DNA from: Raillietiella orientalis
Lineage: Eukaryota
Direction of reading: 5' to 3'
NCBI GenBank assembly: GCA_036172245.1
Contig: JAYWIR010000032.1
Span: forward strand, 1,364,001 to 1,428,000
Length of the DNA: 64,000 bases
The notes beneath the pieces were generated by a model. That model worked only from the letters and a program-made list of their open reading frames with translations. It had not been told where the DNA came from and did not search any database. The translations under genes were made by a program, and so were the position numbers. The first letter of the stretch is position 1, and each line of letters begins with the position of its first letter. Shown here one piece after another: positions 1 through 64,000 of this stretch.

Positions 1-869
1 AAGGGGAGGAACGTTCCTGTTGGGTCTCTTTTTCACCGGGCCCAGCTGGGATCCGCTTCCATCACATTTTCTCCGCTCCTTCCGGAGGCTGCGACTAGTC
101 TGATCCATGCGCCTGCTTTTACCGCTCCGTCTCAGAGCACATGCGGATACTTCGTTTCCCTACTGCTTGAAATTCTAATGGTTTCCAGATCCATCCCTCG
201 ATTGACTTGTCACCAAATAAGAGTGATTACGGGTTCATCATTCCTCTTGTCTCCCATAATCTTCCAATTGCATAGTTACAACGGCAGTTTCTGCTTATCT
301 TTCGATCGCTAGATGTTCTACGTCATTTTTTTCTCCGTTTCTCAAGAGAGTTTCCGTCGATACCAACGAACACTGCGTCTCGCCTCCCTTGAAGAGGACA
401 TGCAGCCGCGAAGAAGGCTCTCCGATGACCGGATAACTGAAGCAGTGAACCCTGCGTAGCTGGTTGATGTGACCTCACGAGATGACAAAGCAACAACCTA
501 CATTCTGTGACATCGGGTGCCCGCGGACCGCTGCAGTTTTCCAAAAGAGAGAAATGCTCCAGAACGCTTGCGCCCGCCTGATAGATTCCTGACGCCGTCT
601 CTTGGATACAGTCTCCGAGCATGCCTTGGGTCAAAGCCTGTGACCGACCTTCTCTTTAACACGTCCGTCCCAACAGCGTCTTTCTGGCATCACGTCAACC
701 CTGCGCGATCCGCTCGCCTTCCGCAGCAGCCTCCGTGTCGGAGTGGGAACGCCGCTCGATAAGAATTGGTGAGCTCTCTTCCCCGGCTGGTGTTGAGGCA
801 TCTTTTTACACGGAGCACAGTCCACGGCAATGACGCGTGCAGCGCATGTTCACAAGCAAGGTTCATTTT

Positions 870-1191
870 TTCTTCTTCTTCTTCTTCTTCTTCTTCTTCT
901 TTTCTTCCCCTCCCCCCCCCCTCCCCCTCTTTCCGAAAAAAGCTGTGCGTGCCGTTGTCGTGGTATCCAGAGCCGCGAAGCTCGGCGCCTATTGACAGAC
1001 GGGAAGGCCAAGTACGAAAACAAAACAAAAAACAAAAAGAAGCAAAAACAAAGCCTTCTGATTGCACAACTTAAGCATGGATTGCATGGCTGTACACTCG
1101 CACGCGTTGTTGCGGCGGCGGAAGGGGAGGAATTCTGTTGCCATCAGTGTAATCAGGAGTCGTTTCATCAATTCGTTGGGTGCATCGTCCA

Positions 1192-1224
<33 letters not shown>

Positions 1225-1306
1225 CGTCCCCCCCTTCTATCTTTCGTTTTCTCTCCCTTCCTCGAAAAGAAAAGAATGAAAAAAAAAAAAAAAAAAAAAA
1301 AAAAAA
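870..1306. repeat. Microsatellite cluster: (TTC)n 870-901, (TC)n 1194-1222, poly-A 1279-1306
   Basis: Simple repeats read directly from the sequence. Confidence 0.9.
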
Positions 1307-1642
1307 CGTGTCTTCTTACTGGAGTCTTCATGGGCGCGTATCGGTTCGACCGCCGCTTCCACGCAGCTCGTCGGTGCGCGCGGCGGGCGCGCGCGCAAAC
1401 GAATTCGGATGGGGGGGGGGTCTTCCTGCCTGCCGTCCTGGGGCGACAGAGCTAGCAATCGAGAGCTGCCAGCGGCCCTGGCGAGGTGGTGCTTAAGCGC
1501 GCGCGCGCGCGAGCCAAGAAGGGTAGCGGCGGGGACCCTTGGAGGAGGAGGAGGAGACCCCGCGTTTCCCTTTGCCGATCCGCGAGCGACCACCGGTCGC
1601 CTGCGCACACGAAACGGAGTGAGAATGGGAAAAGCTACATAC

Positions 1643-2291
1643 TTCTTCAGCTTCAGTTAAATTGCTTAGGTCCAACCCCTTTATGTCTCGGAGTACGTTC
1701 TGGTAGACGCCGTGGCAAGCTTTCTGGCACCTCCCGATGTCGAGCAGCTGGTCCTCTAGAAAAGGGGAAGAAGAAGAAGGAGGAGGAGGAGGAGGAGAAG
1801 GAGGAGAAGGAGGAGGAAAAAACAAAAACAAAAACACCCCATGGTGGCGGGTCTGCGAGCGGGAAGCGCCAGGACCACGGTCAACTTCCCGCTGCTGAAC
1901 GCGTCGACGCGCGTCTTCCGCTTCGCACGCGCGTGCGCAAAGCTCCAACAATACAGCGCCATGCACCCGACAATGCGCGCATACCTATTTCTTGCAATCC
2001 GAAGGAAACGTAATTTTCCACCCGGCGGCAGCAGCGACCAGCAGCGACCGCCGGCTCGAGCTGCTGCTGCTGCTCCGGTGAGGGAGGAGTGAGCGTCTCC
2101 TCGGCGACGGAAACCGCCGTGTCGTAAAAAGGAAGGCCCGTGGTCGTGAGTTCGGAAGGGACGCGCTCCTCTTCAGGACCGGGGGAGGCGGAGGGGGAGG
2201 CGCTGGACGGGGACGAGGAAGGGGGGGAGGAGCGACCGCTGTCCGCTGACGCCACACAGAAGGGAAGCAGGATTACCACGACAACGTGCAT
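1643..2291 (-). CDS. Pinhead-like secreted cystine-knot protein, paralogue B (5' part only: exons 1-2)
   Basis: Exon 1 2291-1985 (ATG; hydrophobic MHVVVVILLPFCVASA signal peptide; S/P/T/E-rich linker; RCCRRVENYVSFG; donor gtatgc, phase 1). Exon 2 1755-1643 (acceptor ttttctag; EDQLLDIGRCQKACHG...EAEE; donor gtatgt, phase 0). Motifs and intron phases match exons 1-2 of the gene at 7174-14958 (PCCSSVENPVSF / DEFSVDIGRCRTVCH). No further knot exons were found in 1-1642. Confidence 0.75.
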
Positions 2292-2380
2292 CTCCACTGG
2301 GAGGCGCGCAGCACTGCGAACCACAAGGAGGTTTCAGGACGTGCAACCTGGTCCTTTCCATCCGACGTGATCTTGTCCGC

Positions 2381-2407
2381 TTATAAGGGGATGCCGCGGT
2401 GACGTCA
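2381..2407 (-). promoter_or_regulatory. Candidate core promoter of pinhead-like paralogue B: TATA-like box plus palindromic CRE
   Basis: TTATAA at 2381-2386, about 90 nt upstream of the ATG at 2291 and isolated in GC-rich sequence. A perfect TGACGTCA lies at 2400-2407, just upstream on the minus strand. Confidence 0.4.
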
Positions 2408-5400
2408 GCGTGAAAAACTTGAGCTGCGATCCCATCGCATCGAACGGCACTGATTGCGATCGAGCCAATTTCGAGCTCATCGATCAGAACTCGGAAGGAG
2501 AGCCTGGGATTTACCTGGCGACCCGCTCGCGTGGGCGCGCTCGCGGGAAGCGCGGAATGAACGCGCATCGCCTCCTCCGATCCCCAGACCGCATCGCAGA
2601 AGCCGCCACCTCCGAAGGACACCTTCCCGGTGCGCGCGCGGGCTGCCGCCGCTGCTTCCGCCGTCGCCGCCGCCGACCACGACGACGGCGACAACCATCT
2701 TCGCGGCGGCTGAGTCCACTCGCGCGGCCTCGTCGGGGGCGCGCGCGCGCGAGCGAGCGAGCGAGGAATCCGCGCGCACGTTCGGGCTCACTGTTTCTGG
2801 GCCGAAAGAGTGCCTACCTGTCCGCGAGAAAGAGGAGGGTAGGGAAGCGAAGCCGGGGAGGAAGAAGGAGTATCCCACTTTTCTCCCGTTCCTCCGCTCC
2901 GCGCAACCTCGACAAATCGGACATGGGAGTTCGTCGCGAGGGCCTTCCTCGCTGCGGTTGCTGGGGAGATGCGTTCCGGCCGTTTGGGCGGAGGGGCTCT
3001 CCCTGAATGTCGTCACCGATCGGGAGACGGTCGTCGTCCGGCCGTCTCCCGACTCAGCCCACCAGCGCCCCCGCCTTTTTCCGGGCAGAAGGGGGGAGGG
3101 GGGAGGAAAAAAACGCTTCCAAAAAGAGGAGTCGAAACGGAGGGACGAAGGGGGCAAGGGAGTGGTGGACGTGCGAACGTTCCAGGAGGGAAAGACATGG
3201 CCGTGTGCAAAGGCGGCGACGATGACGCCACCGTGCCCTCTCGTTCTCTCCTGCCTTTTCGCGGACCTCTCCCCGGCGGCAAGCGACGTCTTGAGGACAA
3301 GGGTTTTCGCGCCGAAGAGCTCGGGACGACCTGCTTTCTACGTCACATTCCTAGGGTCTGCGCGAGCGAGAGACGGGCGAAAGGAGAAGAGGAAGAGGAG
3401 AAGCAGCAGAAAGAGGAAGCTTGCCGGCACTTTCGCCGCGATCGAGCGCGACGGCGACGCTTCCGACATCGCCAGGACATAAATCTCGCCGACGTTCGCT
3501 GGAGCGTGGTGATGTGTTCCTGCAGCCGATCTGATTCATTCTTTGGCCTTGCATAGCGCACACGCATGCGAGAGCCTCATCTTGGCTGCCTTCCAGCAGG
3601 AAGAGCCGGGCGGTTGGACGGACACGCCATCAGACCGACCGTTGTTTATGCGACTTTGATTTTTATCTTCCGGCACGCAGGCAGGCACACGGGCGCGCGA
3701 TGCACGCGCACACACGTGTGCGCGCCCTTTCGCGTGCCTGCTCCCCCTCTTGCCCCATAGCCGACCCCGGTAGAATCCGCCCTCCCCTTCTTCATTTACG
3801 ATTGGCTTTACTGCCGACATCCTCCTCAAAGCAAGAAGAAATGAGGATGGACGGAGGCTCGCTCGCAAACCCGAGCGACAGTAAATCTTTCTCCTGGCAT
3901 GGATATCTTCGTTTATCTTCCGAGAGAACCTGATCGGCAATCCACACCGTTCTGCAGAGGCGTTTTTTCTTTCCTTTTTTTCTTGTTTTCTTTTCTAGTT
4001 TTTTTTTTTTTTTCCTTCCTGACGGCTTTTTCATTGAGAGAAAAAAGGAAATGCCTGCCGGACAGTCTCCAGATCCATTCCAGGGATTCCCCTTTTGCCT
4101 GCCGCTTCCCGGGGAGCGAGCCGGCGAACGCCACCCCGACGGGAAACCGCCTCTCCCGTTCCCGCTTCTCGCTGATGGTGGGAGAGCATCAAGAGGAGAC
4201 TTGGTATCCCTCGCGCGCCCGAGGGCGTGTCCGGAGAACGAGCCCCCCCCGCTCATGCGGCGCGCTACCGCGCCCTCCTTCCTCCCGATGGACGCTCTCT
4301 TCCTGAAGAAAGCCAGGACGAGAACCAAGTCCGAGATGGGCGGGTGCTTTGCCGGTGATTCGTCGCGTGACAGTCGGTGGCTCAACCTTGTCAACTGGAG
4401 GTTACAACTTGAAGAAAAAGGACTTCATTAGCATCCGTCGAAACGGGTATTTCTCCCGCTCGCCGACTCCCCCACCTCTCTCTCTTTTCCTTTTACCTTC
4501 TGCACGCTTTCCGGTCACTGCCCGAGGGTCAGATAAATTAATGCGACGCTGCTGCTGCTATCAGAGCTCAAGGTTTTTTTTAGCTCCGGCCTAACTCGGA
4601 CGGGGGGAGGAAGAATCTACGGTTATCTCATCGATTTCACACTCAATTCATTCATCGCGTCCTCGCTCGCCTCATTCAGGCTCAGGAATCTCGAGACGCC
4701 AACATCCGACGCAGTTAACTAGCCGCCGTGCAAGAGGGTGCAGCGCGCGCCACAAATGTCGCCGCACCAGCGCAGCGGTCAGGCCACGGGGGGCGCGCCC
4801 GCGTCTGTCCCCGTCTCAGGGACGGATTTTTGGCGCGGCACCGTCTCTCTGACAACCCTTCCCTTCGTGACCACCGGACCCCTTCGTCCTGGAATCCGAG
4901 CCCGCGCGGAATCCATCTTCGCGTGCGGTACGTGCGCGACCTCCGCGCGATGGCGCCACCCTTCCGGCTCCCCGAGCAGTTCGTCGCAGCAGAGGCCGCG
5001 CTCCTCCTCCTCTGGGAGGTGCGAGGAAAGGCGCGAACCGCCTCGCTGCCTTGGGGCTGCCGCCGTCCACCCGTCCTCTCGCGGTCGGCCTTCCCGTCCG
5101 CTACGGAACTTCCTCGTGAACGCCCCACCTCGGCAGGCGATCGATGCGCCGCCGTCCTTCCTAGTGCGGATCGCAGCGGCAAGGAAAGTAGGGAGAGGAA
5201 GAGGAGGAGGAGAAAGACGGTGGTGGTGCTCTTCTTGTTCCGGATCCATGCGGCGACCGAGATCGCCGACGGGGGAGCTGTCTCAGCAGCGTCCGCTTAC
5301 TGCTGCTCTCCACCCAGGAGAAAGTCCTTCCGGCGGAGAGCACGAAGGCGCGAGAAAAGACTGAGGAAGGGCACCCGGAGTGCCGAGGTGGGACGACGTG

Positions 5401-7173
5401 GCACCCACAGCTTCCTCCCATTCCTCTGGACCAGACCCGGAACGGGGCAGAAGCTCCGCCGAGATCTGCTAGCCCCTGATGCTGCAGCCTGGTCGCGTGG
5501 CTCGCATAGGTCCGCGCAGAAACACGGCTTACCGGGTAGGCCGCACCAACTCCTCCTTCCCCGTCCGATGAGCTGCCCCCGCTTGCGTCCCCCGGAGCTC
5601 CCGGCTAGCCGGAGGGGAGCAGTTCCGTCCTTCCACGGGGAGAGCGTTCCGCGGGAAAGGGTGCTATGCCCGTCGAGTCCTCTTGCCCTTCCTGGCACTC
5701 CCCGAAAGAAGTCTTCCCGGCACCTCTTGTCCTGAGGCGCGCCGGCGGTCCCGAAGATAAAACCGTGGCAAGCGACGAGAGCGGCTGGGAGCCGGGCCGA
5801 GCGCACCAGCAGCGATGCGTCTCTCCCCCTCCAGGGAGCAGCGCGGCGGGCTCTCGTGTGCCCTGAGGCCGTGGCCCCCGCAGGCGGAGGCTTGGCGAAG
5901 GCAGCGAGATTGTCCTTCGGGAAGGGGAGAAGGAGGGAGGGTGCCCATCCGTCCGCGATCCTCAACCGTTCCCTTCGGCTCTCTTTCTCCCCCCCCCTCC
6001 CTCCCCCCGCCCACATTGCGCCGTTCCTTTCTCGTCGCGTGTCGGAACGCCGTGCGCGGTCGAAGTTCTGCCAGAGCGCAGCTCGCTCTCGCGGCTCGTA
6101 AATGCTGCTGCCGCCCACCACCACCACCACCACCACCACCTCCTTATTCGCTCTCCAGTTTGAACCGCGTGCCTCCTCCGAGCTCAGCCATTTCAGGGAG
6201 TGCAGGTGGCGTCTTAGGCGGGAGAAGTTGCGTAGACAAAACCCACCCGCGGACGTACGTACCCCACACCCGGATGGGGCTGGGAACGAGGAGGGGGGGG
6301 GGGAAATGGAGAGACCCTGCCCCTGCCTCCGATCAGGGAGTCACAAACTCTCCAGGACATGCGCTTCCGTATCGGGGCGGCGGCCAAAAGCGGAGCAAGG
6401 GAGCGGGCGTGAACCTTTCGGGAAGCTGCACTACCCACGCGTGAATCCTGCTCCGAGCTGACACCGCCATTTCCGCCGGGAACGGGGGGGGGGGGTGCTA
6501 GCGCGCGGATGGGTTGTCCTCCGCCAACTTCCGCTGCTATGGAGCTCTCTCAAGTGACGGATCTGCTCCCAATCCCTGAGGAAGCCGGCGCCAGCGCGGC
6601 CAGGATGGGAATGCGGGAGGTTAGGAGCGAGGAGGAACCGAAGAAAAGGGGGAGACAGTGAGGGAGTAGCCCTCTGCCGGGAACCGGAGCGACATCCGGC
6701 GTGCGGCGCGCTCCCGGGGCAGAGGCGCCTCCCGAACCGCGCCAGGGGGTCCAGGCACGAAGGGCAACGACCCTCGAAGGACACCCAGGTTCCGGGAAGG
6801 CCGCCCTTCAATCCTCTGCCGCAGAGTTCCTCCTTCGGTCCCGGCGGAGTAGCGGGTGATAGCGGACGCGAGCGAACGGGCACGACGATGATGGAGAGGG
6901 GGACGCCGCCGCGCGGCAGCGCCCCGCAGGCGGCGGCGGCGGCGGCGAAAGCGGAGACGCCCAGGGGAGGTGAGGAAGAGGTCGGACCGTTCCCTTCGCC
7001 AGGAGAAGGGTGAGCTCCCGAGACTTGGCGGGCTCCTTCCAATCCTCTCTTCCCTTCCCGCTCCCCCGCCGCTTTCGTCCGCGCACTCTTTCCAGCAGGG
7101 CGTCCGCGCCCTTCCTGGGCAACGGCTTTATTCCAAGGGATGATGTGGTGGACGCCTCCCGGCAGGGTCTTCG

Positions 7174-10100
7174 TCAGAGGCATTCGCAGGCGTCGACCGC
7201 CAGGACGTGAACCCAGACGCCATTGCCGTTGGTGTGGTACTGCCGCGTGAACCCCTTGGGGCTGCAGCTGGTCGTCCTCTTCAGGGACATCAGGCATTCC
7301 TCCGGGTTCTTGGGGTTCCTGAGGGGAAGGGAAGAGCGAAGATCTCTCTCCTCCTCCTTCCCCTCCCTCACTGCCAGGGAACGGATGGACGGACAACGCC
7401 CGCGGCGCGGACACATCCGTCCCGGCTTCCCTTCTTACCTGAGCACGCAATGGTGGGCCTCCTTCTTTGCGCAGGACCCCACGCACTCTCCGATGTTCAC
7501 TTCCTAGAACGAGAAGAAGGATGGAAAAGGGTCATTTGGGGAAGGGAGGGGAGGGGAGGGGAAGCGGGCCGGGAGGCCGGTGCGAGCGTGTTGTGCCATT
7601 GGGTAAGCATTGAGGGCGCACAAGCGCGCTCGGTACACAACGCCCCCCCCAGCCCTGTTTTCCCTCACTCTCTGAGCGCGTTCACGTAAGCATCACCTAC
7701 CCGTTCCCATAAGTTGAAAAAACAAGGGTAATCTGGGAAGGGGGTGGCCGACCCGTCCAAGTCCGGAGGCGGCCATATGCATTTCTGAAGGACTGAGAAA
7801 TACGAATGGCCAAGCGTAGGAAGGAAGGGGGGAGAGGGGGGACAACGGTTGTCAGATCTTTTGACTTTTCTCGATGTGTGAGGAGCAATCTCTGCTTCCT
7901 TCGTCGCTTTTCAAAACTCGACTGGCGCAGGCGTTTTCCTCCTCGTTGTTTTCCATCCCTTGCTGTCCCTGTTTTCTTTGCATTTTTCTTTCTTTCTTTC
8001 TTTCTTTTTTTTTTCTTGCGCCTCGTTTTTCACTCTCTCGTGTTCTTGTTTTCGAGATTCCATTCACATACTCGCGTGTGTCACCACCAAATATTCGCTG
8101 ACACACTGACACACACGCAAACACTACTCGCAGACACGACACCGAAAAACGCTTTGCACGCGCCCCATTTGGTTTTCCTTTCTTCGTTGCACTCTCTCTT
8201 TTTCCTTTGGCCCATGTCCACTGGTCGTTGGAAACGTGGCGGGGCCGACCGGCGCTTCTGGAAGCCTTTCCTTCCAGCCGGAAAACGAAATGAAGGAATT
8301 TGCGCTGGGACTACAGCCCAGGTGACCTCCAAGACGGCTGACCATAGAAGGTGGCAGAAGGAAACTTCTTGTCGATCCACCCTTTGTGCTCCGCGCTCTT
8401 GCTGGGCATCTCGGTAGTCGATGCTGCTTGCATGGGATGAAGGTAGTCGCAGTTTGCCACGATATGTGCCACAAGGAAAAAAAAAAAAAAATTAGGAACG
8501 CGTCCACATTTGGTCATTTTTACGTTGCAGTTGTGCTGCATGGATGAAAACGCGTCGAGAGAGAGCACCGCAGCCTGCAGCCTCATTTCCTTCGTCTGAG
8601 GTCTTCACTGCGTGTATTTTTGCAACGAGGCGCTTTCGAGCGTTGGCGCCCATCGTGTCGATAACGATGTTTGCACGTTTCTTTGCTCTTCTTTCCTTTT
8701 TCTTTTTCACGAACACTTGCAAATAAAATATTCAAGCTTTCACCGGAGGCTCGGGTTAAATGGTCGTGAGGGGGAACAAGATCGGCAGCAGACATTCACA
8801 TACATTCGCAACAGGCGAAGCGAGTAGTAATTAAAGTAGTGCTGATGTTTTTTCTAACGTCGCACATCGAGGGAAGAAAATTCATCTGCACAAAAGTTGT
8901 CGACATTCTCGTTTGCAAAGAAAGAAAAGCAACAGTGATGGATGTGAAATATCCTGTCCTCTGCTTATTTTCTTTTTGTCCTCTGATTGCATTTGAATGA
9001 AAGATTGCTTCTGATATCAAATTTAACATCATTCATACTGACCGCTGTTAGTATGAATGACTTCGCCTGTGCGATATTTCATCTGCATTGCCAGAACCAA
9101 CACTCCATGCCTTTTGCTTGTGGACCAACGCCATCCCATTCTAAGAACGAATTCGTTTCGCTTGTCTTGGGTCTATTGGCGCCGATTCTATCATTATTCA
9201 ATGCTGAAGTGGTAAATAGACAAATCTAAATGGAAGAGAAAGGCTCCATCGGATTTTTTAAAAGATTCCGCAAAAAGGAAGAAAAAAAAAAAACATTCAG
9301 AGATGAAACACACACACACACACACAGATATGGACTTCTAAAGAGGAATCGGAGTAGTGACGTCACCTTCCAAGAAGAACTTCATGGATAGCTGCGGCTG
9401 TAGAACATTCGGAACTTTCCGCAACTTTGTATTTTAGGGAGAAACTGAGATTACTCTATCTGGGACTACAGGGTCTGTAGCTTCTAATGGGACAACCTGC
9501 GAAACAGCAGGAAGTTTGCACACCAATGCAAGAGCCATTAGATCATCTCGCAGGTACGGATGTGCGGCTCATTATAGAGAAGAGTCCTCCCTGGAGTGGC
9601 AGCACCCGTTTCGCTCAAGGAGCACCATCCCTCGAAAGTCGAAGATCCAGGATTCGATCATGTTCCTTTTTTGTGTGTTTTTGTCTTTAAATGGAAAGAA
9701 ATCGATCCAAATCAGCTCTGGATGTGGAAGAGCGGAATGCATTTGGCATTCCTGGAAGTGCGCAAATCACAAGAGGATCGAGTGGGTTCTCCAGGAGTCC
9801 TTGCTGACTGACGGACCAAGATGATTGTGCCTGCTGAATTCGGTGCTAGTCGTTGCTTGAACTCCCCCCCCCCCCTCCCTTTAACCCCCTCCCTCACCCT
9901 CAAAAAAAAAGATCCTGTTTCACGAACGGGATGCTGTTTGCCGAAAATTTCGTGATTCCATCGTTTTGCTAGCGGAACATGACTTGTGGAGTTGCCAGGG
10001 AAACACGTAAGGTCAGAGCCCCCCTTTGTCCCGTGTGAAAACACAGCGCGGAAACGTCCCCGACAGTCACCCGGCAAGCTCATTCCAGGTCCGCGGAAGG

Positions 10101-13100
10101 GAACACTTCGTAGGCGAAGAGGATAAAACAAAAAAAAAAAGGAACGCCCCCCACCACTCGGTCTCTTCCTCTTCCCTTTGCGACATCTTCCAGGGGAGAC
10201 TCCAGCTAGCTTTATCTGCACCCGGATTCGTTAGATGGTCGTCTCTGAGTCTGCAAGGAACGGAGGAAGGAGGGTTTGAACCGAGAACACGCATGCCCAC
10301 GTCCAACGCACGCCGTCTGGATTCGAATTTCCGCGACCGGTCGCTCACTGGGATTTCCTACCGGGAAAACCCGAGCTTGCCAGGGAAGATCTGTTCCTTC
10401 TCGCCGGGAGTGAATTCCCTGCGAGCAAGCGAAAAGACGACGGCGTGCGTGCAGCCGACTTTTTATCTTGAGGAATCGCGAGCACCCGAAGAAGCGATAT
10501 GATTTGTCGTGACTTACTATCAGCTTTGTGATGTTCTTCCCATCTTCGGAAGTTTGGTGATCATAAACGTAATCGTATTTGTCCATCCGGTAACACTTGC
10601 CCAGGCATCCGCACGAACTGGTAACATTGATTCCATAAGATCCTTGGCATTGATGCAAACCAATAAATCCACATAACAGCGGTTTATGAAAGCAGCAGTT
10701 CAGAGCAGGAAAAGTAATCGAAAAGAGAAAACCAAAAAAAAAGAGAGAGAGGGAGGGAGGGAGGAAAGGCAAGAGGAGGAGAAGAAAAGAGAAACCAGGC
10801 GAGAAAGTCGATAGGATTTGTTACCATTTGGGCCATCTATGTGGAGCGTAGTGTTTCTCGTGGAGTGGCATTCCAGATCTGAAAAAAGTGCATTCGTCCA
10901 GTTCGATGGCGGGCGGGAAGCAGAGAGCTCACTGCAGGGAGCACAGGAAGGGAAAAGTCGCTGGAGATCGTAGAGAAGAGAGCAACGAGGTTGAGAGAAG
11001 GCCTGGAGGAAAGAGCAGCGACCCCGTTGACTTTCGTACCAGTGGTCGCGTACTTCTGACAATCTCGTGAGAAACGCTCTGTGCGCGAGGAATCCCAGCC
11101 AACCACCAAACAAACAAACTCCACCCCTTCCCTCCTCTTCCCCTTCCCCCGGTCTTGAAGAGGTCAAGTACTCCGATTCGTCTGAACGGGCCTGGCCTGT
11201 CCCAACACCCCGAAGTCCCTGTGTCCTGATCCCCATGCTCCGCGAATCGAACTTTTCGAGTTCCTCCCGAAAGGAGAAGGGGAGGGAGGGAAGGAAAGAG
11301 GGGCCTATCTTCTCCGGAAGCCGAAGGTTCTCGAATGACCCCCGACTCCCGGCTCTGGCGGTCGATGAAATCTCTCGAACTGACAGGGAACCCCTTCGAG
11401 GGCGTCCCTTTTCCCCCCGTGATGACGAAAGCGCCCTCTCGAGGGTGCACGCGAATCAGTGGATCCTCCGTTGGGAAGACGATGGGCGGAGGCACCACGA
11501 GTATTTTCTTTGATGTCCTGCATCCCCCTCTTCCTCCTCCTCCTCCTCCTTAAGATCCTTCCCCAAGACTCTCTCATCTCCACCGACGTTTGCCTCCCAG
11601 CGCTTCTTTTCACCGCTTGAAAAGCATGCGCTCACTGCTCCCACCACCTAAAGCACTCGCGGCACCCGTCTAGAGGATAAGATCGAATCAGCTCTATTTT
11701 TTTCCCCACTCTCTCTCTCTATTCCTCTCTCTCATCACTCTCTCTCTCTCTCTGCGCAAAAAAGAAAAAAACTGATACCGGCGAACGCGGCACCTTAAAA
11801 GAAAGCTCCCGATAAAGATATCATGTTTGATGCTGCTGCGCTACTCGATGGGAAGCTGCGCTCCTAGCCGAACCCCATTCTGATCCGTGTCTCTGAGCTG
11901 TGTCGTCTCCCCTCCGTCACACGCACCCTCAAGGTGCTTCTGTTGTTTTTCATCCACGATTATCTCCGAAAGCGAATCTGCATCCGAAGAGAGAGGGAAA
12001 GGGGGGGGGAAGAGGAGGAGAGAAGCTGCCGCGAGCGATCTCGCTCATCTCTCTCGGAACCGCGCGCGCGCACCCTCCCCCCCGAAACCCGTCTTCTCGA
12101 AAAACGCTTCCGAAAAACTCGTTTGTCCTGCAGTCGCCCAGCGCTGAGAGGTTTCATCTCCCCCCTCCCCCACCCCCTTCGGGTCGGCCTCCCCGCGCGG
12201 TCGGGGACGAACTCCTCCGTTGCCGCGGGGATTCTCGAAGTGCAACAGCAACCAATCGTCCCCTCGTGGGCCGGATAGGCAGAGCTCTGCGCTGGTTTCC
12301 TCCGGAAGCTTCGTGCTTCCAGAGGAACGCCCAGCCCGCTGAGATCCGTAGGTCACGCGGCAACATGGGATGTGAGGAAGAGCTGGTTGAGCTTCCACCT
12401 CTGCTCGGAACCCATCCCGCGCGTCCCTGCGCCCTGAAAGGATCCCAAAGAACATGGCAGGACTCCGCCTCTGTATCCTTGCTGAGCTACACGAAAGCAT
12501 CTCTGCCCGGATCCCTTTCTTCTTGCTTTTTCCCCTTCTTTCCTCTCTCTTCCCTGCTGCCACCACGGAAGAGCTCTGCTTCGCTGCGGAGGAGGAGGAA
12601 CCTCCGTTCCTGGAATTTCCGTGGAACGAGACTCCCGTCTCCGAGTGAAGGCAATGGCCCCAGGTTCGGTCTCGAGTCACTCTTACGAAAGTCCTAGAGT
12701 TTCCTGGGCGATCCTGCCGGAGGCGATGCGCACTCTCACGAGCGGAGAGACTTCGAAAGTGAGAGTTCCTCCTTTCTTCCTTTTTCCTCTTCCTCCGACG
12801 ACGGTACGCCGCCGCCTGGAACGACGAGCGTGTCAGCCCTCTCATGTTGGCTGCGTGACGGTCGCGATCGGCTACCAGCCCAACAGCATTCCTTGGGAGA
12901 GCCAGAACAGTAGCCGGCCACTGTAGCTGGGCGACAGAGCGCGAACGGTGGCCTCCGCGACAGGCTTCCTTCCTCCTCCTCCTCCCTCCCTCCGAACGAT
13001 TTGTTCCAGCCGCGAAGGCAAGCATTAGGTGCGTTCCCCGGTTCGAATTCCGAGTTTATGAATCACCGTCGGTGTCATCGCAGCGGATCTCCTCAGAGCA

Positions 13101-14958
13101 ACGAGCGACAATCCCAGCAGGAAGAAACAAAAGCTTTTGTTCTCCTCCCTCTCCTGAGCTCGAACAATCCTCTTCCGCGAAGGATTCCAGGAATCACGCG
13201 GATGCCGTCAGCGAGAATTCTAAAGCGGACGACGGTAGCGAGCGCGGCAGTGTCATCGTAATCACCGCAAAAAGAGCATCCGTGGGAAAAGAAAAGAGAA
13301 AAAGGAGGGCAGAAGGTGGAAGAGGAGGAGGAAGGGAGAAGGAAAACTCATGGGCTCGTCACGTGGTTCCGAGAAGGAGAGATCTCATCCGGCTTACTTT
13401 CCAAGCACATTCCGGAGCACCTTCCGATGTCGATGAGCGCCTCGAAGGGGGTGTCTGGGAAGAAGCGCATCATCCTGTCTGTCCTCCCACAGGGGGTGCT
13501 GACGTTGAAGCAGTGGCAGGACTCGATCACGGGCATCTCCCTGATTCCGTAGGTCCAGTGCAGCCTCTGCAGCCTCTCCAGGTTGGGAATGCAGAGCTCG
13601 TCCTCCCTGCATGCGTCCTGCTGGCCGCCGTCGTGGTCTTCCTGGGGATGCGGGAAGAGGAGAGCGACCAGTCTCTGCTGGGGAGGAAGCGGAGGGGACT
13701 GGGCGGGGAGCAGCGGAGGCGGCGCTCGCTCTGCTCGGAGCTCCGTCTCCAGGCAACCGTCCGGATTCGATCACCTCCCTCCGGCCTGTTACTGCGTCTC
13801 CGAAAAGACCCGCTTTTTCCCCTCCTCCCGCCGGCCCGTGGCCCTCTTCTGGAAATCGCCCGATCTTGCAGAGGGAACCGAGGAACTAGGACCTGCGGAC
13901 GGAGGGGAAGCGCTGGGGATGGATCTCTCCTGACCCCGCCGGTGCGCGCTGGGAACCGAAAGAGAGGAAGGGGGGACTGCCCTTGTCCGGGACAACCCCA
14001 CTTTCCACCTCCGGGTAGTCACAGAGACTTCGAGCCTCTGTGCCTCCAGCATTGGGCTCGGAGTGCCGACTCCGCGCAGCATCACCCTCCTTCATCCTCC
14101 AGAGGGAGGGTACTGGTGAGGGGGGAAGGAGGACCTTGTCCTCCAGTGTCGCCCTGCTCTCCGGTAACGACGCGCCTGCGCCTTTTCTTCGACCCCGAAG
14201 GGTGTTTCCCGCTCCCGCCGCAGTGCGCGCTGGCATCGGTCTTTCCCTACCGCGTAGCCGGCGGCCGGTTCCTCTGCCTCGTCGTCCCCGGGGGGCTTGT
14301 GGCACACTGTCCTGCACCTGCCGATGTCCACGGAGAACTCATCTGCAACGAACAACAAGAAGTGCGCTGTCCCCGTCCAGGTGGTAGAGCGAAGGCGCCC
14401 GGAAAGGGGAACGGGGGGGGGGGGGTGAGAACTTCTAAGGTGCTGTTCTTCTAAGGTCTTGCTCTCTCCTCCTCGGGCGGTCGGGACAACGGCGGCTCGC
14501 GAGGAGGGGTCGCGCGCTTCCTTACCTCTGTCGCCACTCCGGAAGGACACAGGATTCTCCACGCTGCTGCAGCAGGGCCGCCTCGGGCGGTCCGTGATTT
14601 CCTCCTCCGACCCGGAGGTGGGCAACAGCGGTGGTCCGGGTGTGTCCGTCGGGAGCGTGCCGTCGTCCTCGGTCGCCTCCATCGTAGCTGGGGAACCCGT
14701 CGTGATGCTGGCGGTCGCGGCCTCCTCGTCGTCCTCCGCAGGGTCCGTCGGCGTCGCATCCGCCAGCTCTCCGCAGGGAGTCGTCCACGGGGTTGTGGTG
14801 GTCGTCTCCTCCCGGTTCCCTCCGGCCGCAGCCCCCCGCACACACACCGCGATTACCGCCGCCACCGCCGCCACCACCGATACCACGAGGCGCGTTCTCG
14901 CCGCCCTGCCACCGCAGCTCCTCCTCCTTCCGCCGGGGGATCCGCATGCCACCGCCAT
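7174..14958 (-). CDS. pnhd: Pinhead (secreted protein with three tandem cystine-knot domains; BMP/ADMP-pathway modulator), paralogue A, about 385 aa
   Basis: Seven exons with consistent phases and GT-AG sites: 14958-14526, 14342-14251, 13641-13398, 10878-10825, 10642-10518, 7503-7439, 7318-7174 (1158 nt). Spliced product: hydrophobic N-terminus, T/P/acidic linker, then CC..VDIGRCRTVC..LCIP..VIESCHC; C..FFPDTPFEALIDIGRCSGMC..LECHS..GPNG..SSCGC; KCYRM..EVNIGECVGSC..HCVLR..EECL..SCSP..VLAVDACECL*. This matches the triple-knot pattern I recall for vertebrate/ascidian Pinhead. Minus-strand AATAAA at 7132-7127. Confidence 0.85.
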
Positions 14959-17900
14959 CCGCCGACGAAGACGCGCGCCACCGTCCTCGGCGCTCCTCGC
15001 TTCCTCCCTCCGGGGAACGCCCGACAGATCCCGAGGGAGGACACACGCCGGGAGAAGGTGGGCGGCGGCGGAGGCGGCATGAAACCCGAGGAGGCCTCGA
15101 GGCCGCGAGGCGCGCGCGCCGCTGATGACACAGGCGGAGGGCGGGACGGGACCAGGCTTCTCCCCTTCCCCAGGAGAGGGGGGAGGCTACATCGCGAGGA
15201 GACCCTTCCACTCCCACCACCCACCAAGAGCAGCCTGAGGCGTTTCCGAGGGGCCGTCGGAGGCGGAATTTCCGGACTTGGAGACGCTCCCTCCTCTTCC
15301 CACCGCGCTTTCCGCGAGGCGGAAGGAGGAGGAGGAACAGGAGCAGCTGAAGGGGAGGCTCAGGAAGGACTTCCGCGTTTTGTGGGATCGCCTCGCTGGA
15401 AGGGGGCGCCTCGACCCTATATTGGAATCGTAAATCCCGGCCAGCTGACCAGAGGGCGGAGTCCTTCCCTCTCCTTCCTCGGGATGACCTTCGCCCCTCT
15501 TCTGGGCAACCCGGCAGGTTGGAGTGAGCAGGGAGGCTTCCCTCCCCTCCTTTTCCCGCCCCCTCAGAATCCCATCACTCGGGGCAGCCACCCGCATAGT
15601 CACTGAGACCGGGAAAGTCAAGAAGAGAAGAACAAGGCACCATGTCCACCCTGTGGCAGCAGGTCCGGGAGGCTCGCAGGCGGCGGCGAGAAGCTCCCAC
15701 GGAAGAAGAAAGCTCCAAACAAGCAGAGAAATAAGGAAGGGGGTCTCTGGGAAGGGTTTTCCAGAGCACGGTGAAGTGAACGGGAGAGGGAGACACCTCG
15801 CTGGATCTTCGGCAAATCTCTCTGTGATGGAAAAGGTCCAACCTCTATCGACCGATCCGTGTGAAAAAATTTCCCATTGACGAATCAAAGCATTCAGCTC
15901 ACGATGAACCTCTCCCCCCCCCCCCCCCCTCACCTCCCCTTCCTCCAGTTTACCCTATCAACGCAGGTTGGAAGTCAAAAGTGTACATCGATTTGTGATA
16001 ACCCACGGCAAATGCTCTACAGACGTACAAATGCTTATGGTTTATAATAATTAAGATTCGGAAACACGCTGCAGCTACTGACGCCGATGATTCCAGCAAG
16101 TTAAACACAAGAAAGAAGCTGGCAACTTCTTGTCGACAAAGAAAGGCAGAAGGAAACTCAAGAAATGTTCGCCTCGGTCCATAGACTGAGAGCTCACGTG
16201 TGCAGGTGGACTAAAACTCATGCTCTTGGTGTAAAGTACTGAGAATGTGACCCTTGATAAGAAAATGAGTTTTGGCTCGTGGGAGTATCGACGGAAGAGG
16301 CACCCGGATGAAAAAAACAGCGGCAGGGATGTGGTTCACTGCACTGATGGTTGCATGCAATTTGAAACTCGAATTACCGATGGGAGAGTACATCACCTGA
16401 GGGAATTCTGCCTTTGGTATTTGACATTTCCATGCAAATACTCTGGTGAAAAAAAGAAAAGAAAAGGCATTTGTTTGCTTTGAATTCTGCAGTTTCAGTT
16501 TTCGTTACAGTTCGTGTGTGCATCTGAGAGAGATGGCGTGTGCCTACAGAGATCCTCGACTTCCAATAGAGAATGGCAATTGATTCAGTCTCCAATATTG
16601 GAAAAGCACCAATACAACGCTAAGAAAGGGAAAAAAGAACAAGAAAGGAAGAAATTCCTCCTTCTTTTTTTCCTTTTTTTAGGATAATAGTTAAAGTATC
16701 GGTTTCAATCGGATTTCACGATAATTTCCCATTAAGATGAACCGAGAAATTCGAGGCACTTGCAGGTTACATGAAAGACTTGGCTTTCAGCAGCCGCCTT
16801 AGGATTGCCTCCTGGAAACCCAAGCCAACGTGAATTTGCTCTTCTCGACGCGAAATTGGTGATCTCCACTTCACCTGCAACTTGGTGGACACCGGACCGA
16901 CCCACAGACCGATCGATCCACCGGTCCCTGCGTCTCGAAATGAGGACAAAGCAGCTTCATCCACTTGTGTGTGCCCAATTAAGGAACTCATGAATTTGGT
17001 AGCCAACTGCGAAATCGAAAAAAGAAAAGGAAAGGCAGTGTTCGAATCGAACACATCCGGCAGGCAACGTGGAATCTGCTTCCTATTCAGCGGTGTAGTC
17101 GCGAGGCTACACCCCACTTGAGGGGGAACTGCTTTTCCAGTGAGGTTCGACGCGCAGGAACTTGACCCCGTGTCAAGTCAGCCAGGAACTTCCAAAACGC
17201 CCTCGGTGGATCGAGGAGGGAACAACGCGTGGAAGAGGGATAATCGGGGTTTCGAGCCGCGCTGGAAAATGGGGAAGCTGAAGGGTCCTCACAGCAACGA
17301 TCACTCCGGTGGTCGGGTCTGATGAGAATCCGCTGATGGAAAAGGCCATTCCAGGGGTCCCAGTCCTGGCACCAGCATCTCTGCTTCGAAACGGATGGAA
17401 AGATTGTTTGCCAGCTGCACCGGGAATCTTTTCAGACGAACGAGTAAATCAAACCCCTTACGAGCGTGACTTATCAGCGGTGCTCTTTATCAGCGTGGCT
17501 TAATTAAAAGTGACTGGATTGGAACTTGGGCTACGGAGCAGTTGGTGTCCCCTTCGTAATTTACCCCCGGAGCTGTGCAGTGTCCTCAAGTGCAATTAGT
17601 CAGATCAGTTCTTAGCAGCCAGCATAGGCAATAATTCCAAAGTGTTGACCAGTGGATGAATCGGACATTTTCATGCCTTAGAAATGCTGGCAGATGCTTG
17701 CACTCGTCTAAAATGCAGGTAGTCCCATGTCACAGACGATAAAGACCTCCAAGTGAAACATCATCATGAATTATCTTTTAAGAGAAATCAATACCGGAAA
17801 ATGTGATTCCATTTGCGTAAGAATCTTGTCATGAAAAGTGTGAAAAAGTTTGCACCTTCAGATTTCAGTGAAATTTTTCTTCAACGCCTCTTACAACCGG

Positions 17901-17998
17901 CTTTAAAACAATACATCATGTGAAATGTCATTGTTATGATATACACCATTATGGTAATTGGTTACTGCAAGATTGCTTGCAATTTTTGAGCTCAAATT

Positions 17999-20900
17999 AT
18001 GACCAAGAAAGGAAAACCAACTGCAATAAAGCAAGTTGAGTCAACATTGAAAAAGCAAGTTGATTATAAATTGCAAAGGAAACAAACAGAAAGAAAGAGG
18101 AGAAGTCAGATGAAACAAGCAGTCGTTTCATTAAGTAAACTTCTACCAGAATATAAATCTGAGGAGAATATTTGTCAGCTGGATATACTTCAGAATGCTA
18201 TAACATATATAAACAAACTTGTCACAATTGAAAATTTTCAGCACACATTAGTGGAAAAGCTGAAGCAACAAGGTATGTTATCCAATAGATCCTAATGTCA
18301 TCTAAATACATAGATGAAAACTTGATTTTCAGAGATGGAAAGAAGTGTAAAGTCAAACTGTTAATTGTTTGAATTTGGTTATTCATTTGTTTTCAGTTGA
18401 TGTTGTAAGGAAGGAGGGGGGAGTGTGTGTTCTTATTCACTCTGAATTAGACAAGGATGACCTTAGTATTCATGGTTATCAGTAAATGCTTTTGTTTGGT
18501 TGTTTGTTTCCTACGTGCTTTGTTTGATGACCTTTCAATGGAAAGGAAATCACATTACCGTATCTTATTAAGTGATTAAATGTGTCACTAAATTTGTGTT
18601 GCCTTGCTGCATTGAATTTTCAAATTCATTTTTTTTCTTTTATGTGGATTGGTGTGAATTAAGTCCAGCCAAATGTGAATTCGTGCATATTATTATGCAT
18701 GTGTAGCAAGGATTGGCCTATCCTTTAGCTTTATATAGCCTCTCCAGTGAGCTGACACAAATATTAAGTCAGTCAATTCTGCCAGGTGGTCTCTCATTAA
18801 GGGTACCCAGCATGTATATTTTTCCCTAATGTAAAACAAGACTTCCTGTTAAAAGTTACCAATCCAAGATACATTGAGAGCTAAAATTCAAGCAATACCA
18901 CGCCAGTCTTTGTAGTTGCTTCCATGATCATCTTTGTTGTTATTATTCCCAGGGAGTTTTGTTGTCCAGAAAGTCTTGACCAATACAGGTTTCACAACAT
19001 TTCAACCAATAACTGTGATATCTAATAAAGTGATGAATGTTTTGTCAAAAGTTTTGTAAGGTTGTATAAGATGAAGTAGTTTGATGGTAATGAACTGATC
19101 CTTGGTCCCAAGTTGAACTGATCACTATCGATTTCAGTGTTACTAGATAGACAAGTTTTACTTTGGTGCACAGTCTGTACAAAGAAGCCCTGATCAGGTT
19201 AGTCATGATTGGGCTTTACATTCTCTAAGGGCAGATATTGCAAAAATGGATGAGAAATAATTGTTTCCTAATAATTCCTCAAAAAAATCAAAAGGCACAA
19301 TGCATGTATGCAATAGTAGTCCATTTAGTGGCAAGTTTGAGGGACACTGCTATTCTTAACAAATAAATGAATGGATCTGTAAACTCAAGAACACCTTAAT
19401 TAAAGTTTTATGTACGTTTGTAGATAAAGAATTGAAACTTATTTTATGTTTGGTAATTTAGTTACAACTTTGATTAGCACACTAGATGAGTTGTACATTT
19501 TTATTATTTCAGAGAATACAATAAAACAAATGCAGCATACCATTGTGCTATTCAAACGCAAGAATGATCACCTGACAAGTTTGGTGAAAGCCTTGAACAT
19601 CTCTCCCAAACATAATCCAGAAGACATTAAGAATTTAAAGAGATTCTTCCTTATGTCATCATGTAAAGGTTTGGAATGGAATTTTGTTAATTATGTGTGA
19701 AGCCTACGGAACTTTCTTATGAGTTTTCAATTTCTTTCTTTTCATCAAAAGTAACAAATCTAATTGATTGCTACACCTTGGCAAGGCAGCTTGTAAGCTT
19801 GAAATTTTGCTTTTCCTTGGAAGGATACATATTTAGTAATGAAAACTAATTGATTTTTCAACAGTCACAGTATTTTACGATTTCATTACTTGTGAATATG
19901 CTACGTGAAACGTAGCATATTTACAAGACTCAACTCACCTTTAAAGCATTTCGCAAATTAATCAGATTGCCATGAATTTTAAAATTCTCGATATCATTTG
20001 AATGATAACAATTCCACTTATTTATGTCATTTTTTTTGCAAAGATTTTTATTGTATTATACATGTGTGTAAACCTTAGAAAGTTACCAAAAGATCCTTAA
20101 TATTGTTAATTTTAAGATAGTGTCATTTTGCACGTATAATTTCTTTGATTAACTTCAAGATGCACAATACTTTTATAAGAGGGCAAGTTCATTGATTTTG
20201 TTTGTGCATAACTGCCATTAGAGTTTCCTTGCAAATTAAATGCAAATAGGCGTATCCAAAGATCACTAAAACATTGCAAGGAATCTTGGGAGGGCAGTAA
20301 ATCACTCCAACAATTAGGAAATTGTAGTCTAACTTGCTATTTTGTCAGTACATACAAAGCAGGTTGTAGCACCCAAAAAGCAGTGAATGAATGTGACATC
20401 AAAGCATCAATGCAGCATTTTGTCATGTGATGAAATCATGCTTTGTGAAAATGCATCTTTAATGCAGAGTAAAATTTTAGTGTTTTGCGTATGACATTCA
20501 AGGGAGTTTGCCTACACATGAAAAATGGGTTCTTATGATGATTTGTGATCTTGCCTGTTGAATAGAATGTGCAGTTGGTTTTAGCGTAAGGAAGTGGTTG
20601 TTGTTGTCGGGATTTAAAGGCCGAATTGAAATCTTTGGTAAATAAATTGGTAGTTTTAAGTACATGAAATGTGGAACACTGATGTTGCAATATTGCCAGC
20701 AAGATTAAAACTTGAATTGCAGTTGAGAACACTGCGTGCTTTAGCACGCAGTGTTCTCAACTTATCTAAGCATTTTGCTTTGATTCGATCACATCCGTCG
20801 TAATTATTTAAGTCAGAGATGCTGGAACCTGAGTTTCTTAAAAAGAAACTTTGCATGACTTCAACAAGAATAAATCAAAAACAAAATCCTTCGAACGTGA

Positions 20901-23900
20901 AAGTTTAAGCTGGAAATATTCAGCATTTATTAGAATTGCAATGAAAAAGGAACTGGATTTTTTTCACATTTTCATATTGCCTGAGTCACTGTTGCTTTGC
21001 TTCTCAGGCATCATGATGTGATTGTGTTTGAATCTCCATTCCATCGAAAGATTCGTTTCACTTAATGTTTCGTTGTTGAATAATTTTCATGTTTCCATTC
21101 TGAGTACTCAATTCAGTTCGTTAAAGACAATGCAAATACATACACACATATACCATCCATACCAAGTACTTAACATTCGTGCTTTGATTTTATTTCAAGT
21201 GTTGGCATCCGTTCCGTTTGGAGTATGCAAGTCTTCTCTGCTCTTGTCGTGCAAGTGCAAACATTCTCGTATTTTTATCGGTCCCATAAGTGAGCCCGCA
21301 AAGAAAAATCTCTCTATCCATGAGGGTAGTCCTTTAAAGAAAACAGACTGTCGCTTTAAGCAAAATAAGTAGCCTTTATTTTTGAGTGTACAACTTAGAA
21401 AGCACAAGTGCAACTATGTGATATCAGCTTACCATTTATTATGGTATGGGGAGCGTTGATTGGATGCATGCATTATACTTTAAATTAGAAACTTTTCTGT
21501 TTTTGAGTCGATTCCTTTTAGAAAAAGAACGAGCGTCGTTGCAGTCGGATGAAGATCCGAACCCTAGTCATCGTGAACCAAGTCAGCAAAGTACAGCTGT
21601 TAATTCCACAGTAGTGAATAGTCATTTTGTTAAAGACAGTGCAAATACAGCCATCAGTAACAAGAAAACAGTTGCTATTCCAAGTGTAAAGAATCGAATT
21701 AGTGGATCATCTCCCGTAGTGAAGTTTGTTGACACTTTATGCATGAAACATTCCATCAGAAATTCTAGAAAAATATATCCCCCGGGAAAAAAAAGCAAAG
21801 CTCTCATCAGCAAACCCACTGAATCCGAAATCAGTCAGAACTTGTCACTAAATCAACCAAACTCTGCCGCCAGCATTCGTGTTCCACAAAACCTAGATTC
21901 AAATAAGGCAAACAGCACTACCCAGAAATCCCAAAAGAACAGTGACCCAACAGTGAAGGGTTCGAGTGTGCCTACGTCATTGAGGGATGTTTTGCAAAAC
22001 CGTTCTTCCATGGAAAAACTCCTTTTGGTGCAGAAATCCTTGCATCCGTTAGTGTTGTCTCAACCGTTGCTGATGGCATCAAGTTCTGTACAGCTGTTGC
22101 CACACACGAAATTGATTCCCATTGCTCCCAGGAAGGAAGGGAAGCTGGCTTTGCAACCGTTGCCGAGGAAAGTAAATGATCAAGTCTTCCGTGCCAAAAA
22201 ACGTCGGCGTGTAGGGACAGGTAAAGTCACCGATACAGCGGAAGTTGAAAATAATGAAATCACATCCGATAATTCTGCAAGTACCATCGAGAACAACATC
22301 ACAGAATTCTTTGCTGATGAAAATTTGCAAGTCAACGACCGCAGTAACGCTGTTGGTACTGAAACTTGTACAGATCAGTCACTGTGTGCTGCTGAGCTTC
22401 CGGAAACATCGTTTTGCGGCATAACGGACAGTACGGCCGAAAAATGTGACATAGAGCAAAGTTCTGTCCAAGATAAGAGGATAAATGACGATAACATTAG
22501 CGAGTCCATGAAAACGGCCGTTAATGCGACTTTTCATCAAGAAATCAACCCAGTTCCTTCAGACCTTGTGACAGATAGTGAATTGCAATTAGTTGAGATG
22601 TCGCAAGATAAGGCTTCCTCGGATTGTTTTCCCAAAGTTTCGGACTCTGTGCAAAATCACGAACCCGGGGAAATCGAAAAGAGGAAAGTAGATAGCGTTC
22701 CACTGGTGCCATTGGAAAACGTTCCTCTGGAAAGCTTCTTGACGGACTCCTCCGAAAACAACGAGTGCAGCTATGTGGATTCCACGGCGGAGCGTTCAGA
22801 AAGACAGAAGAACGAAACCATCGTAAGAGTGGACGAATATTCACGTGTTAATACGTCCTGTAGCAGCAATCCAAATGCAAACATCAGCGAGTCTTCTACT
22901 GCTGAAAGAGAATGCGACTCCGTTTCTGCAGCCGATACTTCTGGCTGCTCATTCCGTTGCACGAATTCTAGTCTTCTGTCCGAAGATACGCAGTGCTTTC
23001 TTGCCCTCCAAGCCTCAGAAACAGACCGATGCCCCCGGTCCTCTCCACAGACATCTACAGACAAGACATATCAAACCCCGAGCATATCCCCGTTTAACTG
23101 GAAAGCGTCAACGAATTTCACAGATTCAACTCTCTCAGCACTAACTTCTGTCCTTAAAAACCTAACAGAAGCTCCCTGTGGATCTTTGCTCGACAACTCT
23201 ACCAATTCCTCTTTAGAAAAATGTATTTCTAGAGACTTAATGCAGGATAGTTCTTGGAAGAACCTGGATGCATCGTTTCCCGTTCCGACTGACATTTCCA
23301 AACCCACAACAACGTGCAGTACACAAATTGCTGATCAGACGTTATTTGGGGATTCAGATCAACGCATGCGGCAATTTTTGCTGGACTTTCCTTCCAATGA
23401 TAATTTGCAATCAGCCGAGTCTCTTGCGAATATTAACGCCAGTGCCGTGAATCACCCGTTTTTGTCAGTCAGTCAGCTGGTCAATTCCAATGTGGATAAC
23501 AGTTCTACTCGTATAGCAAAACAACCCCGTGCAGTACTTCCGGTTTCAGATCCAAATGAGTACAAAGTAGGCATCTCAGAAAGGAAACCCGTTGGCCCTC
23601 AGAGAACCTTGCCAGAACTGTCCAGGGTGGATAAGTTGAAGGGAGTTTCAAAACTGAAAGTGAGCAATAAAAGCGTGTGCCCGTATTTCAAAAACGTCAG
23701 CGCTAACTCCAACCAAGCTGTGTGCAATATGAATCAGGAACCTGTTCCCAGATGGAACAGCAGTAAGAACTCGGAAGTGAGGCAGACGGACAATAATCGG
23801 ACGAGCTACAGATACTCCGCAGAAGCCTTGCTCAGTGATTTCTATCAGGGGAGATGCCCAGGACGGCAAAATTCCTACGACAAACATTCTGGAAATGAAT

Positions 23901-24927
23901 ATTATTCCTATGAACCCTGCCCTCCTATTTCCCAGGCGTCGTTTTCACATGGGCAAATGCTGACGCATGCCGAACCTTCAAGGAACCATCAAAGTTTTGC
24001 CCAGCATTATCCGTCTGATTCCTGGAACTATGTGGCACCTTTAACCCACATCAGCAATTCCCAGCATTCTTTTAATAATGTTTGCTATAATAACGATTCA
24101 AGCCACTATAATGGCTTAACTGGCACCATCTATCCCCATCTCCCCACCAATTCATCGCATTCTTTTGATTGCCCTGATAATTTTACTGCGTCCGTTTCTC
24201 AGAATCAGAATGGTAAAAACTCTCAGTATGATACGAATAACCACAACCTATCAGCTACCTATGGTTGTAGTGTACCTTCCAGAGAAAGTAAGCAAGCATT
24301 ATCAGTTCCGCCTTGTGCTCCCCATGAACATTTTCATAACACAAAAGTGATGCCAAGGAAAGAAGATCACATGATTACTTCACAGGGACATTTGGACAAA
24401 GGATACTATGCTAATTTCCTTCCCTCAAATCTTGCAACTAACAGAAATAATAAAACACAGAACTGTGTGCCTTACAGTGCAGAATGTGCTGCCATACTAG
24501 AGAATCCCTGTCATAAATCTGTGAGCTCCCAACAATTAGACATGTCCCAAGAAAAAAGCAACAGTATGGTGCTGGGTTCACTTCAGCACCACAGAGATTT
24601 GCCACCATCGTCATCTGTAACCAATTTCAATCTTACTTCTATATTTCCAGAATTCAATGGCAAAGTAAGGTTATAATGGTTGATCCAACTGTATTCTGAT
24701 ATACATTGCAGAATGCAAATCACACATCTTCAAGTCTTGATCATAGTGGAGGAAAAGTGGCCACAAGCAGCTACTCCAGTGATACATCCGGCCTGTTTGT
24801 CCCTCCTACGTACCACTTAGCTTCTACAAATTCTGCTCCCTTATCCGTTTTACATGGAGGCATTAATCTGGGAAATTATACCGGGCAAGTAAGAGAAGGT
24901 CAAGTATTCGAGTCATTTGTTTGGTAG
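17999..24927 (+). CDS. USF3: bHLH(-zipper) transcription factor, USF3/KIAA2018-like, about 1260 aa
   Basis: Exon 17999-18272 carries a bHLH (RKQTERKRRSQMKQAVVSLSKLLP...QLDILQNAITYINKL). Exon 19513-19668 is a coiled-coil extension (ENTIKQMQHTIVLFKRKNDHLTSLVKALNI). Exon 21522-24664 is long and S/N/T/Q-rich, with short motifs FLSVSQLV, YSAEALL and NFNLTSIFPE. The last exon is 24712-24927. Phases 1/1/0 are consistent. An alternative end via intron 24889-24939 would stop at 24981. The bHLH is secure; USF3 orthology rests on architecture and a recalled YSAEAL motif. Confidence 0.7.
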
Positions 24928-24992
24928 TCATATTTTTAGATAGAATGCCTTGCTGGCTGGGAAAGTAGCAACAAGCATTAATATATTATGGT

Positions 24993-26648
24993 TTATATCA
25001 CTTGTAGCATTTCTTGTCTATCAGTTTGCTGCACATTTTCAACGTGCTCTCCTATTTGATAAGCTACAATGGTGGCATGATCCAGTTTTCCTGGAAATTG
25101 AACCAGCCGCCTAGTAATAGTTTTCCTTTGGCGTGGATTGTGAATTCCATCAGGCATGACTTTATACAAATCTGGATCTTCTAGCATCTTGCGTTTAGCT
25201 GCAGTAAGCTGAACAGCAAAGTGGATCATAGTTTTGCAAAGCTGTTCAGCATTTTGGATTTGGCCTGCTCCCATTCCATGCACTAATAAATCTTCCATCC
25301 TCAGTAAGGACAGTTCGTGACACTGGAAGGCTTCTGCCTTAGGCCAGTCATTCACTCCAGCTAATGTAGAGTTATTCTTGATTGAAGAAGGGACACAAAA
25401 TTTTCCCACAACAGGGTCAAAATTATCTGATATGCCATCACTCGTCAGAAAAACAATATCGCCAGCATTTGCTATCGTTAAACTGCATGTCAAATTTGCA
25501 AGGTCGGGCTTTGTACCCTCAGCTGGACCTAGAGCACCTAATGCATTCCTCATGTTCCTTGTGGAGTGAATATCATGGGAACCTAAATCTGGGTCTTATT
25601 TTCATGAACTTGAAATACACCAGTTACCTTCAGTAACTTCCCATACACCTTGGTTGCTGCTGTAAACATAGGCTAAACTATCCCCCACATTGCAAACACA
25701 CACTGCATATTCTTCTCTGATTAGAAGTGGCACCACAATAGCTACAGTTAATGTAGTCAGTAAGCCACCCTCTTGAAGAATAAGGTGATGTGCTTCCAGA
25801 AATGAATGCAGCAGAGCTTCAAAGAGAACCTGACAAATAATCATCAATGATTGGTAACTCTTACTCCAGTATTGCTTGGTTTCAAGATATCTGTCTTTTC
25901 AAATAAAGCATGGTTCAAATAATTTATACATCCATGAATAGCACAACGTGCAGCCAAACTGGCTTGTTCACCCCAGTTCACACCATCAGCTAAAGCCAAG
26001 ATGGCATTGTTTTCTCGTGCTACAATGGCATATGCATCAGCTATTGGATGACCTATATGCTGCAAAGTGAGTGGGTTGCACTCATAAAGAGTAGTTGACA
26101 TTCCAAAAGCAAATGTAGCTGCATTATCCCAATCACATACACCAGCTATCTTGACACCTACATGAAAAAAGGCAGCCTTGTGGCAAAACTGAGCTTGAAA
26201 TAGTGGAAAATGTACATACTTGGGGTGTTTGATGATGAGCTGTCTATTTGCACCTTCTCATCTTCATCATCAATATAGTCAACATCGGATGCATCACATG
26301 TAAAGCTTGCTTGCTTTAAATTCACTGAAGTCAAGCCCCCGCTGGGTCCTGTTGATGCTGCCACTACGTTTTTTTTCAGAAGAGCAATTTCGAGCAAAGG
26401 AAGCTTTTTGGGATCTTTATGGCACAGGACTTGGCGGTAATTTGTCTTAACATCCCTAGAACGTTATTCCGTGCGAACAAAAGTAAAAAAAAAACACGGC
26501 AATATGGGCGAACAACCTACCCTCGCAAATATCTTTGAATAAATGATTCTTTGTTGAACGACACGGGCTGCTGTTGGGGATCTTCGTGGAACTTGTCGTT
26601 CGAGAACTGTTTCAGGAAATCACCAAATATTTTTTTAATGGATAGCAT
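24993..26648 (-). CDS. PP2C (PPM-type phosphatase)-like domain protein, Drosophila CG9801-like, about 482 aa
   Basis: Exons 26648-26521, 26455-26220, 26157-25865, 25829-25628, 25582-24993 (1449 nt, phases 2/1/0/1). PPM motifs [48 protein letters not shown] and [11 protein letters not shown]. Confidence 0.9.
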
Positions 26649-27752
26649 TATCGTTCCATGTGCCACACGTGTGCGATGCGCAGGGGGAGAAAAAAAAAAA
26701 AAAAAGGGGGGAAAGTTTGCAAGGCGCCTTGCTAACTCGAAGTTCTCATCATCCACAGCGGGTAGGCCGTCTTTCGGTTTCCTGGAACGCCCGGAAACTG
26801 CACTACCCAGTGCCCCAAGGACTCCTCCCCACTCCGCAAGGACAGCAATGACCCCACCGCGGGCAGCGCAGCTCGGCCGTTCCGGCAACAATCGCGAGGG
26901 GCATCCCCGCGTTCTTTCCGGCAGAAAGAGCGCGCGCGCAGGTGCGCTTTTTGCCGCGCTTCGGACGCTGCGTGAGGTCAGCGGAAGCTCCGAGGTTGAT
27001 GCCCAGCAGGCCGCTTCCCCCCCCTAAAAGTCACACTCGCCAACGCGTGAGCCACAGGGCTGGGCCAAGCAGCCGTTCAGGAAACGCAGCACTGAGGAGG
27101 ACCCTTGCGATTGACATGTTGACAGAACTCCGGAGGGGAGGGAGGGGGGGACGCAAGGTTCCCCCCCCCCCTCGATGGAACAAATAATCCCAGAACTCGT
27201 TCCCGGATACCACGCAGACCATCTACGTGGCACCATCGTTGAATTGTCTCTTTAGAAGAAATGGGGGGGAGGGCTCTGAGCACAAGAAGGAAGCGTTCCC
27301 TCGGGAACCCCGGAAAATGGTCTTGTTGTTGGCAAACGCAGATTGCCGCGCTCCAACCTTTCATCAAGTAACGGTTGCGCTGTGCCCCCTTTGTGTTTCA
27401 CGTGGTTCAAAGAGTGCAGAATTTGCAGATGTTTTTGAAGACTTCGAGATGTGCTTTCCAGCAGCCGGTGTGCTTCTTGCAACTTGTAAGAACAGTCACA
27501 TGTCAGTGGTGGGTGCTCGTCGAAAAACAAATCCAATCGCACACACGTAGGTGACTGATGCAATGGATTCTTTCGAGTTTTTTCTTGTGTTAATTTTCGG
27601 CTGCTGAAAGGTAGCTTCCCATCAGTTCTGGCTTATGATGCCCGCAAAAAGCCGAGCTTCGAAGGCTTCCATGGCGGTTTCCTTCTGCCGAGCTGGCAAG
27701 CCTGCCGCTGCCGCAGAATGTGAATCGTTCGCTCCACGGTATCTCCACGATT

Positions 27753-29119
27753 CCCCCGAAGAGACCACTCTGATGATCCAGGAAGGTCCCGAGGATCCAT
27801 TCCTCTTTACCTTTGAGGGGACTCCCCATTCCGGCAAGTCAGCGGGGACACCCGGTCTCCAGGAATCCTACACAAACTTAGTCCACTACGGCTGCTTCAA
27901 ACGGTCCCAGATGGTCTTCAAAACTCGATTCTTCCACACAGTTTTGTTAGCGGCAAAAAAAAAAAAAAAAAATCAACAGTGCTGTTGATGGAAAAAGTTT
28001 TATCTTTCGTATACCTTCGGTGCTTGCGTTTAGCCGCTGGTGCCAGAGAAACGATGGAAGCCGACCTCTGGTTCGAGTCTTTTCGGAAACACTCTCCATT
28101 CGAAATTTCCCTCCTATAAATCCAGCTTGTTCCTGTCGGATCCCGGATTTAACTGAGCCTTTCCCGATCACTTCCCTGACGTGGAAAAAAAAAGTTCGTC
28201 CGCGCCACGTCTGCTTCACGTCATCACCACTCTGCGACGCGCTCTTTCGAACCTTTCCGAAAGAGCGGCAACTCGTAACACGGATTTTCCGACGCTTCGC
28301 TTGTTGTTTCCGTTTTATTCTGGCACGCGAGCTTCCTTGGTTCCCCTTCCTCCCTTCCTGGAATCCCCTGAGCAAAATTGTCTGCCATCTCGAAATTTCG
28401 AAAAGATCGAGCGGTCGGCAACACTTCCTGCGCCATTAAGCGTGAACGTCCGCTCCCGACCTCGGAAGCATCGATTTTATTTCTTAGCAGAAGTGGAACC
28501 ATCTCTTCCACAGGAAGCACGTGATCGTCTGCTGGACAATCTTAAAGCAAAAGGCCAGAACAAACCAACGAAACAATCTGACGTGAACATTTTCTTGCCC
28601 AACCGCGGGGGAGTTGGGTCTTACAGATATCTTCCGAGGCGAGGAAACTTCGGTCTTTCGGCCGCAAATGGGCAGTGCCTCAGTCGGGAGAAGGCGAGGT
28701 CCCCACACCCGACACGCCATCAGGGATCCCAGTTCCCGATGCCTGATTCGGTTCCTGGTTCCCATCCTCAGGTTCCAACTTGCGAAAAAAATCCACAGCT
28801 GCACTCTTCCCGAGCACAGGTGTGTTTATGGTGGTGGTGGCTCTTAAAGGGGCCAGCAACTCCTCAGGTTTTTCGAGCACCTGCTTTCGGGGGCTCGCTG
28901 AATGCTCAAGAACCGTTCGCTCCGGTAGGGGCGGCTCGGTGATGCCTCCACAGGGTCACGAGTTGACTGTCGCGTAATCAAGGGTGCGTGTAACTCAGTC
29001 AAGGGGAAAACCCCCGAAGAGACCACTCTGACGATCCAGGAAGGTCCCGAGGATCCGTTCCTCTTTACCTTTGAGGGGACTCCCCATTCCGGCAAGTCAG
29101 CGGGGACACCCAGTCTCCA
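27753..29119. repeat. 109-bp direct repeat, two copies (27753-27861 and 29011-29119)
   Basis: Manual alignment gives 106/109 identical positions with no indels. Confidence 0.9.
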
Positions 29120-29129
29120 TTGCTCTCAA

Positions 29130-29283
29130 GAGCCATACTAGCGCGGGGGTCCGAGGCCCGCGCCCATTCCTGGAGTGGATCCTTCACGGGGGAGATTCGA
29201 ACCCGCGACCCCAGGTGCCGCTCGCGGGCACCTACGTCTCGGGTTCGGGAGGTGGCGCGCTCTCCTATTCAGCCGTCGGAGCC
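29130..29283 (-). mobile_element. tRNA-derived SINE-like element or tRNA pseudogene, copy 1
   Basis: Minus strand has A-box-like CGGCTGAATAGG, hairpin AGGTGCC-N7-GGCACCT and B box GGTTCGAATC. The acceptor stem does not pair. The tail GAAGGATCCACTCCAGGAATGGGCG resembles the copy at about 43.3 kb. Confidence 0.45.
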
Positions 29284-30134
29284 GCGGCGATCGACTCGAA
29301 GTTTCCAGAAAAAGGTCTGAGGATGAACAACATGTGATGGACCCGGCACGCAGACACCGAGAGAACCCGAAAGCCACGGCCACGTGGATGGGGGGGAGGC
29401 GTTTCGGCGGTGAGGCGGGCGTCATCCGAAGAGCGCCAGAGTCTATCTCTGAACGAAGAAACGCACTTCCTGCAAAAAGGTAACGGCGGTATCCGGAAAG
29501 AGCGCCACCCTGAGGCACTGCTGCTTGCCAAGTTCCGGATGCAGAATTGCCAGGGTACCGAGCAGGGCAGCGAACTGAAAATCAAAAGCGTGTCTGCGGA
29601 GGGACTCGTTCGGTTCGGTTCGAGTCTGAAGGAGGCGGAAGGCTCCCCATCATCCCCCATCCTTGTGAGCCGGCTCGGCAGCCCCCGGGCGTGAAGAATC
29701 CCACCCTGGATGACATGGAAGGAGAATCCTCGGAGGCAGGGTGAGACGTTCACCTCGAACTTGAGGTGAAAACGGCCTGGGGCGCACCAATCAGTTCTCA
29801 GGGGCGGCTGCAGGCTTCTGCGACTGTTGGCTCAGGACGGAGTCAGCAACGGCCGGTGCTAGCGGGGCAGGCGGGCCCTGGGGTCCGTTCCCAGATCTGG
29901 ATTACGGCCCTCGAAAAGGAAGGGAGGAAGGCTGACCTCATTTTTCCCTCAAGCAAAGATGGGGGGGCACGTGGGAGAGCCGGCAGAGAGCAGCGGCGGC
30001 TCGGAGGTTCCAAAGCTCCACGACTCCCCTGATTGTCCGTTCCCCGCTCATCCGCTCCCCAGCTGACGCAACGCGCCGACCTCCATCTTTCAGCGGCAGG
30101 CACGTGCGCGGCGGCGCAAATGGCGGGACGCAGC

Positions 30135-32485
30135 CCGAAATCCCGAACCACCTAGAAAATAAATACACACGCTCGTAATGTACATTAATATATATACATC
30201 GATCAATGTGTTTATTACCGTATATTAAAAGGATGATAAAAATAATTGTAAGTGCTCATGCATATTATTATATGCATATTATAAAATCACATATATTATT
30301 ATGTTATCAGCTATATTATTAAGTCACGTATATTATTATGTCTCCTTATCTTCGATATTAATATATATAGATCAAGATGTGCAAATTTATTTTAGCACAC
30401 ATGCGTATTAATATTAATATCTTAAACAAATGCACATTAACATTTACCAACATACATTTTGTTCATATAATTAATACTGTGCTTATTATACATATTAATA
30501 AATGTAGATAGATAGAGTATGGTACCCATCAAAATCCCGAAAGACCATAAAAAATAAACACGTAGACTTATTCCACATAGATTAATACACAAATTCATTT
30601 TAGTACGCACATTTATTCATATTTATCAAATACACATGATTAACAGCAATGTTATAGCAACAGAATGTATTTATTAAGATTTATTAACATACAATAAAGT
30701 AAACAAGTTGTTGATACGATTGCTGATATAGTTATTAAAGAGTGTAAAAAATAAATATATGCTTATTATATACATCAATATATATTTATAGATAGATAGA
30801 TAGATATGTGTGTGTGTGGGTAAATTATATGTATAAAAATGTAAATACATATATATGTATATATAGAAGCATGTATATGTATAAGTTTTATGTTCTTATA
30901 CATAAATATGTATATATTTATATGCTTATGTATGTATATTTATTTATTTAATGAATACATGAATATCGAATGTAAAAAAATAAGGAAAATAATGGCAATT
31001 AAAAATAGTGGAACAGGTTAATAAAAAGGAAGATAACCTGAAAAACAAAGCAGAAAAGCGACACATGGAAACGTGAAGGAAGATTGGGTCAGCCTCCTCT
31101 CCACGTTTTCATATCTCCAGATTTTCTTTTTGTTTATTTAATTTGTTTGCATTTTTTCCCCATTCTCTTCGTCACAATTATTTTTTTTTTATGTATATGT
31201 ATCTTTTAATCTTTAATATATACATCAACAGTATAATCGACAACTTACAAATTTATTAATCAAATGCGTGTTAATAAATCTTCATAAGTATATGTGTTGC
31301 AATAATATCTCTGCTAATGATATGCACGTTAATAAACGTGAATAAACATCTATATGCGGATAAATTCTTATATTCACCTGCTTAGGAAAAGAACATATGT
31401 TTATTTTTATGATTTTTAGAGATCTTGAACCATGCCCGATAGATTAATAGATAGATGAATATATATTAAGACCATAACAGTGGTGTCTCTGTATTTATTA
31501 TGTCTTAATGTATATTTATGTATGCAATAAATATAAATTAAATGAATATATAAATATGGAATTATAAAAAGAAAAAATAATGGTGAGAATTAAAAATAGT
31601 GGGGAAAAAACAAAAAAGTCACACATTGGAAAATAAAGAAAAGAAAAGAAATTTGGTATTTCATTTTCCAACATTCAATAAATCACACTTTGGTATTCTG
31701 ATCGTTCGATAAATACATGTTTACAATTCTATGTTTATATATTCAGTTCATATGTATTTGTTGTTGTATTTAATTTATATATGCATAATACGTATGATGT
31801 GCAATCACATTAATGAATATGTACGTTTAAGTACATTCCTATGGTAATCTGCATAAGCATATCTATGAATCCACATAAAAGGCATACATATTTATTTTTT
31901 TTATCTTTAGAATATATGTTAATCGATATACGAACATATCATTAATTACATTAAAATATATGTTAGACATATATGTTTATATTTTAAAATCCTTATGAAT
32001 TGATACAAAAGGATATATATATTCATATACATCCAAATATATATGAATATGAAATAAGCAATTATAAATTATACTAATAATATGCACGTTAACAAATATT
32101 AATAAGCACATGTTAAAATACATTTTGTATATTAATTCTTATAGAGATAATATACATAAAATACATGTGTGGGTATTTTTTATAATCTTTATAAGGTATA
32201 TTAATCCGTACACCAATTTATCTATAAACATACACAATTAAATACATATTTATCTATTTTTTATCATCGTTAATATATATATAAATACTATATTGATCAT
32301 ATTATTAATTATATTCGTAACACGTATGTTGATGAATTAACAAATATATGTGTTAAAGCAATATTAATCAAAAAATATGAATACATATATGTTAAACTAA
32401 AGTTGCGTGTTAATCTATATGTAAAGATAGATAGATATCTTAACACACGAAATAAGCACATGTATCTATTCTTTGGGGGGTTTCC
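30135..32485. mobile_element. AT-rich foldback/MITE-like composite with a nested palindromic copy at 30529-31428
   Basis: Sharp AT-rich island. The inner unit starts TCAAAATCCCGAAAGACCATAAAAAATAAAC. About 220 bp of it aligns to the reverse complement of 31205-31428. The outer ends carry degenerate versions of the same terminus in inverted orientation. No ORF. Confidence 0.65.
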
Positions 32486-34595
32486 ACCGAATGCGAGGGG
32501 GAGGTTGTTGCCCTGCGCTTGGCGCCAGAGAAGCGCCATTTCCCCTCTCCCCCCTCCTGCTCCCCGTTCCACGCACGCCCTCCGGGAACCGAATGGCTCT
32601 CATGGATGATGGTGCTGTCTTCCGCCCGCAGTTCCCGGGAGATTTTTTCTTCTCCCCACCGAGCAGGAGAGCCCACAAATCGCTCCTTCCTAAGACGGCC
32701 CCCCGTCTTCGCTGGTCCTCCAGCTGCTTTGTCGTTCCGCCGCGGACCATCGGCTCAGCGCGCTCCGATATCGGAGGAGTTCCACCAGAGGCACCGTCAT
32801 GGCAGCTCAGCGCAGCTGGACTGGGAAGGAATGGGGTGCGGCGCGAGAACCCACCCCATTAGGGGCTGCTCACTCAGCAAGGTTGGGGGCGCTCGACGCG
32901 TCGTCCGCGTAGAGCAGCCGGCGTCTCCCGTCGGAGGGGGCCACAGCTGCTCCTCTGCCAGAAGAACAGAACTTCCCTCTCAGAGGGCGCGACTCCCTCG
33001 GCCAGGCTGCGCGCGCAGCAGCCCGCGGATGCTGGACCGTGGAGCAGTGCCTCGGACGGCCACTGCCTTCGCCTCAGCGGCGTTCTCCTCTTTCGAGATC
33101 CATGACGTCAGCCTGCCGGATAGGCGGGAGGTTCCCTGCGAGATGCCGGGTCGCATAAATAACCCCTTGGTGGCTCGACTGAGAGTCGAGCGTGCACGAT
33201 GGCTTCCCCCCCCCCCCTTCCCCCGGGGACCTCGTCGTCGTCAGAGTGACTTCTTTCGGGGTCAGCGACGAGCCGGAGGCGCCCACAGCAGTCGTCGTTG
33301 CCACTGTTGGACTGGGCCTCTCCTCGCAACGCACGCCGACTCCCCTTTCACCCGGTGGCCCCGGGGCGTTGTCCATTCCGAAAGGGGAGGGGAGGGGAGG
33401 TAGGAAAAGGAAGGGAAAAAAAGGCAGTGTGGATTGGCCGGCCCACGAGTCCACGAAGAAAAAAAAAGAAAAGCAGTGGCTATCAGAGAACGGCTGCGCA
33501 GAAGGGCAGGACGGGTGCGGGGGAAGGGACAACAAATAAGTAAATAGAGGGGAGACAAGGGACTCGGGCCATCGGGTCACACTCACCACGTCTCCTCCTT
33601 CACCCCGGTATCCTTTCTGGGCCACCTTGCCACACCCCTCGCCGCCGCGAAGGCGAGGCGTGCGGTCCTCGTCGTCCTTCCCTGCTGGCGGGCCCGGGAC
33701 TCCGCGACCCTCCCGATGCGGCATCGGGGAGATTGGGGGGAAGCCGCCGGTCTCACGCGAACCCCCCAGCGCATGAACAGCAGCATCGTGCTGCCATCTG
33801 AGGAGGGAGCACAGGGAACTCTCCTGGTAGAGGGTTCTTCGCCGGTAGAGGAGGGGGGTCACGACCCCTCCTCCCGAGGCGGAATCTCCCGGAGTTCCTC
33901 CAGACGGAACGGTCCTCCAGAGCGGGCACTGGGCGCCACCGCGTCCGTGCCATCCATCTCAGGGCCGTCTTCTACTCTCTGGGCAGCCTCGTCGCTGCGG
34001 CAACGGACCTCCCACCCTGCTGGCAGGCAACTGTCGTTTCGCTCCCGTGGGGAGGACGGCCCTGAGGTCAGGGCCCACTCCCATCCCTTACACGTCCCTC
34101 CAGGGAGGCTGCTGCCAGTTTGTGGACGGGACGTATCATGGTTGCTGCCGTGCGTGCGACGCGGATCCCTGTTGCGCACGCTGCCTCCTGCCGCCGCCGG
34201 GCGTTGTAGCTCAGCACCCCCCCCTCCCCCCGCGCGCGCGCAACGGGCCACACGCCTCCTCGAGCGCCGCCGCACACGACGGGGAGGGGGAAGGGAGGAG
34301 GAGGATGGGATGTCGCGCCCAACTGCTCCAGGCGACCGGAGGTGGAACCTTTCCCGCACTCCCGCTCGTGCGCTGTGCTGCCTCCGCACCATGTGGGAAC
34401 GTCTTCCCGCACGGTCCTTCCCCTCCCTACGGACGGCCCCAGTGACTCCGCGAAACCCCTCTTTGCGCCACGCCGCCCGCAGGCGCCGTCGTGGCGCTCT
34501 GCGAAGCCGTCTGCTTCGAAACCCACCCACTCCCTACCGATGGCGTCGAGGTGGCCCCACCCTTGAAGACGTTGAGACTGGGTGGGGGGAAGGGC

Positions 34596-36132
34596 TCAAA
34601 ATCCCGAAAGATTGTGAAAAACAAGCGTGTATGCTTATCCTACAAAGATTAATATACAAATTCAACCGAATACACGTAGTTATTAAACATACATATTATT
34701 AACGACAATATTCGAATAGATGCATTTATAAAGATTTAGTGGCATGCATTTTATTAATGACATTAATAAATTCTTGATAGTGTGGTTGATACATATATTA
34801 AGGATTGCAGGAAATAAACATATATTATGCATATTCACATCTACATCTATATAACTATGTGTATTCACATCCTACTATGCATTTATGCATATTCGTATCT
34901 ATATTTGTATTATTTATAAATGGATCAACATAGATCATGAAAATTATAAAGAATAAATATAAATGCTTATTATATGCATTGATATATATGTGTGTGCAAA
35001 TATTTATATTCATATAGATATATGTATAATATGCGAGTGCCCACATTCAAGTATATACACGTATATACATTTATGCAGCATATGTATACATATATACACG
35101 TACATATACATATTCACATATATAGATATTTATGTGTATATTTATTTACATTGATATTATCTACATATAACAAGCATATATATCAACAATGTAATCATGA
35201 ATTTATTAATTTTATTAATGAAATGATATGTCACTGATCTTGAAAAACATATCCATTCGAATAATATTACTGTGAATAATATGTATGTTAAGAAACATGA
35301 TTAACTATGCATATTAAAATAAATTTGTATATTAATCTATGTAGAATAAGCCTATATGTGTATTTTTTAGATTATTTTCTATAATCTTCATGATGTATGT
35401 TAATCATATATTAATCTTTACATAAATATATATGTGGATATATGTAATCAGCATATGCATTTATTTTTTACAATTTACCTGTTCCAATAACACTACTGTT
35501 AATACTTTGTATGTGAATGAATATGAATAGTTATGCATATTAAAATAAATTTGTATATTAATCTATGTAGAACAAACATGTATATTCATTTTTATAATCT
35601 TCATGATATATATAAATTTTATATATTGATTTATATATAAATGTGTATTGATATATTTCACGAGCACGTATATTTATTTATCATAATCTTCTTAATATAC
35701 ATTAATCTTTATATAAATGCATAATGAGCACATATATCTATTTTTTATAATCTTTAACATACATGTCAACAATATAATCAAGAATTTATTAGTTTTCTTA
35801 ATAAAACGTATGTCACTGAATCTTGGTAACTATATCTGTTACAAACAGTATTACTGTTAATAATATCTATGTTTAATAACAATGCATTCTAAAATAAATC
35901 TGTATATTAATCTATGTAGATTAAGCCTACATATTTATTTTTATAATCTTCATGACATATGTTAATCCATATATTAATCTTTATGTAAACGTATACGTGA
36001 ATATGCATAATAAACATATATGTTAATTTTTTAAAATCTTCAAGATATCCATTTATATATAAATGTATAAATGTGTATATGAATGTATGTAATGAGGCCA
36101 CATGTTTAATTTTCATGATCTCGGGATTTTGA
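34596..36132. mobile_element. AT-rich foldback/MITE-like element, same family
   Basis: Left end TCAAAATCCCGAAAGATTGTGAAAA and right end TTTTCATGATCTCGGGATTTTGA form terminal inverted repeats. The module TAAAATAAATYTGTATATTAATCTATGTAGA recurs near 35315, 35540 and 35890. Confidence 0.7.
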
Positions 36133-39100
36133 CGGCACCGCAGGAGGCGCTCGCTGGCATCCTGCACGGGATGCAGAGGACCTGACGAAACGGAGTGTGA
36201 CCCCTTCCTCCTGGAAGAGGCAAGGGGTCACTACCGGTGCCGGCGGCGAAGGGGAAAGGGCGGAGTCCTCCGGGTGTCGAGACCAATCGGTGGACCTTGC
36301 GTCCTCTGCAGCGAGCATCGGAACCGCGCGCAAGGGTGCGGGAGAGGAGGGCCTCTTCCAGACTTGAGGTTAGAGCAGGCGCCGGACTGGGATCGGCTGG
36401 CTGGCTCCCGGAAATCCCTGCCCTGAGAGACCGCGACGAGGTGGCGCCATCTGGGAAGCCGAGTGCCGCGAGGGGGCGCGGAGAGCGTTCGCGGGCGACG
36501 AAGGCCGCCTCTGGGCGGGCGCACCCACGTCTCCTTATTTACCGATTTATCCAAAGCTCAGCAGCTACATGGGCGGCTGGCTTGCCCACGTGGCGGCGAC
36601 GCCCCCTTCTGGAATCCGGGAGGACATTCCATCGTGTGCGTTCGTCAGCAAACAAACTCTCCCCCGCGGCCTTTAGAACCGACGTGTGCCGGCGGCCGGC
36701 GCGTACCCACAGGGACTACCCTCGACGGAGACAGAACCGGGAGGGAGTGGAGGGAGAGCCAGTAAGTAAATAGAGGGAGAGATGGGCCGGACTCGCGGCA
36801 ATGAAGGTGATTCCAGAGAGTCTTCCTGGGGAGCAAGGAAGGGGCGGGAAGGAGGATGAGTCGATAGGTCTCCGGTTGTCTCGTCCGCAGATTCCCTCGT
36901 ATCGCGGACTGGACCACTTCGAGGCCCTTCTCGTGCAGGCGATGGCGACTGGGAGCTGCTCCTCGGGCTGACAGCTAGCCCTTCGCCGCTTTTTGCAGCC
37001 GCCGCTGCCCGAGCGAGGTGGAGAATCGCCGGCGAGGGGGCAGCTGGCAAGCCTGGAGCGGTGGAGGTATCTGTGAGCAGCCCCCGTAAAGCAGAGCTAG
37101 GAACCGGGGATTTGCTTCCGTCCCTGACCCGGTCCTCCGCGTCCAAGAAGCTCTTGAGGCAGCAGGGTGGCCAGCATCTCTCGACGAGGGGCCTGGCATT
37201 AGCTCGTTTCGGGGGAGCAGCCACCGAAACGAGGAACTGGTGGAGAAAGGGAAGGATGGGAGCGTCTCCCGGGGCGACGCGAGGAGAAACTGGGACGCGG
37301 GAGCTGCTCCTGACGGGAATCTCCTGGAGCGCGCAGCCGAGAATCCTGTCGCGGGAGCTCGGACGTTCCCCGAGCAGTTTAGAGGAAACACCCTTGAAGG
37401 ACACCACCCAACACGAGTCGGCGAGACTCTAAGCTCACCCTGTCTGGCGTTCCGAAGCTGCGCCGCGTGGGTGGGAAACAATTTATTTTCAACGGAAACC
37501 ATCCCCGCGGTTGCCAACGACACGCGCGGAAAGACCGCGGGAACGGCCGCCGGCAGGCGCTGCTGGCTGCAAGCGCGTCGTCGGCTCCCTTCCAGGGACC
37601 ACGCCGCCGCACCTGCGACTCGGCTCGGCCTCGTCCCCGGAAGGGACGGAGTGCCGTCCCGGGCTGGTCGTGGAGATGACCCGCTGGCAACCGGGTCAGC
37701 AGGGGGGACCCGTAGGCCGGGTTGCCGCACCGCCCCTCCTGGAACTAGCCAGCGGCCTCGGCAGATTCCGGAAAAGACAAGGGTAAGGGAAGAAGGAAGC
37801 ACTGGCTGTGCGCTCCTCCTCCTCTCCTCCCGGGGGCGTGTGCTCGCGGGGAAGGCAGGACGGAGCCATCCGAACATCCGGCGACTCTCTTCCGATTTCT
37901 GGTGGGGTCACCAGCCCGTAGCACGTCATCAGGTCGCGCCGAACGAGCTCGAAAGTCAGTAGCGCTGCTGCCCCTCAGTCCATCCATGGCAACGAGCACC
38001 TGATGAGCGCCGCAGCGGACTCCACAGCTCCGGAACGTCCAGAGAGTTCCGGAGCACTCTGATCCAGAAGGGTTGGGGGGCATGTTCTCGGGAACAGCCT
38101 CTGGGCATGACTCAGTCGGTCTCTGGGGAAAAGCGTGAGGGAGGTGGGTCCTCACGCCGCGCGCGGTCATCGCACTATCGCAAAACCAAAGCCAAGCCGA
38201 GGCGTTGCCATGGTTTCCCCCTCCCCCCTCTCTCCCTGCGAAACCTCTCGCGGCTTCCCTCCAAGCGAGCGACCAAAATGGCTGCTTCGAGAAAGATGAG
38301 AAGGCGGGAGAGGCGAGACGCGCTGCCACCGCAGCATCCTCCCTCCCTGGCGACTGCGGTCTCCGTCCTCCGCGTTTGAACCCCTTCGGCAGGAGCGTTC
38401 GGGCCGAGGACTCCCTCCAGCGACTGGCTGGTCGAACGGTACCCCCGCTTGGTCGCAACCGCTGCGTGTGTTTCCTAGAGGGGATTGACGTGGGGGTGCA
38501 GGGATCTTCAGACCCCTTCGGCTGGCTGGGTGGCGCGACCCAAGGGATCACGCGGAATCCCGCGACCCTGCCGCCATCCCCCCGAGGGGAAGACATCTGG
38601 CGAGCGGCACCACGGAATCCCCCATTCCCCCCCCCCCTCGCCTTCACATTTTTTTCCCCCACCCGTCCCATTGCTGCATCAGAACACCATGGGGGTATTA
38701 ATAGGCATCGGATGCTACACCGCATGCACATGGATGACGTTCTCTGTGCAAATAGGCACCACGTCTCACTATGTGTACGGATGTATGCACTATGTGCGCA
38801 TGATACCATGTACATTTATGTGTACGTAAATATACACGCATGCATCCAAAAAATGAAGAATGTTCCTAGGTGCGCCGACAACATGGTGATCTCCGCGGAG
38901 AACCATAGCGAGCCGGCGCACTCCAAGCTCCCGGAGGGGCTGGTGGCTGTCGACCGGGCCGGCCCGGCAAAACAAACTCGACGCAGGCAAAGCCAGCCGG
39001 TTGCTGCAGAACCCGAAGACGTCGGATGCCCCTTCGAGCGTCCATCGGGGGCGTTGGGAGGGGGGAGGGGAAGGAAAGGCCCGCCTGCTGCCGCAGGATA

Positions 39101-39268
39101 CCTGAGGTCTTGGGATCGAAGGAACGGTGAGGCCTCGGGAAAAGCAGGAGGAGCGCGCCAGAGAATCAGGGAGCGAACAGAACCAAAGGGAGGAAGTCGT
39201 GTCCTGTCCATCCTCCTGTTCCGTCCGCGCGCGGTGATGGTGGCATTTCCAATATCCTCCGTCACCCC

Positions 39269-39303
<35 letters not shown>

Positions 39304-42300
39304 CTCACTGAAGAGAGGTGGCGTGGCGCCCGGTGGGTGCTCGGGTGCTCGGGCGGTAGTGAGCCTGCAGGCATCCTTTTTGGAGCTCAGGACAACCCCC
39401 CAGTGCAAGAGGCGCGTCGCCGTGGTCCGAGTTCCTCGCCCAGCCGCGCCGAGGCGCTCATTGAAAAACGAAAACGAGGCGCCCACTGTTGGAACCAGGG
39501 TCGCTACCGGAAACCGGATATCGCAGCCATGCTGGATCTTAGGGTTGACCACAAGACACCTTTTTCGGAATCTCCAGCTCTCGCATCCGCCTCTTTCATT
39601 TAGGGAATACCGGAATGCCTCGGACGCTCAACTGAGCATCTACCGTTGTCATGGAGACGGCGAGGTCCTTGTATTGGTCGCCTCTCTGTCGCCTCTCCGA
39701 ACGCCAGAGTCCAGCATGCACTCGGCGAAGTGACGGCATCTCGCCCAACACTCGATGAGGGCGTGCCATCCGCCGGGAGCACCAACTGTTGCACCCTCCG
39801 AGAGAGAATGCGCGGCCGACCCGCCCGGAGAAGATCACCGCCAGCCTGTAGATCCACTCTTGAGCATCCATCGCTGAGCAGCCCGTTGCCACCAACAACG
39901 TCTAGATGACACCCGATCTGGTTGCCCGGTCGGAGCTCGCTACCCTTCAGCGCTCACTTCGAGTTTGCGCCGAACGGCTTTCGGGAAACCCTGGCAGCCC
40001 TGCCATCGCCTTCCCACCCCTGAACGCCGGTCACGCCAGCTCCCACAGACAACCTCCTTCCAGTCCCCGTCAATCTGCTCCGGGGCGGCGGCGTCGAGCC
40101 GACACTCCAGGGAGAGCAGGTACGGGCTCCAGAGGAATGAAGTCGGCTCCCGCCCGTTCCTGCGGAGGCGAGGCGGCCGGGCCGTATCCGCTCGAGGGTC
40201 CCCGCGGGGTGGGTAGCTTCCGGCATCTCAGGGTGTTCGCACGGGCTACTCCTGCTTCGCAGAAACGTCCGGCTGCCTCCGGAAACCTTGAGGACCGAGA
40301 GGGGAGGAGTCTGGAACGCGGGTCCAAAATACCCGTTGGCTCCTCGATGCGATGCCACGCAGGTCTGGAGCGAAGCCGACCAGCAGCAAAACCGGAGGAG
40401 CAGGTCTCGGGCAGGTTTTGATGGCCCGCCCAGGCCGGTGTTTTCCCCTCGAACGACATCCTTCGGCGCGCGAGTCTCGAAGACCTGCCCAGAGGTGCTA
40501 CCTACAATCCAATGCCTTGGGGGATGCTCCCTCCCCCCCCCCTTCCCTGCAGGAGGCACCACGGAACCCCAAGAAGCGGGCGCGCGCGTGCCACCGCCAG
40601 TCACCTAGCCGCAGAGCCTACGCACCAACCGGCTAAGCGGATGAGGGCCGCAAAGCCGGAGTCGGCAAGCGGACAAGCGGTGCTGCTTCGCATGGCAACT
40701 CCCGGACGCTACGACACCAAGCGCTTGAGACCAAGGGCGGTAGGCAGGCACTCTCGATATCCCAGTGGATGAGCTAGCGGTCCGTAGCGTCCTCCCGGAC
40801 AGTTCCGCGCTTCGCCACTGGTGGCAGCACGCGGCGGCACTCTGGGGGCTTCCCGCGCAACCAACGCAGTGCTGAACCATCGCGATGGAGCGGCGACAGC
40901 AGCAACAGGAAGAAGGACGGATGGGGGGGGGAGGGAAGAGGCCAGTCGCCTTATGCCGTCCACGGTGCGGAGGGTAGAAGGATGGCCCTCCTCAATCCCG
41001 AAATCGGGGAGGACGCCGCCCGAGTTGCGGCGAGGCTACAAGAAAGACACGGGGGCAGAAATCCGGTGACGGTCGACGTTCTCGCGCCCGGTGTTCCCCT
41101 CCCCTCCCATCGTCGCGCGAGTCTGTTTGCTTTTGTCTCCTCCGTTGCCCCGTACCGCTCCATGGCGAGCACGTTCTTCTCTTGGCCGCCGACCCGCACC
41201 CCCAGGGCGCGTGGACGCATAATGAGCTGCTTCGGGAGCGCGCCCGGGCTTGAAAGACCGGAGGAAGCGGACGGGCGGCGGCTTCCGAAAGACCCGGTCT
41301 CCGTGTGCCACCTCTCAGCGTATGCCGCCAGAGCAGCCGAGCCGCCCGAAAGGCGCCCACGAGACGTCGAGCAGCCGGCCCGGCCCACGAGCTTCCCCCG
41401 CGGGTGGCACGAGCTACCCTCCCGCGGAATTAAGCATGGATCGAAGCCTGCAAACCCGCGCAGTAACTGGAGCCTGGGTGGCGAGGGCAGCGTCTTGGCT
41501 CCGGGTTGGATCGGTCCGCGGTGCTTGGAGATACCTCTGCGGCCCACTCACAGAGCGCCTAGCGTGGGATTCCCGCACTGAGTTTTCGGTCCCCCTTGCG
41601 AAGAGACGTTCTGTGGCAGAAGAAAGCGCTGGGGGGAGGAAAGGGGGGGGGGAGATTCCGCTCTCCTTCCGGAGCAGAGAGCAGTCGAGAGCGGATTGAC
41701 GCTACCAACGTCGAAGCCGCCACCGCCTCCGTGGAATGACGCTGGTCCGAGTCCGACGCCGTGTGGGTCTTCCACATTTCTTGACGTACCGTCTCTAGCA
41801 GTCGCAAGCTGACCTCTTCCTTTGGGCGGCATTTTTCCAGTGCGATCAACGGTCACTCTGTCTCTGGGAACCACTCTGTCTCTGGAAGCGGCTCCCGAGC
41901 TTGTGCGACCTCGGGTCAGCTGAATGGCAAGCAATTTTCCGTCATATCTCGGACGGCGTTGGGGGGGAGGGGAGAGGAGGACTCACTCTGATGACGTCTC
42001 TCCTGGAACGTCAGCTTCGCTCCTCAGCTGCTCCAGGCCCTGTCGCGCTCGTTCCCGTTCATTCGCTCGCCGGTGGCCATTCTGAGGTGCCACGATTCGC
42101 CGCGCTCCCGGCCGCCGCGAAAGGCTCCGGACTGGACGGCGAACCTGGAGGACGGAAACACGCCCTCCCTCCAGTCCTGTCCCCGGTGTCCGCGGACCTC
42201 TCTCTCGGCCGTCCCCAGGACGGATGCCGCGCTCCGTCTTCGAGGGAGAGCGGCTCCTCCCTTTCAACCCAGAGGTGGCGGACGGAGAGACGCGCCGGGC

Positions 42301-43274
42301 CGCCACGAGTAGCGGCAGCCTCCGGTTCTTCGTGGGCACCCCATCGCTCGTTCTTGCGCCTCCTCGCTGTTACTCCATCCTTCAGCCCAGCAAGAGATTC
42401 CCTTCGGCAGGGTCCTTTGCGCCATCTTCGTTTCCTTTTCTTTCCTTGCTGGTTTCGCTCTTCGGAGGGCCGGGCCTCCCTTGTCTCTTCAGCACGCAGA
42501 GGGCAGCAGACTTCGCACCGAGGTCTCCGGCGTGCCATCAGGACCCGAAGGCCTCTCCTCGCTCAGCGCCAACCAAGGCAGCAGGGGGTGGCGCTGGGCA
42601 CGAAGTGGGGGAGGTCGGGACGGTGGCTGCTCGTCCGCTTCTGCTCTCCGCGCCCTTGCGGCGGGAACGACCTCATCCTGACCGCGCCACAGGAGTGGGA
42701 GGGGGAGGAGGAGGCGCAGAGGGGGTCCCTGGGGGAGGAGGATGCAAATCCCTTTGGGATGCTGCTTTCTCTGCTTTCTTCCCAGCTTTCCCTTTTCTTT
42801 TTGATCTGCCAAATGCTGAAGAACCGTCCGCCTCCTTACGGTGGACTCGCGAAGCTGTTTGACGCCGTCCGCGTCACCAGAGGGTGCGTGGAGCTCTTCA
42901 AGCTATAGGGGATGACCCGGTATAGGGGGTGACTACCCTATGAATCCAGAAAGGCTCCGGAGGAAAAGAGTCCGTTCCTCTCACGCTTGGTAGGGAAGAC
43001 CGAAGGGAACCCTCGCCCTTATTCTCCCCGGAGGGGTCTCAAAGAACCCCTAAGAGGACAGCGCCCTTTCTGTACTCTGGAGAGGCATCCTCCCGAGGGG
43101 AGTATCATCCATCTCCATGGTACACAGCGGACGGCTCCTCTTGCACAGTCGGAGGCGATCTCCGAGACTCCTCGGTTCCTGGAAGGATCCCGGAGGGCCA
43201 ATTCCTAATCGCGACCAACCATCCAGGGGGTTTCCGGCTTCCACCGGAAGTGCTCCACCCGAATAGGCTAACCA

Positions 43275-43400
43275 ACGCCATCCTGCGGAGGAGACTCGGA
43301 ATCCGCGGCGATCCACCCGTTTCTCGGCGTCGATCCTTCCCCAGGCGGGATTCGAACCCGCGAGGGTCGATGCCACGCGCCGAGGCCAACGGATCGCTCC
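43275..43400 (-). mobile_element. tRNA-derived SINE-like element, copy 2
   Basis: Minus strand TCGCGGGTTCGAATCCCGCCTGGGGAAGGATCGACGCCGAGAAACGGGTG contains a B box and aligns with copy 1 (TCGCGGGTTCGAATCTCCCCCGTGAAGGATCCACTCCAGGAATGGGCG). Confidence 0.45.
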
Positions 43401-46203
43401 CGGCGCGCGCGGCCGCCGCTGGGCGCAACGCGAATTGAACCAGCGGACAGCCCGTGGTGTGGGTAGCGGCAGGGACGGTGGTCCTTACGAGGGTGGCTCG
43501 CGAGCCGCTCACTTCGAGCCCACGCCTCACCCGGCAACCACTTCCTCCGGAACGGCCTGCTCAACCGGTCCCCCCCCCCTCCCCCATCCCCAGAGCGGTG
43601 GCGGTGGCAGCAGCAAGTAGCAGGCAGGCGCCCCGCCACGTCTGCGCTCCTCGGTTGGCGGTGGTCGTGAGCGTGCTATGGCCAGGAGGAGGGGAAGGGA
43701 CGATAGATCCGTTCTCAGCCACGTGCTCGGAGCCGCCGTTCACGTCACGGTAGCTTCAGCATCCTCAAGGCGCGCGCGCTATCTCTCGCTCTTGCCCTTT
43801 CTCCCTGTCCCCTTCACGCACTGCCTTTGCGCCACCCGCGCCCCGCAGCCGTCACGCCCTCCCGCGCGCATACGGCGGCGTGCACACCGCCACCAAAAAC
43901 ACCGCGCGCCTGGAGACGCCCGTGCGCGTCAGCTGGTCGCGAGCGCGCATGACCCCCTCCGCAGCTCCTCCGCGCGTTCCCGAGACGCTCTCCTCATCGA
44001 CTTTCCGGTGCGTCTCTTCGAGCGTGCCCCGCGGCTGCGTCTCCTCCTTCGCCCGCCTTCCTCGGACTGCGATCTCCACCTCGTCCGTCTCGGTGCGGAA
44101 GTGCCCGGGAAGAAGGTGGCTCTACACCAAACCCGCGGAAGGGTGTGGACGGCCTGCCTCGCGGGCGGCGGGGTCGCCTCGGTCGAAGGGTCGAACGGAG
44201 GCCTTCCACCGCCAGCGGGCCTTCGCTCAGAATGCCGCTTTCGGCCGAGGCGCAGCTTGCTCCGTTTTCGTTGCCCCCGTTGCCCTGGGAAACGCACTCC
44301 TTGTTCCGCCGCGCGCGGCGCAGCGTAACTGGCGTTGCCTCCACAAAAGGGGAGGAGTCCTGGCGCCGCGGGACTCCTCCTTCCAGACGAAGCAGGGAAA
44401 GATGACGTCCCAGTTAAGCGAGAAGCCGCACTCTTGTCGCGGGCACTACCTCCCCCCTCCTACTTGCTCGCGACGCCAATGGGGCGGCGCCACCCCATCC
44501 TCGGGGAAAGGAGTGCGCAGAGAAACAGAGCAGAGGGGGGGAGGGAGAGGAGGGGGCGTTGTTGGGCTGCACGGAAGGAAGTCGGCAGCTGAAGGAGAGT
44601 AGAAGCTTGGCATCCCGGCGGGCAAACTTGCCGTTCCCAGAAGGCAACGGAGGATGCGCGCGCACGCATCGTGACGACGCGTGCAGAATCCGACCTCCAA
44701 GGAATGCTTCCCGCGGACAACCTGTCATCTCGAAAGAGGAGCGTGCCAGAGGGTGGGCAGAAGACAGAGAGGGGCAAATGGAACGCTGGAAAACACACAC
44801 ACGACGTTCCCCCTGTTGGGAGAGAAATCAGAGAGGCCCGGGCGCGAAGGGCTTGGAAACTGCGCCCTCTTCGGGAGGCGCGCGTTCTTGGAGCTGCCCG
44901 TCGGAGGTGGCTGCATCGATGGACCGCGATGGACCGACGAATTCGGGGAGGGAGGGAGGGAGGGGGGGGAGGTACCGTTCGTCCCGCTTGGCGGCGCTGC
45001 GGCCCCGCGGAACACTTCCGCGCCTGGCGCTCGACGGCGCGCGTGCGTGCTCCGTGGCATTGTTGCGCGCCGCCTCGGGAGCACACCCACGGCAAGATCG
45101 CGGCGGACAAATGCGACGAGCAGCACGGGCGTGCGTAGGTGTTGTCACGGGCTAAGCTCGCCCGAGGCTCGCCAGGCGCGGAAGCGTTCCGCGGAGGGAT
45201 GGCACGCGCGACGAGCGCGTCCCTCCAGAACTCATTCCGCAGCCGAGCAGCGGGGAAAAGAGGAGGCGTGTGGATCGTTTCGGATATCCCGCAACAGGAA
45301 ACTGTCTGAGAGGATTTTTCCCGACACTCCTCCCGCGTTCGAGTCATTGGCTGGATCTAAGAGCACTCGGTCATGCCCAGCTCCCTCTCCACGTCCTTGT
45401 TTTCTTCCTTCCGTTTCCAGACTTCCCATTTCGTTTTTCTCCTTCTTCCCGCCCTACTCGAAACGTGCGACGCCGCCGCCACATCCGAAGCCAATGCTTC
45501 CTCGGATTTCCGTCCGCTGGTGGAATTTCTCCGCCGAGCAAACTGACTTTATGGATCCCACGTCACGGAAGCACGAAATTCCGCGTGTGCGTGGATTACC
45601 GAAGAGAAGCGCTTGGCAAATCGTCGGGAGGAGACGGGAGCACAAAAGGAATGGGAGCTGCAGCTCCGTAGGAGGAAGCGAAGTCCGACCTTATCACGAT
45701 GCTCGCGAACGCGTACGGTCCAGAACCGAGAAGAGATGGCTCCGGAGCAAAGTGCAAACTCACTCAAGGTAGGAATGCGATCCACCACGATCTCGGAAGG
45801 GTGCGCAGCGGCTCCTCGGTGTGCGCCTACCGCTTCGAACCCAACGATTCAAAGGAAGCCCTCAACCACCAAAGAGATGGGGGGGGGGGGGGGAGGAAAA
45901 AAAAAAAAAAAAAAAAGGAGCACCGTGTGTGAATTTATTTTTTCTTCCAAAGTCCTCATTCATGGCGTTTTCGAAAAGCACTGGAATCGAATAGCAGTTG
46001 AACGTACGGCATTCTTCCTGAAACATACACTGATGGTGTAAGTGCATGAGCAGTGCAAAAAATTCGGAAACAGAACGCCACAGCTGGAAAACACAAGCTA
46101 GAAGTCATCTGGGGACTCCGTCACGAACAGGTTACATAAGATAAATTGTAGCGCTTCCATTTCGTCGCAATTTCACGTCATCACATGAAAGCTTATGGGA
46201 GAC

Positions 46204-46405
46204 AGAGAGAGAGAGAGAGAAGAAGAAGAAGAAGAAGAAGAAGAAGAAAACACGGCTCATTCGATACAGTTCAACAGATGCATCATCCATGCAACAACCA
46301 TGCACTCTTCTGTGAAGGCCTTCGCATTTCATCGCCGCTACCGGAAAACCAAAAAACTCCGCTCAGTTTGACGACGGCACCGCAAGGCAAGAAGAGCCAA
46401 CATAT

Positions 46406-46456
<51 letters not shown>
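46204..46456. repeat. Microsatellites: (AG)n(AAG)n 46204-46248 and (TAA)n 46407-46456
   Basis: Simple repeats read directly from the sequence. Confidence 0.9.
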
Positions 46457-46457
<1 letters not shown>

Positions 46458-49400
46458 ATGGCCTGCACGTGGGGAACCCGAAAAACGTCACGGGTTCGCG
46501 CGACCTCATCCCAGAACACAACACACGCACACGCGCTGATGGTCGCGTTCTCTGTCCCGAGCTCTCCATGACGACGCCCGAAACGACGCGCAACAATGCC
46601 GCCAACACGCGTCGAGCGAGAACGGCTCCGATTGGTCACACGTGGACTGCGGGCCTACGCGGCAACAACGGCACGCACACACCCGCGAGGCGGCGAGCCT
46701 GCCGACGGCAATCGATCAGCTCCCAACTCGTACGGCTGCCGCATCTTCCGGGAACGCTCCCGGAGGCCCAGTGCTGGGCACGCGCGCACCGGAAGCCCAA
46801 GGAGGCGAAGAAGTTTTATGGTCGTCGTCGGGCCCTCCCCCCCCCCCTCCCTCCCTCCCCTTCCCCTCCCCTCCATGCAAGGAGAGGCCGCAAAGCGCTT
46901 TCTTTCTTGCACCGCCATCGTCGCCGCCGTTTTTCCCCGTCACGACAGGTCTCGCAGGTCTGTGAAGAGTTGTGATGCTCGTTTCTGAAATGTGACCAGG
47001 AAAGGGAAGGGATGAAGGAAGCGGAAATCGAGAGCAAAAGAGCATCCAGCCTGGAACACCGTTCTCCTCCAGCAGCTGCTCTGCGTGTCCTCCTCGTCCA
47101 CCGCCGCAGTAGTGCGCGGTGTTCCCGCGAGGGTGTGTCCCTCCGACAAATACCGCATGTCGATCGCGCCAGCCAGTTGTTCGTTTGCGATCACAGATGG
47201 CTCTGCAGCGCAGCGTTTCCTCCCCCTTCGCCCCTCGGGCGGAAAAGAGATGAGTCCCGCTCGCTTGGAGAAAGTCCCTCACTTCTTCCCGTTGACCAGA
47301 CTGGCACTGCACCAGGTCGTGGCCCTTGCGCCGGTTGACCGCTGGGCTGGCAAAGCGGGAATCGCGGGGATCCCGGGGGACAGTCTCTCCCTCCCTTCTT
47401 CCTCTTCCTCCCTCCTCCTCTCCTCTCCCCTTCTCTTCCTCAAACCGCCATCGTGCAAAAGTCAGAGGCTTCGCACCTTCCCGGATGAAGTGGCGCGTCG
47501 CTTCTCTCCATTCCCACCTCTCTTCCCGGTGACCGCAACGCCGTCGGCGACGGACGGCGAGCGGGCACATGGAAACGGAAAGCGACCCGGCCCCTGTGTC
47601 GGGACTCAGACTCCCTTCCGCGGATTCCCGAGGCCAGGCTCTCCTCAAAGGGCACGCCAAAGCCGTCGTCAGCAGAAGCACGGTCTCCCGAGCCAGCAGC
47701 AAGAGCCGAAAGTTGCTACCGCTGCGAGGGAGGTGGCGGCACAGAAGAGGAGGACGTGGATGAAAATTCCCTCCTTCCTCCCTCCCATCCTCTGCTCCCT
47801 CCAGGCCTCGCCCTCCTTTTTTCCCACGTTGCGTATCCGTCGCCAATGCTGGGATGCGCCGGAGAGCGTCGGCAGCGCGCGGGTGCGCTCGACGGCGTGC
47901 ATACAGAAGCGGGCGTAGGCCTTCCTCGTGGGTAGGAGAGGAGGAGGAGGAGGTCGGCCCGGCTAAGAGCCGCACCTCTCCCATCCCCTCGACTAGTGAC
48001 CTCCTCCCCCGGGTGAGCTGAGACGCAGAACGGGTCGCCGGCTAAGTTTCGCCTGCGGCGGGGTCGGAAGGGAAGGAGGGAGCAGGAAAGAGGAGGAGCG
48101 GGGGATACGCCCATCGCGAGCAGCGAGTGCGGAGCGCCTCGTTGCGGAAGGTGGGACCTGCTCGGGCGCGCAACCGCCATTTTACCGACTCTCCTAGTGC
48201 GGCGCGGCGAGCGGCGTGGGACGATCGGAGCGGCGATGACCGCGGCCATCGAGTGGACGAGCCACGACGACGCTCGGGTGGCCCCCGGAGGGAAAGGGGG
48301 GGGGAGGAGGAGGGCCGATGAAGCCTGTCGCTGACGAAATTCTCACATCAGTGAGGATTGCGTCGATAATGATGAGTCCATCGTTCCCAAGCTGTGGTAG
48401 CCGAACCCAACGATGACAGCGGCTCTGACACTGATACAGTTGCTACCGTTACCAATAGTATTCATTGTCAGTAATGCGCGGTTGCGTTGATAGTTACTAC
48501 GTGTCGATAGTAGTCACGGCACTATTATTATTATTACATATCAGGAAAGCCACAGCGTTTCTGTAATCGCTTCTCGGCCTTTTAGCTAACATCAAAGTGT
48601 AGTTGGAGCTCCTAGTGGCTCTCATCCACCAACAAATTATCACTACTTTAATGACTACTTATTGGCTCGCAGATAGCGATGGAAGCTGTTGATGGCAAAG
48701 GCAGCGGTGATTGATTGATGATAGTAGTGGCAGTACCAAATTGGTAGTAGCAGTGGAGAACGACGATCGGACTCAATAATTCTGTTGGCATCAGTAATGG
48801 CAGCCGTAGGATAAGAAGGATTACCGATCGCAGGATGTCAGGCAGTGAGCAGTAGCAATGGAAACGGTGGCGAGTCATTGCTGCCATCAGTAAATACAAC
48901 GACAGCAATCATAGCAGTTGATAGAAACCAAGACGCTGACAAGAATCCGTCGCGTCAAAACTGTTAATCAAAATCCATCCGTTGTTACAACTGTTTATTA
49001 CCACGGCGGTTACTGTCTCGAGAATTAATAATAATGCTGATAGCTGATGATGACCTCCTGTAGTAAAGGCTAATGATAACCGATAGCTGCGAGAAATGGT
49101 GAACGTTAGTCGTTGACAGTCAGCATTAGCGCAGTCAGTTGATGCATTAACTGGCGATGCTGCATAGTAACTGCAACTGGTAGCTGCTGCTAAGGCTACA
49201 CTTCGTTGCTAATTCGAATCGTCATCAGTGGCCGTCATTTATTGCTGCTAGCATCGACCGTGAACATGCCGTGCTCGTAAATAATGGCAGCAAGCGAAAA
49301 CAACCCGTGACGTCAGCAAAAGCAGAAGATGGCAACAATCTCGGGCAAGCAGGGGAACCGGCGATGGGAGCAGCGGCGATGATGGACAGCGGCCACGACG

Positions 49401-51799
49401 GATCACGTGCAACGGGATTGACAGGCGGCCGGGGTCACCTCCGACCTAGAATGCGGGCTTGCGGATCCCGGCACCGAGAGATGACGACCCTCCCGGGGGA
49501 GATGCCAGGGAGCCGAGCTCCACAGCGGCAGGAGCAGAGTCGCGCGCGCCCCTGACTCTGCACGGAAAGACTCCCCGAGGGAGCGCCCGCAAGGTGCTTC
49601 TTCGCGTCGTGGTGGTGGTTCCACTCCCTGGCCTGGCCAGGTTTCGATCGGGTGCGATAGACGGTGCCGAACGGCAGCAGTGGCAGCGCCCACTCCCTCC
49701 TCCTACGCTCTTCACGTTCCCCGTGGAAGGCGGAGGCTGCAAAAAAAAAAAACTGCAGATGATGGGATGCTCCGCTCCTCGTGCGCCCGAATGCGAGGCA
49801 AGCCGCCCTGTTTTGCATCACCAATGAGGTCGCGACGACTTTCCCACGTGTTACTTACTTTCCGTGATGAGCATCTCTCCCTCTCCCCCTCCCTCCTCCT
49901 TTTTATCGTTTCCTTTCGGATCACCCGCACCGAGCCCGCGCCTTCAAATGGGGCAGGGAAGAACCCCTTACTCCCGGCTCACCGTGCGCGAAAAAACCTT
50001 CATCCAGACAGTCGCTTTCCTTCTCCCCGTTGCCCACCGTACTGAACTGAGACTGAACGGCAGTCTGGGCCGGATCTGGACCCGGAAACGGGAGTGGACG
50101 GGATCCAGGCATGGGGACGTGCGAGGGCCGGCAGGAAAAGGATGGGGCCTCGGAAAGAGGCGGGTGGTGCTCCACCTCTGGTTGCTTCCATCAACGAGGA
50201 GTGGTTGCGCGGAACGCAGTGCACGGAGGCCAAAGGAGAAAATTTATGACCATCCGGGAAAGTTTCTCGCGCCCATTCTCTAGCAACAGAGTTTCTCACC
50301 TTGGTTGCGCAACATTGGAAGCTGAAAAGGACATCATCTCGGCGTGCCGCGCTCCTTCGAGCCGGAGCAGCAAGCAGCTGCCATCAGTTGCACGCTTTCG
50401 CGGATGATCCCTCGGTATTGCACCGCTTTCTCATGGGCGGCGGGTGCGCGTAACCTCAGCAACGCCTCGCGTGAAGTGTCGGTGCCACTCACTGCCCTCC
50501 TCCGAGAATCCTTCTCCTCTCCCTCCCTCACCTTTTCCAAGGTTCTCCCGCAAACGGCGCGCTGCCGCTTGCGGAGAGAGTAGTCCGGGGGAATGGCGGC
50601 ACCCTCTCCTTCCCCTCGCCTGTTTTTTTTTTTTTTTTTTTGCAAGAAAATCGCATCCCCCGCAGAGGCGAGGTCCGGCGCAGGGAGTCGCGTGGGTCAC
50701 CACGATCGTTCGTGGTCGCCGCGCTCAAGAGCTCTCCTTTCGCTGCGGAGCGTTCCGTTGTTGCGAGCGAGCGTAGGGAGGGGGGGGGGGGGCACCTCCA
50801 CCCTTCCCGGCAGGTGTTCGCAGGGATTCCGGCAGGCTCTCTCCTACAGAGGCGCGCTGGACGGACGCTGCTGCGGCAGCACGTAGGAGAAAGTGAAAGG
50901 AGTACCGCACGCAGCCGGGGAGAGAAAGTGGAGTGCCCGGAGAGAGGGACCCGTCTCCTCCCGCTCGCTCGGACCCGGCAGGGGAGGAGTTGGGGGGAGG
51001 CCACAGGGGCAGGGTGCTCCTCTTCCCCCTCACACCGTCGCCGCCACTTTCGCACGGAAACATCTCCGGGGAAGCGCGCGCGCATCGGAAAGGGATAGTT
51101 CTCGTTCCTTCTTCGCTGGCTGCGCGGTTCCCTTCACGTGGGAAAACAGAGAGAGAGAGAGCGGAGGAAGCGACACACGCACGCAGACTTCCGCGGGGCG
51201 ATGCGCTCGGCAGACGTGCCGCTCTCTCCCTCTCTCCGCCCCTTGGCCCTTCTCCCCGCAGCCTCTGCCGCCGCGCCACCACCTGCCGGCATCCCGTTCT
51301 TCTTGCCTTCCCCCTCCCCTGCCCATCCCGGCCGAGACGGCAGTGTTGCAGGCGGGTCGGCGCGTGGGGAAGGGGAGCCACCACGAGGTCCCGCAAGTGA
51401 TCCTTGCCTCGTCGTCGGGAGCGTCCCCCTGCTGGTTCCGGAGAGCCTGGGCGCCCTGGATTCTCTCCCGTCAGGAGACGCGTCGTCGTCTTCGGCCGGA
51501 CGCTCGCGGCGGCCGGACGGCTGACCGAGAGCGCGCGCGCGCGCGCCCATTGGCCGAGCTGCTCTCTCCACGTCACCGCAACGGAATGCCTCGAAGTGCG
51601 TGCTTTTCCGGGAGGCTTCTGGCGCGGGGCGAGAAAGCGCGGTTCGCGCGCGCTCGCGCGCGCGCGCGCGTTTTTTCGCCGCGAGCGGGCGCTGCGGAGA
51701 CGTCCTCGCCGCGGCGCCCGCCAGTGCCGCGGTGGATGCGGTCGGAGCGAGGGAGCAGCCAGCGCAGGTCCGCGTCATCGCACGCAGGGGAGTAGTCGC

Positions 51800-56029
<4,230 letters not shown>

Positions 56030-56403
56030 CGCCGGCAGCGCCGCCCCAGCGGCGGCGAGGAGAAATACACCCCCGCCTCTCCCGAGAGACCGGTGCTGCT
56101 GCTGCCCTCTCCCATTGCCCCGCCACATGCGAGTCCGCTTCACTGGAGGGCTGGGGGGTGCGGGTGGGTGGGTGAGGAGGGGGAGGAAGAGGAGGGACGG
56201 GTCGGGGTCTCCGCGGAGCCAAGCATCCCAGCAAGCGGCTCCCGGAACGAAGACGGGAGACGCACGGAGGTGCCTGCGCAGTCCGAAGGACTGAGGGGGA
56301 TGTTCGCCCCCCCCCCCTCCCCTCCCCCCACTACGGACTGGAGAGCGCAGGCGCGGAAGCGAACGAACCGATCGATCGGACGGCAGGCGGAGAGAGTCCG
56401 AGC

Positions 56404-56417
56404 GTAACCGGGGCAAC
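56404..56417 (+). promoter_or_regulatory. RFX X-box upstream of DRC7
   Basis: GTAACCGGGGCAAC fits the GTNRCC-N(0-3)-RGYAAC consensus and ends 74 nt before the ATG of a ciliary gene, the usual position for X-boxes. Confidence 0.75.
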
Positions 56418-56490
56418 GGCGGCGGCGGCGGCGGCAGCCGGTTCCCGGGCGTGGCTCCGCGGAAAGCCGCAGTCGCAAGAAGAAGCCCAT

Positions 56491-58479
56491 ATGGACGAGG
56501 ACGAGCGTCCGAGGACCAGCCAGCCCGAGTCCTATCGGAGCCACTCTGCCCGGGAGCGCCTCCTGCTGTGGATGGCGGGCAACTTCCGACGCCAGCACGC
56601 CGCGCGCTTCCCACTCAGGCGGCCGCCGCTGCTGGCGGCGCGCAACGAGTGCGGCGTCGACAAGCTCGTCTGCACGACCATCCGGCCCACCCAGCTGCCC
56701 TTCCCGGAGCTGTTCAACTGGCAGGGCTGCGCCGGGTTCGTCGCCGACCACGTGACCTACCGGCCGCTGGACCGGCCTTTCGACCCGCCCTCGCGGCTGT
56801 GTTCCCCGGAAAAGGTGCTGCGGGATCGGGAGGCGCACTGTTTCGAGCTGAGCACCCTGCTGGCGTCCCTGCTGATCGGCGTCGGGTACGACGCGTACGT
56901 CGCCAGCGGCTACGCGGTCGTCCAGCTTTGCGAGGGCGACCGCTCCTGCGAGGCGTTCCCGCCCGAGGACGCGGACGGGGAGCAGGAGATCCCCCCAACG
57001 CCCGGCCTCGGCGAGAGGGGGGAGGAGGAGGAAGAGGAGGAGGAGGAGTTTCGGAGCAAGTACCTGGAGTTTCTGGAGGGCGAGGCGTCCGGGAGCGCCC
57101 TGGACCGGGCGAAGAGGTCGGAGGAGGACAGGCTGCTGCGACCCCCCGATGACCCGTTCCTTGGCCATCGCGTGCACAGTTGGGTGCTCGTCCTGCCGGG
57201 GAAGAGGGAAGTGCCCGAGGCGTTCTTCGTGGAACCGTCGACCGGGGAGCGGGCGGAGCTGGGAGACGACCGCTACCTCCAGCTCGAGTCCCTCTGGAAC
57301 GACAGGAACTACTGGGTGAACAAGCGGGAGGAGCTGGACCTCGACGAGCTGTTCTTCGACCTCAACGACACGGAGAGCTGGGAGTACCTGCTGGTCAACG
57401 ACACGTTCCCCTACAATTCCCACGAGAACGAACCCCATGGGGTGTTCACGCTGCCTCCGGACGAGGACGAGAGGGAGTGGCTGCCGAGGAACTACCCCCG
57501 GATGCCGCCTTCGTGGGTCCGCAGGCTGGACGTCTCCCGGGAGGCCTACGACCTGCGGTTCCCCGGGGGCGAGAAGACCGTGCTCTTCCAAAGAGCGAAG
57601 GTGACCCGCCGGTCCCCCTACGCGAACGCCGAGGGGCTGGTTAAGGAGGTGGTCCGGTATTCCGATCCGTTCTGGGAGCGCCCGGTGCAGACAGTCAGGA
57701 CCTACGCCCACCGGCAGGACCGCCTGGTGAGGAGGACAATCGACCCCGAGGGAACTGCGCGGGACCGCTTCGCGCGCGGCAGGCCCGATCTCCTCCTGGA
57801 ATTCGTCCACCCGGAGCCCCCCACCCAACCGGGCGCGCACCTGAAAATGACCTACCTCTCCTCCGTCTGCCCCCGGGGGCTGAAGACACGCGAGGTGACT
57901 TCCACGACCATGACCGAAGCGTACGAGGACCGGAAGGACGACCTGCTAGAGCGGACGGTCCTGTACGAGGAACGCAAGACAAGGATACGGTTCGACGACG
58001 AGGCTCCCGAGAGGAAGGTCGTGTTCGTGGAGGAGCGCTACGCCAGGAACACCTCCAGGCGTCCGGAGGAGGACGCGCAGAGGATCACCTTTGACCTGCG
58101 GCAAGGGACCATCCGCGTGGTCTACTTCCGCCGCGACGAGTACCTGTCCTGCGATCAGGTGACCTTCCAGAAGCCCCCCGTCGGCGAGAGGGGGGAGACG
58201 GAAGGGTGGGTGGCGGACCTGGTCAGCGTGTACGCCTGCGGCGCGGCCGGCCGGGAGGCCAGCCCCCAGGCGCTCTTCGAGATGTTCTCGCAGCTCGTGG
58301 ACCGCGAATCCAGGACCGTGGACAAGATCCACGAGGCGGAAGAGGAGGTGAAGCGCCTGCTGGAGCTGCGGGAGGAGGAGGACGCCAACCCGCAGCTGGT
58401 CGTTTCCACGTACGACTGCCTGAGGAACGCGTCCCTGCTCCGGGAAGACGAGAAGGGGCAGTGGCGGCTGGGTCCGTGA
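56491..58479 (+). CDS. DRC7: Dynein regulatory complex subunit 7 (CCDC135/lost boys homologue), 662-aa single-exon ORF
   Basis: Family motifs PESY..ERLL..AGNFRRQ..RNECGVDKLVCTTIRPTQLPFPELFNWQGCAGFVADH, HCFELSTLLASLLIGVGYDAYVASGYA, RVHSWVLVLPGKREVPEAFFVEPSTG, YLQLESLWNDRNYWVN and MPPSWV. Strong G/C bias at third codon positions. ATTAAA at 58695-58700. Confidence 0.92.
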   Translation: MDEDERPRTSQPESYRSHSARERLLLWMAGNFRRQHAARFPLRRPPLLAARNECGVDKLVCTTIRPTQLPFPELFNWQGCAGFVADHVTYRPLDRPFDPPSRLCSPEKVLRDREAHCFELSTLLASLLIGVGYDAYVASGYAVVQLCEGDRSCEAFPPEDADGEQEIPPTPGLGERGEEEEEEEEEFRSKYLEFLEGEASGSALDRAKRSEEDRLLRPPDDPFLGHRVHSWVLVLPGKREVPEAFFVEPSTGERAELGDDRYLQLESLWNDRNYWVNKREELDLDELFFDLNDTESWEYLLVNDTFPYNSHENEPHGVFTLPPDEDEREWLPRNYPRMPPSWVRRLDVSREAYDLRFPGGEKTVLFQRAKVTRRSPYANAEGLVKEVVRYSDPFWERPVQTVRTYAHRQDRLVRRTIDPEGTARDRFARGRPDLLLEFVHPEPPTQPGAHLKMTYLSSVCPRGLKTREVTSTTMTEAYEDRKDDLLERTVLYEERKTRIRFDDEAPERKVVFVEERYARNTSRRPEEDAQRITFDLRQGTIRVVYFRRDEYLSCDQVTFQKPPVGERGETEGWVADLVSVYACGAAGREASPQALFEMFSQLVDRESRTVDKIHEAEEEVKRLLELREEEDANPQLVVSTYDCLRNASLLREDEKGQWRLGP

Positions 58480-59190
58480 CCGCGCCCGAGTGACTCGCCC
58501 TCGGCTCCAGGACCGACGAGGAGTCGGAACACCGACCGCCCACTGCGTGGAGAGCCCCCCGTGCTGGCGCAGGGGCTCTCAAGTGGGCCGACCAGCAGAG
58601 AAGTTTCGCCGCGGGTTCGTCCGTGCCTGCTGCGGGCGGCCCACACCTCGGGCGAAACGGCGCCCTCCTTCCACCATAGGCTGCCTCGATTGGGATTAAA
58701 ATCGAAACGCGTGCGTACGCCGTGTGCTCGAGTCTCATGCAATTCGACGTGTGGCCGCGCGGGCTCGAGTGACGCGCCCCGCGGGTTCCGAGTCCTCCCG
58801 CGAGATGACGCCGGGAGCGCTCGCTAGCGCTTGGGGTGCGCGCGCCCGCGGCCAGTCGAGTGGTCAGGGAGTCGACAGCGGGCCCCTCTTCCGTATGCCC
58901 GCCTGCCCTGCGGGTGCGTGACATGGGGAGACCCCGTGAAGCGACAGCTCTCGAGTACTTAGCGAACCGAAACCGAAAAAACAACTCTCACACACACCCA
59001 AACGGGAAAAGCTCTGGAAAGTAGCAAAAATGCAGCTCGGTATTGCGTGCGTATGTATATGTATACATATGTATGTAGGAGAAAAAGCCGGAAAGTACAT
59101 CTAGAATTCATCACTATGCAATAGATGAAAATGGGGGAGAACGTGCAATTGGGTTCCACTCAAAACACCGAACGCCGTGATCCGGAGCGA

Positions 59191-59801
59191 TCAAAATTCC
59201 GAAATATCGTAAGAAATAAATATGCATATCTTTATCTGCTGATTAATGTACAAAATTTATTTTGACATACATATCGTGAATATTCATCAACGCATATATT
59301 AACAGTAATGTTATTTTAACATATTCATGAATATTTATACATGCATAATTATATACATAAATGCATATTAATTACATTAATATATATCAAATTGTAAAAT
59401 AAATGATGGCAGCAATTGAAAACGGCGGATTTTTCAAAACGAAAACAAAAAAAGGAAATTTTGTATCTCATTTTCTCGTCATTCCAGCAATCAATAAGTG
59501 GATTCTGTTTTCGGGATTTTGATCCTTTGACAAACGCATATGCTTACATTTATGCATTCATGTCATACGTATTCACTATACGTTAGTGCATATCATGATT
59601 TTCTACAATCCTTAGTATATGCGTTAATGATATCCTGACGCATGCTATTAATTACGTTAATGATATGCATGTTAACAAATATGAGTAAATGATATGTATA
59701 TTAAAGTAAATTTGTAAATGAATCTCTCTATAAATATGTGTAGGTTACTTTACACCATAGGCGCATACATATTTGTTTTCCATCATCTTTTGGGATTTCG
59801 G
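59191..59801. mobile_element. AT-rich foldback/MITE-like element, same family
   Basis: Left end TCAAAATTCCGAAATATCGTAAGAAATAAAT and right end CATCATCTTTTGGGATTTCGG. An internal inverted terminus TTTCGGGATTTTGA ends at 59522. The internal segment resembles 31590-31720. Confidence 0.6.
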
Positions 59802-61959
59802 CGCTCGAGCCGTTGAAACGGACCGTGCATTCGTCGTCATGGTTGACTTGCCCTCCGTGATGCTGGAGACCACATTCTCTGCCCCCGTCCCCTGCACGGA
59901 TAAGCAGCCCCAGATCGAACCCCATTGTGCAAGGGGGTGCATCTTTCCCCTCGTGTCTTTTGGCTCACCGCTCCTGCAGCACTCGCCGACTCCACGAAGA
60001 TGCCCTTTGCCACGGGGGTCGTGCTCGCTGCTGCCGCAATGGAGTAGGCACTTAGGTCGAGCTCCATCCTGGAGGAATGGCCCGCATCTGACGCGCCGCC
60101 TCAGACATCAAAAGGAAGAGTCCTCAGGAATGGAAACCGGAAACGTTTCGGTCGATCTCGTCATCCTACCAATGGTTCGATGTAATGGGTTCAGGTGCGT
60201 CCCCGGAATACGTTCCTGCTGGGCCGGATACTGGGGGCCTCTGTGTTTCGTCCCCTTTCCTTTGGTCGTTGATGCCTCGTCGTCACGTGGAACTTGATGA
60301 ATTGCGTTCCGCAGCACCACATCTGGCCGCCGAAGCCGTGGCTTCGGACCACCCCGCTGCCGGGTGGTTCCAGGCCACCAGCTACGGTTCTCCCTGAGCC
60401 ACCTTACTGGCCAGGTGGTTGCGCCTCTTCCTGGCGACCAGCCTGGAGTGCCGCGACCAGCGAGTTGGAAAAGCGCACGTTCGATTCGCCGCATCCGTTC
60501 CCGCAGGCGCCGCCTGCACCACGGGCAGAGCGGCGGTCGCAGAACCTCAGGTCATCCCCGGCACGCGCGGTGTTCTCCACCTCAGGACACAGCTGTCCCC
60601 CCTGACCTGGATGTTTCTCGACGACCGTCCTTCCCAGAGTTAAGGAGCATTTTGGGTGCCGTTCGTTTATTCCCGGGGTGCAATCCAGGGGAACACACAG
60701 CATGGGGGAGCGGCCCGAACGAACTGAGGGAAGCTTCGGAACGAGAGCTACACGGAGGTGCTGACGTCTTGCACGGCACCTGGACGCCGCCGCTTTGGAA
60801 AGGAGAGGCCCCGAGGAGTGAGTAGCTCGAGCGAAGACGAGACGCGAACGTGGCAAATAGCCGACGTCCCCGCAGCGCCGGACCAAAGCGGCCGACCGCG
60901 CGCTGAAGCCGAACGTCGGGATGGTGACGAAATCACCCGAGGAGATCGGTGAGGAGATAACGGACGGAGGAAAGCCGCCGATTCGACAAACGCCAGATGA
61001 AAACGCAACCCAGGAGACGAAAACTGAAATACGGACCTCATCGCGAAAGTGAGACCAAAGCAGATTCCTGGCTTGGAGGAGGTCCAGCGCGAAGGCCCCA
61101 GGAAGCTCGGGCTCAGCGTGCGGATTCAGCGTTAAAGGATACGCGCTGACTTCAGGTTCAGTGGGAGGAAGAAGAAGAAGAAAGAAATGCATAGCAAGAC
61201 GTGCAGAGGATGTGCAATCCGAGATCCAAACGGTGCTCGCATCAGCCATGGCCGAAGCGTGTGAGAACCTTCAACAGTTTTTTCTCTCCTTCTCCTTGAT
61301 TGCTTTCATCCCTCGCGTTTTGATTCCGCTTCTCATTTTCCTCCCCCATTTCTTGAATATCGCCGAGACCGTGGGCTACCAGAAAAAAGGCGGCAGCAGT
61401 GCGAAGAAGCGAGTCCCCTTATCAAAAGGGAAACACCTGTCCTGGGAGATGCCCCTCAGGGACAGCGGCCACAAGATGCCTGCGTAACCTTTGCGTATGT
61501 GGGAAGGAAAGGAAGTCAACGTGGAGCATCTGCAGTCGATCGAGGCAGCTTCCTTCGCGTCTTCGCTCGGACCATCAGAGTGCAAGATTCGTGCCCATCC
61601 GTTCGTGCCACGTCCACTTTTGAAATTCCGTCGGAGGATTCTTCCTCGCGGAGCTGTGGAGTGGCCAACGAACCGCCGAGGTGTAGACTGCCCAGGGGAG
61701 ATTGACACCACGCAACTGCAACACAGTGCTTGACGGGGGGGTACCTTGCCGGCTGTGACATGGTCCTGAGCGCATGTCCAGCTTGATTTGACAAGGAAAC
61801 GCAAGCTACGGAGGTGGTGATCTTCAGCTCGTCTTATTGGAATAGCGCGCACTTTACGTGGACCATTGATTTAATGCACGCGAGTAAACGTACTGAATAG
61901 GCCAGCAGGAATGACGCAGTCACGTTATAAATTGACTGGTATTCCCTATAGCATGCCTT

Positions 61960-62225
61960 GATAAATATGTATGTTTATGATTCGATATTTGTACGTTCAT
62001 TTAATGTATATCTATTATATATATATGGATACATATAATAAACTTACATATATATATATATATATATTGAAGACTTATCCACATACATGTATGGATGCGT
62101 ATGCTTACTTTATTAATAATATGTTCACAAATATTGGCAAATGTGTATGCTAAAATGAATTTGTTCATTAATAACATATGTGTAAACATGCATGTATTTC
62201 TCTTTTTTAAGATCTTTCGAGGCTG
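61960..62225. mobile_element. Fragment (right arm) of the AT-rich foldback family
   Basis: AT-rich island ending TGCTAAAATGAATTTGTTCATTAATAACAT...TTTTTAAGATCTTTCG, similar to the inverted arm module of the other copies. Confidence 0.45.
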
Positions 62226-64000
62226 CGGGCTTTTGCACCGCCACCTCGCGTCAGCACCGCCGTGGGTCCGCACTTCATGACCTGCGTCGTCCAGGGTTGC
62301 CCTTCGCCCTGGCGAAATGTCGGGCCGCTTCCACGCCCGAATTCTTGACACGGAATGATGATGTTTGTAGCACAGTGCTTTGAGACGCTAAACTCTCCGT
62401 TTCCTTTGAAACTGTAAGGTATTTAAATCGACAAATGTCTCGGTAAATTAAAAGATATCTGCACGTATGCATTCTTTTTACAAGGAAACGCATGAAAGTG
62501 GGGGAAATGGAATTCAGATCACGAACGTCACGGAAAATTCTTCAAAAAAAATTCCTTAACGGGTATCCAATGCCCTGTTCTTTAATTTCCTGAAAATTTC
62601 TCGGTTCTCTCAGCCTTTAAAACATGATGTTCTATTCAAATAGATGCTATTCTGCTTCATGTAGTTGCAATTTCGGGCATCCATTCTCACGAGATTGGAT
62701 TTCTCCATTAGTCCAAAGCATTGCAATTGTTCATCTTGACCATGTTGTTAGTTGTCTTCATTTCTTTTTCTTTTTTCTATTTTAAATTCTTCCCTTCGTT
62801 CTAACTATCTTTGTTTCAGACCTTTCCCAGGAAATACCCAGAATGATGAAGTCCTTGATGACACACATTCCAGTGACAAACTTTAGAAAAAAGAAATTCT
62901 ATCTTTATTCTATTTCAGACCTTTTGGATTACATGACTAACTCCTGTTGAGTACCAGATTCATTAGTGGAGTGCTAGTAGCAAGAGATTTTGGATGGATA
63001 ACTAAATTATCAAAAAAAAATAAAACTACTGCAGCCCATATTCTACAAGAGTTTTCTGCTTATGGTCTTGCGTCTTCTCTGTTACTTCGAGATATTGACC
63101 GTGGAAACAGAAAAACAAAAATTCATGATGTTCTCCGTCACAATCCTGACTATTAAGAGTTGAACTTTCTATAATCTATTTTCGATGTGGAGGTTCTATG
63201 AAATAAGTGAAATCAAATCATATAGAAGTTTGGAATTTTCTCGAAATCATTATTATTTTCAAATCAAGAAATTTAAGGTACATCAAGGAAGACTGCAGTC
63301 CAAGCCTGAAATTAGAAATCATGATAGCTTTGATGATGATCTTAGGTTAAGTATAATAATGATAATCTATAATGACTTACTGATTTTTGAAACACGCTTT
63401 CATATTTTGAGAAGGGTATTCTTCAGCTAGCGTACTCTAATCGTAGCTCGCTGCGAGCTGCGTTGTTTTTTTCTATTTACGTTCCATTCTTTTGCTCAGT
63501 ACTGAAATACAGAATGCCCTTCATAAGTATGTGTTGCACATTTAAATGTAATATATATTCTTTGTTCGAATAAAAAAAAATCCCATATAACTGAGTAAGA
63601 AGTCCTCTATTTCCACGTCTTATATTTCGGTACCAGATAATTGTCAGAGAGTTTGTGCATACTTATTTATTCGTTTACCAATTTACCCTAAGATTTCTGA
63701 GGCAAGTGATTCGATACCTTTTAGACATTTGTTTGACACGTTTTGGATTTTTAGCAATGCATGCATAGTTCCCTTTATAGCATGCAGAGTTGGTGGCTCC
63801 TGATGCTGGAACATCCTGTGGTAGGGTCTCGAGATAATCCCATAAGTGTTAGATTTTCCACCTTAAGTGAATGCTTGAAAATTCGAATGCATTGAATTTG
63901 TTCACCAAGGTGCAGCTTGCAGGTCTTTTGCTTGAGGTTAGTTTTCTAAACACAGATATTTGGATGTTTTTGGATGCTTTCTTGAAATTTCAGTTTTACC

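What the first reader, a model, noticed from the sequence alone, without database searches (positions are those of the whole stretch)
1643..14958. Tandem pair of diverged pinhead-like genes; Admp predicted just beyond the left edge
Seen: a complete triple-cystine-knot gene (7174-14958, -). 4.9 kb downstream on the same strand is a second gene whose first two exons have the same CC..VENxVSF / DIGRC..CH motifs and the same intron phases (1, 0) but otherwise different sequence. Established: pinhead lies immediately upstream of Admp in many bilaterians. In Ciona, transcription of pinhead represses Admp in cis through enhancer competition. Inference: an old tandem duplication changes that two-gene switch, with two pinhead promoters ahead of a possible Admp. 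I know of no description of such a cluster. Short exons in GC-rich sequence make both genes easy for annotation to miss.
Basis: partly seen in the sequence, partly recalled or inferred. Interest (0 to 1): 0.8.

Follow-up and report, generated by a model that had tools for sequence, protein, structure and literature searches.

The report
Doubled pinhead–Admp gene cluster
An ancient pair of neighbouring genes that helps set the back-to-belly axis of animal embryos (pinhead and Admp) is present twice over in one 34-kb cluster of a crustacean-like animal, with the second Admp turned around, which offers a built-in comparison for asking whether the neighbour's position controls Admp.

Summary
Confirmed and extended. 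Gene A (14958–7174, minus strand, 7 exons, 385 aa) is intact. Gene B is not a fragment: five more exons lie left of the window (353 aa, same six intron phases, 22 of 22 cysteines shared, 125 of 251 residues identical). Both match the Pinhead family, with all 22 cysteines aligning to the named Saccoglossus pinhead-like protein. The predicted same-strand Admp starts 639 bp after B's stop. Order: pinheadA→ pinheadB→ Admp-a→ ←Admp-b. RNA contigs of a relative (one run) support 5 of 6 Admp introns and purifying selection on Admp-a (37 synonymous of 40 listed changes). Trees make each pair sisters within pancrustaceans (pinhead 100/99, Admp 94/92), so these are old, probably separate, local duplications. 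Inferred, untested mechanism: B→Admp-a keeps the ancestral head-to-tail cis coupling, while Admp-b's promoter lies outside it. Duplicate Admp (ambulacrarians, vertebrates, bryozoans, a millipede) and duplicate pinhead (Artemia, horseshoe crab) each occur elsewhere. I found no description of a linked 2+2 cluster. New variant of a known kind; no embryonic expression data.

The parts
14526..14958 (-). pinhead A exon 1 (ATG, hydrophobic signal-like stretch, acidic Thr/Pro-rich linker, first Cys pair)
14251..14342 (-). pinhead A exon 2
13398..13641 (-). pinhead A exon 3 (244 nt; end of knot 1, start of knot 2)
10825..10878 (-). pinhead A exon 4 (54 nt)
10518..10642 (-). pinhead A exon 5
7439..7503 (-). 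pinhead A exon 6
7174..7318 (-). pinhead A exon 7 to stop; AATAAA begins at 7132
2292..2440 (-). putative proximal promoter/5' leader of B (TATA-like and CRE-like motifs, labels recalled); a dead copy of this stretch lies on contig C13
1985..2291 (-). pinhead B exon 1 (ATG, signal-like stretch, Ser/Pro linker)
1643..1755 (-). pinhead B exon 2
1..1642 (-). first part of pinhead B intron 2 (8236 nt in all). The cluster continues left of the window on G000:C32: B exons 3-7 at 1357406-1357163, 1352763-1352710, 1352659-1352523, 1349120-1349059, 1348985-1348841 (minus); Admp-a at 1348201-1346681 (minus, 4 exons, 428 aa); Admp-b at 1344647-1345951 (plus, inverted, 4 exons)

Best explanation
The locus is an intact four-gene cluster, pinheadA→ pinheadB→ Admp-a→ ←Admp-b (34.3 kb), made from the ancestral bilaterian pinhead→Admp pair by two old local duplications in one pancrustacean lineage: a tandem copy of pinhead and an inverted copy of Admp. 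SHOWN: gene models, family identity, order, orientation, deep divergence, and splicing of both Admp genes in a relative. FROM ESTABLISHED KNOWLEDGE of the families: the products are secreted; Admp is a furin-processed BMP-type ligand and Pinhead a three-cystine-knot protein that binds or modulates Admp in dorsoventral patterning. INFERRED: the ancestral cis coupling is kept by B→Admp-a. B's poly(A) signal is only 427 bp from Admp-a's ATG, so Admp-a's upstream regulatory DNA has to lie in that gap or inside B's long introns (8.2, 4.4, 3.4 kb), and B transcription could shut Admp-a off in the same cell. Admp-b's promoter is on the far outer side, outside both pinhead transcription units, so it should escape that repression and have its own domain or timing. 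A is separated from Admp-a by the whole of B and acts mainly as an extra secreted modulator.
For: Gene models and spacings. All 22 Cys of A and of B align to the Saccoglossus 'pinhead-like' protein; the Atlas first hit is the cluster named Pinhead, 0.87, a lead only. The two best genome matches to Saccoglossus ADMP are Admp-b and Admp-a; their mature domains share 61-67 residues with the two named Admp proteins versus 36-49 with the genome's four other TGF-beta genes. Sister pairs: A+B 100/100 and 100/99; Admp-a+b 96/94 and 94/92. Four-fold sites are near saturation in both pairs (37 of 56; 40 of 78). RNA contigs of run X1 match 5 of 6 Admp introns, and 37 of the 40 listed differences in Admp-a are synonymous. 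All four genes have AATAAA within 42-213 nt of the stop. Cis repression and binding in Ciona/Xenopus: passages of PMC6989304 and PMC8188501.
Against: No embryonic or spatial expression data; A's RNA was not tested and B has only one contig on its last exon, without a splice joint. In zebrafish the mutual repression goes through Smad1/5 sites in each promoter, and in Xenopus Pinhead can raise admp transcription, so cis repression is not universal. No enrichment of Smad composite motifs: 1 silencer-like match in the 10 segments scanned, about 0.6 expected in total. An alternative tree with Admp-b joined to Daphnia Admp was not rejected (p-AU 0.074; Admp-a 0.044). The mature-domain tree gave no supported Admp clade against the four outgroup genes.
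Confidence: 0.5

Rival explanations
1. All four genes work, but without cis coupling: the copies give dosage or robustness and are controlled in trans by BMP/Smad feedback, as reported for zebrafish pinhead and admp. The arrangement is just where local duplications landed.
For: Zebrafish: Smad1 binds and represses both promoters and the genes compensate for each other (PMC6989304 passages; PMC8034876 passages). Local duplicates stay linked by default. Contigs for both Admp genes and B's last exon occur in one bulk RNA run, which says nothing about cells.
Against: The head-to-tail pair is kept across bilaterians (PMC6989304) and B–Admp-a remain only 639 bp apart although B's introns reach kilobases. 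About 50% and 65% identity after near-saturation of silent sites suits diverged rather than redundant copies.
Confidence: 0.3
2. The outer copies (A and/or Admp-b) have left axis patterning for later or tissue-specific roles, or A is a silent or decaying copy; only B→Admp-a is the functional ancestral pair.
For: A has the longer branch (1.04 vs 0.52) and a longer, Arg-rich N-terminus with the hydrophobic stretch at residue 28. A's expression was not tested.
Against: A has no stop or frameshift, keeps 22 of 22 Cys, canonical splice sites and a poly(A) signal despite saturated silent sites (dN 0.41, pS 0.77). Admp-b is spliced in a relative.
Confidence: 0.12
3. The two Admp genes are an ancient pair (older than the sampled pancrustacean splits, or even the admp1/admp2 split known from ambulacrarians) that was lost elsewhere; their sisterhood in my trees is a composition or long-branch artefact of a GC-rich genome.
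For: Short common stem (0.29) against long tips (0.97/0.96); Admp-b + Daphnia not rejected (p-AU 0.074); in that alignment Admp-b is slightly closer by identity to a millipede Admp (46%) than Admp-a is to Admp-b (45%). GC3 is 0.89 and 0.90. No admp2 sequence was in my sets. The mature-only tree left them unresolved.
Against: They are sisters under both LG+G4 and the mixture model, are each other's closest match by identity, and fall inside a pancrustacean group (91/78).
Confidence: 0.07
4. Assembly artefact (haplotig or collapsed repeat).
For: A single assembly; I had no DNA run to check contiguity (the one run search was for RNA).
Against: The copies are only about 50% and 65% identical at protein level, with unrelated intron lengths in A and B, and both Admp copies appear as separate transcripts in a relative. 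No N in the 164 kb.
Confidence: 0.01

Closest known systems
pinhead–Admp tandem pair (Ciona, zebrafish, Xenopus; 'arthropods to vertebrates')
   Same: Three-knot pinhead immediately upstream of a same-strand Admp (B→Admp-a). The same neighbourhood shows in the database hits: Chamberlinius CHUAL_006956/006955, and Saccoglossus and Lingula pairs on contigs of equal length.
   Different: Both partners are duplicated in place; one Admp is inverted and convergent; one pinhead has no Admp directly behind it. Cis repression is untested here.
Ambulacrarian admp1/admp2 (Paracentrotus, Ptychodera, Saccoglossus)
   Same: Two Admp paralogues in one genome; there they are expressed on opposite sides and oppositely regulated by BMP (PMC4600745, PMC11226491 passages), a model for what Admp-a/b might do.
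   Different: Here the pair groups within pancrustaceans, so it looks independent. Genomic linkage of admp1/admp2 to pinhead was not in the passages I read, and Chang et al. 2016 was not available.
Other duplicates seen in databases or papers: Artemia pinhead-like LOC136026886/LOC136026883, two Tachypleus pinhead-like genes, two Chamberlinius Admp-like genes, bryozoan admp x2, vertebrate ADMP1/2
   Same: Lineage-specific extra copies of one partner.
   Different: The Artemia pair is much younger (227 of 326 identical; own clade 100/99) and its adjacency is unverified. The Chamberlinius Admp copies are on different contigs. None was shown to double both partners at one locus, but I could not read those genomes' gene order.

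Membership tests
Pinhead | Sequence homology to named Pinhead proteins | tested here: met
   The exon-3 profile found 155 proteins at E<=0.001 (150 listed). I looked up names for 28 of these 150 plus 2 hits: 1 of 30 is named pinhead-like (Saccoglossus), the rest are uncharacterized, fused models or unnamed. A and B align to it over 299 and 280 columns with 22 Cys matched. Atlas first hit 'Pinhead' 0.87. A word-based search with exon 3 alone found nothing; Pfam has no relevant family for 4 of 4 family members scanned.
Pinhead | Three cystine-knot units | tested here: met
   Three CxxxC plus three CxC motifs in knot order in both A and B (a fourth CxxxC overlaps). The fold was tested only on the Artemia homologue: pLDDT 83.7, three repeats of paired long strands; Foldseek gave only weak matches (0 at E<=0.001; best E 0.02), the listed rows being cystine-knot growth factors or their complexes. 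A and B themselves were not folded.
Pinhead | Secreted (N-terminal signal peptide, no other membrane segment) | tested here: inconclusive
   A hydrophobicity scan shows one N-terminal hydrophobic stretch each (B at residue 3, A at residue 28); no signal-peptide predictor was available.
Pinhead | Immediately upstream of a same-strand Admp | tested here: met
   Met by B (639 bp); A is upstream of B instead.
Pinhead | Binds/modulates Admp; expression complementary to Admp | not testable with these tools
   No spatial expression data; no complex prediction was run.
Admp (TGF-beta/BMP) | Signal peptide, TGF-beta prodomain, RxxR site, 7-Cys mature domain | tested here: met
   PF00019 and PF00688 above cut-off for both genes; N-terminal hydrophobic stretch and R-x-[K/R]-R sites ahead of the mature domain; 7 Cys in the printed mature alignment.
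Admp (TGF-beta/BMP) | Closer to Admp than to BMP2/4, BMP5-8 or activin types | tested here: met
   2 of 48 hits to Admp-b are named Admp; most other named hits carry automatic BMP-like names. Reverse search: the two cluster genes rank first and second of the genome's 6 TGF-beta genes. Mature identity 61-67 vs 36-49. The labels dpp/gbb/activin/myostatin for the other four are recalled, not from a call.
Admp (TGF-beta/BMP) | Monophyly with Admp against other BMP families | tested here: inconclusive
   The 105-column mature-domain tree leaves both genes in the unresolved mass of Admp hits, and the four outgroup genes do not form one side of a branch (the weakest hit, P0048, was left out).
Ambulacrarian admp2 clade | Orthology to sea urchin/hemichordate admp2 | not tested
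   No sequence named admp2 was returned by my searches; sisterhood of Admp-a+b argues against.
Ciona-type cis-repression switch | pinhead transcription represses the neighbouring Admp in cis | not testable with these tools
   Only the geometry was examined.

The most novel reading that the evidence does not exclude
The cluster is a genome-encoded Admp see-saw. B transcription silences Admp-a in cis, while the inverted Admp-b has escaped and is switched on in the pinhead/BMP-high domain. This would re-evolve in an arthropod, by a simple inversion out of the pinhead shadow, the opposite regulation known for sea-urchin admp1/admp2, with Pinhead A and B specialised for different Admp copies.
Probability: 0.15. 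Interest if true: 0.78.

Novelty: new variant of a known kind. Interest (0 to 1): 0.52.

Why it matters
The pinhead–Admp head-to-tail pair is a two-gene linkage kept from arthropods to vertebrates. Why it is kept is open: cis repression was shown in Ciona, but zebrafish and Xenopus behave differently, and my search found no paper holding pinhead, Admp and crustacean together. This locus holds one Admp directly behind a pinhead and one turned away from it, plus one pinhead with and one without an Admp behind it, in the same nucleus. That is a natural control for the cis model. The caveat is that the host is probably not a laboratory animal, and duplicates of either gene alone are not rare.

Tried and rejected
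B as a pseudogene fragment: rejected, five more exons and an open frame. Other pinhead copies or a remnant beyond Admp-b (expected from an inverted duplication of the whole cassette): none in the 164-kb region or in two genome searches (2 matches; 5 of 6 matches fall in A or B, the sixth has E 8.6); these are lower bounds. An alternative acceptor for A exon 4 at 10931 breaks the frame. A first B exon-3 acceptor 10 nt further in broke the frame (corrected). A first Admp-b intron-3 acceptor broke the frame; an in-frame 87-nt GC-AG intron was proposed and is not covered by RNA. A word-based protein search with A exon 3 found no hit among 5 candidates. Pfam and NCBIfam have no pinhead model. The PDB sequence search cannot tell Admp from other BMPs. 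Smad-motif scan: no enrichment. Nested genes in B's introns: 0 Pfam hits among the 53 ORFs of at least 110 aa scanned from L003 and the B part of L004 (118 of the 194 listed ORFs left of the window were scanned in all). RNA: only one run, a 2017 metatranscriptome with 0.09 of the words; its contigs differ from the genome by several percent, so they come from a relative, and contig depths were not used to rank genes; parts without cover prove nothing. Imai 2012 and Chang 2016 were not held.

Full report
OBSERVATION. The window is G000:C32:1364001-1428000 of a 210-Mb assembly; positions left of the window are given either as contig positions or as contig position minus 1364000 (negative numbers). 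Gene A joins from seven GT-AG exons into a stop-free 385-aa protein with intron phases 1,0,1,1,0,2. B's ATG lies 4882 bp after A's stop and its first two exons have phases 1 and 0, as reported. I fetched 100 kb to the left. tblastn with A found five more B exons, at C32:1357406-1357163, 1352763-1352710, 1352659-1352523, 1349120-1349059 and 1348985-1348841. They give a stop-free 353-aa protein with the same six phases; exons 3, 4 and 7 have identical lengths in A and B. Over the cysteine-rich part 125 of 251 aligned residues are identical and 22 of 22 cysteines are shared. B is a complete gene.

PINHEAD IDENTITY. Pfam and NCBIfam have no model for these exons, nor Pfam for four family members, and a word-based search with exon 3 alone found nothing. 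A profile of the two exon-3 translations found 155 proteins at E<=0.001 among 1.84 billion. I looked up 28 of the 150 listed and 2. One of the 30 is named: the pinhead-like precursor of Saccoglossus. The others are uncharacterized or unnamed proteins, those with a species name coming from crustaceans, insects, chelicerates, a millipede, lophotrochozoans and deuterostomes. All 22 cysteines of A and of B align to the Saccoglossus protein. The Atlas first hit is the cluster named Pinhead (0.87, below the 0.9 the tool calls more than a lead). Both proteins have three CxxxC/CxC sets in cystine-knot order. An AlphaFold model of the Artemia homologue (pLDDT 83.7) shows three units of long paired strands; its PDB matches are weak (none at E<=0.001) but the listed rows are cystine-knot growth factors or their complexes. 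A and B themselves were not folded. Two genome searches found no third pinhead (lower bounds).

WHAT LIES DOWNSTREAM. The genome gave 6 TGF-beta domain matches; two lie directly after B. Admp-a (C32:1348201-1346681) is on the same strand, begins 639 bp after B's stop, and has 4 exons and 428 aa. Admp-b (C32:1344647-1345951) is on the opposite strand, tail-to-tail, 729 bp between stops; it is 363 aa if a predicted third intron is spliced. Both carry the prodomain and the mature domain. Their mature domains are 67 of 103 identical and their introns 1 and 2 sit at the same positions. Of 48 hits to Admp-b, 2 are named Admp (Ptychodera, Saccoglossus) and most other named hits have automatic BMP-like names. 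Saccoglossus ADMP searched back against the genome ranks these two genes first and second. They share 61-67 mature residues with the named Admp proteins against 36-49 with the other four TGF-beta genes, which I label dpp, gbb, activin and myostatin types from recall. The mature-domain tree does not resolve an Admp clade, so the assignment rests on similarity, prodomain matches and position. The order is pinheadA→ pinheadB→ Admp-a→ ←Admp-b over 34.3 kb. Each gene has an AATAAA 42-213 nt after its stop.

EVIDENCE OF FUNCTION. One RNA run held part of the Admp region (0.09 of the words). Its contigs differ by a few percent, so they come from a relative. They skip Admp-b introns 1 and 2 exactly as modelled, and one 1434-nt contig fits Admp-a with all three introns removed (introns 1 and 2 as listed joints, intron 3 from the piece lengths). 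That is 5 of 6 Admp introns; Admp-b intron 3 is not covered. B's last exon is covered by one contig without a joint; A was not in the stretch laid. Of the 40 listed differences (37 more were not shown), all in Admp-a, 37 are synonymous. A versus B gives pS 0.77 and dN 0.41; four-fold sites are near saturation in both pairs (37 of 56 against 0.73 expected at saturation; 40 of 78 against 0.57). These are old, conserved paralogues, not haplotigs.

HISTORY. A and B are sisters (100/100 among 36 rows; 100/99 under the mixture model among 22 rows) inside a pancrustacean group (99/97), weakly beside Artemia and Daphnia (81/81). I placed the host no further. Admp-a and -b are sisters (96/94 among 28 rows; 94/92 among 16). 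Joining Admp-b to Daphnia Admp was not rejected (p-AU 0.074) and joining Admp-a was marginally rejected (0.044). The Admp pair has a short stem and long tips (0.29 vs 0.97/0.96), the pinhead pair a long stem (1.2 vs 1.04/0.52). I infer two separate duplications, Admp first; rate changes after duplication could distort this. The order P→P→A→←A is also not what a single tandem or inverted copy of the pair gives, and no pinhead remnant lies beyond Admp-b.

HOW IT MOST LIKELY WORKS. Established: pinhead lies immediately upstream of admp from arthropods to vertebrates, and in Ciona their exclusive expression is set by a cis-acting, chromatin-level mechanism (PMC6989304, passages; the primary paper, Imai 2012, was not held). 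Xenopus Pinhead binds and inhibits Admp (PMC8188501, passages). In zebrafish Pinhead acts as a BMP-like ligand redundant with Admp and both promoters are repressed by Smad1 (PMC8034876, passages). Shown here: B's poly(A) signal is 427 bp from Admp-a's ATG; B's introns are up to 8.2 kb while Admp introns are 60-88 nt; Admp-b's start is on the outer flank facing inward; A ends 23 kb from Admp-a's start with B between. Inferred: Admp-a's upstream control DNA lies in or under B, so B→Admp-a can keep cis repression, Admp-b should be free of it, and A contributes mostly as protein (0.5). Rivals: trans-only feedback with passive linkage (0.3); outer copies with later roles or a silent A (0.12); an ancient Admp pair (0.07); artefact (0.01). 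A scan for Smad composite motifs gave no enrichment: one silencer-like match in B intron 5, about 2 kb upstream of Admp-a, against about 0.6 expected over the 10 segments (the consensus patterns are recalled).

COMPARISON AND NOVELTY. The genes are members of known families, and B→Admp-a is the known pair; database neighbours show it in Chamberlinius (consecutive locus tags) and, by equal contig length, in Saccoglossus and Lingula. Two Admp genes are known in echinoderms and hemichordates with opposite expression (PMC4600745, passages; PMC11226491, passages; PMC4571091, passages), in vertebrates (PMC3296468, passages) and in bryozoans (PMC13121700, passages). The Strigamia paper mentions ADMP once and pinhead not at all (PMC4244043, passages). 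Chamberlinius has a second Admp-like gene on another contig. Nine literature searches (listings seen, open-access library only) showed no description of a linked doubled cluster; pinhead + admp + crustacean gave 0 papers. Imai 2012 and Chang 2016, and all supplements, were not seen and may list such cases, and I could not read gene order in other animal genomes.

VERDICT. Real, intact and larger than reported: a 2+2 pinhead–Admp cluster with one Admp inverted. It is a new variant of a known kind. Its interest is as a natural control for the cis-repression explanation of this conserved linkage; the regulatory claim itself is untested. Interest 0.52.

Noticed in passing
L002:1501-1755 (G000:C13:492822-493076) vs window 2437-2167: A single 82%-identical copy of B's proximal upstream region and first ~35 codons lies on another contig, with a stop after codon 16. 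The ~70 nt around the TATA-like motif are almost unchanged. No other copy found in the genome.
   Followed up: partly
   Followed up: no
L004:647-1951 (Admp-b): The whole gene reads as one open 434-codon frame because its introns (60, 66 and a predicted 87 nt) are stop-free multiples of three; annotation could call it intronless. Admp-a intron 1 and the predicted Admp-b intron 3 are GC-AG.
   Followed up: partly
P0226, P0116, P0163 (database proteins): 3 of 9 long family hits scanned are gene models that fuse a pinhead-like part to a TGF-beta prodomain (two also to the mature domain), e.g. Pelodiscus LOC102453510: read-through or mis-annotation of the close pair. B and Admp-a are close enough for the same.
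   Followed up: no
window 56176-58479 +: Long open frame (767 aa, apparently without introns) with DRC7 MORN and CEP76 peptidase-like domains.
   Followed up: partly
window 21422-24676 +: 1084-codon open frame, Ser/Asn-rich, no Pfam match.
   Followed up: no
window 24993-26257 - and 55030-56175 +: Exons resembling a PP2C-like-domain protein and a calponin/transgelin-like protein; both labels are recalled, and the pieces scanned gave no Pfam match at 0.001.
   Followed up: no
L006:3614-3994 -, L006:4537-5466 -, L007:7888-8259 +, L010:3983-4384 -, L011:1554-4782 -: Genes left of the cluster: SPFH/Band 7, RRM, FAD-binding 4, signal peptidase S26 and DCAF17 domains; usable as synteny markers.
   Followed up: no
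P0003/P0024 and P0058/P0221 (database proteins): Independent duplicates in other arthropods: two Admp-like genes in Chamberlinius on different contigs, and two pinhead-like genes in Artemia on one chromosome with gene ids three apart; adjacency not verified.
   Followed up: partly
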